64,000 nt of DNA from assembly GCF_048418815.1 (NCBI RefSeq), contig NC_133154.1, forward strand, positions 324,043 through 388,042, read 5' to 3'. Of the stretch, positions 1 to 64,000 are shown piece by piece. The position numbers were made by a program, and so were the translations under genes. Below the pieces are notes generated by a model. It was not told where the DNA came from and made no database searches. It saw only the letters and a program-made list of their open reading frames with translations. Numbering within the stretch: the first letter of the stretch is position 1; every line of letters starts with the position of its first letter. Origin of the DNA: Hemitrygon akajei. Taxonomy: Eukaryota.

Positions 1-20
1 ACCATTTCAAGAGGCTCATC

Positions 21-1095
21 ATGAGGCACATCAATACCCGGCTGCCCCCCTCACTGGACCCCCCACAGTTCACGTACCGTCCCAACCGTTCAACAGACGA
101 TGCCATTGCCATCACCCTCCACCTGTCCCTCTCCCACCTGGACAAAAAAGATGTATGTTCGAATGCTGTTCATAGACTTCAGTTCAGCATTCAACACAAT
201 CATTCCTCAGCACCTGATTGGAAAGCTGAGCCTGCTGGGCCTGAACACCTCCCTCTGCAACTGGATCCTAGACTTTCTGACTGGAAGACCTCAGTCAGTC
301 CAGATCGGGAGCAGCATCTCCAACACTATCACACTGAGCACGGGGGCCCCCCAGGGCTGTGTGCTCAGTCCACTGCTGTTCACTCTGCTGACCCACGACT
401 GTGCTGCAACACACAGCTAAAACCACATCATCAAGTTTGCCGATGACACAACCGTGGTGGGTCTCATCAGCAAGAACAATGAGTCAGCATACAGAGAGGA
501 GGTGCAGCAGCTAATGGACTGGTGCAGAGCCAACAACCAGTCTCTGAATGTGAACAAGACAAAAGAGATGGTTGTTGACTTCAGGAGGGCACAGAGCGAC
601 CACTCTCCGCTGAACATTGATGGCTCCTCGGTAGAGATCGTTAAGAGCACCAAATTTCTTGGTGTTCACCTGGCAGAGAATCTCACCTGGTCCCTCAACA
701 CCAGCTCCATAGCAAAGAAAGCCCAGCAGTGTCCCTACTTTCTGCAAAGGCTGAGGAAAGTCCATCTCCCACCACCCATCCCCACCACATTCTACAGAGG
801 GTGTATTGAGAGCATCCTGAGCAGCTGCATCACTGCCTGGTTTGGAAACAGCACCATCTCGGATCGCAAGACCCTGCAGCAGATAGTGAGGTCAGCTGAG
901 AAGATCATCAGGGTCTCTCTTCCTGCCATTACAAACGTTTACACCACACGCTGTATCTGCAAAGCAAACAGCATTATGAAGGACCCCACGCACCCCTCAT
1001 ACAAACTCTTCTCCCTCCTGCCATCTGGGAAAAGGCACCGAAGCATTAGGGCTCTCACAACCAGACTATGTAACAGTTTCTTCCCCCAAGTTTTC
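21..1095 (+). mobile_element. Non-LTR retrotransposon, family B: reverse transcriptase fragment, degenerate with an in-frame stop near position 417
   Basis: Plus-strand ORFs encode [20 protein letters not shown]...[22 protein letters not shown]...[12 protein letters not shown]...KTKEMVVDFRR...KFLGV...[15 protein letters not shown]...SILSSCITAWFGNSTISDRKTLQQIVRSAEKII...LFSLLPSGKRHRSIRALTTRLCNSFFPQ. Confidence 0.8.
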
Positions 1096-1600
1096 TTCTC
1101 TGATTTCACACCATCATTGCTCTCTGATCTCTCACCACAGACACTGACCAATCTCACACCATTGGTACGGTCCAATTTCACATCATCAACACTGTCCAAT
1201 CTCACACCATCAACACTGCCTGATCACATGCCATCAACACTGTCCGATCTTACTCCATCAACACTATCCAATCTCACAACATCAACGACGTCCATTCTCA
1301 CACCACCAACACTGTCCGGTCTCACACCATCAACATTGACCAGTCTCACACCATCAACACAATCCGATCTCACACCATCAAAACTATCTGATCTCACACC
1401 ATCAACACTGTCTGATCTGACTCCATTAACATTCTCTGATTTCACACCATCAATGCTCTCTCATCTCACACCACAGACACTGACTGATCACATACCATCA
1501 TCAGTGTCCGAATTCACATCATCAACATTACCTGATCTCATACCATCAATGTTGCCCGATCTCACTCCATCAACACATTTTCTCACCATTTACCCAGCAC
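1095..1600. repeat. Minisatellite: 30-bp unit (ctcacaccatcaacactgtccgatctcaca) repeated about 17 times
   Basis: Direct reading of the sequence. Because the unit length is a multiple of three, it is translated as the LTPSTLSDLTPSTLSNLT... read-through in the 388-aa six-frame ORF. Confidence 0.9.
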
Positions 1601-1859
1601 TATCCCCTCTGCTCCATTAGGCAAGTTTTAATCATACAGCAGGAGATAGTTGTCCACAGCTATCCATCCAGTCTAGCCTTCATATATTTTCATTAACTCC
1701 TCCCCTATAACACCACCCCTGACCTGTGGCCTCCCATTCTTGTTCTGTATTAAGTGTTGACCTTTACTCCTGACTTGTGGCTCCCTGCCCTCCAGAATAG
1801 CTTAATGGCATTTGGGATAGCTAAGTCCCTATGGCGAGGCAGTATACACTCTGGTTACT

Positions 1860-3600
1860 ATGGGAAGTGAAAGAAGAGATTGCTGAGCTGTTAGCAATAT
1901 CTTTGCATCATCACTCAATGCAGGTGTAGTACCAGGTGATTGGAGGAGGGCAAATGTTATTTCTTTGTTCGAGAAAGTCAGTAGGGATATCCCTGGGAAT
2001 TATAAACCAGTGAGAATCCCTCAGTGGTGAGCAAATTACTGGATAGGATTCTTAGAGACATGATTGATAGGAATTTGGAGAAGCATATTAGGGATCATTA
2101 GCACGGCTTTGTTATGAGCAGGTCATGTCTCACAATACCTGAATGAATTCTTCTGAGATGTGACAAAGCACATTGATGAAGCTGGAGCAGTGGATGGGAT
2201 GTATATGGATTTTGTAAGGTGTTTGGTAAGGTTCCTCATGTTGGGGAGGTGGGGTCTCATTCAGAATGTCAGGAGGCTTGGGATCCAGGGAAACCTGGCT
2301 GTGTGGATTCAGAATTAGCTTGCCTTCAGAAGGCAAAAGTTGGGGGGAGGTATTAGATTTTATCTGGAGGCTAATGACCAGTGATATTCTACAGAGATCT
2401 GTTCTGGGGTCTCTGCTCTTAGTGATTGCTATAAATGGCTTGGATGAGCAAGAAGGGTGCGTTAGAAAGTTTGGAGATGACATGAAGGTTGACGGAATTG
2501 CGGATCATGTTAAAGTTGTCGTAGATTACAATAGGATGCTGACAGGATGCAAAGCTGGGAGAAGTGGCAGATGGAGTTCAACCCAGAAAAGTGTAAATGG
2601 TTCACTTTAGAAGGTGAAATTTGAAGGCAGAATACAGGGTTAATGGCAAGATTCCTAGTAGAGTAATGGAACAGAGGGATCTTGGGTCCATGTACATAGA
2701 TCCCTCAAAGCTGCCATGCAAGTTGATAGGGTGTTTAAGAAGATGTATGGTGAGTTGGTCTTCATTAGTCAGGGGATTGAGTTCAAGAGCCATGAGGTAA
2801 CGTTGCAGCTCTTTAAAATGCTGCATAGACCACACTTGGAATATTGTGCTCAGTTTTGGTTGCCTCATAAGAGGAATGTGTAAGCTTTAGAGAGGGTGCA
2901 GAGGAGATTTACCAGGATGCTGCCTGGATTACACAACATGTCTTATAAGGATAGGCTGAGTGAGTTAGGGCGTTTCTCTTTTGAGAGAAGGAGGATGAGA
3001 GCTGTACAAGATGGTAAGATCGAATGGACAGCCAGAGGCATGTTCCCATGACAGAAATGGCTAATACATGGGTGCTTTTAAGATAATTGGAGGAAAGTAA
3101 AGGGAGGATGTCAGAGAATAGTGGGTGCATGGAACACCATGTCATGGGTGGTTGTAGATATATTAGACACACTTAAGAAATTTGCATAGGTATTTAGATG
3201 ATAAAAAATGGCTATGTATGGGAGAAGGGTTAGACTGATCTTAGGAAAAAGGGTTGGCATGTCATGAGACAAAGACCCTGTGCTGTGCCGTAATGTTCTA
3301 TATCCATTCAGGGAATTGAATTCAACAGCCACAAGGTAATGCTGCAGCTCTATAAAACCCTTCTTAGGCCACACTTGGAATATGAGAGATTGTTTGGGTA
3401 TGCAAGATAAGAAGCATAGATAAGAGTGGGCAGCTTGCAACTTTCTCCCAGGATGGAAATGGCTAATACAAGAGGGCATAATTTTAAGGTGATTGGAGGA
3501 AAGTATAGAGGGGATGTCAGAAGTAAGTTTTGTTACAGAGTGGTGGGTAAGAGGAACGTACTGCCAGGGGTCCATGGGTGGTGTTAGAAACAGATACATT
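1860..3600 (+). mobile_element. Heavily degenerated CR1-like LINE remnants: an RT core plus two C-terminal-tail fragments
   Basis: Frameshifted matches to EDWRVANVVPLFKKGSRD..GNYRPVSL, to SQHGFVKGRSC...VDVVYMDFSKAF, and twice to IEFNSHKVMLQLYKTLLRPHLEY...RGDV. Confidence 0.6.
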
Positions 3601-3610
3601 AGGGATGTTC

Positions 3611-3632
3611 AAGATAGATAGATAGATAGATA
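3611..3632. repeat. (GATA)n microsatellite
   Basis: The sequence gatagatagatagatagatag, lying at the 3' end of the minus-strand LINE B copy. Confidence 0.9.
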
Positions 3633-3794
3633 CTTTATTCATCCCCATGGGGAAATTCAACTTTTTTTCCAATGTCCCATACACTTGTTGTAGCAAAACT
3701 AATTACATACAATACTTAACTCTGTAAAAAAAAAATATGATATGCATCTAAATCACCGTCTCAAAAAGCATTAATAATAGCTTTTAAAAAGTTC

Positions 3795-4985
3795 TTAAGT
3801 CCTGGCGGTAGAATTGTAAAGCCTAATGGCATTGGGGAGTATTGACCTCTTCATCCTGTCTGAGGAGCATTGCATCGATAGTAACCTGTCACTGAAACTG
3901 CTTCTCTGTCTCTGGATGGTGCTATGTAGAGGATGTTCAGAGTTATCCATAATTGACCGTAGCCTACTCAGCGCCCTTTGCTCAGCTACCGATGTTAAAC
4001 TCTCCAGTACTTTGCCCACGACAGAGCCCGCCTTCCTTACCAGCTTATTAAGACGTGAGGCGTCCCTCTTCTTAATGCTTCCTCCCCAACACGCCACCAC
4101 AAAGAAGAGGGCGCTCTCCACAACTGACCTATAGAACATCTTCAGCATCTCACTACAGACATTGAATGACGCCAACCTTCTTAGGAAGTACAGTCGACTC
4201 TGTGCCTTCCTGCACAAGGCATCTGTGTTGGCAGTCCAGTCAAGCTTCTCGTCTAACTGTACTCCCAGATACTTGTAGGTCTTAACCTGCTCCACACGTT
4301 CTCCATTAATGATCACTGGCTCCATATGGGGCCTAGATCTCCTAAAGTCCACCACCATCTCCTTGGTCTTGGTGATATTGAGACGCAGGTAGTTTGAGTT
4401 GCACCATATCACAAAGTCCTGTATCAGTTTCCTATACTCCTCCTCCTGTCCATTCCTGACACACCCCACTATGGCCGTGTCATCAGCGAACTTCTGCACA
4501 TGGCAGGACTCTGAGTTATATTGGAAGTCTGATGTGTACAGGGTGAACAGGACCGGAGAGAGTACGGTTCCCTGCGGCGCCCCTGTGCTGCTGACCACCG
4601 TGTCAGACCTACAGTCTCCCAACCGCACATACTGAGGTCTATCTGTCAAGTAGTCCACTATCCAATCCACCATGTGAGAGTCTACTCCCATCTCCGTTAG
4701 TTTGTGCCTTAAGATCTTGGGCTGGATGGTGTTAAAGGCACTAGAGAAGTCAAGGAATGTAATCCTCACAGCACAACTGACCCCCTCTAGGTGAGAGAGT
4801 GATTTGTGCAGCAAATACGTGATAGCATCCTCCACTCCCACCTTCTCCTTATACGCAAACTGAAGAGGATCCTGGGCGTGCCTGGTTTGTGGCCTCAGAT
4901 TCTGTATTATCAGCCGCTCCATGGTCTTCATCACGTGCGACGTCAAGGCAACAGACGTCAAGAGACTCTTAGTTAGAAACATGGA
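3795..4985 (-). mobile_element. Non-LTR retrotransposon, family B: RT C-terminal portion with an intact 395-aa ORF
   Basis: Encodes [20 protein letters not shown]...STGAPQGTVLSPVLFTLYTSDF...KFADDTAIVGCV...ITKTKEMVVDFRR...YKYLGVQLDEKLDW...RKAQSRLYFLRRL...MFYRSVVESALFFVVACWGGS...RLNKLVRKAGSVVG...ILPNAIRLYNS. Confidence 0.85.
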
Positions 4986-5629
4986 TGAAAGAAAAATGGA
5001 TGCTATGTGGAAATGAAGGAATAGATTGATTGTGGAGTAGTTTAAAAGGTCATTGTAGGCTTAAAGCCCTGGACTATGCTGTACTAGTCTACATTCTCTG
5101 TAACCTGTGACCCTTGACCTGCCACAGACTGAGAGACTGCAATATGTCCAGTATTGCTTTACCTGGGATTATATGATATTGAATGTTACCACATAGGTCA
5201 GAGTTCAGTGGGATTGCCCTGCATCATAGAACTCCAGGTAAGGGCAGAGATTAGGGTTCAAGGTCAAACAGCCAACAAACTAGGGTGATACAGGGCAATA
5301 TCATTGAACCCTGAGCTCCAGGGTTATACTATGTTAACTGCAACCTAGCATGAGAAAGCCACATCTTTGTCCTACGAATTATATGGCATGCTCTGCTACT
5401 CGGTGACTTCTGACCAGTGACCTTGTGTGGCCATCAGAGTGAATGGAGAGAGGGTTGGAGAGATGAAATGGGGGAGAAAGAGAGGGGGAAAGAGGGGGTG
5501 CAGAATGAGGGGAAATAGATGGTTAAGAGAGGTATTAGAGAGAGGAGGGAAAAATAGACACTGAGGGTCAAGGTGCGTGTACCAGGGGTCACAGCCTGGA
5601 CTTAGCAACAGGGTCAGGGGTCAGAGGGC

Positions 5630-6310
5630 GACCTCACTCACCACCGCCTCCAGCTACGCATGAGCAGTGACGATCCCCACAAACCTTCCTCCCCATTGGC
5701 CCGCGCTCGACACGCCCACAGCCTTACTCAACCATCAATTTAAAGCGCTGCACGAGCAGGACTCGCCCCCGGCTTCCCACTCCATTGGTCGTGTTGCTAC
5801 CTCGCGCCAGTTGAACGCAATTGTCTCCTGTTGATTGTCCCGCCCTCCGTACATTCTCATTGGTCCCTATTGGAACCGTCCACCAATCAATCCATTGCTA
5901 TTCGCAGGACTCGCCTTCTTAACTACCCCATTGATCAGGCGATTGTCCCTCCCTTCTCCGAACCGCATTGGTCTGTGCTAGACGCCTGGTCCCATCAATC
6001 ACACGCACTCCGTGCGAAGCCGTACCCGACCTCCTCACAATTCCATTGGCTCCCACTAGTTCCGTCCTCCAATCCAAGTATGCGGCACCTTGCAGGACCC
6101 GCTCCTACGTGATCGCGCGTACCCAATCGTCCTCTCCCCCACTTGACAACGCCGAAGACAGACATCTCATCCGCGACCGCGCGCCCAATCGCCTTTTCGT
6201 CCTGATTGGCCGTCGCCGACCACCAGTTCGAGATCTCGACGAATAGGTGAAAGGAGGGGCCGGTCTCCCCAGGCGTCTCGGTGCTACCTCGTTGGTCCAA
6301 TTGTGTGGTA
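5630..6310. promoter_or_regulatory. CpG-rich, repeat-free region carrying about 12 CCAAT/ATTGG motifs. It is a candidate NF-Y-type promoter or a degenerate ~50-60-bp tandem array. No adjacent exon was identified.
   Basis: Repeated cNcattggNc motifs at intervals of roughly 45-65 bp (ccccattggcc, ctccattggtc, ctcattggtcc, ctattggaacc, ccaccaatcaatcc, ccgcattggtc, cccatcaatc, ttccattggctc, cctgattggcc, cgttggtccaattg). CpG density is high, including gcgcgcgtaccc and cgcgcgcccaatcgcc. Confidence 0.35.
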
Positions 6311-7299
6311 TGAATAATTGAGTTGGTTTTCCCTTTCTTCGAACGCTGACCGACCTCATGGATGTTTTCAGCATTACCTGGTTTGTAGTCCAAACTCGAA
6401 GGTCGACTTTATTTCCCTCCCCTCAGACGCTGACCGACCTGAATGTTGTTCCCACCCACTTCCCTTGGGTTGTTGGAGATCTTGAACAATGAGAACCCAT
6501 TTTTGCCATTAGATGCTGCCGGATTTGATGTGTGTTTCAATCCACTTCACTGGGTTTATTCTAGATCCAACTGGCCAATACTATGTGTCTTATGATACTA
6601 TGACACCTCAGATGCTGTCCTTATACCTGAGTTTGTTCAAGATCACAAGACAAAGGAGCAGAAGTAGGCCATTCGGCCCATCAAGTCTGCTCCGCTACTC
6701 CACCATGAGCTAAACTGTTCTTAGAATTGTAGAATTTATTTCCCTCCATTCACCTTGCACCCATTTCCTTGTGGCCCCTGTTTCCCTCCCTCAGGCACTG
6801 ACTGGCAGTTTAACTATTTGACCTCCTTCTCTGGTGTTATACTAGATATTAAATGTCAACCGTGTTTCCCTACCCTCAGACACTGAGCAAACTTGCATAT
6901 TGCCACACACTTCCCTGGGGTTATTCTAGAACACAATTTGGGGTCTCTTGAGTTATTAAAGCCACACTCACTCAGCAAACTGGGGAGTGTCCCATCAAAG
7001 CCCTGAGTAATGTGGATGCTGTGTTCATGGGCTAACCCCATCCAGGGAAGTGGGGAGTATTCCACCATACTCCTAATCTGTAGACAGGGGATAAGTAATG
7101 TAGCAGATATTGAGTGAATAGTCTAGGCCGGGAGAGAATCACCCTTCGCTGGATCCCCACCCTTGGACCTGCACTTGTTAGTCTAGTTAAGTTGGAGGAT
7201 AGATCACACTCCAGGATGTTGACCAGTGAGTGACTCACCTCCAGTATCAAATGTGGGGAATGTTCCTTAGAAATCTGGTAGCCTATGCTCCCAATCCCT

Positions 7300-8340
7300 T
7301 TTGTACAAGATGACAGTGAGGCTGCACTTGGAGTATAGTGTTCAGTTTGGTCATCCTGCCGTAGGGAAGATCCTGCCATTAAAGAAGAAAGAAGTGCAGA
7401 GGAGATTTTGGAAGATACAGTGGCAACATTTGAGAGGACTCAAGAACAGGCAAAGGTTGATGGGTATGGGTCAGGTTGTGTTTCACAAGCTTGACTTTGT
7501 TTTTTAAGGAGGTGACAAAACAGATTGATGAAGGCAGAATGGTGGGTGTGGTGTATTTAGATTTTAGTAAGAAGTTTGAAAAGGCTCATCATGGAAGGTT
7601 CATCCATAAAGCCAAGAAGCATGGGATCCAATGAAACCTAGCTGCAAAGATTTGGAAGAAGGCAGATCAGCATATTCTGCCAGGAGGTTGATGACATTGA
7701 TAGGATACAGAGCTGGGTTGAGAAGTTGCAGCTGGAGTTCAATCTGAAAAAGTATGATCCAAACGGATCAAATTTCATGACACATGCCGGTGATAATAAA
7801 CCTGATTCTGACATGATTCACTTTAAAATTTCAAACAAGTTTAATGGCAGAATTCTTAGCATTGTGGAGAATGGAGGGATCTTGGGGTCCACATTCTTTA
7901 GATCCCTCAAAGTTGCCACATAAGTTGATAAAGTGGTTAAGAAGGCCTATGGTGTGTTGGGCTGTCATTAGTTGCAGGATTGAGTTCGAGAGTCACGAGG
8001 TAATATTGCAGCACTGTAAAACTGAAAGTACTGTATGTATTCAATTCTTATTGCCTCCTTTTAGAAAAGATGTGGAAACTTTGGAGAGGGTTCAGAGATT
8101 TACCAGGATGCTGCCTGGATTAGAGACTATGTTTTTATGAGAAAAGATAGAGCGAGATAGGATTTTTCTCTTTGAGGGGAGGAGGATGAGAGACAACTTG
8201 ATAGAATTATATAAGATGAAGAGCCATAAATAGAGTAGAGAGCCATTAACTTTTTCCTAGGGTGGCAATAGCCAATGCCGGAGGACATCCATTTCCGGAG
8301 GAAAGCAGTACAAGTTATGTGATCACTCAAGTCGAATATG
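7300..8340 (+). mobile_element. Degenerate CR1-like LINE fragment (RT C-terminus and tail)
   Basis: Frameshifted matches to KAYGVLGCH..EVILQ..., ETLERVQRFTRMLPGLE..., and RRMRDNLIELYKM. Confidence 0.55.
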
Positions 8341-8499
8341 GTGTTCTCCAAAGGGGTTGTCTATTGGTCGGTCCTCAGGTAGCTGTAGAGGCTGATCCAG
8401 GATCCACATAACCAGCTGATGCATAGGCAGCTACTCCAAGTCCTTAACAGATCAGGGTGAGGATCCAGTGGCATGGAGTACAAGATGACTGGGGACCCT

Positions 8500-8935
8500 T
8501 CACTGCCATTGTGCTGTGTCATCGTCTTCTAATAGATCTAATAGAAGGATGAGAGGGGATCTAATTGAAACATATAAGATTATTAAGGGATTGCACATGC
8601 TAGAGGCAGGAAACATGTTCCCGATGCTGGGGGAGTCGAGAACCAGAGGCCACAGTTTAAGAATAAGGGGTAGGCCATTTAGAAAGGACTTGAAGAAAAG
8701 CTTTTTCACCCAGAGAGTTGTGAATCTCTGTGCCTCAGAAGGCAGTGGAGGCCAATTCTCTAGATGCTTTCAAGAAAGAGTTAGATAGAGCTCTTAAAGA
8801 TAGAGGAGTCAAGAGATATGGGGAGAAGGCAGGAACAGGGTACTGATTGTGGATGATCAGCCATGATCACATTGAATGGCAGTGCTGGCTCAAAGGGCCG
8901 AATGGCCTACTCCTGCACCTATTGTCTATTATCCA
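8500..8935 (+). mobile_element. CR1-like LINE 3' end: tail domain plus the conserved 3'UTR
   Basis: Encodes RRMRGDLIETYKIIKGLHMLEAGNMFPMLGESRTRGHSLRIRGRPFRKDLKKSFFTQRVVNL. The 3'UTR reads ...gatcagccatgatcacattgaatggcagtgctggctcaaagggccgaatggcctactcctgcacctattgtctat. Confidence 0.85.
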
Positions 8936-9379
8936 CCATTGAGGTCTTAGTTGGAAGAAAGTTTAGGAGGATGTCAGAGATAAGATTTTTTTAAAAACAC
9001 AGAATGTGGTAAGTGTGAGGAATGTTCTGCCAAGTGTAGTGGTAAAGGTAGATACTTCAACCAGATTCAGATTCATTTATTTACCACGTGTACATCAAAG
9101 CATACAGTGAAATGTGTCTCTTACATTAACTCAAGGATGCACTGGGGCAGCCTGCAAGTGTCACAACATATTCCAATGGTAACATAGCATGTCCACAATG
9201 CAGACTAGGGCTATTTTAGTTAGCAACATGGATATAAGGAAAATGAAGAGCTACAAGTTTTACAGGATGAAAAGGTTAGATTAATGGTGGAGTGGGTTTA
9301 ACTAGGTCAGCACAACATCATGGGCTGAAGGGCCATTACTGCACTGTGCTAAATTCTAGGGTAGGACCACTCAAAGATA

Positions 9380-11400
9380 AAGGAGGGAAATGTGCTTGGA
9401 TGTATCCTCCAAGAATACTTTGCATCAGTACTTACCAAAGTGATGGACATAAAGGATAGGGCGATCAGTATCTAGTGTGTTAATACACTAGGTCATTTGA
9501 GATTAAGAAAGATGTGGTGTTTGATCTCTTGGAAAAAACTGAGGTGGATAAGACCCCAGGAGCAAATGGGATACAACCCTAGTTATTGAGAGAGGCAAGA
9601 GCTGATATTGCTGGGGTCTTGATCAAAATCTTTAGAAGCAGGTGGGAACTCAGAGGATCACTGAATAGTTAATGTTATTCCATTGTTTCACAAGGGAAAT
9701 AGGGATAATCATGGATTATCTGAGTCTCACGTATAACTCAGATTTCCATCTAAACCAGTCCCATCTCTCCACATTTAGCCTATAACCCTTTCCTAATCAT
9801 TTACCCTTTCAAGTGTCTTTTAAATGTTGTTAATGTACCTATTTCTTCCATATACAGACCATTCTCTGGGTTAAAAAGTTGTCCCTCAGGTCCTTATTAA
9901 ACCTCAGTTTAAACCTGTGCCCTCTGATACTTGGGGAAAAGACTGTGCACATTCACCCAGTCTATGCCCCTCAAGGTTTATACTCCTCTGTAAGGTCACC
10001 CCTCGTCCTTCTACACTTCCAACCTGCCCAGGTGTCAGTCCAAAACATCGACCATTTCCTTCCACGGATGTTGCCTGAGCTGCTGAGTTCCTCCACCGTG
10101 AGGTGTGTGTTGCTCCAGTGTTCCAGCATCCGCGGAATCTCTTGTCTCAACCAATGGGATTCCTCTGTGTATAACTGGGATGGTGCTGAAAAACACAGGC
10201 TATTGCTGGCTGTTTTCCAGAGAAATGTTTGTGAAATATTCACATTTGGAAAAGCATAAAGAGTTTTTGAATGGTCAGCATGGCTTTGTACAAAACTTGC
10301 CTGAGTTTTTGGGGGGGGTTTGAAGGTGATTGATGAAGGTGGGGCAGCGAATGTAGCCTACATGTACATTAGAAAGCCAGTTAACAAAGGCCTCTCATGG
10401 GAGGCTTATCCAGAAAGTTAAAATGTATGGGATTCACAGTGAATTAGTTGTCTGGATTCAGAATTGGCTTCTCCATGGAAGACACTGAGTAATATCAATG
10501 GGACTTATTCTACCTGGAGGTCTACCTGGGGTTCCACAGGGAACCAGCAGGTACCTCAGCTGTTTTTGAGAGATAGAAATGGCCTGATGAAAACATGGGT
10601 GGATGGATAGTAAGTCTGCAGATGATACAAGGATTGATGAAGCTGGGGACAGCGTAGAAGTTTGTCAAAGGATACAGCAGGATATACTGTAAATCAGTAG
10701 CAGACACAGGCAGAGAATTGGCAAATAGAGTTTATCTAGGCAAGTGTGAGAGGTTACACTTTGAGGTGTTAAATGTAAAGGGACAGGACAGAGTTAATGG
10801 CAGGAATCTTAACAATACTGATGTACAGAGGAATCTTGCAGTCAAGTCCACCGCTCCCTGAAATTGGCCGAACAGATTAAAAAAAGGGTGTGCGTGTACT
10901 TGCCATTGTTAGTCAAGGCATTGAGTTCAAGAGTCAGGATGTTATGTTGCTGTTTTCTAGAACTCTGGTTAGGCCAATTCTAGAGTATTACATTAATTTC
11001 TGGTTGCCCCATTACAGGAAGGGTGAGGGCCTTTGAAGAGGGTGCAGAAGAGGTTCGCCAGGATGCTGTCTGGAGTGGCAGAGGCTGAAGGGATTCCTGA
11101 TAGAGGTTTATAAGATTATGAGAGGCACAGATAACAGTAGCGAGCTGGTATATTTCCCCTATGGTGGAAATGTTTAATACCAGAGGGCATGCATTTAAGG
11201 TGAGAAGGGAGGAAGTTTGAGGGAAATGTTCAGGGCAAGTTTATTTTGCGTAGGTGCTTAGAATTTTCTGCCAGGGGTGGTGGTAGAGGCAGATACGATG
11301 GAGGTGTTTAAGAGGTTGTTAGACATGGAAAAAGATGGATATCATGTCAGCAGGAGAGACATGATAGACTGAAAGGTCTGTTCCTCTGCTGCACTGTTTG
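9380..11400 (+). mobile_element. Old, highly degenerate CR1-like LINE copy
   Basis: Scattered frameshifted matches to VDKSPGPDG, NVIPLF.KGNRD, GQHGFVQ, and an RGDLTEEYKP-type tail. Confidence 0.5.
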
Positions 11401-11959
11401 AGATTCCCATCCCATTCCCTTACTCTCTCCAAATCCCTCAACCTGCAGTCATAATTCCCTCTCTGCTGCCTTACAGAGTGCCCCTCCATTGCCCTCTGTA
11501 GCCACCTCCTCCTCCCTGCCTGCATCTTTCAGATTTACATACACAGGTCTCCTAGTGCATTCTAACATGAGGGGGACTCTACACATGGCTTCCGGTGCGG
11601 TTTAATGGGAGGGGAACACCGCACATGGCTCCTGGTGCAGTCTAAGAAGAGGGGAACCCAAACAGCAGAGTGTCATGTGATGGAAGACTCATCTCTCATT
11701 TGTAAGTGGCATTTATTTATGCAGAGACAACCCCACTTCATCCACCTCTCCATCCTCACTCTGCTCCTGCCTTGTCTGCGCTGATTAGCGGCATTCCCAA
11801 CATGCCTTTGGCAGTGGCGAAGAGGTTGACTGGTGTGGAGCCATCAGTGATCAGGGTTGAGTTCAGTCCCAGTCCCTGCAGCAGCTTAACCTGATGTGGG
11901 GACAAAGATTACAGGTCAGAGGCTGATGAGGAGGTTGCCTGGCTCCTCCAGTGGCTACT

Positions 11960-12480
11960 ACATTTTCCCATTCCACCTTCAACTTATCATCTATTCCTCT
12001 CCTTCCCTATTAACATCTCCCGCATCCCCCTCAACACCTTCCAACTTCTTCCACCTCCCTGCTTCGTCCCCTCAACTGATCTACCCATCTCCTCCCTCCC
12101 TAACCTCTCCCACAACCCCTCAACCTCTTCCCACCTTGTCTACCTCCCGTTTTGTCCCCTCAACTGATCTACCCATCTCCTCCCTCCCTAACCTCCCGCA
12201 CCCCCTCAACCTCTTCCCACCTTGTCTACCTCCCGTTTTGTCCCCTCAACTGATCTACCCATCTCCTCCCTCCCTAACCTCCCGCACCCCCTCAACCTCT
12301 TGTCACCTTCCCTGCTTCATCCCCTCAACTGATCTACCCTCCCAACCTCTCCCACACTCCCCTCACCCTCTACCCACCTTGTTCACCTCCCCTACTTTGT
12401 TCCTTCAACTGTTCTACCCATCTCCCTCCCTAACCTCTCCCATAGCTCCCTCAACCTCTTCCCACCTCATCCACCTCCCC
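11960..12480. repeat. CT-rich tandem repeat with a unit of about 84 bp (ctacctcccgttttgtcccctcaactgatctacccatctcctccctccctaacctcccgcaccccctcaacctcttcccaccttgt) repeated about 5 times
   Basis: Direct reading. It underlies the low-complexity 263-aa six-frame ORF. Confidence 0.85.
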
Positions 12481-12784
12481 TGCCCCACCCCCCACCATTC
12501 TGCCTCCCCAACCACCTCCACCTCTCTTCTCCAGAAGCCCTTTTCCTTCCCAACATCCCAGTCAATTACCAAAGGACAAAAAAATTGTTTCCCTACAACC
12601 ACTCCCCACAACATTTTGTCTGAAATATGCCACCTCTGCTTTTTAAACTGTGACACCCCCCCCCCAACTTTTCACTTCCAGTTCTAGCTTTCCCCACAAG
12701 ATGTTTGTCAGTGATGTTTCGTAGAACTGTACAGTGTAGGGACTAACCCATCCATGCCAGTCTCTCCCCACAGTCCTTGCCTGT

Positions 12785-13450
12785 CTCACTAAGACTATAA
12801 GATATAGGAGCAGAATGAGGCAATTTGGCCGCTTGAGTCTGCTCCGCCATTTCATCGCTGATCCAATTTTCCTCTCAGACCCAACCTCTTGCTTTCTCCC
12901 TGTATTCCTTCATGCCCTGACCAATCAAGAATCTATCAACAACCTCTGTCTTAAATATACCTGAAGACTTGGCCTCCACAGCTGCTTGTGGCAGAGTTCC
13001 ACAGTTCACCACTCTCTTGCTAAAAAAATTCCTCCTAATTTCTGTTCTAAAAGGACACCCCTGTGCCCTCTCCTACTATAGGAAACATCCTCTCCACATC
13101 CACTCTATCAAGGCCAAACCATTCCATAAGTTTCAATGAGATCACCTCACATTCTTCTGAATTCAAGGGAATAAATTAAAAGCACTTCATATGATAAACC
13201 ATTCAATCCTGGAATCATTTTCATGAAAATCCATTGAACCCTCTCCAGTTTCAGCACATCCTTTCTAAGATAAGGGGCCCAAAATTGCTCACAATACTCC
13301 AAGTGAGGCCTCATCAGTGCTTTATAAAGTCTCAACAATACATCCTTGCTTTTATATTCTAGTCCTTTTGAAATGAATGTTAACATTACATTTGCCTTCC
13401 TCAGCACAGACTCAACCTGTAAATTAACCTTTAGAGAATCCTGCATAAGG
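12785..13450 (-). mobile_element. CR1-like LINE 3' fragment
   Basis: Minus-strand ORF ...ESVLRKANVMLTFISKGLEYKSKDVLLRLYKALMRPHLEYCEQFWAPYLRKDVLKLERVQ... The plus strand shows the reverse complement of the conserved 3'UTR (ggccgcttgagtctgctccgccatttcatcgctgatc). Confidence 0.8.
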
Positions 13451-13454
13451 ACTC

Positions 13455-14340
13455 CCTAGAACATAAGAACATAAGAAATATGAGCAGGAGTCGGTCATCT
13501 GACCTGTCGAGCCTGCTCTCCCATTCAATAAGATTGTGGCTGATCTGGCCATGGACTCATCCTGCCTTTTCCCCATAACCCTTAACTCCCCTACTATGCA
13601 AAAATCTATCAAACCTTGTCTTAAATATATTTACTGAGGTAGCCTCCACTGCTTCATTGGGCAAAGAATTCCATGGATTCACCACTCTGAGAAAAGCAGT
13701 TCCTCCTCATCACCGTCCTAAATCTACTTCCCTTAATCTCGAGGCTATGTCCCCTAGTTCTAGTCTCACCTATCAGTGGAAACAACTTTCTTGCATCTAT
13801 CTTATCTATCCCTTTCAGAATTTTATATGGTTCTATAAGATCTACTCTCATTCTTCAGAGTCCCTATGAGCAATAGGGATATTGCTGCCCATTCTCCTAA
13901 TCTGTCTAAATCCTTCTGTAGCCCCTCTACTTCCTCAAAACTACCTGCCTCTTCACCTATCTTCATATCATCTGCAATCCTTGCAAAAAAGTCCATCAAT
14001 TCCATCATCCAAGTCATTGACCTATAATGTAAAAAGAATTGATCTCAACACAGACCCCTTTGGAACACAACTAGTCACTGGTAGCCAACAACTCTGTCCC
14101 CTTCCAATCAGCCACTGCTTTATCCATGCTAGAATCTTTCCTCTAATTCCATGGGCTCGTAACTTACTAAGCAGCCTCATGTGTGGGACCTTGTCAAAGG
14201 CCTTCTGAAAATCCGAGTAAATAACATCAACCGATTCTCCTTTATCTATCCTACTTGTACTTCTTCAAAGAATTCCACCAGATTTGTCAGGCAAGATTTT
14301 CCCTTGAGAAGACCATACTGACTACAGCCTATTTTATCAT
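13455..14340 (-). mobile_element. CR1-like LINE 3' fragment
   Basis: Minus-strand ORF MRVDLIEPYKILKGIDKIDARKLFPLIGETRTRGHSLEIKGSRFR plus upstream RT C-terminal residues. Confidence 0.8.
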
Positions 14341-14344
14341 GTGC

Positions 14345-17300
14345 CTCCTAGTACCCTGACACCTAGAACCATATAACATTACAGCACAGAAACAGGCCTT
14401 TTGGCCCTTTTTTGGCTGTGCCGAACCATTTTTCTGCCTAGTCCCATTGACCTGCACCTGGACCATATCCCTCCGTACACCTCTCATCCATGTACCTGTC
14501 CAAGTTTTTCTTAAATGTTAAAAGTGAGCCCGCATTTACCACTTCATCTGGCAGCTCATTCCACATTCTCACCACTCTCTGTGTGAAGAAGCCCCCCTAA
14601 TGTTCCCTTTAAGCTTTTCCCCCTTCACCCTTAACCCATGTCCTCTGTTTCCTAGCCTCAGTGGAAAAAGCTTGCTTGCATTCACTCTATCTATACCCAT
14701 CATAATTTTATATACCTCTATCAAATCTCCTCTCATTCTTCTACGCTCCAGGGAATGAAGTTCTAATCTATTCAACCTTTCTCTGTAACTCAGTTTCTCA
14801 AGTCCTGGCAAATTCCTTGTAAACCTTCTCTGCACTCTTTCAACCTTATTAATATCCTTCCTGTAATTCAATGACCAAAACTGCACACAATACTCCAAAT
14901 TCGGCCTCACCAATGCCTTATACAACCTCACTATAATGTTCCAACTCTTATACTCAATACTTCAATTTATAAAGGCCAATGTACCAAAAGCTCTCTTTAC
15001 TACCCTATCTCCCTGTCTTGCCACTTTTAGGGAATTTTGTATCTGTATTCCCAGATCCCTCTGTTCTACTGCACTCCTCAGTGCCCTACCATTTACTTTG
15101 TATGGTCTACCTTGGTTTTTCCTTCCAAAGTGCAATACCTCACACTTGTCTGTATTAAACTCCAGCTACCATTTTTCAGCCCATTTTTCCAGCTGGTCCA
15201 AATCCCTCTGCAAGCTTTGAAAACCTTCCTCACTGTCCACTACACCTCCGATCTTTGTATCATCAGCAAATTTGCTGATCTAATTTACCACATTGTCATC
15301 CAGATCACTGATATAGATGACAAATAACAATGGACCCAGCACTGATCCCTGTGGCATACCACTAGTCATAGGCCTCCACTCAGAGAAGTAATCCTCCACT
15401 ACCACTCTCTGACTTCTCTCATTGAGCCAATGTCTAATCCAATTTACTACCTCACCATGTATACCCAGCAACTGAATCTTCCTAACTAACCTCCCATGCA
15501 GGACTTTGTCAAAGGCCTTACTGAAGTCCACGTAGACAACATCCTCTGCCTTCCCTTCATCCACTTTCCTTGTAACCTCCTCAAAAAACTCTAATAGATT
15601 TATAAAACATGACCTACCATACACCAAGTCATGTTGACTCTCCCTAATAAGTCCCCGTCTATCTAAATACTTGTAGATCCTATCTCTTAGTACTCCTTCC
15701 AATAATTTACCTACTACCAACGTCAAACTTACCAGCCTATAATTTCCTGGATTACTTTTAGAGCCTTTTTTAAACAATGGAATAACACGAGCTATCCTCC
15801 AATCCTCGGGCACCTCATCTGTAGATACCGACATTTTAAATATATCTGCCAAGCCCCTGCAATATCAACACTAGTCTCCTTCAAGGTCTGAGGGAATACC
15901 CTGCCAGGTCCTGGGGATTTATCTACTCTGATCTGCCTCAAGATAGCAAGCACCTCCTCCTCTTCAATCTGTATAGGTTCCGTGACCTCACTGCTTGTTT
16001 GCCTTATTTCCATTGACTCCATGCCAGTTTCTTAGTAAATACAGATGCAAAATAACCATTTAAGATCTCCCCCATTTCTTTTGGTTCCATACATAGCCAA
16101 CCACTCTGATCTTCAAGAGGACCAATTTTATCCCTTACTATCTTTTTGCTTTTAATAAACCTGTAGAAGCTCTTTGGATTATCCTTCACCTTGACTGCCA
16201 AAGCTACCTCATGTCTTCTTTTAGCCCTTCTGATTTCTTTCTTAAGTATGTTTTTGCACTTTTCATATTCTTCAAGTACCTTATTTGCTCCCTGTTTCCT
16301 ATACATGTCATACATCTCTCTCTTCTTTTTTATCAGAGTTCCAATATCCCTAGAGAACTAAGGTTCCTTATTCTTATTCACTTTGCCTTTAATCCTGACA
16401 GGAACATACAAACTCTGCACTCTCAAAATTTCTCCTTTGAAGGCCTTCCACTTACCAATCACATCCTTGCCAGAGAACAACCTGTCCCAATCCACGCTTT
16501 TTAGATTCTTTCTCATTTCTTCAAATTTGACCTTTTTCCAGTTTAGAACCTCATCCCGAGGACCAGATCTATCTTTATCCATGATCAAGTTGAAACTAAT
16601 GGTGTTATGATCACTGGAACCAAAGTGTTCCCCTACACACACTTCCATCACTGTCCTTACTCGTTTCCTAATAGGAGATCTAATATTGCATCCTCTCTAG
16701 TCGGTACCTCTATATATTGATTTAGAAAAATTTTCTGAACACATTTTACAAACTCTAACCCGTCTAGACCTTTAACAGTATGGGAGTCCCAATCAATATG
16801 TGGAAAATTAAAAACCCCTACTATCACAATTTATGTTTCCTGCAGTTGTCTGCTATCTCTCTGCAGAATTGCTCCTCCAATTCTTGCTCACTATTGGGTG
16901 GTCTATAATACAACCCCATTAACGTGCTCATACCTTTCCTGTTTCTCAGCTCTATCCATAAGGCCTTGGTAGACAAGCCCTTTAATCTGTCCCACCTGTG
17001 CACTGCTGTAACGTTTTCCCTAACTAGCAATGCCACCTCCCCACCCTCTGCCTCTATCACATCTGAAACATCAGAACCCTGGAACATTTGTACAGGTCCC
17101 ACCTGCCCCAGAAGAGGTCCCAATTATCCAGAGGTCTGAATCCTGCCCCCTGCTCCAATTCTTCAGCCATGTGTTCATCCTCCAGAGCATCCTATTCTTA
17201 CCCTCACTGGCATGTGGCACAGGTAACAATCCTGAGATTACCACCCTCGAGGTTGTTGCTTTTTAACTTCCTTAATAATCAACTCCAACATCTTCCCAAC

Positions 17301-17690
17301 CACTGAGTTCAGACTAACTGGCCTATAATTTCCCTTCTTCTGCCTCTCTCCCTTCTTGAAGAGTGGATTGACATTTGCAATATTCCAGTCTTCCAGAACC
17401 ATTCCAGAATCTAGTTATTCTTGAAAGATCATTACTAATGCTTCCACAATCTCTTCAGCCACCTCTTTCAGAACCCTGGGGTGTAGTCCATATGGTCCAG
17501 GTCACTTATCTACCTTCAGACTTTTCAGTTTGCCAAGAACCCTCTCTTTAGTTATGGTAACTTCACACACTTTATGACCCCTGACACCTGGAACTTCTAC
17601 CATACTGCTAGTGTCTTCCACAATGAAGACTGATGCAAAATACTTATTCAGTCATCCGCCATTTGGCTCACTTACTTTCTGAGGTTGTTC
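14345..17690 (-). mobile_element. CR1-like LINE, almost full length (ORF1 remnant, APE endonuclease, RT, tail) with frameshifts
   Basis: Minus-strand ORFs include the tail RMRGDLIEVYKIMMGIDRV, the RT segment [29 protein letters not shown]...[51 protein letters not shown]...[10 protein letters not shown], and the endonuclease segments GSSDHNTISFNLIMDKD and MGLYYRPPNSEQELE. Confidence 0.85.
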
Positions 17691-17694
17691 AGTC

Positions 17695-19895
17695 CGAAGT
17701 CCGTGGTCCGGTCCTCAGACTCCAGACTCCGGGTTTTCTGGTTGTCCCTTGCTGTGGTTGGACTTAACCAGAAACACCTGAGGCTTATTATATTGGAACT
17801 GGGAATATAAGTGGCCCTGGCATTGAGTGTGGTGGGGGGTTGTTTTGTCAAGAGACTCATGGCTGGTGGAAGGCCAGAATGGGCTATTGCCATCCTTGGG
17901 ACTGTGTTGGAGAACCATGGCTTCTGGGAGCCTTGCTGGCAGTAGTTGGAGCTGTCATTGTGGTATGGATTCAGCTGTTTCCTGGGCCAGCTGGGTGGCT
18001 GTCAGCCACTCTGAGCTAGGTGAGGATCTGGTTGTTTCTGTAGCCAGCCAAAGCTGCTGGCTGTAATAGCTACTTGGAGCTACCCTGATGCAGAGGTGGA
18101 ACTGTCTGTTGTTCTTTGGTGTTTGTCTCTTCCTGTCCTTGCCTCTGTGGGGTAAGTCAGGCTGTTTGGCTGTTGCCCTGTGGGGGGAATCTGTCTTGTT
18201 TTTGCCTCTGTTGGGTAGGTCAGGCTGTTCTGCTGTTACCTGATGGATTGTCCTGCCCCACCTTGGTGTGGAGTTATAGATGAGTCCTGGCTTGTTGAAG
18301 GATAAGTCCTGGCTCTATGTCTGTGTACTGTCCTGTCTCATGTCAGTGTCCTGTCAAAGATGAGTCCTGGCTTGTTGGAGGATAAGTCCTGGCTCCATGT
18401 TGATATAAAGTTCCTAGTCTGCCCCTAGCTCCAGCTGAGTTCCCCAAGCTCCAGGACTACAGCCTCCAGCCAAGCCTCAAGACCCCAAGTCCCTAGCCAA
18501 GTCTTGTCATATCCTTGCCTGGGTTTGGTGGTCTGAGCCTGAGGCAAGACCCAGGTTCTGGGTCCTTGTCCAGTCTCGGGCTTGGAGTCCATGCCAGGTT
18601 CCTTGTTCCCAGTCCCTTGTCCTGGTCCTGCTTCCCTTGCCTCAACTGCATCTTGTCCTTGGGTTCTGTCTAGTCCTGTTTCTGGGACTCCAATGTCTGT
18701 GTCCTGCAGTTGGGTCCTGATTCAACACCTGACTTATGACAGAATGACCCCCCCCCCCACCCAATTCAGGGACCCAGCAACACAGACACTGGTGTCTAAC
18801 TCTTGTCACCCTGGGGTCCCCCTTCTGATTGAACATCCACCTGCCCGAGTTGCCCATATTCCTGGAGAGCCGCTATAGTTGCCTGGAGGCTCCCATGGGG
18901 TGGGGTGGGTACTGTGGTGGTTCAGTCTGAAGTCTCTGGACTCTGGGTTTTCTGGCTGTCCCTTGCTGTGGTTGGACTTAACCAGAAACACCTGAGGCTC
19001 ATATTGGAACTGGGAATATAAGTGGCCCTGGCATTGAGTGTGGTTGAGGGGTCATCTTGTCAAGAGACTCATGGCACAGATGGCTGGTGGAAGGCTAGAA
19101 TGGGCTATTGCCATCCTTGGGACTGCGTTGGAGAACCATGGCTTCTGGGAGCCTTGCTGGCAGTAGTTGGAGCGGTCATTGCAGTAGGGATTCAGCTGTT
19201 TCCAGGGTCAGCTGGGTGGCTGTCAGCCACTCCGAGCTAGGTGGGGATCTGGTTGTTTCTGTAGCCAGCCAAGGCCGCCGGACGTAACGGCTACTTGGAG
19301 CTACCCTGATGCAGAGGTGGAACTGTCAGTCATTATTTGGTGTTTGTCTCTTCCTGTCCTTGCTTCTGTTGGGTAGGTCAAGCTGTCCTGCCGTTACCCG
19401 ATGGATGGTCCTGCCCCACCTTGGTGTGGAGTTATAGATGAGTCCCGGCTTGTCGGTGGATAAGTCCCAGCTCTATGTTTGTGTACTGTCACATTTCATG
19501 TCAGTGTCCTGTTAAAGAAGAGTCCCGGCTCCATGCTGATGTAAAGTTCCTAGTCTGCCCTTAGCTCTAGCCTCCGAGTTCCCCAAGATCCAGGACCCAA
19601 GACACCAAGCCTCGACCCAAGCCTCAAGACCCCAAGTCCCTACCCAAGCCTCGTCACATCCTCACCTGGGTTTGGGGGTCTGAGCCCGAGGCAAGACCCA
19701 GGTTCTGGGTCCTTGTCCAGTCTCAGGCTCAGAGTCCACCCCGGGCTCCTTGTTCTCAGTCCCTCGTCCTGGTCCTGCTTCCCTTGCCTCGACTGCATCC
19801 CGTTCCGTCCTTGGGTTCTGTCTAGTCCTGTTTCCGGGACTCCAATGTCTGTCCTGCAGTTGGGTCCTGATTCAACACCTGACTTAATGACACTT
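17695..19895. repeat. Tandem duplication: two copies of about 1.07 kb each (about 17698-18770 and 18925-19895), roughly 90% identical
   Basis: Long collinear identity, for example ...ctgggttttctgg(t/c)tgtcccttgctgtggttggacttaaccagaaacacctgaggct... Many of the differences are CpG in one copy against TpG or CpA in the other. Confidence 0.85.
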
Positions 19896-20339
19896 TTATA
19901 TTCCATCTTTAACTTCTTAATGACCTTTTTGTTGTTTTCTGTTGTTTTTTTTTTTTTTTTAGAAGCTTTCCAATCCTCTAACTTCCCACTAATTTTTGCT
20001 CTATTTTATGCCCTCTCTTTGGTTTTTATATTGGCTCAGATTTCTCTTGTCGCCACAGCTGTGTCATCTTTCCTGTGAAATTTCTAGAAGCAATTTAATA
20101 GGCACAGGATATATACATCCCAAAGAGGAAGAAGTATTTTAGTCATTGCTGTTCTGCTGTCATCCCTGCCAGTGTTCTTTTCCAATCAATTCTGGCCAAC
20201 TCCCCTCTCATGCCTCTGTAATTCCCTTTACTCCACTGTAATTTTGATACATCTGACTTTAGCTTCTCCTTCTTTAGCCAGGGTGAATTTAATCATATTA
20301 TGGTCACTTGCCCCTGAGAGTTTTTTTTTTTTTACTTTA

Positions 20340-23190
20340 AGCTCTCTGGAGCTATGATGTTGTGACCATTACAACGACTTGGATGGCTCGGGGCAGGAAT
20401 GCTTACTTCAAGTGCCAGGCTTTAGATGTTTCAGAAAGGACAGGCAGGGAGGCAAAATAGGTGGGGGCATGGTACTACTGATCAGAGATAGTGTCACGGC
20501 TGCAAAACAGGAGGAGGACATGGAGGGATTGTCTACGGAGTCTCTGTGGGTGGAAGTTAAGAACAGGAAGGGGGTCAACAATTCTACTGCGTGTTTTTTT
20601 TTAAAATATATAGGCCACCTAATAGTGACATCAAGGAGCAGATAGGGAGACACATTCTAGAGAGGTGTGATAATAACAGGGTTGTCATGGTGGGAGATTT
20701 TAATTTCCGAGATATCGATTGATATGTCCCTAGAGTGAGAGGTTTAGATGGGATGGATTTGTTAAGTGTGTTCAAGGTGGTTTCTTGACACAATATGTAG
20801 ATAAATTGTTGGCACATGGCCAAGTGGTTAAGGCATTGGTCTAGTGATCTGAAGGTTGCTAGGTCGAGCCTCAGCTAAGGCAGCATGTTGTGTCCTTGAG
20901 CAAGGCACTTAACCACACATTGCTCTGCGACGACACTGGTGCCAAGCTGTATTGGCCCTTGCCCTCCCCTTGGACAACATCAGAGAGAGAGATCAGCCTA
21001 CAAGAGGAGAGGCTGTACTAGATCTGGTATTGGGAAATGAACCTGGTCAGATGTCATATCTCTCAGTGGGAGAGAATTAATTGGAGTAAGGGGAAATATG
21101 AGGCTATCAGGCAGGAACTTGGAAGCATAAATTGGGAACAGATGTTCTCCGGGAAATGTACAAAAGAAATGTGGCAAATGTTCAGGGTACATTTGCATGG
21201 AGTTCTGCATAGTTACGTTCCAAAGAGTCAGGGAAAGGATGGTGGCAAAAACTAGATAATGATAGAGATCTAAAAGATTACAAGGCTAGCAGGAAGGAGC
21301 TTAAGAAAGAAATTAGGAGAGCCAGAAGGGGCCATGAGAAGGCCTTGGTGGACAGGATTAAGGAAAACCCCAAGGCATTCTACAAGTATGTGAAGACAAA
21401 GAGGAGAAGACACAAGAGAATGGGACCAATAAAGTCTGACAATGGAAAAGTGTGTATGGAACCGCAGGACATTGTATAGGTACAGTACTTATTGAGTACT
21501 TTCCTTCAGTATTCACTATGGAAAAGGATCTTGGCAATTGTAGGGATGACTTACAGCAGACTGGAAAAACTTGAGCATGTAGATATTAAGGAAGAGGATG
21601 TGCTGGAGCTTTTGGAAAGCATCAAGTTGGATAAGTCACCGGGACCGGACAAAATGTACCCCAGGCTACTGTGGGAGGTGAGCTGAGTTTCTGGTGATGA
21701 TCTTTGAATCATCAATGGGGACAGAAGAGGTTCTGGAGGATTGGAGGGTTGCAGATGTTGTTCCCTTATTCAAGAAAGGGAGTAGAGATAGCCCAGGAAA
21801 TTATAGACTAGTGAGTCATACTTCAGTGGTTGGTAAGTTGATGGAGAAGATTCTGAGAGGCAGGATTTATGAACCTTTGGAGAGGCATAATATGATTAGG
21901 AATAGTCAGCATGGCTTTGTCAAAGGCAGGTCATGCTTTACAGCCTGATTAAATTTTTTTGAGGATGTGACTAGACACACTGATGAAGGTAGAGCGTAGA
22001 TGTAGTGTATATGGATTTCAGTAAGGCATTTGACAAGGTTCCCCATGCAAGGCTTATTGAGAAAGTAAGGAGGTATGTGATCCAAGGAGACATTGCTTTG
22101 TGGATCCAGAACTGGCATGCCCACGGAAGGCAAAGAGTGGTTGTAGACAGATCATATTCTGCATGGAGGTCAGTGACCAGTGGTGCGCCTCAGGGATCTG
22201 TTCTGGGACCCCTGCTCTTTGTAATTTTTATAAATGACCTGGATGAAGAAGTGGAGGGATGGGTTAGTAAATTTGCTGGTGACACAAAGGTTGGGGGTGT
22301 TGTGGATAGTGTGGAGGGCTGTCAGAGGTTACAGTGGGACATTGATAGGATGCAAAACTGGGCTGAGAAGTGACAAATGGAGTTCAACCCAGATAAGTGT
22401 GAGGTGGTTCATTTTGGTAGGTTATATATGATGGCAGAATATCGTTTTAATGGTAAGACTCTTGGCAGTGTGGAGGAGCAGAGGGATCTTGGGGTTGGGG
22501 TCCGAGTCCATAGGACACTCAAAGTTGCTGCACAGATTGACTCTGTGGTTAAGAAAGCATATGGTGCATTGGCCTTCATCAACAGTGAGATTGAGTTTAG
22601 GAGCCAAGAGGTAATGTTGCAGCTATATAGGACCCTGGTCAAACCCCACTTGAAGTACTGTGCTCAGTTCTGGTCGCTTCACTATAGTAAGGATGTGGAA
22701 ACCATAGAAAGGGTGCAGAGGAGCTTTACAAGGATGTGGCCTGGATTGGGGAGCATGCCTTATGAGAATAGGTTAAGTGAACTCGGCCTTTTATCCTTGG
22801 GGCAACGGGGGATGAGAGGTGACCCGATAGAAGTGTACAAGATGATGAGAGGCATTGATCATGTGTATAGTCAGGGTTTTTCCCAGGGCTGGAATTACTA
22901 GCATGAGAGGGCATAGTTTTAAAGTGCTTGGAAGTGGGTACAGAGGAGATGTCGGGTAAGTTTTTTTTTTAATGCATAGAGTGATGAGTGCATGGAATGG
23001 GTTGACTGTGATGGTGGTGGAGGTGAATACAATAGTCTTTTAAGAGACTCCTGGACAGGTACATGGAGCTCAGAAAAATGGAGGGCTATGGGTAACCCTA
23101 GGTAATTTCCAAAGTAAGGTCATGTTCGGCACAGCTTTGTGGGCCAAAGTGCCTGTATTATGCTGTAGGTTTTGTTTGTTTCTAATCAAA
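20340..23190 (+). mobile_element. CR1-like LINE, near-complete ORF2 (EN, RT, tail and 3'UTR), interrupted by a SINE insertion
   Basis: Endonuclease LLQVPGFRCFRKDRQGGKIGGGMVLLIRDSVTAA. RT segments [71 protein letters not shown] and FVIFINDLDE. Tail MRGDPIEVYKMMRGIDHV. Confidence 0.85.
20812..20995 (+). mobile_element. tRNA-derived SINE inserted into the LINE endonuclease region
   Basis: tRNA-like head with an A-box (gccaagtggttaagg) and a B-box (ggtcgagcc), followed by ...gagcaaggcacttaaccac... It interrupts LINE ORF2 between the endonuclease blocks. Confidence 0.55.
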
Positions 23191-24270
23191 TCCAGTTCAC
23201 TACACAATACCCAATCCAGAATAGCTGATTTCCTTGTTTGCTCAACCACGAGCTGCTTCAAAAGCCATCTCATAAGCATTGTAGAATACACTGGGAATCC
23301 AGCACCAAACTGATTTTCCCAGTTTACCTGAATATTGAAACACCCCCACGACTATTGTAATATTGCCCTTTTGTATCTCCCATTGTAATTTGTGGACCAC
23401 ATTCTTACTACTGTTTTGGGGTCTGTATACCACTCCCATCAGGGACTTTTTACCCTTGCAGTTCCTTAGCCTATACACAATGATTCAACACCTTCTGACC
23501 CACACCTCTTTCTAATGAATTGATTTCATATTTTTACCAACAAAGCAATGCTGCCCCCTGACTTTCTGCCTGTCCTTTCGATACAATGTGTATCCTTGGA
23601 AATTAGAGTTCCCAGTTATAATCTTTTTCCCATGATTCAGTAATGCCTACAACTTCATACCTGCCAATCTGCAACTGTTCATCCATATAATGCACTCATT
23701 CAAATATAACGCCTTCAGTCCTGTATTCACCATTTTTGATTTTGTCCACCTCTAATGTTGCAACTGATCTGTTGACTGCAATTTTGCCCTATCAACGGCC
23801 TCTCCTCACTACACATTGCCTCTGTTTGTAAACCAGCTACCTAATTTTCAGCGCTATTATCCACCTTTTCCTACGATAATACTTGCATTGAGATTTATGC
23901 AACTCAGGACGCTGGTCACACCATGATCAACATTTTGATTCCTAACTTTGTCTGAGGTCTTTCCAATATCTCCCTCCACAACCTCTCCACTAACTGTTCT
24001 GGCATTCTTGTTCCCATCTCCTGCAATTCTAGTTTAAACCCCACTGTGCAGCGTTGGCAAACCTTCCTGCTAGGATATTAGTCCCCCTCCAGTTCAGATG
24101 CAAACCTTCCCTTCTGTCTTCTGTACAGATCCCACCTTCCCAGGAGGAGAGCCCAAAAATAATGCCCTTCCTCCTACACCAACTCTTAGCCTTGTATTAA
24201 CCATTATAATCATCCTAGTTCTGGCTTCACTAGCACATGGCATAGGTAGTAATCCAGACTCCATCCAAGA
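23190..24270 (-). mobile_element. CR1-like LINE 5' portion (endonuclease N-terminus plus ORF1 and 5'UTR), truncated where it meets the plus-strand copy
   Basis: Minus-strand ORF LMGVVYRPQNSSKNVVHKLQWEIQKGNITIVVG. The sequence upstream of it is shared with 17040-17230 and 49100-49300. Confidence 0.6.
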
Positions 24271-24279
24271 TAGAATATA

Positions 24280-25000
24280 GAAAATGGAAAATCTACAGCA
24301 CATTATTGGTCCTTCGGCCCACAATGTTGTACTGACCATGTAACCTACACTGGAAGCTGCCTAGAATTTCCCTACTGCACAGCCTTCTAATTTTCTAAGC
24401 TCCATGTACCTGTCTAAGAGTCTCTTAAAAGACCCTATTATATCCGCCTCCACCACTGTTGCTGGCAGTGTATTCCACGCACCCATCACACTCTGTGTGA
24501 AAAACGTACCTCTGTCCCCCTTGTATCTACTTCCAAGCACCTTAAAACTACGGCCCCTCGTGTTAGACATTTCAGCCCTGGTTAAAAGCCTCTGGCTATC
24601 TGCACAATTAACGCTTCTCATCATCTATACACCTCTATTAGATCACCTCTCATCCTCTGTCACTCCAAGGAGAAAAGGCCAAATTGACTTAACCTATTCT
24701 CATAGGGCATGCTCTCCAATCCAGGCAACATCCTTGTAAATCTCCTCTGCACACTCTCTATAGCATTCACATCTTTCCTGTAATGAGGTGTCCAGAACTG
24801 AGCACAATACTCCAGTGGGGTCTGACCAAGATCTTGTATAACTGTAACATTACGTCACGGCTCTTGAACTCAATCCCATGGTTGATGAAGATCAACACAC
24901 CAGTCTTCTTAACAACATTGTCAACCTGGACTCTGGAACTCAGGAGACAACATACCAATAGAGAATCTTATTCTCGCCCACAAAACCTCATGTCCATTCC
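24280..25000 (-). mobile_element. CR1-like LINE 3' fragment
   Basis: Minus-strand ORFs ...RGRSFKVLGSRYKGD...AWNTLPATVVEADIIGSFKRLLDRYMELRK and VVKKTGVLIFINHGIEFKSRDVMLQLYKILVRPH. Confidence 0.75.
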
Positions 25001-25249
25001 CCTAGCTAACAGCAGGTATATGGGGTTAAGTGGGATCTGAGATTAACCATGATGGAATGGTGGAGCAGTCTCAATGGCCTAATTCTGCTTCTATGTTCTA
25101 TGGACCCCCCCCCCCCCCATTATCACAGCATGCCTCTTCCTCCTCTTCCCTTCTGAATCACAGAGCCATACTCAGCCAGAAACCTGACCACTGTGACTTC
25201 CCTCTGTTAGGTCATCACACCTGACAGTATCAAAAGTGATAGAAAGGGT

Positions 25250-27190
25250 GTGCAGGAGATTTAGAACATAGAATAGTACAGCACATTACAGGCCCTTCGG
25301 CCCACAATGTTGTGCCGACCCTCAAACCCTGCCTCCCATATAACACCCCACCTTAAATTCCTCAATATACCTGTCTAGTAGTCTCTTAAACTTCACTAGT
25401 TTATCTGCCTCCACCACTGACTCAGGCAGTGCATTCCACACACCAACCACTCTGAGTGGAAAAACCTCCCTCTAATATGCCCCTTGAACTTCCCTCCCCT
25501 TACCTTAAAGCCATGTCCTCTTGTACTGAGCAGTGGTGCCCTGGGGAAGAGGCACTGGCTGTCCACTCTGTCTATTCCTCTTAATATCTTGTACACCTCT
25601 ATCATGTCTCCTCTCATCCTCCTCCTCTCCAAAGAGTAAAGTCCTAGCTCCCTTAATCTCTGATCATAATCCATACTATCTAAACCAGGCAGCATCCTGG
25701 TAAATCTCCTCTGTACCCTTTCCAATGCTTCCACATCCTTCCTATAGTGAGGCGACCAGAACTGGACACAGTACTCCAAGTGTGGCCTAACTAGACTTTC
25801 TAACTAGTCTTTCTGAATAAGCCTACCATATGGAACCTTGTCAAATGCCTTACTAAAATCCATGTAGATCACATCCACTGCACTACCCTCATCTATATGC
25901 CTGGTTACCCCCTCAAAGAACTCTATCAGGCTTGTTAGGCACGATCTGCCCTTCACAAAGCCATGCTGACTGTCCCTGATCAGACCATGATTCTCTAAAT
26001 GCCCATAGACCCTATCTCTAAGAATCTTTTCCAACAGCTTTCCCACCACAGACATAAGGCTCACTGGTCTATAATTACCTGGACTATCCCTACTACCTTT
26101 TTTGAACAAGGGGACAACATTCGCCTCCCTCCAATCCTCCGGTACCATTCCCATGGACAACGAGGACATAAGGATCCTAGCCAGAGGTTCAGCAATCTCT
26201 TCCCTTGCCTCGTGGAGCAGCCTGGGGAATATTTCGTCAGGCCCCAGGGACTTATCCATCCTAATATATTTTAACAACGCCAACACCTCCTCTCCCTTAA
26301 TATCAACATGCTCCAGAACATCAACCTCACTCGTATTGTCCTCACCATCATCAAGTTCCCTCTCAGTGGTGAATACTGAAGAAAAGTATTCATTAAGGAC
26401 CTTGCTCACTTCCACAGCCTCCAGGCACATCTTCCCACTTGTATCTCTAATCGGTCCTACCTTCACTCCTGTCATCCTTTTGTTCTTCACATAATTGAAG
26501 AATGCCTTGAGGTTTTCCTTTACCCTACTCGCTAAGGCCTTATCATGCCCCCTTCTTGCTCTTCTCAGCCCATTCTTAAGCTCCTTTCTTGCTACCCTAT
26601 ATTCCTCGATAGCCCCATCTGATCCTTGCTTCCTAAACCTCATGTATGCTGCCTTCTTCCACCTGACTGGATTTTCCACTTCACTTGTCACCTATGGTTC
26701 CTTCACCCTACTATTCTTTATCTTCCTCACCGGGACAAATTTATCCCTAACATCCTGCAAGAGATCCTTAAACATCGACCCCATGTCCATAGTACATTTC
26801 CCTGCAAAAACATCATCCCAATTCACACCCACAAGTTCTAGCCTTATAGCCTCATAATTTGCCCTTCCCCAATTAAAAATTTTCCTGTCCTCTCTGGTTC
26901 TATCCTTTTCCATGATAATGCTAAAGGTTAGGGAGTGGTGATCACTGTCCCCCAGATGCTCACCCACTGACAGATCTGTGACCTGACCTGGTTCGTTGCC
27001 TAATACTAGATCTAGTATGGCATTCCCCCTAGTCAGCCTGTCAACATACTGTGACAGGAATCCATTCTGGACACACTTAACAAACTCTGCCCCATCTAAA
27101 CCCTTGGAACTAATCAAGTGCCAATCAATATTAGGGAAGTTAAAGTCACCCATGATAACAACCCTGTTATTTTTGCACCTTTCCAAAATC
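25250..27190 (-). mobile_element. CR1-like LINE covering the endonuclease C-terminus, RT and tail
   Basis: Minus-strand ORFs MEYCVQFWSPHYRKDVEALERVQRRFTRMLPGLDSMDYDQRLRELGLYSLERRRMRGDMIEVYKILRGIDRV, VDKSLGPDEIFPRLL...EDWREANVVPLFKKGSRDSPGNYRPVSLMSVVGKLLEKILRDRVY...SQHGFVKGRSCLTSLIEFFE...[20 protein letters not shown], and GDSDHHSLTFSIIMEKD. Confidence 0.85.
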
Positions 27191-27209
27191 TGCCTCCCAA
27201 TCTGTTCCT

Positions 27210-27660
27210 CGGTATCTCTGCTGCTTTACAAGGACGTTGCCTGGATTGGGGAGCATGCCTTATGAGAATAGGTTGAGTGAACTCAACCTTTTCTCCTTGG
27301 AGTGAGGGAGGACGAGAGGTGACCTGATAAAGGTGTATAAGATGATGAGAGGCATTCATCATGTGGACAGTCAGGCTTTTTCCCAGGGCTGAAATGGCTG
27401 CCAGAAGAGGACACAGGTTTAAGGTGCTGGGGAGTAGGTACAGAGGAAATTTCAGGGGTAAGTTTTTTACTCAGGGAGTGGTGAGTGCATGGAATGGGCT
27501 GCCGGCAACGGTGATGGATGCAGATACGATAGGGTCTTTTAAGAGACTTTTGGATAGGTACATGAGAAAAATAGAGAGATGGGTAAGCCTAGTAATTTCT
27601 AAGGTAGGGACATGTCTGGCACAACTTTGTGGGCCAAAGGGCCTGTATTGTGCTGTAGGT
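27210..27660 (+). mobile_element. CR1-like LINE 3' tail fragment with 3'UTR
   Basis: Encodes MPYENRLSELNLFSLE.GRTRGDLIKVYKMMRGIHHV... and ends ...ggcacaactttgtgggccaaagggcctgtattgtgctgtaggttttctatgtttctatg. Confidence 0.75.
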
Positions 27661-28245
27661 TTTCTATGTTTCTATGCAGCTGGATGCACCTCTCATAGTT
27701 GTCATCAGGAACTCTAGGCATCTCCCTGCTGTCCTATATCTCCTGCAAAAGGAGCATTCAGCTATCCTGCCTAGCATCTCTACTATCCTACTAAGCAGAT
27801 ATAAAGGGAAGGAAAAACAAAACTTAACCTTCAGCTTTTCTTTGCTTTCTCTGACTGAAGCCTCTCCTTGCAGAAGCCTTAAAGAGCTAAGCCTCAAGAT
27901 CACCACTCCGACTCTGTCCACTCAGATGATGGCCGCTGCACTTGCCCTTTTAATTTGCTCTTGCTAATCAATCCGAAATATGGATTGATTGCTGATCAAT
28001 GCTCTTTCTCGCTGTAGCAACCCGTTGCTAATTTTGTACTTAGGCAGTGGACCTGATTGAAGTCGCTACCTTTCAAAACTCCCGATGTCCAGATTGGCCA
28101 TGCCAATCTTTCCTCACAAGCCCTGCCTGACTCACTGAGTAATTCCCTATCTGTGTCAAACTCTATCCACAGACCCTGCCTCACTCACTGAATAATTCCC
28201 CATCAGTTTCAAACTCTATCCTGACTAACTGAGTAATTCTTCACT

Positions 28246-29990
28246 TTGGATTTATCCCAAATGTTTCACAGTGGACGAGAGGACTTAGGGGATTGTTGTA
28301 GAACAGAGGGACTGAGGTTCCCTGAAAATGGAGTCACAGGTAGACAGGGTGGTGAAAGTGTTTGGCACTTTGGTCTTCATCAGTCAGGGCACTGGGTACA
28401 GGATTTAGGATGTTTAGTTTCATTGTGTGGATGGGCCAGGTCAGGAGTGGCTTTGGCTCATCAAGCTTTGGCAAGGTAAGTACTTGGTAAGTTTCTTAAT
28501 TACTTTTCATTTGGGGCACAGTTTGTGCAGTGAGAATGGTTCCAGGGGCTGTGTTCTGTTCTTTGTGTGAGATGTGGTTATTGCGTGAGAGCTCCAGGTT
28601 CTTGGATAACCACAACTGTACCAGGTGCACCGAGCTGCAACTCCTCAGAGAACGTGTTAAGAAACTGGAAGGAAATGCAGCTTAATAATCTTAGTCTCAT
28701 ATGGGAGACTGCGGAAGTGATAGATGGCTACATGGAGGTAGTCAACCCCCAGGTTGCAGGAGGCAGATAATTGGGTGACTGTCAGGAGAAGGAAGGGAAA
28801 TGGGCAGCCAATGCAGAGTCCCCCTTTTGCCATTCCCTTCAATAATAAGTATACCACTTTGGATACCGTTGAGAGTGATGATCTCTCGGGAGCCGCAGCA
28901 ATCAGGTCTCGGGCTGTGGCTGAGAAGAGAGGTACAGAGGACTGCAGTAGTGATAGATCCCAAAGTTGGAAGGACAGAGATGAGATTCTGCAGGCATGGT
29001 AGAGACCCAGTTGGTGTGTTGCCTCCCACATACCAGAGTCAGGGATGTGTCAGACCGGGTCCATGGCATTCTAAAGGGGAACATGAAGGGGAACATGAAG
29101 GGGAACATTCTAAAGGGATGGGTCAGTAAGTTTGCTGATGATGCAAAGGTTGGAGGTGTTGTGGATAGTGTGGAGGGCTGTCAGAGGTTACAGTGGAAAA
29201 TTGATAGGATGCAAAACTGGGCTGAGAAGTGGCAGATGGAATTCAACCTAGATAAGTGTGAAGTAGTTCATTTTGGTAGGTCAAATATGATGGCAGAATA
29301 TAGTATTAATGGTAAGACTCTTGGCAGTTTGGAGGATCAGAGGGATCTTGAGGTCTGAATCCATAGGATGCTCAAAGCAGCTGTGCAGGTTGTCTTTGTG
29401 GTTAAGAAGGCATACGGTGTATTGGCCTTCATCAATTGTGGAATTGAATTTAGGAGCCGAGAGATAATGTTGCAGCTATATAGGACCCTAGTCAGACCCC
29501 ACATGGAGTACTGTGCTCAGTTCTGGTTGCCTCACTACAGGAAGGATTTGGAAATCATAGAAAGGGTGCAGAGGAGATTTACAAGGACGATGCCTGAATT
29601 AGGGAGCATGCCTTTTCTCTTTGGAGCAAAGGAGGATGAGAGGTGACCTGATAGAGGTGTACAAGATGATGACAGGCATTGATCATGTGGATAGTCAGAA
29701 GCTTTTTCCCAGGGCTGAAATGGTTGTCACGAGGACACAGATTTAAGGTGCTAGGGAGTAGGTACAGAGGAGATGTCAGGGGTCAGAGTGGTGAGTGCGT
29801 GGAATAGGCTGCCAGCAACGTTGGTGGAGACGGATACAATAGGGTCTTTTAAGAGACTTTTAGATAGGTACACGGAACTTAGTAAAATAGAGGGCTATAG
29901 GTAAGCCTACTAATTTCTAAAGTAGGGACGTGTTCGGCACAACTTTGTGGGCCGAAGAGCCTGTATTGTGCTGTAGGTTTTCTATGTTTC
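28246..29990 (+). mobile_element. Internally deleted CR1-like LINE: ORF1 region joined directly to the RT C-terminus, tail and 3'UTR
   Basis: ORF1-like segment ...CTRCTELQLLRERVKKLE...WVTVRRRKGNGQ...VESDDLSG..., then (gggaacatgaag)x3, then [56 protein letters not shown]...FINCGIEFRSREIMLQLYRTLVRPHMEYCAQFW...RVQRRFTRTMPELG, and an MRGDLIEVYKMMTGIDHV tail. Confidence 0.7.
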
Positions 29991-30790
29991 TATGTGAGCA
30001 GACAGAATTCTTGGTACATATTAGTACCTATGAAATAGGTATGAAAGGTGAGAAGGTCCAGAAGAGAGATGTTAGGGAGCTTGGCAGAAAGTTGAAAAGC
30101 AGGACCTCCAGGTTGGTAATCTCTGGATTGCTGCCTGTGCCAGCGCCAGTGAGGTTAAGAAAGGAATTAATGCATGACTAAAGAACTGGTGCATGGGGCA
30201 GGGCTTCAGATTTCTGGATCATTGAGTTCTCTTCTGGGGAAGGTACAACCTATACAGAAGAGATGGGTTACATCTGAACCTGAGGTGGGGGGGAGAACCA
30301 ATATCCCTCTGGGCAGGTTTGCTAGAGCTGTTCAGGAGGGTTTAAACTAATTTGGCAGGGGGTTGGGAACCAGCATATAGGGCTAAAGATTAGCTGGTTT
30401 AGGGCTGAGGGCTAGTTGGTTTACAAACAAAGGCAACATGTAGTGAGAAATGGTTGATGATAGGCCAACAACAGGATGAGTTGCAATGTAAAATCATTAG
30501 AAAGAGGGTGATAGTCACTGGGGATTTCAATATGAGGTAATTGGAAAAGTCAGGTTGGATCTGAAGAGGAGGAATTTGTAGAATGCCTTTTAGAGCAGCT
30601 CATGGTTGAGCTCACTTGGGGATCAGCTACTCTGAATTGGGTGTGTGTAATGAACCGGAATTGATTAAGAGTTTAATGTATAAAAACCTTTGGGGCCAGT
30701 GATCATAACATGATAGAATTCATCCTGCAATTTGAGAAGGCAAAGCTTCTGACCCATAAGCATTGATGGTGAGAGGGGAAGCATAGTTGT
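29990..30790 (+). mobile_element. CR1-like LINE 5' fragment: ORF1 esterase-domain remnant plus endonuclease N-terminus. It abuts the donor of MVP exon 15.
   Basis: Encodes ELGRKLKSRTSRLVISGLLPVPAPVRLRKEL...NWCMGQGFRFLDH...DGLHLN and the endonuclease motif ...SDHNMIEFILQFEKAKL. Kapitonov and Jurka described an SGNH-esterase domain in CR1 ORF1. Confidence 0.65.
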
Positions 30791-30792
30791 AC

Positions 30793-30981
30793 CTGAAGTT
30801 CAGGCCCAGACACGGCAATGGCCCGAATGGTCTCGGGGCCAATGGCCTGTACCATCTCCTGAAAGCGCTTAGATTCCACCTGGGCCAACTGGAGGTTTTT
30901 TTCCACTTCTAGGCGGTTCTGCGCCTCCATGTACTTCAGCTCCTGCTCCCGAGCCTTGGTAAGTCGCAGGAGCTCAGCGTC
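30793..30981 (-). CDS. MVP: MVP exon 15: DAELLRLTKAREQELKYMEAQNRLEVEKNLQLAQVESKRFQEMVQAIGPETIRAIAVSGPELQ
   Basis: Acceptor ccaccag|GACGCT, donor CTTCAG|gtacaa (a weak donor). Matches human [63 protein letters not shown]. The remaining roughly 75 aa (VKLLQSLGLKSTLITDG...) were not found. Confidence 0.8.
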
Positions 30982-31346
30982 CTGGTGGAGGGGGGGGTTA
31001 AAGGTAAACAGCAGGAAAAATGTGGGGGTGGAGAGGGAGATGGAGAAAGAGAAGAGGCAGAGAGGGAAAGAGAAGAGGCAGAGAGAAGGGGCAGAGCAGG
31101 GGAGGGTTGGGGGAGTGGGGAGGGGATGAGACAAGGAAGAGTTCAGGTATCTCTCTCACACACAGTGGAGAAAATCTCTATTTCCAATTCTCGACAGTGA
31201 GAGGATGACGGCAGTCTGGGTAGGTGGGTATCTCTATGGTTGGGGGTGTTGGTGGGGGATTCGGCAGTCAGGATCTCAGAAGGGGGCGTGGGCTGGTGGG
31301 AGTGTGGGGTTCTCAGCAGTCCAGAGGGTGGTGGAATATCACTCAC

Positions 31347-31473
31347 GGTTTCGATGTCCAGTGCCTGGGCCTTCAGCCTGGCCTGTAGGACAGCTCCCTC
31401 ACCCTCGATCCTCGCCGCCTCTGCCCTCGATTGTGCCTCTGCCTTAGCAGCGCCTGTGCTCTCCACTGCCATG
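31347..31473 (-). CDS. MVP: MVP exon 14: (S)[42 protein letters not shown]
   Basis: Acceptor ttccacag|CATGGC, donor GAAACC|gtgagt. Matches human [43 protein letters not shown]. Confidence 0.88.
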
Positions 31474-31634
31474 CTGTGGAAACAGAGGTGGGTCAGTGAA
31501 GGGGGTGGGGATTGGACAGACAGCAGGATGGGTCATGGTGTAGGGATGGTCAAGGGTAGCGGACAGGCAGGGGAAGGGGCACATGAGCGGGGGAGAATGC
31601 GGACAGACGGGGTGGGGGGGGGATACGGACAGAC

Positions 31635-31751
31635 CTGTTGGCCTCCAGTTCAAGCAGCTCCTTGCGAACTCGCTCTGCCTCCGCCTGATCGAGGATACGT
31701 TGACGCTCCAGACGACCCTTGGCCTCCTGTTCCAGACGCTCTGCCTCATGT
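31635..31751 (-). CDS. MVP: MVP exon 13: (R)[38 protein letters not shown](S)
   Basis: Acceptor ccccag|ACATGAG, donor AACAG|gtctgt. Matches human [37 protein letters not shown]. Confidence 0.85.
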
Positions 31752-32182
31752 CTGGGGATCAGGGAGAGAGATCCTGGAGTCAACCCCTCCAGGGAAGTAA
31801 CCACATACTCCCAACTACCCTCTTCTCACTCCTCACCCACTCCCAGCTCCTACACCACCCTCACTCTCCATCCCCTTATCACCCACCTTCTCTTGACTCC
31901 CCCTCTTTCCCTCTACTCAGTTCCACTCCTCATCTCCACCCTCTTTTCCTCATCCTTCCCCTCCTCATCTTCTCCCTTCTCTTCCTCATCTTTTCCCTGT
32001 CCTCCTCCCCTCCTCACCCTTCTCCCTGCCTTCCTCCTCATCCTGCCCTCCACTTCCTCTCCTCATCCAGTTCCTTCCTCCCCCTCCTCTCCTTCCCACC
32101 TCTTCTTCACTCATCCATGTCCTTCCTTCTTCCCTCATCACCCACCCATCCTCTTCCACCCTTGCACTATCACTGCACGGAC

Positions 32183-32394
32183 CTGGCCGCAGCCTCCTGT
32201 GCGTTAGTGGTGATCTCGATGGCCAACTGAACACTCTTCTGCAGTGCATCACGGGTTCTCTGATCAACAGGCTCCACCGCCTGTATGTCCACGCTGGTGA
32301 TACACAGGTTATTCTGTGAAAACACGAGCCGGTCCCTCACCTTCAGCTCCCCATCAAAGCCAAACACCGCCGAACGGATTATCCGGGCCGAGTT
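32183..32394 (-). CDS. MVP: MVP exon 12: [70 protein letters not shown](R)
   Basis: Acceptor cctacag|AACTCG, donor GCCAG|gtccgt. Matches human NSARIIRTAVFGFE...[35 protein letters not shown]. Confidence 0.88.
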
Positions 32395-32789
32395 CTGTAG
32401 GAAGAGGAGAGAAGGGCAGGAACGGAGGAGGGGAGGAGAGAGGAGGTGAGGGTGGGGGATGCAGAGTGAGAGTTGTTCCAGGCTCTTCCAGTTTAAGGGC
32501 GCTACTGAAGACAGGCAGCTTACTGGCTGTTCATAGAGCAAGAAATTTAACTACTTTATAACACTTTTGTGCAAAATTTTGGTAAACAATTACTGCAAAC
32601 AATGAAGACACAAGCTAAGGAGAGGCTGACTCAAGGGTTGAGCTGTGCAGGTGTGGCAAAGGTGGAGCGACATTGAAGCAAGTTCGAGAAGTGATCGGAG
32701 CAAGGTCAAGTCATGGTGAGACAGAGTCAGGGTGTGTGAAGCAGAGAACGGTCAGAGCAGAGGAATTTCAGAGCCCACCCACCTAAACC

Positions 32790-33000
32790 AAGAGTGAGGA
32801 TGGATCAAGCTAAGCACCAGGCCGATTTGAAAAGGTCTGGTATAGGCGAGATTGTGGCAGCGGGGTCCAGGCCCAGAGTGTATCGAAGCATCAGGGCCCA
32901 AGTCTTAGACCAACAAATGAGCCGATGCTTTGACAATTTAAACACCTGGCTGGACAGATTGAAAAGGCTGGGTATTGTGACCAGGGTGAGGGTTGGTCCG
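32790..33000 (+). repeat. Unclassified interspersed repeat, family E. A second copy lies at 37330-37660.
   Basis: Shared blocks: ...caggccgatttgaaaaggtctggtataggcgagattg...attgaaaaggctgggtattgtgac... here, against ...gggccgaattgaaaaggtcaagtataggccgaattgaagc...cacattgaaaaggtcagactgttgaggc... in the other copy. Confidence 0.4.
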
Positions 33001-33190
33001 GTTCTGCTCACTGCTCCACAACGTTCACTACAGTCTCCACAGGGTGAGGCTGGGACTGTGGCCTGCAGAGAGGGGAGCAGTGAAAGAAAGACAGTGGCAG
33101 GGAAAGGAAGAGGTAGCAGAGAGACCTAGAGACCTGGTTAGTGGTGTCAACACCTCCCCCAATGTTGCTTCCTTCTCCAAGCCACCTCAC

Positions 33191-33335
33191 CTTGTGAAAG
33201 TCGTCGAACTGCACAGCAGCCACAGCCCCCCGGGTTCGAGAGGCAATGGCCTTGCAGGCATCCCCCACAAAGTCCAGCACGCTGAAGATCTTGGCTGCCT
33301 CTTTAGGATCACTGTGATCTGACACGTCAAAGTGC
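33191..33335 (-). CDS. MVP: MVP exon 11: (W)[48 protein letters not shown]
   Basis: Acceptor cctcag|GCACTTT, donor CACAAG|gtgagg. Matches human [48 protein letters not shown]. Confidence 0.88.
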
Positions 33336-33479
33336 CTGAGGGGCAGAGGTGAGGGAATGGGTCAGGGAGAGGCAGGAGAGTGTCTTCCCCCACCCTCTTC
33401 CACCAAACCCCTACCAAGACTCAGCTTGCTATCATGGTAAGATAGAACCATGAATTTAGCAAGTTTCATGACAGATTCT

Positions 33480-34290
33480 GAAAATCAGATATGGGTAAAG
33501 AAATGGCAGATGGAGTTTGATCTCAGTAAGTGTGAGGTATCGCACTTTGGGAGGTCAAATGTAAAGGGACAGGGCACAGTTAATGGCAGGACCCTGGGGA
33601 CAATGCCAACAGCTCCCTGAAGGTGGCCACACAGGTTGACAGGGTGGTAAGGAAGGTGTACAGCATGTTTGTCTTTATTAGTTGAGGCACTGAGTTCAAA
33701 AGTCAGGAAGTTATGTTGCAGCTTTATAAACCTCTGGTCCAGCTGCATCTAGTTCTGGTTGCCCCGCTACGGGAAGAGTAGGGGCTTTTTAGAAGGTGCA
33801 AAAGATGTTCACCAGGATGCTGCCTGGATTTGAGGGCCTGAGCTATGAGGAGAGGTCAGAGAAACTTGTATTGCTTTCTCTGGAATGGTGGAGGCTGAGG
33901 AGAGATCTGATAGAGGTTTACAAGATGAGAGGTTCAGATAGAGCAGACATCTGGTATCTCCACCCCCCCCCCCCCCGGGTGAAAATGTTTAATATTAGAG
34001 GGCATGAATTTAAAATGACCAGGGGAAAAGTTCAAAGGAGGTGTGTAGGGCCAGCAATTGTTTGTGTTTTTTCAAATACAGAGTGGTAGGTGCCAGCAAT
34101 GTGCTGCCAGGGGTGGTGGCAGAAGCAAAAACGATAGCGATGTTAACAGACCCTTAGAAAGGTACTTAGATGTACAGGGAATGGAGAGATCTGCATAGGC
34201 TGAACGGATTTAGTTTCATTTGGCCCCCTAATCAGCACAGATAATGTGGGTCGAAGGGCCTGTTCCTGTGTTGTAGAGACGAGAGACTTC
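33480..34290 (+). mobile_element. CR1-like LINE 3' fragment in MVP intron 10
   Basis: Frameshifted matches to QVDRVVRKVYSMFVFIS.GTEFKSQEVMLQLYKPLV and RLRRDLIEVYKMRGSDRA...NIRGHEFKMTRGK. It carries a 16-nt poly-C run at 33961-33976 and ends gggtcgaagggcctgttcctgtgttgtagag. Confidence 0.75.
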
Positions 34291-34405
34291 CCCCCCCCCC
34301 CCCCACCGTTCCCCTCCCCTCTATTCCTCACTTGAGGGCCTGTTCCTGTGTTGAAGAGATGAGAGAGACACCCCCCCCCCCATTCCTCTTCTCTCTATTC
34401 CTCAC

Positions 34406-34603
34406 CAGTTGTAGGCGAGTTGGAGCTGGAGGCGAGCGTGATCAGCTGTCTCGACCACAACGATGTCAGTGCAGAAATCGGGACCTAGCAGCAGACAGAT
34501 GGAGCGCACCACCCCTGGCCGCTTGGGACGTCCTCCAGACAGACTGAGCACCGTGAACTGCTCATCGGGTCCCAGAATCACCAAGTCCGGCCCGAACACC
34601 ACC
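34406..34603 (-). CDS. MVP: MVP exon 10: (R)[65 protein letters not shown](W)
   Basis: Acceptor cccccag|GGTGGTG, donor AACTG|gtgagg. Matches human [66 protein letters not shown]. Confidence 0.88.
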
Positions 34604-34766
34604 CTGGGGGAGGGGGTGAAAGGAGGGTGTTAAAGGAGGAAAGAGGATGGAGGCTGAGGGTGATGAGGATGGGTGGGGGAGTGTGAGGGCAACGGGGAGA
34701 ATAGAAAGGAGGGAGAGTGAGGATAAGAGTCAAGGGTGGAGTGTGAATGAAGGGCGAGGCTCCCAC

Positions 34767-35023
34767 CTGGCTGCCTTGCTACTGAAGTCATAGATCTGGA
34801 CGGCGGCATTGTGGGGGACACGGAAGGTGACCACACAAGTGGGATCCCTCCTCGTGGCCTCCTCTCCACTATTGCCCACTCCCACATCCCGGGCTGGGCC
34901 ACTACGGTCCAGTACTGGGTTCTTGTCCAGACACAGCAGCTCCTCCACAGTTGGGGGCAGCACTTTGGCCCAGAGCTCCTCATCCTGGGTCAGCATATAG
35001 GTCTGACCAATCACTGCACGCAC
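34767..35023 (-). CDS. MVP: MVP exon 9: [30 protein letters not shown]...TFRVPHNAAVQIYDFSSKAA(R), ending in phase 2
   Basis: Acceptor cctccag|GTGCGT, donor GCCAG|gtggga. Matches human [30 protein letters not shown]...YRVPHNAAVQVYDYREKRAR. Confidence 0.85.
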
Positions 35024-35634
35024 CTGGAGGGACAATGGGGAGGAGGGGGCAGAAAGAGGAGTTGTAATAAAGGAGGGATGCAAGGAGAAATGGAGTGAGG
35101 GGTACCGAAAGGGAGCAATAAATGAGTGAAAAGGTAAGGGGGGACAATCAGAAAGGGAAAACGAAACCGGGTGGGTAACAAGATCGAACAAGGAAGGTAA
35201 TGAAAGGCAGAGGATAATGGGAGGGGGTAAGGAAAGAGGGAGGAGTGACAAGAGGGGGCAAGGAGAGAGAACATGGAGTATTACAATTAGTACACATCTG
35301 CCCAGCTCCTAGCAGGACATTACCAACCCTCATCCCTCTCCTTCAGGAATCTTCACAGTAAGGTAGAAATTTGGCATGACTCCAGCAACCATCACCAAAT
35401 TTACCAATATACTGTTATATATCCTTTCCAGATGCATCACAGCTTAATAAGGCAACTGTGCTGCCTGTAAGTGCAAGCAACTGCAGAGAATTGTGGTCAC
35501 AACACAGCACATCACAGAAACCAGCCTCTCCTCCTTGGACAACGAATACACTTCCTGATGCTTCGGTAAATCAAAGATTCAACCCAGCCCAGACATTCTC
35601 TCTCGCCCCTTTCCATCTGACAGAAGATAAAAGC

Positions 35635-35975
35635 CTGACAGGAGGATGAGAGGTGACTTGATATTGGTGTATAGTAGTGGATAGCCAGAGACTTTTACCC
35701 AGGGTGGAAATGGATAATACAAGATGCTAGAATTTTAAGGTAATTAGATGAAAGTATAGGGGGAATGTCAGAGGTAAGTTCTTTTCTTAAACTGGAACGT
35801 ACTGGCAGAAGTGGTGGTAGAGGAAGATACATTTACGGCACTTAAACTCTTAGATAGGCAGACGGATGATGGAGAAATGGAGAACTGTGTGCGGAGGGAA
35901 GGGTTAGATTGATCTTGGAGTAGGTTAAAAGATCATCACAACGTTGTGGGTCAAAGGGCCTGTACTGCTCTACAC
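35635..35975 (+). mobile_element. CR1-like LINE tail and 3'UTR fragment in MVP intron 8
   Basis: Encodes RRMRGDLILVY... and ends ...cacaacgttgtgggtcaaagggcctgtactgctc. Confidence 0.7.
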
Positions 35976-36000
35976 CCCAGCAGAAGGTCCTTCCCCATAC

Positions 36001-36159
36001 CTTGCCACTCTTGTTGTCTCGGACGTAAATACCCTCGTTCTGGTCAAGGGGAATAGCCTGGCGAAGTGACACCACCTCCACCATTACTGGTGGGACATAG
36101 TCCACAGGACCCCGGATCATCCATCGGTCCCCAGGCTTTCGAGGGATCACCTTACCCTC
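36001..36159 (-). CDS. MVP: MVP exon 8: [53 protein letters not shown]
   Basis: Acceptor ccccacag|GAGGGT, donor GGCAAG|gtatgg. Matches human ...[45 protein letters not shown]. Confidence 0.85.
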
Positions 36160-36322
36160 CTGTGGGGACAGGGGGAAGAGAGTGAGTGAGCATGCTGGGG
36201 AATGGAAGAAAGGGAAGGAGGGTGGTGAGAAGTGAAAGGGGAAAAGAGAGAGGTCAGGCAAAGGAGCAAAGTGGTGAAGAGAGGGGGTGTGGTACAGAGC
36301 TTGTTCAGGTGCAGTCACTCAC

Positions 36323-36448
36323 AGCATCCTTATCGTCAAAACCCTCAACCGTCCGTAGTACCAGACCCTGCTCCTCGGACAGGACATAGGTGTCCCGGAT
36401 CCCGTCCTCCAGCTGCTCACCAGGGCGAAGGAAAAACGACTTCTCTCC
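36323..36448 (-). CDS. MVP: MVP exon 7: [42 protein letters not shown]
   Basis: Acceptor acctcag|GGAGAG, donor GATGCT|gtgagt. Matches human [46 protein letters not shown]. Confidence 0.85.
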
Positions 36449-36641
36449 CTGAGGTAAAGCACACACAGGCTGAGGGTGAAATGGGGGCACCAGGGAGGGG
36501 GAAGGGCGGAAACTGGGGGCACGGGAAGGAGGGGAGAGACTGGGGGGGGCACAGGAAGGAGGGGAGAGACTGGGGGGGGCACGGTAAGGAGGGAAAGAAG
36601 ACAGACAAGGGAGCTTGGAGAGAGCGGGCAGCAACCCTGAC

Positions 36642-36878
36642 CTTGACCACCAGTTTCTGCCCCAGCTGCAGTTTGCCGTCTATGCCCACAGGGTCGAGGA
36701 CCACACAGTACTGGCGGCTGCCTAGTGTGGTGACGTCCACCACTCTCACCACCTCCTCGTACACTCCCGGGATGTAGGCCTCCGCATCCTCCAGTGTCAC
36801 CAGCCATTCCTCGCCTGTCCGCCTGGTCCGATCTCGGAAATCCTTGAAAGTCTGCAGTGCCCGTAGGTGGAGAGCTCT
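36642..36878 (-). CDS. MVP: MVP exon 6: [79 protein letters not shown]
   Basis: Acceptor ccacag|AGAGCT, donor GTCAAG|gtcagg. 79 codons, phase 0. Matches human [27 protein letters not shown]...GQKRVVKG. Confidence 0.85.
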
Positions 36879-37329
36879 CTGTGGAGGAGGGACAGACAGG
36901 GTGTGAGGGGTGGAGGGACAAGGGGTGAAAGAAAGATGGGAAGGACAAAGGCAATGTGTTGGTCATAAAGCACAGAACAGGCCCTTCATTCCATCCGGAC
37001 TCTTTTGTCTCAAATTCCAAACTAGATCAGTATCATCAGGCTATGCTTGGCCTGTTTCCCTCTTTTCCTATCCTTTTACCTGTGTGAGTGTCCTTCCAAT
37101 GTCAATCTCAGCCAGGTCCCTCCTTTCCTCTTACAGTCACAGTACTGTACAGTGTCAATACCGTCTCCTTCCTCTTCTGTTATGATCCTTAGATACTATC
37201 ACTGTAACTTCCCTTTTGGAATTGAACTTTTGAATCGTCTGTATGACCTGGCATTTTTGTGGTGCTAATTCTAAGTTGCTGAATCACTGCAGCATGGTGT
37301 GTATGGTCTGAATTGAGGAGTCATGGCCT

Positions 37330-37660
37330 GGGCATGAGAGCAGGGAATGAGCCAATCTTTGGCCATTGCTGGAGTGGACTTTTTGGCAATTCAAAGCGAC
37401 AGAACTGAGGCAAGGTGATCGCAGGTGATGGGTCCATGACTGGGCCCGATAACAAGGAAAGACCTGAGAGTTGATTGATTTAAGCCCTGGGCCGAATTGA
37501 AAAGGTCAAGTATAGGCCGAATTGAAGCAATAAATCCTGGGTTCATGAGTGAAGAACTACCTGGTTAGGCTGATTTAAGTACTGAGCCACATTGAAAAGG
37601 TCAGACTGTTGAGGCTGTGGCCTGCAATCAATGGGCTCCTGAATCGTCTGCAGTGACAAT
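37330..37660 (+). repeat. Unclassified interspersed repeat, family E, copy in MVP intron 5
   Basis: See the partner copy at 32790-33000. Confidence 0.4.
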
Positions 37661-37951
37661 GGGCTTTGTGGCTAGGGACTGGGGACTCACTTTCATGAAC
37701 TTCATTTATGAATGTTATTTTCTTTCTTTTGTTCTTTGCACAGTTTGTTAGTTTCTGCACACTGGATGCTGAATGGTCTTTCTTTTAAATGGGTTCTATT
37801 TGGTTGTTTATTTTCTGGCTGCCTGTTAGGAGATGAATCTTAACATTGTATGAAGTATACATACTTTAATAACAGTACTTTCTTTGAACGTTGAAGATTC
37901 TCCCTAGAGACACATCTCCCTCTCACCCACCTCCCTCCTATGGCCTCTCAC

Positions 37952-38046
37952 CTTCTCGGTCAGGATGTAGGCATTCACGACAGTCAGTACCTCCTCATAC
38001 ACACCTGGGAGATATGCCCCCACCTTCTGAACCAGCCATTCCTCCC
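37952..38046 (-). CDS. MVP: MVP exon 5: (G)[31 protein letters not shown]
   Basis: Acceptor ccccacag|GGGAGG, donor GAGAAG|gtgaga. Matches human [31 protein letters not shown]. Confidence 0.85.
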
Positions 38047-38129
38047 CTGTGGGGAAAAGAAACAGGGAGAGGGTGTGAGAAATGAACCAGTGACTGTGAA
38101 GGTGACTAGAGTCATGATCCTTTTAGTTT

Positions 38130-38530
38130 GTGCCCTTGTCTCTCACTCTCCCCAGCCATCTAATCCTTCTCTGTCCCTCCCCACACCCTAATCCCACTCT
38201 GTCCCTCCCCTCTCCCTGTCTATCTAATCCCTCTCTGTATTCCCCCCCGTTGCTCCCTTCTCCCTGTCTCCTCCCCCTCTGTTTATTCCCTCTCCATCCC
38301 TGTCTAATCCCACTCCATCCCTCCCCTCTCCCTGCTAATCCTTCTCCGTTCCCTCCCCTCACTCACTGTCTAATCTCTCTGTCCCTTCCCCTCTCCCTTT
38401 GTCTAATCTCTCTCCGTCCATCCCCCTTCCTGTCTAATATCACTCCGTCTGATCCCTCTCCGACCCTCCCCACTCCCTGTTTAATCCCTCTCGGTTCCCT
38501 CTCCACCCCCTCTGTCTAATCACTCTCCAT
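38130..38530. repeat. CT-rich minisatellite with a unit of about 40 bp (...tccctcccctctccctgtctaatccctctc...)
   Basis: Direct reading. It lies in MVP intron 4. Confidence 0.8.
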
Positions 38531-38644
38531 CCCTCCCCTCTCCCCTCCTCCACCACCTCCTCTCCCTCCACCCCCCACCCCCCCATCTCTCCTTCCCTTC
38601 CAGACCCTGTCTTTGCTGATAAAATGACTCTCAAAAGCCCAAGA

Positions 38645-38775
38645 GATTCTGCAGATGCGAGAAACACAGAGCAATGTGTACAAAATGCTGCAGGGCTCAG
38701 CAGGTCAGGCCGTGTCTATGGAGAAGAATAAACTGTCGATGTCTCAGACAGAGACCCTTCATCAGGACTGAAGGG
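38645..38775. repeat. Partial copy (left arm and loop) of the hairpin MITE-like family
   Basis: ...gtacaaaatgctgcagggctcagcaggtcaggccgtgtctatggagaagaataaactgtcgatgtctcagacagagacccttcatcaggac... Confidence 0.5.
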
Positions 38776-39194
38776 GCAGAAGGCAGAATAAGAGCAGTAC
38801 GGCCACTATCACCACATTGTCCTGCAGACCGAGCAAAGAAATGCCACTTTACACAGAAATGGTCTAGATGGATACAGATATTGGCCAATAGGCAACCTCA
38901 CATCAACCACCAATCACACTATGTAATAAAGGTATTAATAGCCAATAGAATCTCCATCTTAAATGCCAGTAATACTTCAGAATTGTAAAGTAACCATCCA
39001 AAATTAATTACTACTACATTCCTGATTTTACCTCAGTCTGCCAAATGGCTCCCACCCTGCCATTGGGTAAAGGTCCCCTCTATCTCTCTTACCTCATCTA
39101 ATCTGCCAGGCAGCATACCAGAGCAAAGTAGGACACCTGTCTAAGTGGTGTCTTTAACAACCTCTTCATCACTGTCAGCAAAACTAAAGAGCTA

Positions 39195-41565
39195 ATTGTT
39201 GATTTCAGAAAGACTATTCTGGATTTAGTGTTATGTAATGAACAGGATTTGATAAGCGATCTTGCAGTAAGGGAGCCATTAGGAGGTAGTGATCATAATA
39301 TGATAAGTTTTTATCTGCAATTTGAGAAGGATAAGGGCAGCTCGGAGGTGTCAGTGTTACAGATGAACAGGGGAAACTATGGAGCCATGAGGGAGGAGCT
39401 GGCCAAAGTTGACTGGACGGATAGCCTAGCAGAAAAGACAGTGGAACAGCAATGGCAGGTATTCTTGGGAATAATGCACAAGGTGCAAAATCAGTTCATC
39501 CCTCAGAGAAGGAAGGATTCAAAGGGGGGAAAGGGGCCACAGTGGTTGACAAAGGAAGTCAGAGATTGCATAGCATTAAAAAAAAAAGGAAGTATGACAG
39601 AGCTAAGGTGAGTGGGAGGACAGATGATTGGGAAGTTTTTAAGGAACAACAGAACTTAACAATACGGGGAGAAAAAATGAGGTACGAACGCAAGCTAGCT
39701 AGGAATATAAAGGAAGATAGCAAAAGCTTTTTTAGGTATGTGAAGAGAAAGAAGATAGTTAAGAACAATGTTGGGCCCTTGAAGAATGAATTGGGTGAAA
39801 TTGTTATGGGAAACAGAAATTCTTATGGAGAAGAATTTAATAAGTACTTTAGATCTGTCTTCACTAGGGAAGACGCAAGCAATCTCCCAGATGTATGGAT
39901 GGGCCAAGGACATAGGGTAACAGAGGAAATGAAACAGATTGACATTAGGAAGGAAACGGTGATGAGTAGACTGATGGGACTGAAGGCTGACAAATCCCCA
40001 GGTCCAGATGGTCTGCATCCTAGGGTACTAAAGGAGGTGGCCCTGGAAATTGCGGATGCATTGGTAATCATTTTCCAATGTTCCTTAGATTCAGGATCAG
40101 TTCCTGAGGATTGGAGAATGGCTAATGTTATCCCACTTTTTAAGAAAGGAGGGAGGGAGAAAACAGAGAACTATCGACCTGTCAGCCTGACATCGGTGGT
40201 GGGGAAGATGCTAGAGTCCATTATTAAGGATGAAATAGTGGCATATCTAGATAGCAGTGATAGGATTGGGCCGAGCCAGCATGGATTTACCAAGGGTAAA
40301 TCATGCTTGACTAATCTGTTGGAGTTTTTCGAGGATGTAACCAGGAAGTTAGATGGGGGAGATCCAGTGGATGTAGTGTACCTCGATTTTTAGAAGGCAT
40401 TTAATAAGGTCCCACATAGGAGATTGGTGGGTAAAATCAAAGCTCAGGGCATCGGGGGGAAGACATTGACATGGATAGAAAACTGATTGGCAGATAGAAA
40501 GCAAAGGGTAGCGGTGAATGGGTGTTTCTCAGAATGGCAGGTGGTGACTAGTGGGGTGCCACAGGGCTTGGTATTGGGACCACAGCTGTTTGCAATTTAC
40601 ATAAATGATTTGGATGAAGGCATTGAAAATAACATCAGCAAATTTGCTGATGATACTAAGCTGGGTGGCAGTGTGACATGTGATGAGGATGGTAGGAGAA
40701 TTCAGGGTGACTTGGGATAGGCTGGGTGAGTGGGCAGATACTTGGCAGATGACGTTTAATGTGAATAAGTGTGAGGTTATCCACTTTGGGAGTAAGAACA
40801 GGAAGGCAGATTATTATCTGAACGGTGTAGAGTTGGGTAAAGGAGAAATACAAAGAGATCTCGGAGTCCTTGTTCATCAGTCACTGAAGGTGAATGAGCA
40901 AGTGCAGCAGGCAGTGAAGAAGGCTAATGGAATGTTGGCCTTTATTACAAAGGGAATTGAGTACAAGAGCAAGGAAATCCTCTTGCATTTGTACAGGGCC
41001 CTGGTGAGACCACACCTGGAGTATTGTGTACAGTTTTGGTCTCCAGGGTTAAGGAAGGACATCCTGGCTGTTGAGGAAGTGCAGCATAGATTCACGAGGT
41101 TAATTCCTGGGATGTTTGGACTGTCTTACGCAGAGAGGTTAGAGAGACTGGGCTTGTACACGCTGGAATTAAGGAGATTGAGAGGGGATCTGATTGAAAC
41201 ATATAAGATTATTAAGGGATTGGACAAGATAGAGGCAGGAAATATGTTCCAGATGCTGAGAGAGTCCAGTACCAGAGGGCATGGTTTGAGAATAAGGGGT
41301 AGGTCATTTAGGACAGAGTTAAGGAAAAACTTCTTCTCCCAGAGAGTTGTGGGGGTCTGGAATGCACTGCCTCGGAAGGCAGTGGAGGCCAATTCTCTGG
41401 ATGCTTTCAAGAAGGAGCTAGATAGGTATCTTATGGATAGGGGAATCAAGGGATATGGGGACAAGGCAGGAACCGGGTATTGATAGTAGTTGATCAGCCA
41501 TGATCTCAAAATGATGGTGCAGGCTCGAAGGGCCGAATGGTCTACTTCTGCACCTATTGTCTAAA
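39195..41565 (+). mobile_element. Young CR1-like LINE, 5'-truncated (endonuclease C-terminus, RT, tail and 3'UTR), in MVP intron 4. It is the inverted partner of the copy at 55675-58400.
   Basis: A 313-aa ORF and a 267-aa ORF separated by a single stop: ...GGSDHNMISFYLQFEKDKG...VDKSPGPDGLHPRVLKEVALEIADAL...[95 protein letters not shown], then [27 protein letters not shown]...RLRGDLIETYKIIKGLDKIEAGNMFQMLRESSTRGHGLRIRGRSFR... Confidence 0.9.
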
Positions 41566-41639
41566 GAGGGAGGCTGAACCTGCACAAGCCTTAATTGGGG
41601 GAAATGGGTGGTGGAAAGAGTCAGCATCTTAAATCTCTG

Positions 41640-42425
41640 AGCAGTAACCTGCTCAGTCTCGAGTGACCTGTCCTGGGCCTAACTCACTGACAGAATTACA
41701 AGGAAGAAGGAAGGTGAACGTGACCCAGTCTACAATGGGGGATCTGGCATGGAAAGACTCAATAGCTTTAATTCCCAGGGTGTTAACATCTCGGATGATC
41801 TAACTGGGCTCAGCTCACAAGGATGGCAGGCCAGTGTCTTTACTGTCTTAGTAGGTTCGGTTTGTCACCAACACTTTAACAAACTTCTACAGATCTTCTG
41901 TTGGAAAAGTCCTTATTGGTCACATCATGGTCTGAGATGGCAATTCATAAATGTAAGAAGCTGCAGAAAGTAGTACACCAGCCCAGTACATCTCAGACTA
42001 ATCCCTCCCTGTCATCAGGAGTACCTACAGGAAGGGCTGAACAACTTCCACCATTGGAGATCCCTACTATCTTCTCACAGCTCCCATCGGGCAGGAGGTA
42101 CAGAAGCCTGAAGTCCCACACCACCAGATTCAGGAACAGCGACTTCTCTTCAACCATTCGGTTCTTGAACCAACTGGCACAATTAGAAGCACCATCTCAG
42201 TACAGTAACACTGTGACCATTTTGTATCCATTGCAGTACTTGCTTTTGTTCTAATTGCATTCTCTCTTGTAAAATTATGTGTAATTTCTGCTTTTTGCAC
42301 TTTGGTAAATTATTATTCTGTACTCTATTAGTTAAATCTGCACACTGCTAAGTGTGTTTTTAGATATTGCTGCTATAACGGAAGAATTTCCCACTCAGGA
42401 TCAATAAAGTACTTATTATTAATTT
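41640..42425 (+). mobile_element. LINE family B 3' fragment with 3'UTR
   Basis: Encodes ...IFSQLPSGRRYRSLKSHTTRFRNSDFSSTIRFLNQ. The 3'UTR ends ...caataaagtacttattattaatttttt. Confidence 0.7.
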
Positions 42426-42429
42426 TTTC

Positions 42430-42900
42430 TCTGTGAATGTTAAGTATCTGTTAACTGCTGCAAGGTCATTTTCCATTCGCTCTCTGCTCTCCCACCCTAT
42501 TTCACCCCCTCGCCTCATCCCTCCCTCCTCTCGTATACTGCCCCCTCCCCTCCATCTAATCTCTCACTGCCTCCTTTCTCTCTTGCACCTGTCCAATCTC
42601 TGTCCCTTCCTCCCTCCCACCACGTCTCCTTCCCCTCTCTCTCATGCGTGTCTAATCTCTGTCTCCTTCCCCTCTCACACGCCCATCCAATCTCCCTCTG
42701 TCCCCTTCCTCACCATCTCCTTCCTCTCTCTCGCACCTGTCCAAACTCTCTCCATCCCCTCCCTCCCTGCGACCCCCCCCATCTCCATCCTCTCTCGCAC
42801 CTGTCCAAACTCTCTCTGTCCCCTCCCTCCCTGCGAACCCCCCCCCCCCATCTCCATCCTCTCTCTCGTGTCTGTCCGATTTCTCTCTGTCCCCTCCCTC
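42430..42900. repeat. CT-rich tandem repeat with a unit of about 63 bp (...tctcgcacctgtccaaactctctccatcccctccctccctgcgacccccccatctccatcctc...)
   Basis: Direct reading. It generates several overlapping low-complexity ORFs on both strands. Confidence 0.85.
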
Positions 42901-42939
42901 TCTCACGCCTGTGTAATTCAGGAATCACTGGGGTCAGGG

Positions 42940-44450
42940 AGAGTCCCAGAGGATGTGCAAATCTCAATTATAACACCCCAGTTTAAAGGGGGAGAATTAT
43001 AAAAGGCTGGTAATGATCAGCTGGGTAGCCAGAACTCAGTAACTGGTTGAATTTTAGAGCCCATTATCAAGGGTGAAATTTTGGAGCATTTTGATAAAAT
43101 AGGAAGATGCCAGCACAATCTCACCGGACCAATCTGGTGAAATTTTTTTGTATAGGTAATGAGCAGGAGAGCCAAAGGAGAGTCACTGGATGTTGTTTAC
43201 TTGTATTTTCAAAAGGCCTTTGACAAAGTGGCGCACATCTGGCTACCAAACAAGCTGAGAGCCCATGGTATTAGAGGCAAGGTGCTAACATGGAGGCATT
43301 GGCTGACTGCGAGTGGGGAAAAAGGGGGGCCTTTTCAGGATGGCTGCCAGTGACTAGTTAAGTTTCACAGGGGGTCATTACTGGGTCTACAACTTTTTTA
43401 ATGTAGATGTTAATGATTCCAGTGAAGGATCAATGGCATTGTGCATAATACACAGAAAGTGGAGAAATGGGGAGCATTGCAGCACAATTTGGGAGTGTGG
43501 GCAAAGAGATGGCAACTGGAACACAGTCTGGGGAAGTGTAGGGTTACAGATTGTGGCAGGAATAAAAGGCATAATAACACACAAAATGCTGGAGGAACTC
43601 AACAGGTCAAGAAGCAACTATGGAGAAGTTGATGTCACTTCTGATGAAGGGTCTCAACCTAAAATGTCAACCCATAGATGCTACCTGACCTGCTGAGTTC
43701 CTCCAGCATTTTGTGTGTGTTGCTCTAGATTTCAGTACCTGCAGAATCCCAGGTTAATAAAATGCAAAGACATTTTTTTACATGAGAAGCAAATTCAGAA
43801 ATGGGAGGTGCTAAAATCTGCTTGGGTATCTCAGTTCAGGTTTCCCTCAAGGTTGACTTGCACATCAATTTGGTCTAAAGATGACAAGTGGAAGTTATTT
43901 AGAGATATATTGTGGAACAGGCCCTTCCAGCCTAACCAGCTGAGCCACTCCATTTAACCCCAGCCTAATCACAGGACAATTTAGATTCTAAATTGGATCG
44001 ATTAGGCTTAAACTCACTGGAATTTAGAAGATTGAGGGGGGATCTTTTTGAAACATATAAAATTCTAAAGGGATTGGACAGGCTAGATGCAGGAAGATTG
44101 TTTCCGATGTCGGGGAAGTCCAGAACAAGGGGTCACAGTTTAAGGATAAAGGGGAAGCCTTTTAGGACCGAGATGAGGAAAATCTTCTTCACACAGAGAG
44201 TGGTGAATCTGTGGAATTCTCTGCCACAGGACACAGTTGAGGCTGGTTCATTGGCTATATTTAAGAGGAAGTTAGATATGGCCCTTGTGGCTAAAGGGAT
44301 CGGGGGTATGGAGAGAAAGCAGGTACAGGGTTCTGAGTTGGATGATCAGCCATGATCATACTGAATGGCGGTGCAGGCTCAAAGGGCCGAATGGCCTACT
44401 CCACCTATTTTCTATGTTTCTATGACAATTTACATAGACCAATTAACCAA
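42940..44450 (+). mobile_element. Degenerate CR1-like LINE (RT, tail and 3'UTR)
   Basis: Matches to VVYLYFQKAFDKVAHIWLPNKLRAHGIRGKVLTW and LEFRRLRGDLFETYKILKGLDRLDAGRLFPMSGKSRTRGHSLRIKGKPFRTEMRKIFFTQRVVNLWNSLPQD. The 3'UTR ends ...gatcagccatgatcatactgaatggcggtgcaggctcaaagggccgaatggcctactcc. Confidence 0.75.
43556..43722. mobile_element. Complete copy of a hairpin-forming MITE-like element: inverted arms of about 45 bp around a loop of about 45 bp
   Basis: Left arm cacaaaatgctggaggaactcaacaggtcaagaagcaactatggagaag. The reverse complement of the right arm is cacaaaatgctggaggaactcagcaggtcaggtagcatctatggg. Related sequences occur at 54440-54600, 38645-38775, 62235-62340 and 10055-10110. Confidence 0.55.
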
Positions 44451-44590
44451 CTAACCCATACAATCTTTGGAATGTGGGAGGAAACCCATACGGTCATGAG
44501 GAGAACGTACAGACAGCGGTGGGAATTAAACCCAGGTCGTTCACACTATATGCTAAACTCTACATTGCTGTGTCACTCACGTTAACATTG
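44425..44590 (-). mobile_element. tRNA-derived SINE fragment (body and 3' region)
   Basis: The reverse complement reads ...cctgggtttaattcccaccgctgtctgtacgttctcctcatgaccgtatgggtttcctcccacattccaaagattg, which is typical of the widespread fish ...gtttcctcccacagtccaaagat SINE group. Confidence 0.6.
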
Positions 44591-44639
44591 ATTTAAAGAG
44601 GATGAATACTCCCTCGAATCCCACCATTCACAGGGTGTC

Positions 44640-45290
44640 CCCTAACCTTGTACACTGAGGTCCCTCTGTCCCTCGACACTCCCCACCATTCACAGCATGT
44701 GTCTTACCCTCATACACAGAGGTTCCCCTGCCCCTTGACACTCCTCACCATTCACGGCATGTGTCTTACCCTCATACACAGAGGTTCCCCTGCCCCTTGA
44801 CACTCCTCACCATTCACGGCATGTGTCTTACCCTTATACACAGAGGTTCCCCTGCCCCTTGACACTCCTCACCATTCACGGCATGTGTCTTACCCTTATA
44901 CACAGAGGTTCCCCTGTCCCTTGACACTCCTCACCATTCACAGCATGTGTCTTACCCTTATACACAGAGGTTCCCCTGTCCCTTGACACTCCTCACCATT
45001 CACAGCATGTGTCTTACCCTTATACACAGAGGTTCCCCTGTCCCTTGACACTCCCCACCATTCACAGCATGTGTCTTACCCTCATACACAGAGGTTCCCC
45101 TGTCCCTTGACACTCCCCACCATTCACAGCATGTGTCTTACCTTTATACACAGAGGTTCCCCTGTCCCTTGACACTCCCCACCATTCACAGCATGTGTCT
45201 TACCCTTATACACAGAGGTTCCCCTGTCCCTTGACACTCCCCACCATTCACAGCATGTGTCTTACCCTCATACACAGAGGTTTATTTCCT
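44640..45290. repeat. Minisatellite: unit of about 59-60 bp (cattcacagcatgtgtcttacccttatacacagaggttcccctgtcccttgacactcctcac) repeated about 11 times, starting 110 bp 3' of MVP exon 4 in intron 4
   Basis: Direct reading. On the MVP (minus) strand each unit carries donor-like gtgagg and gtaaga strings. Confidence 0.9.
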
Positions 45291-45402
45291 CTAATCGCCA
45301 CGACCCCACGCCCCCCCAATTGGCTCCAGGACTGACTCAATCACCCATCCCTCTTGACTGGGGTTTCCAGGAGAGGGTGAATGAGGAGGGGTCTGCACTC
45401 AC

Positions 45403-45534
45403 CTGTCACCCGATTACGACCCTCTCTATCTTTAGTCTCCTTCCGTGCTCTCAGACGAATGGCTTGGTTGTGATGAATCACTGTGGCCTCGATGGTCTGT
45501 ATAATTTCCACCTCCTTCCGGGGGATGTAGGTTC
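45403..45534 (-). CDS. MVP: MVP exon 4: (G)[43 protein letters not shown](G)
   Basis: Acceptor aaacag|GAACC, donor GACAG|gtgagt. Matches human [44 protein letters not shown]. Confidence 0.85.
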
Positions 45535-45599
45535 CTGTTTCAGAGGTGGGTGTATGGTGAGAGGCAAAACATAACCAGTGTCAATGGAACAGAGAACAT

Positions 45600-48500
45600 G
45601 CCAGTGCAGTACAGGCCCTTCAGACCATGATGTTCTGCCAACATTTTAACCTACATCAAGACCAATCTAACCCTTCCCTCCTATATGGCCCCTCCATTTT
45701 TCTTTCACCTATGTGCATATCAAAGGTACTGTTGTGTCTCTAATGTATCTGCCTCTGCCACCAGCCCTGGTAGTGTGTATGCACAGAAAACTTACCTCTG
45801 ACATCATAAAATCATAAGAACCCCTTCCCCCGTATTCTTTTAAATTCCAGTGAATACAGGCTGCCAAACACTTCTCATATGTTAACCCCTTCATTTCTGG
45901 AATCATCCTTGTGAATCTCCTCTGGACTCTCTCCAATGACAACACATCCTTTCTGAGATATGGGGCCCAAAACTGTTGACAATACTCCGAGTGACCTGTT
46001 TTGTATCTTATAAAGGTTCAGCATGATCTTCTTGCTTTTATATTCTATTCCCCTTAAAACAAATGCCAACATTGCATTTGCTTTCTTTACCACAGATTCA
46101 ACCTATAAATTAACCTTCTGGGAGTCTTGCCAAAGAACTCCTAAGTTCTGCATCTCTGATGTTTGAACCTTCTCCCCATCTAGATAATTGTCCACATTAT
46201 TGTTCCTTTTACTAAAATGCATTATTATATATTTATCCACACTGGATTCCATCTGCCACATTTTTTCCCATTCTTCCAATTTGTCTGAATCTGGTTGCAA
46301 TTGCATTGCTTCCTCAGCACTACCTACCCCTCCAACTATCTTCTGCAAACTTCGCCACAAAGTCATCAATTCCATTATCTAAACCATTAACAATGTGAAA
46401 AACCTGAGGTCCCAATACTGACCCCTGAGGGACACCACTACTCACTGGCAGCCAATCAGAAAAGGCCCCTTTTATTCCCACTCGCTGCCTCCTGTCTGTC
46501 AGCCATTCCTCTATCCATGCCAGTACCTTTCCTGTAACACCATAGGATTTTATCTTGTTAAGTAGTCTCATGTGTGGCATCTTGCCTTCTGAAAATCCAA
46601 GTAAATGACATCAACTACCTCTCCTTTATCTACCCAGCTTGTTACTTCCTGGAAGAACTCTAACAGACTTGTCAGGCAAGATTTCCCTTTACAGAAACGA
46701 TGCTGACTTTGACTTATTTTATCATTAGTCTCCAAGTACCAAGATGGAGGTGGAGTTATGATGGCACTAATGATAACTCCTTTGCTTGCATCTTCGGAAA
46801 CAGTTCTACTTCCATCTTTATTATCTTTATATTCACTTTCAAGGTTCTTTTGAAGACCCTGACCTGGAGTTACATGCTGACTTCGGTGCTTTGCGGGAAT
46901 GGGACCCTTTCTAGGGATTTCAGGACCGGCTGTTGTTCGGCACACCAAAGGCTCAGTCTGAGAGGTGTCCTAGTGTTTGGAAGCCTAAGATCTTGGGGCT
47001 CTGGAGATGGGTGGATCAAGGATCAATGTCACGGCAGGAGATCCGTGTGTCGTCGGGGAGGCTGGAAAATCTTTCACTGTGGGCCCAAAGACCCGAGATC
47101 TTTACATCTTCGGGCACAGAGCTCATTAATAGTAATGAAACGGATTTTTTAACATCGTAATGACTCCCGCTCACTGTGAAAATGGGGGGCACCTCCCTCT
47201 CCCTTATTAGGGAGAGAGAGAACCTGTGGTTTGTTGAATGCCGGATGAAATGCGGTAGTCTTTGGGGTAACCGAAAGGTCTGTGTCTTTGCTACTGCCTA
47301 GCTCACGCTTGTGCTCGATAGTGGGTGTGCTTTTTGTTTTGCCGGTGGGGGGAGGAGGACTGTTGCTCGCTGCCACTTACGCGCGGGGGTGGGGGGACTT
47401 TGGGGTTCCAACATTTAACTGTTGTTCACTCTTTGGGGCACTTCTCCGTTTTTGTGGATGTTTTGCAAAGAAAAATCATTTCAGGATGTATATTGTATAC
47501 ATTTCTCTGACATTACTGTACAGTAAATTGAACCTGTGAACCTTTGAACCTCATCCTTAATAATAGACTCCAACACTTTCTCAACCATTGAGGTTAGGCT
47601 AACTGGCCAATAATTTCCTTTCTTTTGCTTTCCTCCCTTCTTAAAGAGTGGAGTGATATTTGCAATCTTCCAGTTCTCCAGGACCATGCCAGGATCAAGT
47701 AATTCTTGAAAGGTCATGACCAATGAATCGGGTACCTCTTCAGCAAACTCTCTCAGGACTCAGAAGTAGTCCATCTGGTCCAGGTGACTTATCCACCTTA
47801 AAACCTTTCAGTTTGCTTAGCACTTTTTCCTTTGTAATAGCAATGGCACTCACTCCTGCTCCCTGACACTCACGGACCTCTGGTACACTGCAAGTGTCTT
47901 CCACAGTGGAGACAGATGCAAAGAATCCAATAAGTTCATCTGCCAATTCTTTGTCCCCAATTACTACCTCACCAGCGTCATTTTTGAGTGGTCCAATATC
48001 AACTCTCACCTCCCTTTTACTCTTTATATAACTGAAAAAACTTTTGGTATCCTGCTTTATATTATTGGCTAGTCTGCCCTCATATTTCATCTTTTCCCTT
48101 CTTATAGCTTTTTAGTTGCCTTTTGTTGGATTTTAAAAGCTTCCCAATCATCCAACTTCCTACTCACTTTAGCTACTTTATATGCTCTTTCCTTGGCTTT
48201 TATGCAGTCCTTAACTTCCTTTGTCAGCCACGGTTGCCTACTCCTGCCATTTGAGAACTTCTTGCTTTGTGGGACATATCTATCCTGCACTTTGTGAACT
48301 ATTTCCAGAAACTCCAGCCAGCTCTGCTCTGTACCAGTATCCTTTCCAATCCACCTAGGCAAGCTCCTCTCTCATGCTTCTATAATTCACTTTATTCCAT
48401 TGTGATATAGTTACAATTCAACAAATTCCCTCTCTTGCAATCCGACATCAACCTGAATTTCCCAATCCCCTTGCATATTGAAGTCCCCCATTACAACTGT

Positions 48501-49430
48501 GTCATTACCTTTATTACATGCACTTTCCAGCTCCCTTTACAATCTCAACCCACATCTTGGCTACTAGTTGGAGGGCTACATATGATTCCCGTAATGTTTT
48601 TTTTACCCTTGCAATTTCTTACAAAGATTCAACAATCTCTGACCCTACGTCACCTCTTTCTAAAGATGTAATTCCATCTCTTACCAACAGAGCCACACCA
48701 CTGCCTATCCCTTCCTGCCTGTCCTTTCAATACAATGTATATCCTTTGATGTTCAGCTCCCAGCTATGGCCATCTTTCAGCCACAACTCAGTGATGCCCA
48801 TATGTCATATCGACCAATCTCAAATTGCGCTAGAAGTTCATCTACCTTATTCCGAATGGAACAAGTATCCAAATACAGCACCTTCAGTCGTGCATTTTAC
48901 GCCCTTTTGAATTTTGCCTCTGTAGTACAAATTAACTCTTTACTCTGCCTGCATTTGTACCCAATCATTGCTTGTCCTTCCTTACATTCATGTTACATCC
49001 ATCATCTATTTGTAAACCTGCTAGCTGATCCTCAGCTCTGTCATCCTGGTTCCCATCCCCTGCCATATTAGTTTTAACTACTCCCAACAGCTCTAATAAA
49101 CTTGCCTGCAAGAATATTGGGCCCCCTTCAGATTCAAGTCCAACCCATCCTTTTTGTACAGGTCCCACCTGCCCCAGAACTCCCAATTATCCAGAGATCT
49201 GAATCCTGCCCCCACTCCAATTCTTCAGCCACTCTTTAATCTGCCACCTCACTCTACTCCTATCCTCACTGTCACGTGGCACAGGCAGCAATCCCGAGAT
49301 TACTACCCTTGAAGTCCTGCTTCTCAGCTTCCTTCCTAACTCCCTGTGTTCTTTTTTCAGGACCTCCTCCCCTTTTCTACCTATGTCACTGGTACCAAAT
49401 ACATACCACGACTTCTGGCTGCTCACCCTC
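45600..49430 (-). mobile_element. CR1-like LINE, near full length (ORF1 esterase remnant, EN, RT and tail), in MVP intron 3. The RT is interrupted by a nested insertion of about 730 bp at roughly 46800-47530.
   Basis: Minus-strand ORFs: esterase-like ELGRKLRSRTSRVVISGLLPVPRDSEDRSRV, ...VDKSPGPDGLLL..., NWKIANITPLFKKGGKQKKGNYWPVSLTSMVEKVLESIIKDEVQRF, then the insertion, then [63 protein letters not shown], and LERVQRRFTRMIPEMKGLTYE. Confidence 0.8.
46800..47530. mobile_element. Unclassified non-autonomous element nested in the LINE RT. Its 3' ~380 bp recurs at 50440-50800.
   Basis: Shared block ...cctttattagggagagagag(a/c)(a/g)cctgtggt.tgt.gaat.c.gg.tgaa...gtctttggggtaac...ttgctggtggggggagg...ttggggttc.aacatttaactgt...atttctctgacatta... 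Confidence 0.45.
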
Positions 49431-50439
49431 CCTTTTCAGGATATTGTGGACACGTCCAGAAACCTCTTGCACCCTGGCACCTGGGAGACAAGCTACCATC
49501 CATATTTCCTTTTTGCTTCCACAGAATTGAACCCTGTAACTGTTGCCATTACTTTCCTCCAAACACCTTAAAATTATGTTGTTGGCTAGAAAGAACTAAA
49601 ATCCAGAAATCAGTGAAGAGGAATGAGGTAAGGAGAGTGGAACAGACAAAGGCAATGCTTTTGTTCTTGCCATGTGTTTGCAGGAATGGAGGCAACCATT
49701 TTGTGAGTGTTCATGCAGCAGCTGCCATTTTGTGAACTGTTTCTTGATCTGCTAAAGAACAAAAGCAATATTACTTATGTCAGAAGGCTGAACAGAGAGC
49801 CATAAAGCAATACTGTTTCTAGCCTTGGGCCACACCCATACAGATTAGATTACGATCAAGAGAATGCCTAGTCAGGGCAGACTCCTTTTCCTGGGCATTA
49901 CCTTTCCCTATCTGTATGTTTATAGTGGGTGTGCACAGTTATTCAGTTGTGTAAATTCACATGCTTGTGAATTTAGCCAATAAAGGTAATTGTTGGTAAA
50001 TGCAGACCCTCGCTGTGCCCAACTAGTCATTATTTTTAGGATTATTACCTGTAACTCTGCCCTCTTAAATTAGCCATTTCCACCTTGGAAAAAGGTCTCT
50101 ACCAGTCCACTCTATCAATGCCTCTTATCACCTCTATCAAGTTGTCTCTTGTTGGATCAGGTGATACTGATCCAGAGGTTCTGTGGAAATCAGGAATGGT
50201 TATAAAACTTAATGCTTAAGACCACTTGATCAAGTGCTACAAGAACAAAGGACAAAGAAAGATAAAGAACTTGTGGCCGTTTCACACCCAGACAAAACAA
50301 TGTTCCAGTGATAATACTTAATCTAAAAACTAGACAGATTGAAGTGGTGTGACACCTGCAGCTGAAAAACATCCAGAAAATAGTCAGCTATACATAATTA
50401 ATAGAAAATTTACTCAACAATTACACATATATAGGTGTG

Positions 50440-50800
50440 AGACAGGGACACCTCTTTTTCCTTTATTAGGGAGAGAGAGCGCCTGTGGTATGTCGAATAC
50501 TGGGTGAACGAGTAGTCTTTGGGGTAACTGCAAGTCTGTGTCTTTATTGTTGCTTTGCTCACACTTGAGTGCTCGGTGGCGGGTGCCGATGCTTTTTTTT
50601 GCTGGTGGGGGGAGGGGGGATTGTTGCTTTGCTGCCGCTTACATGTGGGAGGGGAGCTGGGGGTGACTTTGGGGTTCTAACATTTAACTGTAGGGCTCTC
50701 CTCCGTTCTCCTGGATGGTTACGAAGAAAAACCATTTCAGGATGTGTATTGTAAACATTTCTCTGACATTAAATGTACATTTGAAACCTTTGATTATATA
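50440..50800. repeat. Second copy (3' part) of the unclassified ~380-bp repeat, in the same orientation as copy 1
   Basis: See 46800-47530. Confidence 0.45.
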
Positions 50801-50839
50801 TAATCTCAATCAAGCATGGGAGAGGTAACCTACGGTGAA

Positions 50840-51700
50840 AATAACAATTCTACATCCTAATGCAACATGCATCCTCCTTCACTCCAAAAAAAATGTCCCA
50901 ACAGCCTCTCCTCATAAGACACGCCCTCTAGTCCAGGCAGCAACTTGGTGAATCTCCTCTGCATCCCCTCTAAAGTTTCTACACTGTTCCTATAATGAGA
51001 AGGAGACCAGAACAGAACACAGCTGCAACATTGCCTCATGACTCTTGAACTCAATCCTCCTGCTACTGAAGACCAACACACCATACACCTTCTTAAACAC
51101 TCTTCAACTTGCACAACAACTTTGAGGGATCGATGGATAGGGATGCCAAGACCACTCTGTTCCTTCACATTACTAAGAAACCTACAATTAATCCTGTATT
51201 CTGCCTTCAAGATCAACCTGTCAAAGTGAATCACCTCTCCCATTTTAACTCCATATCCCCCTACACATCTCCTATCCGTGTACCAGTCCAAGTACCTTTT
51301 AAATATTGTTAATGTAGCTACCACAACCACTTCCTCTGGCCTTCTGGCCACATACACCTGTTCTTGTGATATCCTTTGATGCCCTGACTGATAAGACCAG
51401 AACAGAACTGAATTCAGTACTCCAAGCTTGGCCTAACCAGAGTTTATAAAGCTGAAATGTAACTTCCTGACCCTTGAGCTCAGTGCCTTGACTAATGAAG
51501 GCAGGTGTGCCGTACACCTTCCTTACCACCCTGTCAGCTTGTGTGGCCACCTTCATAGAGCTGTGGACATAGAACCAGGATCCCTCTGTATGTCAACACT
51601 GTCATTAATCTTGCCCTGTCACTTTACATTTGAACTCCCAAAGTGTAACACCTCACACTGTCTGGGTTAAACTCCAGCAGCTATTTCTCCCTCTGTATTT
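50840..51700 (-). mobile_element. CR1-like LINE 3' fragment, ending next to a G20 tract just inside MVP intron 3
   Basis: Minus-strand ORF ...IHRSLKVVVQVEECLRRCMVCWSSVAGGLSSRVMRQCCSCVLFWSPSHYRNSVETLEGMQRRFTKLLPGLEGVSYEERL plus a further tail ORF. Confidence 0.7.
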
Positions 51701-51709
51701 CCAGAGTGT

Positions 51710-51729
51710 GGGGGGGGGGGGGGGGGGGG
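51710..51729. repeat. G20 homopolymer (C20 on the MVP strand) at intron positions +11 to +30 after the exon 3 donor
   Basis: The sequence ...agagtgtggggggggggggggggggggatttgtgtacctggcc. The exon 3 donor G|gtacac lies at 51740/51739. Confidence 0.9.
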
Positions 51730-51739
51730 ATTTGTGTAC

Positions 51740-51863
51740 CTGGCCCCTCGAAGAGCCATTCGTCACCAGCCACGTGTTTCTCTCCCGATTCATCCTCGAA
51801 ATCCAGCAAGGCCACGAGGTGAAGGGCTGTGTTGGTCCTCACTACCTGCAGTGGGGTGGCTCC
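51740..51863 (-). CDS. MVP: MVP exon 3: [41 protein letters not shown](G)
   Basis: Acceptor ttacag|GGAGCC, donor CCAG|gtacac. Matches human [41 protein letters not shown]. Confidence 0.85.
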
Positions 51864-52025
51864 CTGTAATGGTGAGAAGGATGAGCACAGGAGGTGGTAT
51901 GGGGGGGTTTAGGAGAAAGGGGAGGGCAGAGGATAGAGGGTGGTGGCTGGGCAGCGGAGAGGACAATCATGGTGGACAGAGATGAAGAGGGAAGGGGAAA
52001 GGAGAGGTGTTCAGGCGGCACCCAC

Positions 52026-52221
52026 CTGGCCCAATTCTTCTCCCGGATACAGGGGGAAAGGGTCCTGAGCCAGCCGCACCTCCTGGTCACCATGCTTCAG
52101 CCGGACCTGGCCAAAACTGTCCAACAGCGGCCTCTGCTCATCATCCCGGACCACAGGGTTGACCACCACACAGTAGTGACGTGGAGGGACCGTCACCATA
52201 CGTGCCGGGGCAAACAGAACT
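52026..52221 (-). CDS. MVP: MVP exon 2: (R)[65 protein letters not shown]
   Basis: Acceptor cctccccag|A, donor CAG|gtgggt. Phase continues from exon 1. Similar to human [17 protein letters not shown]...DPFPLYPGE. Confidence 0.85.
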
Positions 52222-52585
52222 CTGGGGAGGGGGGCAGAACAAAATTGTAGAGTTTGAAATAATTTAGCTTCCTCAGTGACAATCAACACAATGAAATGTG
52301 TGTTGCCCACTGCTCTACTCTCAAGACCCATGACCATGGCTAGGTACAGTTCAAATAGTATCTATAAATCTGCCACCCTCCTCCTCCCACAACCACTCCT
52401 CCAAACCTTCCTCCCTCCACTCCCCTCCAAACCCCCCTCCCTCTCCCCACTCCACTCCAACTTTATTGCACTTTCCTGTAGCACAACTCCCACACCTCAC
52501 CCCACTGCACCCCCTTCCACAACTCCCTCCAAACCAACCCCCCACTCATTCAAAACATGCCCCTGCCAATTCCTCCCTCTCCGAC

Positions 52586-52707
52586 CTCTCATTGTCCTGC
52601 CGGATGTAGGTTTTTGGTCCGATCTCCACACGGGCCACGTTGCTGTTCTGATCCAGAATGTGGATGTAGTGATAGGGGGCAATACGGATAATCGATTCCT
52701 CTGCCAT
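52586..52707 (-). CDS. MVP: MVP coding exon 1: ATG at 52707-52705, encoding [40 protein letters not shown], ending in phase 2 (AG|gt)
   Basis: Read from the minus strand. Matches the human MVP N-terminus [42 protein letters not shown]. Donor CAGGACAATGAGAG|gtcgg. A probable acceptor ccaccag| lies 13 nt upstream of the ATG, which implies a non-coding 5' exon. Confidence 0.85.
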
Positions 52708-52739
52708 GCTCGTCCGTGACCTGGTGGAGGGGCACAGTG

Positions 52740-53400
52740 AGACAGCATAACACAACTCCCCACCTCCCTCGTCTCCATCAGCCCTAACCTTCCCTACACA
52801 CCTCCCCGTCTCCGTCAACCCCTCCCTCCCCTACACTTCTCCCCGTCTCCATCACCCTCTCCCTCCCCGTCTCTATCATTCCCTCCCTCCTCAACCCTGT
52901 CCCCATTTCCATCACCCACTCCCTCCCCAAAACCCCTTCCTGTCTCCTACACCCACCCATCTCCTGTACCTACTCCCACCCCTACACCCTACCCTCATCC
53001 CCTCTCCATCCCTCCCCTACACCCCACCGTCTCCTTCAGTCCCTCTCTCCCCTACATCCCTCCATCAGCATCTCCTGCCCCTACAACCCTCCTAATCTCC
53101 ATCACCACTCCCTGCCCATCTTTGTCACCCCTTGCTCCCTGCACCTGTTCCCATCACTCTCTCCTTCACCTACACCCCTCCCTGCCTCCAGCACCCTCTC
53201 CTACACCTCTGTCTCCATCACTCCTTCTCCCCTACACTGCTCCCAATCGCCCTCACTCCCTCCCTACACCCCTCCCCATCTCCCTCACTTCCTCCCCTAC
53301 ACCCCTCCCCATCTCCCTCACTTCCTCCGCCACACCCCTCCCCATCTCCCTCACTCTCTCCCCTTCCATCTCCTCATCCCCGGTGGAGAATGCAAATGCA
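52740..53400. repeat. CT-rich minisatellite family (core about 35 bp, cctacacccctccccatctccctcacttcctcc) between MVP coding exon 1 and the promoter region
   Basis: Direct reading. Related arrays in the opposite orientation lie at 62860-63130 and, as GA-rich forms, at 60400-60620 and 62080-62220. Confidence 0.85.
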
Positions 53401-54240
53401 ATGTTTGAATTCATTTCAAGAGGGTTAGAATGTCTTTGGCCTGAGGCTGGTGAATCTGTGGAATTTATTGCCATGGATGGCTGTGGGGGGCATGTCACTG
53501 GGTATATTTAAAGTGGAAGGTGATATGTTCTTTGTTAGTCAGGGTGTCAAAGTTTACAGGGAGAAGGCAAGAGAGTGGGGTTGAGAGGGATAATAAATAA
53601 TAAATCAGTCATTATGGAATGGCGGAGCAGACTCAACGGGCCGAATGGCCTAATTAGCACCGGAACAGTCCCATCGGCCCAAAATGTCGTACTGAACCAA
53701 TTAATAATCAATTGGCTAACTAAAGTAATCTGTTGTGCCTACACAATGTTCATATCCTTTCATTTTCCTCATCCTCACGTGCCTATCCAAATGTCCCTAA
53801 TGTTTCTGCCTCTACACCAGCCCAGGCACCCACCACTCAGTGGGTATAAACCTGCCCTTACATCTCCTTTGAAATTACCCCCCCTTACCTTAAATGCATG
53901 TCCTCTGGTATTAAATTTGTCCCCTGTGGGGGACAAGATACTCCCTCTCTACTCTAGCAGTGCTCCTCCCGATCTTATAAACCTCGATCGGAATCTCAGC
54001 CTCCGTCCTCCAGAAAAAACAACCCAAATTTCTCCAACCTCTCCTTACAGCTCACACCCTCAAATCCAGGCAGCATCCTGCTGAACCTCTTCTGCATCCT
54101 CTCCAAAGCCCCCACCTGTACTGTAATGGGGGGGGGGGCGACCGGAACCGTACGCAATATTCCAGATACAGCCTAGTTAGATATTTATAAAACTGCAATT
54201 TATCTTTCCAACTCAGCGTCTTGACTAATAAAGGCAAACA
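53400..54240. mobile_element. Two abutting CR1-like 3' fragments: plus-strand tail at 53400-53650 and minus-strand 3' end at 53650-54240
   Basis: The plus-strand fragment encodes ...ISRGLECLWPEAGESVEFIAMDGCGGHVTGYI... and has a 3'UTR reading ...ggcggagcagactcaacgggccgaatggcctaat. The second piece starts with the reverse complement of the ...cccacaatgttgtgc... 3'UTR variant. Confidence 0.55.
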
Positions 54241-54439
54241 TGCTCCCCGTCAACCTGCAACATTCTACTTCAACGTCTTCTGTTCCAGAGAAAGCTTGGG
54301 GAAGGGCAGCAGACTCGAGCAGTTCCCTCCCCTGTCCAACACCCACTGCCCTCCCTCTGCGACCAACCTTCTCCTCTCCCACACGCAAATTCCCTGTTTG
54401 TTCTTGGCTGCCAAAGCAACCATCTTACCAAACAGTAAA

Positions 54440-54600
54440 CACATGAGATTGTGCAGGAAACGCTGGAGATGCTCAGCAGGTGAGGCAGTGTCATCAGTCG
54501 GTTTAGTCCTGATGAAGGGTCTCATCCGGAAACATCGACTGTTTATCCCGTTCCATCTCTGGAGCCAGACTTGCTGAGTTTCTCCAGCGATTTGTGTGTG
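54440..54600. mobile_element. Complete but divergent copy of the hairpin MITE-like family, directly next to the MVP CpG island
   Basis: ...cgctggagatgctcagcaggtgaggcagtgtcatcagtcggtttagtcctgatgaagggtctcatccggaaacatcgactgtttatcccgttccatctctggagccagacttgctgagtttctccagcgatttgtgtg... Confidence 0.5.
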
Positions 54601-55060
54601 TGTTGCGGAACGGGAGGCCCGGTGTCAGCTTCCTCTTCCTGTTTGCATCCCGACCGAGTTGTGGGAATGATGAGGGAGACGCAGAGTGGATGGGAAATTG
54701 TCAGGAAACGGGGGGTCCCGTTGGCTGTTTGTCCACTGTCGTCCTGTCTTCAGCTGCTTCGCTGATCTTAGGGTGCGATGGGATCTTACCGTAACCCCGC
54801 ACCGGCAAGAAAAACGAGTCACCGAGGAATCCACTCGTAGGTTTGCGAACTCACTGCCCCGGTGCCTGCGAGTCCAGTCACTCCCACTTCACATCACGTC
54901 CCGCCCCGCATCTGAGAAATTTGACGCAAATTAGGCCTCACCCCTCCTCCTCCTCCGGAGTCCGACACTGTCAATTTTAACGCTCCGGGTGCTAGCCTGA
55001 TCCAAACGAAACTCAGGCTGCGGCGGGTCGGGGGCCACCTCCCAAACTACCCCACGGCTG
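54590..55060 (-). promoter_or_regulatory. MVP: CpG island 1.9-2.3 kb upstream of the MVP start codon. It is the likely MVP promoter and non-coding 5' exon.
   Basis: CpG dinucleotides are markedly enriched in this stretch (gcggaacgggaggcccggtg...cgcaccggcaag...gctgcggcgggtcgggggcc) and the region is not derived from a repeat. An acceptor just 5' of the ATG implies an upstream non-coding exon. Human MVP also has a non-coding first exon. Confidence 0.45.
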
Positions 55061-55376
55061 GGAAACCCACCCACAGACCCCAAGCAGCCACTCAGCCCGT
55101 CTAGACCAGCATGGAGGGTTAGGACGGGAGCTGTGTGGTTTGGTGGAATGGTGACCCAGGGATAAACTTTCCGGGCTCTACATTCCTGTACTCCCCTCCC
55201 TCCGTTCACCTTTATTTCTATTCCAAATGACCCCCACCCTCACGTCTCCGCCCCTGTAAACCTCAATGCCTCCCTCACCCCTCTAACTCCCCCCAAACCT
55301 ACCCTCACATCTAACCAACATCTCCCTCCCCACCCCCTCTCACCAACTCTCCCTTCTCGCACCCCCCCCCCCCCGC

Positions 55377-55670
55377 TTGTCTGTCACCCTCTCTGTCCCC
55401 TCCCGATCTCCAACACCCCCTATAATGGGGAAGCCTTGGACCAGAGGGCACAGCCTCAGAATAGAGGGACGGCCCTTTACAACAGAAATTAGGAATTTCT
55501 TTAGCCAGAGGGTGGTGAATCTGTGGAATTCATTGCCACAGTCAGCTATGGAGGCCGGTCATTGGGTATATTTAATGCAGAGGGTGATATGTTCTTGATT
55601 AGTCAGGGTATCAAAGGTTACATGGAAAAGGCAGGTGATTGAGGTTGAGAGGGAGAATAAATCACAATAG
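55377..55670 (+). mobile_element. CR1-like tail and 3'UTR fragment
   Basis: Encodes GKPWTRGHSLRIEGRPFTTEIRNFFSQRVVNLWNSLPQSAMEAG. Confidence 0.7.
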
Positions 55671-55674
55671 ACAA

Positions 55675-58400
55675 TAGGTGCAGAAGTAGACCATTTGGCC
55701 CTTTGAGCCTGCACCGCCATTCTGAGATCATGGCTGATCATCTACTATCAATACCCGGTTCCTGCCTTGTCCCCATATCCCTTGGTTCTCCTATCCATAA
55801 GATACCTATCTAGCTCCTTCTTGAAAGCATCCAGAGAATTGGCCTCCACTACCTTCCGAGGCAGTGCATTCCAGACCCCCACAACTCTCTGGGAGAAGTT
55901 TTTCTTTAACTCTGTCCTAAATGACCTACCCCTTATTCTCAAACCATGCCCCCTGGTACTGGACTCTCCCAGCATCTGGAACATATTTCCTGCCTCTATC
56001 TTGTCCAATCCCTTAATAATCTTATATGTTGCAATCAGATCCCCTCTCAATCTCCTTAATCCCAACGTGTACAAGCCCAGTCTCTCTAACCTCTCTGCGT
56101 AAGACAGTCCGGACATCCCAAGAATTAACCTCGTGAATCTACGCTGCACTTAACCCTGGAGGCCAAAACTGTACACAATACTCCAGGTGTGGTCTCACCA
56201 GGGCCCTGTACAAGTGCAAAAGAATTTCCTTGCTCTTGTACTCAATTCCCTTTGTAATAAAGGCCAACATTCCATTAGCCTTCTTCACTGCCTGCTGCAC
56301 TTGCTCATTCACCTTCAGTGACTGATGAACAAGTACTCCTAGATCTCTTTGTATTTCTCCTTTACCTAACTCTACACCGTTCAGATAATAATCTGTCTTC
56401 CTGTTCTTACTCCCAAAGTGGATAACCTCATACTTATTCACATTAAACGTCATCTGCCAAGTATCTGCCCACTCACCCAGCCTATCCAAGTCACCCTGAA
56501 TTCTCCTAACATGTCACACTGCCACCCAGCTTAGCATCATCAGCAAACTTGCTGTTATTCTCAATGCCCTCATCTAAATCATTTATGTAAATCGTAAACA
56601 GCTGTGGTCCCAATACCGAGCCCTGTGGCACCCCACTAGTCACCACCTGCCATTCCGAGAAACACCCATTCACCGCTACCCTTTGCTTTCTATCTGCCAA
56701 TCAGTTTTCTATCCATGTCAATGTCTTCCCCCCGATGCCCTGAGCTTTGATTTTACCCACCAATCTCCTATGTGGGACCTTATCAAATGCCTTTTGAAAA
56801 TCGAGGTACACTACATCCACTGGATCTCCCTTGTCTAACTTCCTGGTTACATCCTTGAAAAACTCCAATAGATTAGTCAAGCATGATTTGCCCTTGGTAA
56901 ATCCATGCTGGCTCGGCCCAATCCTATCACTGCTATCTAGATATGCCACTATTTCGTCTTTAATAATGGACTCTAGCATCTTCCCCACTACTGATGTTAG
57001 GCTGACAGGACGATAGTTCTCTGTTTTCTCCCTCCCTCCTTTCTTAAAAAGTGGAATAACATTAGCCATTCTCCAATCCTCAGGAACTGATCCTGAATCT
57101 AAGGAACATTGAAAAATGATTACCAATGCATCCGCAATTTCCGGGGCCATCTCCTTTAGTACCCTAGGATGCAGACCATCTGGACCTGGGGATTTGTCAG
57201 CCTTCAGTCCCATCAGTCTTCTCATCACCGTTTCCTTCCGAATGTCAATCTGTTTCATTTCCTCTGTTACCCTATGTCCTTGGCCCATCCATACATCTGG
57301 GAGATTGCTTGCGTCTTCTCTAATGAAGACAGATCTAAAGTACTTACTAAATTCTTCTGCCATTTCTGTTTCCCATAACAATTTCACCCAATTCATTCTT
57401 CAAGGGCCCAACATTGTTCTTAACTATCTTCTTTCTCTTCACGTAACTAAAAAAGCTTTTGCTATCCTCCTTTATATTCCTGGCTAGCTTGCGTTCGTAT
57501 CTCATTTTTTCTCCCCGTATTGCCTTTTTACTTAAGTTTTGTTGTTCCTTAAAAACTTCCCAATCATCTGTCCTCCCACTCACCTTAGCTCTGTCATACT
57601 TCCTTTTTTTAAAAAAAAATGCTATGCAATCTCTGACTTCCTTTGTCAACCACTGCAGCCCCTTTCCCCCCTTTGAATCCTTCCTTCTCCGGGGGATGAA
57701 CTGATTTTGCACCTTGTGCATAATTCCCAAGAATACCTGCCATTGCTGTTCCACTGTCTTTTCTGCTAGGATATCCTTCCATTTAACTTTGGCCAGCTCC
57801 TCCCTCATGGCTCCATAGTCTCCTTTGTTCAACTGCAACAATGACACCTCCGATCTGCCCTTATCCTTCTCAAATTGCAGATAAAAACTTATCATATTAT
57901 GGTCACTACCTCCTAATGGCTCCTTTACTTCAAGATCACTTATCAAATCCTGTTCATTACACAAGACTAAATCCAGAATAGCCTTGTCCCTGGTCGGCTC
58001 TCATACAAGCTGTTCCAAGAATGCATCCCGTAGGCACTCTACAAACTCACTATCCTTGGGTCCAGCACCAACCTGATTCTCCAATTCACCTGCATGTTGA
58101 AATCCCCCATAACTACTGTGACATTACCTTTGCCACATGCCAATGTTAACTCCCTATTCAACTTGCACCCAATATCCATGCTACTGTTTGGTGGCCTGTA
58201 GACAACACCCATTAGGGTCATTTTGCCCTTATTGTTCCTCAGTTCTATCCACACAGACTCCACTTCTCCTGATCCTATGTCCCCCCTTGCAAAGGACTGA
58301 ATCTCATTCCTCACCAACAGGGCCACCCCACCCCCTCTGCCCACATTTCTGTCCCTACGATAGCATGTATACCCTTGTACATTCATTCCACAATGGTGGA
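55675..58400 (-). mobile_element. Young CR1-like LINE, near-complete ORF2 (EN N-terminus through tail and 3'UTR) with a few frameshifts, between CDIPT and MVP. It is the inverted partner of 39195-41565.
   Basis: Minus-strand ORFs: endonuclease MNVQGYTCYRRDRNVGRGGGVALLVRNEIQSF...MGVVYRPPNSSMDIG and ...GGSDHNMISFYLQFEKDKGRSEVSLLQLNKGDYG...; RT ...VDKSPGPDGLHPRVLKEMAPEIADAL...[126 protein letters not shown] and ...[15 protein letters not shown]...; tail RLRGDLIATYKIIKGLDKIEAGNMFQMLGESSTRGHGLRIRGRSFR. Confidence 0.9.
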
Positions 58401-58639
58401 ATGACTGCAGACTCTATGAGCTGATTGGCCTAGCAAGAACAGTATAGCACAGGAACAGGCCCACAATGTTATGCACAACCAATTAAGTTAGTAATCATTG
58501 GCCAAATAATCTCTTCTGCCTACACTATGTCAATATCTCTCCCCCTCTTCCTTCCCTCTCAAAGTTCACAGTAAATTTATTTTCAAAATACCTATACGTC
58601 ACAGTATTCTACTCTGAAATTCATCATCTTACAATAGAA

Positions 58640-59600
58640 TCAATGAAAAACTACACACAGACAACCAACATGCAAGGAAGACAAACTGTGCAAATACAAG
58701 AAAAATAAATAAGTAATAAATATCAAGACCATGAGTTGTCGAGGCAAGCCTTGAACATGAGTCCATAGGTTGTGCAATCTGTTCAGAGTTGGGGTGAGTG
58801 AAGTTATCCCCTGATGGTCGAGGTTGTTCCTGAACCTGGTGGGGTGAGACCTGAGGCTCCTGGACCTCCTTCCCAAGCAGTGAGAAGAGAGCACGTCCTG
58901 GGTGGTGTGGGTCCCTGATGATGGATGCTGCATTCCTGCAAAAGTATTCCATGTTGATGTGCTCAAGGGTGGGGTGGGCTTTGCCCGTGATGGACTGGGC
59001 TGTAGCCACTGTGTTTTTGTAGTCAATGGCTTTGCTGTTTCCACACCCGGCTCCGAAGCAGCCACCACGTATCTGTAGGAGTTTGACAAAGTTTTAGATG
59101 TTATGCCAAATCTCCACAAACTCCTAAGGAAATAGAGGCACTGTCATGCCTCCTTCGTAATGACACATACGTGATGGGCCCAGAACAGGTCATCTGGAAT
59201 AGTAACCACTCCCTCTCTTCTTGACCCTCTCCACCTCTGATCCTCCGACGAGGGCTGGCTCATGGATCTTCAGTCTCCTCCTCCTGAAGTCAATGATCAT
59301 CCCCTTGGTCTTGCTGATGTTGAGTGAGAGGTCGTTACTGTGGTACCACTCAGCCAGATTTTCAATCTCCCTCAATGCTGGTGTCGTTGGCCAACTTGAA
59401 TATGGTATTGGAGCCATCTCACTCACACTTCCCTCTTTCCCCACCCCTCCGAACTCAGTAACAACGCCAATCTCTGAGTGACAAAGGGATTTATTAACCA
59501 GTTGCTCCACACGCCGTATCCTCGGGTCCCCGAAGAGGGTTGAAGATGGCTCCCCACCTCCCCCAGAACCTGTCATCCCCTTGATTTTGCCCATCCCTCT
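58640..59600 (-). mobile_element. LINE family B 3' fragment, degenerate
   Basis: Minus-strand ORFs ...NISKTKGMIIDFRRRR..., ...IIRDPHHPGRALFSLLGKEVQEPQVSPHQV..., and ...GRRSRSLRSHPTRFRNN... Confidence 0.6.
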
Positions 59601-59639
59601 CTGGGATTGCCAAGGGTGGGGCCACTACCCCCCCCCCAA

Positions 59640-60060
59640 TAGCCAGGGTTCCTTCCCTCCTTCATACACTTTCCATCCCTCTATCTCCCTCTCTCCTCCC
59701 CTCCGACACCAACTCCATCCCTCTTTAGCTCCAAATCTTCCACCCTGATCCCCCCTCCTTGATGTACTCCTTCCCTCTCTCCCCCTCCGACCCTCTCCAT
59801 CCTCATCCTTTCTCTCTCACTCTCCACCTCTCACCCACCCAACACTCCTTCACTCTCCCTCCTTGCCACACTCCTCTCCATCCCGAGCCCCTCCCTCTCT
59901 CCCTGACACACTCTCTTTAATCCTGTCTGTCACATGCCCTCACCCTCCTTCTCTCTCCCTCCCACTCCCTGTCACACTATTCCTCTCTCTCTCTCCCTCC
60001 CTCCAATACACTGCTTCCCTTTCTGACCCCCTCCCCCCGATACTCACCATCCCCCCCCCT
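59640..60060. repeat. CT-rich low-complexity or minisatellite tract just 3' of CDIPT
   Basis: Direct reading (...ccctctatctccctctctcctcccctccgacacc...). Confidence 0.8.
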
Positions 60061-60229
60061 CATCCTCACCCTTTTTGCCAGGAGGAGGAGGTTTGGAGGT
60101 CTTACCCCTCACCCATTCTCACCACGATTGTTAGGGTGGTGTGAATCCTTAGGCACTGGCTCCTCCCTCAGACAGTGCTGGGGGGGGGGGGGGTGTCTGG
60201 GTCTCTCTCTCTCTCCCCCCCACAACCCA

Positions 60230-60405
60230 TCATTCGGCCTTGTCCCTACACGAATCCAGCTGCTCATGGTCATCCCGCTGGTCGATCTGGGCCACATCCT
60301 GGGCTGCGGATACCATCTGGACCAGGTTGATTAGGGTCTTGGTCACCGAGACGGGGGCAGTGAGCCAGACCAGGAGACGGACCCATCCCAGAGCCAGTCC
60401 TACAA
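60230..60405 (-). CDS. CDIPT: CDIPT terminal coding exon: (V)VGLALGWVRLLVWLTAPVSVTKTLINLVQMVSAAQDVAQIDQRDDHEQLDSCRDKAE*, with the TGA stop at 60232-60230
   Basis: Acceptor ccccacag|TTGTAGG. Matches human SVGLFRMGLWVTAPIALLKSLISVIHLITAARNMAALDAADRAKKK*. The 3'UTR begins with a C14 homopolymer (G14 on the plus strand at 60181-60194). Confidence 0.85.
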
Positions 60406-60639
60406 CTGTGGGGGAGAGACAGGATGTCAGGTAGGGACACAGGAGAGTGTGTGACAGAGAGAGAGGGGGTGGGAGAGGCTGGGGAGAGTGTGTGACAGGG
60501 TGAGGGAATGTAAGAAATGGGGGGTTGTGGGGATAGAGTGTGAGACAGGGAGAGAAGGAGTGTGCGAGATGAGAGATTGTGTGTTACACAGGGGGAGGGA
60601 GTGTGAGAGACAGGGAGACGGGGGAGAGCACATGAGATG

Positions 60640-62075
60640 TGAGACCATAAGACAAAGGAGCAGAATTAGGCCATCTGGCCCATCAAGTCTGCTCCACCAT
60701 TGAATCATGGCTGATCATTTTTTTCCCTCCTCCTCAACCCCAGTCCCTGGCCTACTCCCCATAACCTTTGATGCCATGTCCAATTAGGAACCTATCAATC
60801 TCTGCCTTAAATACACCCAATGACCTGGCCTCCACAACTGCACATGGCGACAATTCCCACAAACTCACCACCCTTAGGTTAAAGACATTTCTCTGTATCT
60901 CTGTTTTGAAAGGACATCCTTCTATCCTGAGGCTGTGCCCTCTTGTCCTGGACTCTCCCACCATGGGAAACATCATTTCCACATCTACCCCATCTAGGCC
61001 TTTCAACATTTGAAAGGTTTCAATGAGATCCCCCCCTTATTCTTCTGAATTCCAGCAAGTACAGACCCAGAGGCAACAAATGTTCCTCGTATAATAACCC
61101 TTTCATTACCGGAATCTTCCTTGTGAACCTCCTTTGGACCTTCTTCAATGCCAGTACATCTTTTCTAAAATGAGGAGCCCAAAACTGTTAGCAATATTGA
61201 AGGTGAGGCCTCACCAGTGCCTTATAAAGTCTCAGCATCACATCCCTGCTCTTGTATTCTAGACCTCTTGAAATGAATGCTAACATGGCATTTGCCTTCC
61301 TCACCACCGACAAGTTAACCTTCAGGGTGTTCTGACAAGGACTCCCAACTCCCTCTGCATCTCAGATTCCTGGATTTTCGCTCAGTTTAGAAAATAATCC
61401 AGATATTTATTTCTACTTCCAAAATGTATTTTATTTGCCACTTCCTTGCCCACTCTCCTAATCCAAGTCCTTCTGCATCCTACCTGTTTCCTCAACACTA
61501 CCTGCTCCTCCACCAATCTTCATATCATCTGCAAACTTGGCAGCAAAGCCATCTACTTCATCATCTAAATCATTTATATGCAGCGTAAAAAAAAGTGGTC
61601 CCAACACCGACCCCTGCGGAACATCACTAGTCACAGGCAGCCAACCAGAAAAGGATCCTTTTATTCCCACTCGCTGCCTCCTACCAATCAGCCAATGCTC
61701 TAACCATGTTAGTAACTTTGCTGTGATACCATGGACTCTTAACTTGGTAAGCAGCCTCATGTGTGGCACCTTGTCAAAGGCTTCTGAAAGTCCAAATATA
61801 CAACATCAACTGCATCCCCTTTATCTATCCTACTTGTAATTTCCTCAAAGAATTCCAACAGGTTCATCAGGCAGGATTTTCCCTGAAGGAAACCATGCTG
61901 ACTTTGTCCTATCTTTTCCTGTGTCACCAAGTACTCCATCACCTCATCCTTAACAATTGACTCTAACATCTTCCCAACCACTGAGGTCAGGCTAACTGGT
62001 CTATAATTTCCTTTCTGCTGCTTCCTTCTTTCTTAAAGAGTGGAGTGACATTTGCAATTTGCCAGTCCTCTGAGG
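60640..62075 (-). mobile_element. CR1-like LINE, 5'-truncated (RT, tail and 3'UTR), in the last CDIPT intron
   Basis: Minus-strand ORFs ...EDWQIANVTPLFKKEGS..., [128 protein letters not shown], and MLKGLDGVDVEMMFPMVGESRTRGHSLRIEGCPFKTE. The plus strand starts with the reverse complement of the conserved 3'UTR. Confidence 0.85.
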
Positions 62076-62234
62076 CAGCATGTGAGACAGGCAGATGGGG
62101 AAGTGTGTGACACAGAGAGGGAATGTGAGAGACAGGAGAGTGTGTGTCACAGAGAGAGAGGGAGATGGGGGACAGTGTGTGACACAGAGCGAGGGAGTGT
62201 GTGAGATGGGAATCAGACAAGGGGAGGTAAACAC

Positions 62235-62340
62235 AAACAACATGTACAAACAAGCTGGATGAATTCAGCAGGTTGGGCAGCATCCGTTGAAATGAGCAGT
62301 CAACGTTTCGGGTTGGGACCCTTTGTCAGGACAAGGGGAG
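62235..62340. repeat. Partial copy of the hairpin MITE-like family
   Basis: ...caagctggatgaattcagcaggttgggcagcatccgttgaaatgagcagtcaacgtttcgggttgggaccctttgtcaggac... Confidence 0.45.
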
Positions 62341-62622
62341 GCGATTCACTGATGGGACAGATCAATCAGACACTCAGCCTAAGAAAATTTGGAGGGAGGG
62401 GGGTGGCTGGGTCTTTGATTATGCTGGCTGCAGACAAAGCTTGTAAATAGGAGGCTGCCGTGCTGAGCAGCGAGTACAATGCTCCGTGGTTTCTGTGGCC
62501 GGGCCGGGCCACATCTGGACAAGATAATTTTGGGAAACAGGACGAGGGAGAGCAGAAGAAGGATTGTGACTGGAATTCAGATGCACTGATGTTCCGAAGG
62601 ATATTGGATGAGACAGACTTAC

Positions 62623-62704
62623 CTGTGGGACCTTCAGTGAAGTACAACACGTAGAGCAGCAGGTAAAACAACTCATTCCCTGCACACATCAGGAACAGCA
62701 CAGT
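62623..62704 (-). CDS. CDIPT: CDIPT exon: TVLFLMCAGNELFYLLLYVLYFTEGPT(G)
   Basis: Acceptor cctacag|ACTGTG, donor CACAG|gtaagt. Matches human PALFTLCAGNELFYCLLYLFHFSEGPLVG. Confidence 0.88.
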
Positions 62705-62859
62705 CTGTAGGAGAGAGAGAACAAGAGACCAGACAACACTCAGAGAAATCCAGGCACGAGGGGGTGCGATAGGCAGGGCAAGAGATTGGGGGGGGGGGGG
62801 GAAGCAAAGGAAACAGGGAGGGGCATAGGGTGTGAGATTATCAGGGGAACAGGCTGAGT

Positions 62860-63130
62860 GGAGGGAAGCGAGACAGCGGAGACACGAATAGGAGAGCAGA
62901 GGGGCAACAGAGATGGGGAGGGCTGTAGAAGAGGAACAGGGTGACAGAGACAGGGAAGGGTGTAGGGGAGGGAAGGGGTGACGGAGATGGGGAGGGATGT
63001 AGCGGACGGAGAGGGTGACAGAGATGGGGAGGGGTGTGGGGATGGAGGGGGTGACAGAGATGGGGAGGGATGTAGGGGAGGGAGGGGAAGGGGTGTCGGA
63101 GACCGGGAGGGAGGGGAGGGGGTGATGGAG
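62860..63130. repeat. CT-rich minisatellite (GA-rich on the plus strand) in a CDIPT intron, from the same family as 52740-53400
   Basis: Units such as ggggagggatgtaggggagggaaggggtgacggagatg repeated. It generates the spurious 259-aa and 160-aa minus-strand ORFs. Confidence 0.8.
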
Positions 63131-63149
63131 TCGGGGAGGTTTCACCTAC

Positions 63150-63231
63150 CCTACTGGAGTAGTAGTAATGCAAGATACGATTCCCATCGCGGTCGATCAG
63201 CTTGTGGCTGGTGGATCCCCGAATGTTGACA
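63150..63231 (-). CDS. CDIPT: CDIPT exon: (S)VNIRGSTSHKLIDRDGNRILHYYYSSR
   Basis: Acceptor caacag|TGTCAAC, donor AGTAGG|gtaggt. Matches human SVVRGSESHKMIDLSGNPVLRIYYTSR. Confidence 0.88.
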
Positions 63232-63592
63232 CTGTTGGACAGAGTGTGAAGACAGAAGGGAGGGTGAGTCGATTCCCTGACCCACTCCTGAGACCCACCC
63301 ATCTCCCCACTCACACCTGACACATCACTGGGTGAGAGGGATAGTGGGGCTATGGGGAGGGGAATGAGGGAGAGTCTCGGGATTACAATGGGGTTTCAAG
63401 AGTTGGGATGCAATTGTGCCCTCCTTCCCCTTCCTCACCCCACCTCGTCAGGAACCCCCTGCCACAAACCCTCTCCCCTCCCTCCTCACCTACACTCCAC
63501 AGCACCTTTCACCCTCCCTTCCCAAACCACTGAACTCTCTGCCTCCACACTTTCGCATAACCTCCCCCACTTCTCCCCTGCCCTGCCTGTAC

Positions 63593-63746
63593 CTGTACAT
63601 GTGGGCCCAGTGGCTGGCGATGTCGATGGCAGCGCTGAGCTGCAGGCCGAGTGTGTACGATGGGTACAGGACGCTCAGTTGCATCAGCAGACACAGGGTG
63701 GAGCAGCGGTCTGTCAGCATGTCCAACACTGCGCCCAGACGGCTGC
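63593..63746 (-). CDS. CDIPT: CDIPT exon: SRLGAVLDMLTDRCSTLCLLMQLSVLYPSYTLGLQLSAAIDIASHWAHMY(S)
   Basis: Acceptor cctcacag|GCAGCC, donor TACAG|gtacag. Matches human TRFGAMLDMLTDRCSTMCLLVNLALLYPGATLFFQISMSLDVASHWLHLHS. Confidence 0.88.
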
Positions 63747-64000
63747 CTGTGAGGCAAGGGACAGAACTGTGAGGGTGTGGGAGAATAGAAGCAGAGAGAA
63801 AGGAGGAAGGTGAGGTTCGGGAGGAAGGAAGAGGAAACCAGAGGGGCAAATGAGTGGGTCAGACTGGGTTCACAAAGTTCAGGGGGGTTAGGGAGGTTCA
63901 GACAACAGGGTCAAGGGGTACAGTAAAGGATCTGAGGTCAGAGATCAAGGAAATCATTGTCAGAGTTCAGAGGGTTCAGGAAAGTTGGGGACAGGTGGTT

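What the first reader, a model, noticed from the sequence alone, without database searches (positions are those of the whole stretch)
43556..43722. Hairpin-forming MITE-like repeat family with at least five copies, one next to the MVP promoter
The copy at 43556-43722 is an almost perfect inverted repeat. Its arms are about 45 bp (cacaaaatgctggaggaactcagcaggtcaggtagcatctatgg... and its reverse complement) around a loop of about 45 bp. It would fold into a long stem-loop as RNA or form a cruciform in DNA. Related complete or partial copies are at 54440-54600 (abutting the MVP CpG island), 38645-38775 (MVP intron 4), 62235-62340 (CDIPT intron) and 10055-10110. It does not resemble the LINE or tRNA-SINE sequences. 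A short palindromic family scattered in introns and promoters is the kind of element from which miRNA hairpins and regulatory sites are often derived.
Basis: seen in the sequence. Interest (0 to 1): 0.5.

Follow-up and report, generated by a model that had tools for sequence, protein, structure and literature searches.

The report
Decayed Penelope retroelement ends with hammerhead ribozyme
The hairpin repeat is real, but it is not a MITE: it is the worn-out 3' end of a Penelope-like retrotransposon of sharks and rays that carries a minimal hammerhead-ribozyme motif, and the hairpin comes from this element's known habit of inserting as two copies head to head, so it is ordinary.

Summary
Arms 43577-43623 and 43672-43718 are 47 nt long and 91% complementary, and all five listed copies belong to one family. 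The interpretation does not hold.

- **What the unit is.** Read on the right strand, the ~136-nt unit is CAGUC|CUGAUGA|A|GGGUCUCGGCCC|GAAAC|GUC|GACUG followed by a ~95-nt tail. This matches the helix-III-less "min-HHR" described for Penelope-like elements (PLEs).
- **Link to PLEs.** In devil ray, stingray, skate and two sharks, the unit starts 378-582 nt after the GIY-YIG motif of a PLE ORF, on the same strand, in 6 of 6 cases.
- **Other PLE hallmarks.** The 3' ends fall into two classes ~30 nt apart, like the PLE "tail". Head-to-head copies have different junctions, like the inverted 5'-truncated copy typical of PLE insertions.
- **Hairpin is not the family trait.** Three of the five window copies have a single arm.
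- **State of the window copies.** All have mutated ribozyme cores. Three are shared with Mobula hypostoma and evolve no slower than their flanks.
- **Negative searches.** There is no miRNA or hammerhead match in Rfam.

Verdict: ordinary relics of a known class of retroelement. Interest is low.

The parts
43547..43634 (-). Inverted, 5'-truncated arm of the 43.6-kb head-to-head insertion. Read on the minus strand it runs from about the GAAAC/GUC region of the unit out to the GU-rich end and a diverged tail. It lacks the CUGAUGA box.
   Evidence: nhmmer hit 43629-43577 (-), consensus positions 48-100. Inverted repeat. Junction read from the sequence.
43635..43751 (+). The fuller copy of the 43.6-kb insertion: a decayed min-HHR (43635-43674: cuuCUGAUGAaGGGUCUCAACCUaAAAuGUCaac, where G12->A and C15.2->U disable the core), a GU-rich stem-loop and the ~30-nt long tail ending ...cctgcagaatccca.
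   Evidence: nhmmer E 6e-21, consensus 4-133. Aligned in A1. Long-type 3' end.
43542..43546 (.). Possible 5-bp target-site duplication GGTTA, left copy. The right copy is at 43752-43756. The target is AT-rich (ggttaataaaatg).
   Evidence: Read from the sequence. The same GGTTA flanks the Mobula orthologue. A 5-bp match can be chance, so this is weak.
43752..43756 (.). Possible target-site duplication GGTTA, right copy.
54440..54500 (-). Inverted 5'-truncated arm of the 54.5-kb head-to-head insertion. It keeps the outer tail end (gagattgtgcag) and has an internal deletion. It reaches the AAAC-CGACUG region of the unit.
   Evidence: nhmmer 54493-54454 (-). Inverted repeat 54458-54486 / 54564-54592, 79% complementary. 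The Mobula orthologue has a longer arm.
54503..54606 (+). The fuller copy of the 54.5-kb insertion. The HHR relic at 54503-54542 (agucCUGAUGAaGGGUCUCAUCCGGAAACAUCgacug) has intact boxes but a disrupted helix II. It has the short-type 3' end (...gtgtgtgtgttgc), so the tail is present on one side of the insertion only.
   Evidence: nhmmer E 4e-17, consensus 4-103. A1. 3' end.
38640..38795 (-). Single-arm copy, 84% identical to the consensus over 136 nt, in the sense orientation of the MVP pre-mRNA. The HHR relic at 38732-38771 has GAAAC->GAGAC and GUC->AUC. It has the long tail and about 20 nt of CU-rich upstream UTR. It lies inside a 4.2-kb segment that is absent from Mobula.
   Evidence: nhmmer E 3e-24 and blastn 83.8%/136..
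62229..62340 (-). Single-arm copy in the CDIPT-side region. The HHR relic at 62296-62335 has CUGAUGA->CUGACAA (G8->A) and GUC->GUU.
   Evidence: nhmmer E 2e-12. A1.
10015..10144 (+). Single-arm copy about 1.65 kb downstream of the last MVP coding exon. The CUGAUGA box is lost, GAAAC is now AAAAC, and it has the long tail. A CU-rich stretch upstream resembles the PLE 3' UTR.
   Evidence: nhmmer E 3e-16, consensus 19-136. Orthologue in Mobula at L001 54307-54431.
6325..6549 (+). Three weak, adjacent matches to the central part of the unit (…cgaaggtcgactttatttccctc…agacgctgaccgacctg…). Probably an older or different subfamily. Membership is uncertain.
   Evidence: nhmmer E 0.0024, 0.97 and 1.9. 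Sequence.

Best explanation
[quoted passage not shown] What survives is the element's 3' terminal (pseudo-LTR) segment:
- a minimal type-I hammerhead ribozyme motif with no helix III (helix I CAGUC/GACUG; CUGAUGA; one unpaired A; helix II GGGU-CUCG-GCCC; GAAAC; GUC cleavage triplet);
- then about 95 nt that ends at one of two sites ~30 nt apart.

**Inferred mechanism, from published PLE biology.** The PLE RT/GIY-YIG protein nicks AT-rich DNA. It starts reverse transcription at internal sites near the 3' end of the element RNA, which gives the short and long "tail" ends. It usually stops early, which gives 5' truncation. When both DNA strands are cut and extended, two truncated copies end up head to head with tails outward. 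This produces the 47-bp-arm palindrome at 43.6 kb and the weaker one at 54.5 kb.

**The ribozyme.** In active elements it would cut the element RNA after GUC and would work only as a dimer or with protein help. In all five window copies its core or helices are mutated.

**Consequence here.** The copies do nothing specific in this locus, other than placing a long hairpin in an MVP intron.

**Shown and inferred.** Shown: family membership, the motif, its position after PLE ORFs, the two classes of 3' ends, the different junctions, orthology with Mobula and the lack of constraint. Inferred: the transposition mechanism and ribozyme activity.
For: - **Motif in the consensus and in the freshest copies.** A strict min-HHR descriptor finds 3 hits in 254 kb, all in Mobula units (two shown to follow a PLE ORF; the third is the copy at the end of L001), and 0 in 100 shuffles.
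- **The helices hold across 21 copies from 5 species.** 78% of cells are paired against 15-46% when the partner is slid. The covariation score is 0.318 against 0.205, reached by 0 of 500 shuffles. The first two helix-I pairs change C:G/U:A (rays, sharks) to U:A/G:C (skate). Helix II shows U:G, C:G and U:A.
- **Position after the PLE ORF.** For 6 of 6 GIY-YIG motifs found (L001 62067, L002 10421, L004 11415, L005 10820 and 2151(-), L007 10877), a unit starts 378-582 nt downstream on the same strand. At the observed density of about 7e-5 units per bp per strand (37 hits in 254,264 bp), the chance is about 0.04 per case, or about 1e-8 for all six (my calculation).
- **The ORFs are PLE-type.** They carry RYIDDC, the DKG motif, HTH_animal and GIY-YIG.
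- **Textbook architecture in L006 (Chiloscyllium).** A near full-length PLE is preceded by an inverted 5'-truncated copy and followed by the unit, as drawn in PMC8557442.
- **Two classes of 3' ends.** They end at consensus positions ~98-109 or ~127-136, with unrelated sequence beyond. This fits the 30-40-bp PLE tail and the two RT start sites ~85-92 nt after the HHR cut in the Anolis element (PMC11167929). Here the long end lies 96-99 nt after GUC.
- **Different junctions.** Four head-to-head copies have four different junctions.
Against: - The window holds no PLE coding remnant (tblastn). The link to PLEs rests on related loci from other species and on a sister subfamily.
- Rfam does not call a hammerhead even in the freshest PLE-attached copy.
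- None of the window copies passes the strict descriptor.
- No partial-tandem pLTR was seen.
- Most copies begin within about 50 nt upstream of the HHR. A dedicated short non-autonomous derivative is therefore not excluded.
- One PLE endonuclease fragment (L003) has no unit after it, apparently because it is cut off.
- The loci were selected through PLE proteins, so copy density in them is biased.
- Repbase and Dfam could not be queried.
Confidence: 0.85

Rival explanations
1. The copies come from a short, non-autonomous, HHR-bearing element (a SINE-like "solo retrozyme" of about 140-160 nt). It borrows the PLE 3' end and is mobilised in trans by PLE proteins, rather than arising by truncation of autonomous PLE copies.
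For: - The four window copies that keep the HHR region begin within about 25 nt upstream of helix I, and no similarity to the Mobula PLE 3' UTR is found further upstream.
- Non-LTR retrozymes are now argued to be non-autonomous PLE derivatives and occur in a chondrichthyan (bioRxiv 10.64898/2026.07.22.740005).
- Copy density is high, about one per 11-13 kb in the MVP region.
Against: - No tandem arrangement of units is seen in the window or in the loci, although tandem units define retrozymes.
- 5' ends appear variable: copy 10015-10144 seems to extend about 50 nt into a CU-rich UTR-like stretch, copy 38.7k extends about 22 nt, and the Mobula copy L005 3315 extends into the UTR.
- The UTR is low-complexity and subfamily-specific, so a failure to align is weak evidence.
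- The autonomous partner of the window's own subfamily was not recovered.
Confidence: 0.1
2. A MITE: a non-autonomous DNA transposon with terminal inverted repeats, moved by cut-and-paste.
For: Two copies have long inverted arms. A possible short duplication, GGTTA, flanks the 43.6-kb copy.
Against: - Three of five window copies and most copies in the other loci have a single arm.
- The arm has a polarity. It contains an asymmetric HHR, always follows a GIY-YIG endonuclease ORF (RT upstream where the copy extends that far) in the same orientation, and has two alternative 3' ends.
- Palindrome junctions differ between copies.
Confidence: 0.02
3. The 43.6-kb hairpin, whatever its origin, has been exapted as a miRNA or endo-siRNA precursor or as a regulatory element of MVP.
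For: - It forms a very stable 47-bp stem in an intron.
- It has been retained since before the split from Mobula.
- The arms are slightly less diverged than the flanks: element 9.2% against 13.8% for flanks.
Against: - That difference is not significant (p = 0.12), and the other two orthologous copies evolve faster than their flanks.
- The Mobula orthologue has a 12-nt deletion in one arm.
- No Rfam miRNA family reaches its threshold. mir-982 scores 23 bits against a gathering score of 70, and a plastid hairpin scores higher, which shows these are generic-hairpin matches.
- The stem is far longer than a typical pre-miRNA.
Confidence: 0.03

Closest known systems
Minimal hammerhead ribozymes (min-HHR) in the pseudo-LTRs of metazoan Penelope-like elements, such as Xena, Poseidon and Neptune of fishes and Cercyon of Schistosoma (Cervera & de la Peña 2014, PMC4209133)
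   Same: - CUGANGA and GAAA boxes and a GUC triplet.
- No helix III, with complementary 15.2/16.2.
- An unpaired nucleotide between A9 and 10.1, and a G10.1-C11.1 pair.
- A short helix I.
- Thousands of mostly solitary copies, and occasional pairs on opposite strands.
- Location next to the PLE ORF.
   Different: - Helix II here is the canonical 4 bp with a tetraloop, not the 6-8 bp reported for many PLE min-HHRs.
- This lineage is in elasmobranchs, which that study did not list.
- Activity is untested.
- The window copies are mutated.
PAc, the Poseidon element of Anolis carolinensis (Frangieh et al. 2024, PMC11167929)
   Same: - The HHR sits ~90-100 nt upstream of the site where copies end (RT start sites 85-92 nt after the cut in PAc; 96-99 nt here for the long end).
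- There are two alternative ends ~30 nt apart, the "tail".
- The targets are AT-rich.
- Both DNA strands are cleaved and extended, which would give head-to-head copies.
   Different: - In PAc the ORF starts inside the HHR and RT starts in an AC-rich stem-loop.
- Here the reading frame from the AUG of CUGAUGA closes after 21 codons in the consensus, and the terminal stem-loop is GU-rich.
- Here the HHR was seen only downstream of the ORF, because no tandem copy was recovered.
PLE insertion architecture: partial tandems plus an adjacent inverted 5'-truncated copy (Craig et al. 2021, PMC8557442; Evgen'ev & Arkhipova 2005)
   Same: Inverted 5'-truncated copy abutting the main copy (L006 in full size; 43.6 kb and 54.5 kb in miniature). 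High degree of 5' truncation. Tail present on one side only (54.5 kb).
   Different: In the window both partners are truncated to about 50-120 nt, so the result looks like a small hairpin element rather than a flanked retrotransposon.
Non-LTR retrozymes and Sm-alpha-type HHR repeats (Cervera & de la Peña 2020; Li, Clavereau & Pollet 2026 preprint)
   Same: Short non-coding repeats with type-I HHRs related to PLE pseudo-LTRs. Solo "monomers" are scattered in introns and intergenic DNA.
   Different: Retrozymes are defined by tandem units that give circular RNAs, and they usually have a small helix III. No tandem units were found here.
MITEs
   Same: Short, non-coding, dispersed, and sometimes able to fold into a hairpin.
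   Different: A MITE has inverted termini in every copy, a fixed target-site duplication and a DNA-transposase partner. Here the inverted arm is optional and of variable extent, and the partner is a retroelement.

Membership tests
PLE-type minimal hammerhead ribozyme (min-HHR) | Conserved core: C3-U4-G5-A6-N7-G8-A9, G12-A13-A14, and cleavage triplet N-U-H | tested here: met
   Met in the family consensus and in 12 of 21 aligned copies with 0 core mismatches. In the window only the 54.5k copy keeps all boxes. The others carry G12->A, A13->G or G8->A, or have lost box 1.
PLE-type minimal hammerhead ribozyme (min-HHR) | No helix III; positions 15.2/16.2 complementary so that two motifs can form a joint helix III | tested here: met
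   GAAAC-GUC is directly adjacent, and ACGU is self-complementary.
PLE-type minimal hammerhead ribozyme (min-HHR) | One unpaired nucleotide between A9 and 10.1, and a G10.1-C11.1 closing pair | tested here: met
   Column 14 is A in 20 of 21 copies. The pair at columns 15-26 is G:C in 11 and G:U in 6 of the 20 distinct copies counted.
PLE-type minimal hammerhead ribozyme (min-HHR) | Helices I and II supported by pairing and covariation | tested here: met
   78% of cells paired against <=46% for slid controls. Four pairs show changes on both sides. The covariation score is reached by 0 of 500 shuffles. Caveat: the sequences are related and only 9 pairs are tested.
PLE-type minimal hammerhead ribozyme (min-HHR) | Self-cleavage after the triplet (as a dimer or with protein) | not testable with these tools
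   Needs in vitro transcription of dimeric constructs.
Rfam hammerhead families (e.g. Hammerhead_1) | Covariance-model score at or above the gathering threshold | tested here: not met
   No hammerhead hit in the window at gathering score. None at E<=10 on 43500-43800, 54400-54650 or the fresh copy L005 11330-11560. From my own knowledge, not checked here, these models expect a helix III.
Penelope-like element (terminal fragment) | Single ORF with telomerase-like RT (DKG, YIDD) followed by a C-terminal GIY-YIG endonuclease, next to the repeat | tested here: met
   Met in related loci: L005 9881-11269, L006 9439-13100, L007, L001, L004. Not met in the window itself, which has no PLE coding remnant.
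Penelope-like element (terminal fragment) | HHR located in the pseudo-LTR / UTR flanking the ORF | tested here: met
   For 6 of 6 GIY-YIG motifs a unit starts 378-582 nt downstream on the same strand. One endonuclease fragment (L003) is cut off before that point.
Penelope-like element (terminal fragment) | Adjacent inverted 5'-truncated copy forming inverted repeats | tested here: met
   Window 43.6k and 54.5k; L005 11731-11943; L006 5464-5648 and 8943-9230 / 9230-13500.
Penelope-like element (terminal fragment) | Optional 30-40-bp tail at an end of the insertion | tested here: met
   The 3' ends fall into two classes ~30 nt apart. The 54.5k insertion has the extension on one arm only.
Penelope-like element (terminal fragment) | Partial tandem copies giving direct pseudo-LTRs | tested here: not met
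   No direct tandem was seen in the ~254 kb examined. The sample is small and no intact element was recovered.
MITE | Terminal inverted repeats in every copy, uniform length, fixed target-site duplication | tested here: not met
   Three of five window copies have a single arm. Arm lengths and junctions vary. Only one weak 5-bp candidate duplication was found.
miRNA precursor | Match to a known family, or a hairpin conserved under constraint | tested here: not met
   No Rfam miRNA at gathering score. The orthologous hairpin has a 12-nt arm deletion, and divergence is not below that of the flanks. Small-RNA reads are not testable here.
Non-LTR retrozyme | Tandem HHR-bearing units that yield circular RNAs | tested here: not met
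   All copies are solo or head to head, and none is head to tail. Circular RNAs are not testable.

The most novel reading that the evidence does not exclude
The PLE lineage with this min-HHR core is present in both sharks and batoids. Its extreme head-to-head truncated insertions may have seeded elasmobranch genomes with very many long intronic hairpins, and some of these could feed small-RNA pathways or give rise to lineage-specific miRNAs. Alternatively, the ~140-nt unit may be a dedicated PLE-dependent non-autonomous "solo ribozyme SINE" that has not been described in cartilaginous fishes.
Probability: 0.1. Interest if true: 0.4.

Novelty: new member of a known kind. Interest (0 to 1): 0.17.

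Why it matters
Mainly as a correction. A hairpin repeat that looks like a MITE or a miRNA source is a retroelement stump, and its palindrome is a by-product of how Penelope-like elements insert.

It also shows that the helix-III-less hammerhead of PLEs is present, with compensatory changes, in sharks, skates and rays. Standard RNA-family scans (Rfam) miss it.

For annotation, these stumps and the PLE ORF fragments next to them end up inside predicted genes in ray and shark assemblies.

Nothing here points to an effect on MVP.

Tried and rejected
- **Rfam.** A gathering-score scan of the whole window found nothing. E-value scans of two window copies and one fresh copy gave only chance hits: generic hairpins (Plastid-psbJ-4, mir-982), snoRNA fragments and PrrB_RsmZ.
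- **Public collection scans.** Exact 26-mer scans of viral and metagenome contigs gave 0 hits.
- **Literature.** A search for the repeat sequence itself gave 0 papers. A search for MITE + shark + hairpin gave nothing relevant.
- **CR1-like LINE at 39.2-41.5 kb.** I tested whether it was the partner of the repeat. Its ORFs are APE/RT LINE-type, not PLE, and it lies about 2 kb from the hairpin.
- **Skate protein P0153 (RVT_1 + endonuclease).** It looked like proof of a PLE RT-EN fusion, but it is a chimera of a LINE RT fragment and a PLE EN fragment, so I discarded it as evidence.
- **RNA cofold of two HHR monomers.** It gave a trivial full duplex and says nothing about the double-hammerhead fold.
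- **Hypanus MVP look-up.** The protein was not on record.
- **Empty-site comparison.** It failed. Three copies are shared with Mobula, and the fourth lies in a 4.2-kb indel with ambiguous low-complexity borders.
Full report
**Observation.** The copy at 43.6 kb is a genuine near-perfect inverted repeat. Arms 43577-43623 and 43672-43718 are 47 nt long, 91% complementary and 48 nt apart. As RNA the region folds at -81.8 kcal/mol, z = -11.3 against shuffles. blastn with the copy and nhmmer with a ~136-nt consensus recover:
- 38640-38774 (-), E 3e-24
- 43635-43750 (+), E 6e-21
- 54503-54602 (+), E 4e-17
- 10031-10144 (+), E 3e-16
- 62234-62332 (-), E 2e-12
- inverted partial arms at 43577-43629 and 54454-54493

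Only two of the five copies are palindromic, so the hairpin is not the family's defining property. MVP lies on the minus strand. The 43.6k and 38.7k copies share one intron. The 54.5k copy abuts a CpG-rich stretch.

**Anatomy.** When all copies are oriented the same way, the unit reads ...CCUUCAGUC CUGAUGA A GGGUCUCGGCCC GAAAC GUC GACUG UUUAUUCC...CCAUAGAUGCUGCCUGACCUGCUGAGUUCCUCCAGCAUUUUGUGUGUGUUGCUCUGGAUUUCCAGCAUCUGCAGAAUCUC. The first 40 nt have every element of a type-I hammerhead ribozyme except helix III:
- helix I, CAGUC/GACUG
- the CUGAUGA box
- one unpaired A
- a 4-bp helix II with a tetraloop
- GAAA
- C and G at positions 15.2/16.2
- the GUC cleavage triplet

This is the "min-HHR" that Cervera and de la Peña defined for Penelope-like elements. 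That motif has no helix III, palindromic 15.2-16.2, an extra nucleotide between 9 and 10.1, a G10.1-C11.1 pair and a 4-5-bp helix I. Its copies are mostly solitary, with occasional pairs on opposite strands (PMC4209133). Differences among the window copies at CCCGAAACGTCGAC fit CpG decay.

**Source organism and orthology.** The MVP protein assembled from the window is 96% identical to Mobula hypostoma MVP and 91% to Hypanus sabinus MVP. Non-coding DNA is 82-91% identical to the M. hypostoma locus L001. The window is therefore from a related myliobatiform ray, not from that species. The 43.6k, 54.5k and 10.0k copies are present at orthologous positions in Mobula, with their palindromes. The 38.7k copy lies in a 4.2-kb segment (38431-42691) with no Mobula counterpart.

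**Link to Penelope-like elements.** A motif search found a PLE-type GIY-YIG endonuclease ORF at the end of L001 (GVIYCIRCSRCGLLYIGETRRRLGDRFAEHL). About 280 nt of CU-rich UTR follow, and then the unit with an intact HHR. Homologues of that ORF led to loci in Leucoraja erinacea, Hypanus sabinus, Heptranchias perlo, Chiloscyllium punctatum and a second Mobula site.
- For all six GIY-YIG motifs detected, a unit starts 378-582 nt downstream on the same strand.
- At the observed unit density this has a chance of about 1e-8 (my calculation).
- The ORFs carry PLE hallmarks: DKG, RYIDDC, HTH_animal, a cysteine motif and GIY-YIG.
- In L006 a near full-length PLE is preceded by an inverted 5'-truncated copy and followed by the unit. 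This is the arrangement drawn for PLEs in PMC8557442.
- One endonuclease fragment (L003) is cut off before the unit.
- One annotated skate protein that seemed to join RT and EN is a LINE/PLE chimera, and I did not use it.

**Is the ribozyme motif more than chance?** A strict descriptor gives 3 hits in 254 kb, all in Mobula units, and none in 100 shuffles. In a gapless alignment of 21 HHR segments from five species, 78% of helix cells pair, against 15-46% when partners are slid. The covariation score exceeds all 500 shuffles. The first two helix-I pairs switch from C:G/U:A (rays, sharks) to U:A/G:C (skate). The inner helix-II pair is U:G, C:G or U:A. The core boxes are shared by sharks, skates and rays.

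Rfam does not recognise the motif, even in the freshest copy. Membership in the curated hammerhead families therefore fails, while the published min-HHR criteria are met. No window copy passes the strict descriptor. Each has a core or helix mutation, so they are probably inactive.

**3' ends and palindromes.** Copies end either just after ...CCAGCAUUUUGUGUGU(UGC) or about 30 nt further on at ...CUGCAGAAUCUC, with unrelated sequence beyond. This matches the optional 30-40-bp PLE tail. It also matches the two internal RT start sites ~85-92 nt after the HHR cut in the Anolis element, whose protein cleaves and extends both DNA strands (PMC11167929). Here the long end lies 96-99 nt after GUC.

The four head-to-head copies examined have inverted arms that stop at different consensus positions (~33, ~29, ~25 and ~5). 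They therefore arose independently, with tails outward and truncated 5' ends meeting in the middle. The 54.5k insertion carries the tail on one arm only. A 5-bp GGTTA flanks the 43.6k insertion in both species, in an AT-rich target. That is weak evidence on its own.

**Function in this locus.** Divergence from Mobula, element against flanks, is:
- 43.6k copy: 9.2% vs 13.8% (p = 0.12)
- 10.0k copy: 15.2% vs 7.9%
- 54.5k copy: 21.6% vs 13.7%

The Mobula 43.6k orthologue has lost 12 nt of one arm. There is no sign of constraint, no miRNA-family match and no PLE coding sequence in the window. The copies are best read as neutral relics. The only sense-oriented copy in the MVP pre-mRNA (38.7k) has a dead core.

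**Verdict.** The family and the hairpin are real. The MITE/miRNA reading is not supported. The element is a truncated Penelope-like retroelement terminus with a minimal hammerhead motif, and the hairpin is a known by-product of PLE insertion. Two points stay open: whether the short copies come from a dedicated non-autonomous derivative, and whether the motif cleaves.

Noticed in passing
window 44620-45282: A 62-bp minisatellite, 10.7 copies at 96% identity, lies just upstream of the MVP exon at 45398-45535. The Mobula hypostoma orthologue (L001 20834-20938) has a single unit, so the array expanded in the window's lineage.
   Followed up: partly
window 38431-42691: A 4.2-kb segment is absent from the Mobula orthologue. 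It holds the 38.7k repeat copy and a CR1-like LINE (ORFs 39228-41483, + strand; APE remnant, RT, CR1-type C-terminus). Its borders lie in CT-rich low-complexity repeats (42624-42865), so insertion here and deletion in Mobula could not be told apart.
   Followed up: partly
window 454-1620, 3795-4982, 25804-26691, 56701-57396: Several LINE ORF fragments have RVT_1 hits. The two at 0.4-5 kb also hit Pfam ALKBH8_N, which covers a 42-residue stretch just after the RT in the 3795-4982 ORF. The window is rich in LINE relics.
   Followed up: no
window 6325-6549: Three adjacent weak matches to the middle of the unit (cgaaggtcgactttatttcc…agacgctgaccgacctg), arranged almost in tandem. This is possibly an older PLE subfamily or an internally duplicated relic.
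   Followed up: no
L006 7783-8925 and 13426-13689 (Chiloscyllium punctatum): The whole PLE complex (inverted stump + element + unit) sits inside a minisatellite with unit ~gtccacactgggcc, which continues on both sides. This fits the reported PLE insertion bias for micro- and minisatellites (PMC8557442).
   Followed up: no
Proteins P0138, P0153, P0185, P0204, P0214, P0290, P0297: Gene models in NCBI assemblies of Hypanus, Mobula, Heptranchias, Leucoraja and Amblyraja contain PLE ORF fragments. Their names include "receptor-transporting protein 3-like", "ATP synthase F(0) subunit C3-like isoform X1", "divergent protein kinase domain 1C isoform X2", "chitinase domain-containing protein 1 isoform X1", "mucin-2 isoform X2" and "nicotinamide riboside kinase 1 isoform X1". 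These are probably annotation chimeras.
   Followed up: no
L005 7609-9252 (Mobula hypostoma): A 547-aa C2H2 zinc-finger array ORF lies immediately upstream of a 5'-truncated PLE copy. It is unrelated to the element.
   Followed up: no
window 52701 / L001 9961-10003: The MVP start codon sits 13 nt after a splice-acceptor-like ccaccag. The 5' UTR therefore lies in an upstream exon, and the true promoter position relative to the 54.5k copy remains unverified.
   Followed up: partly
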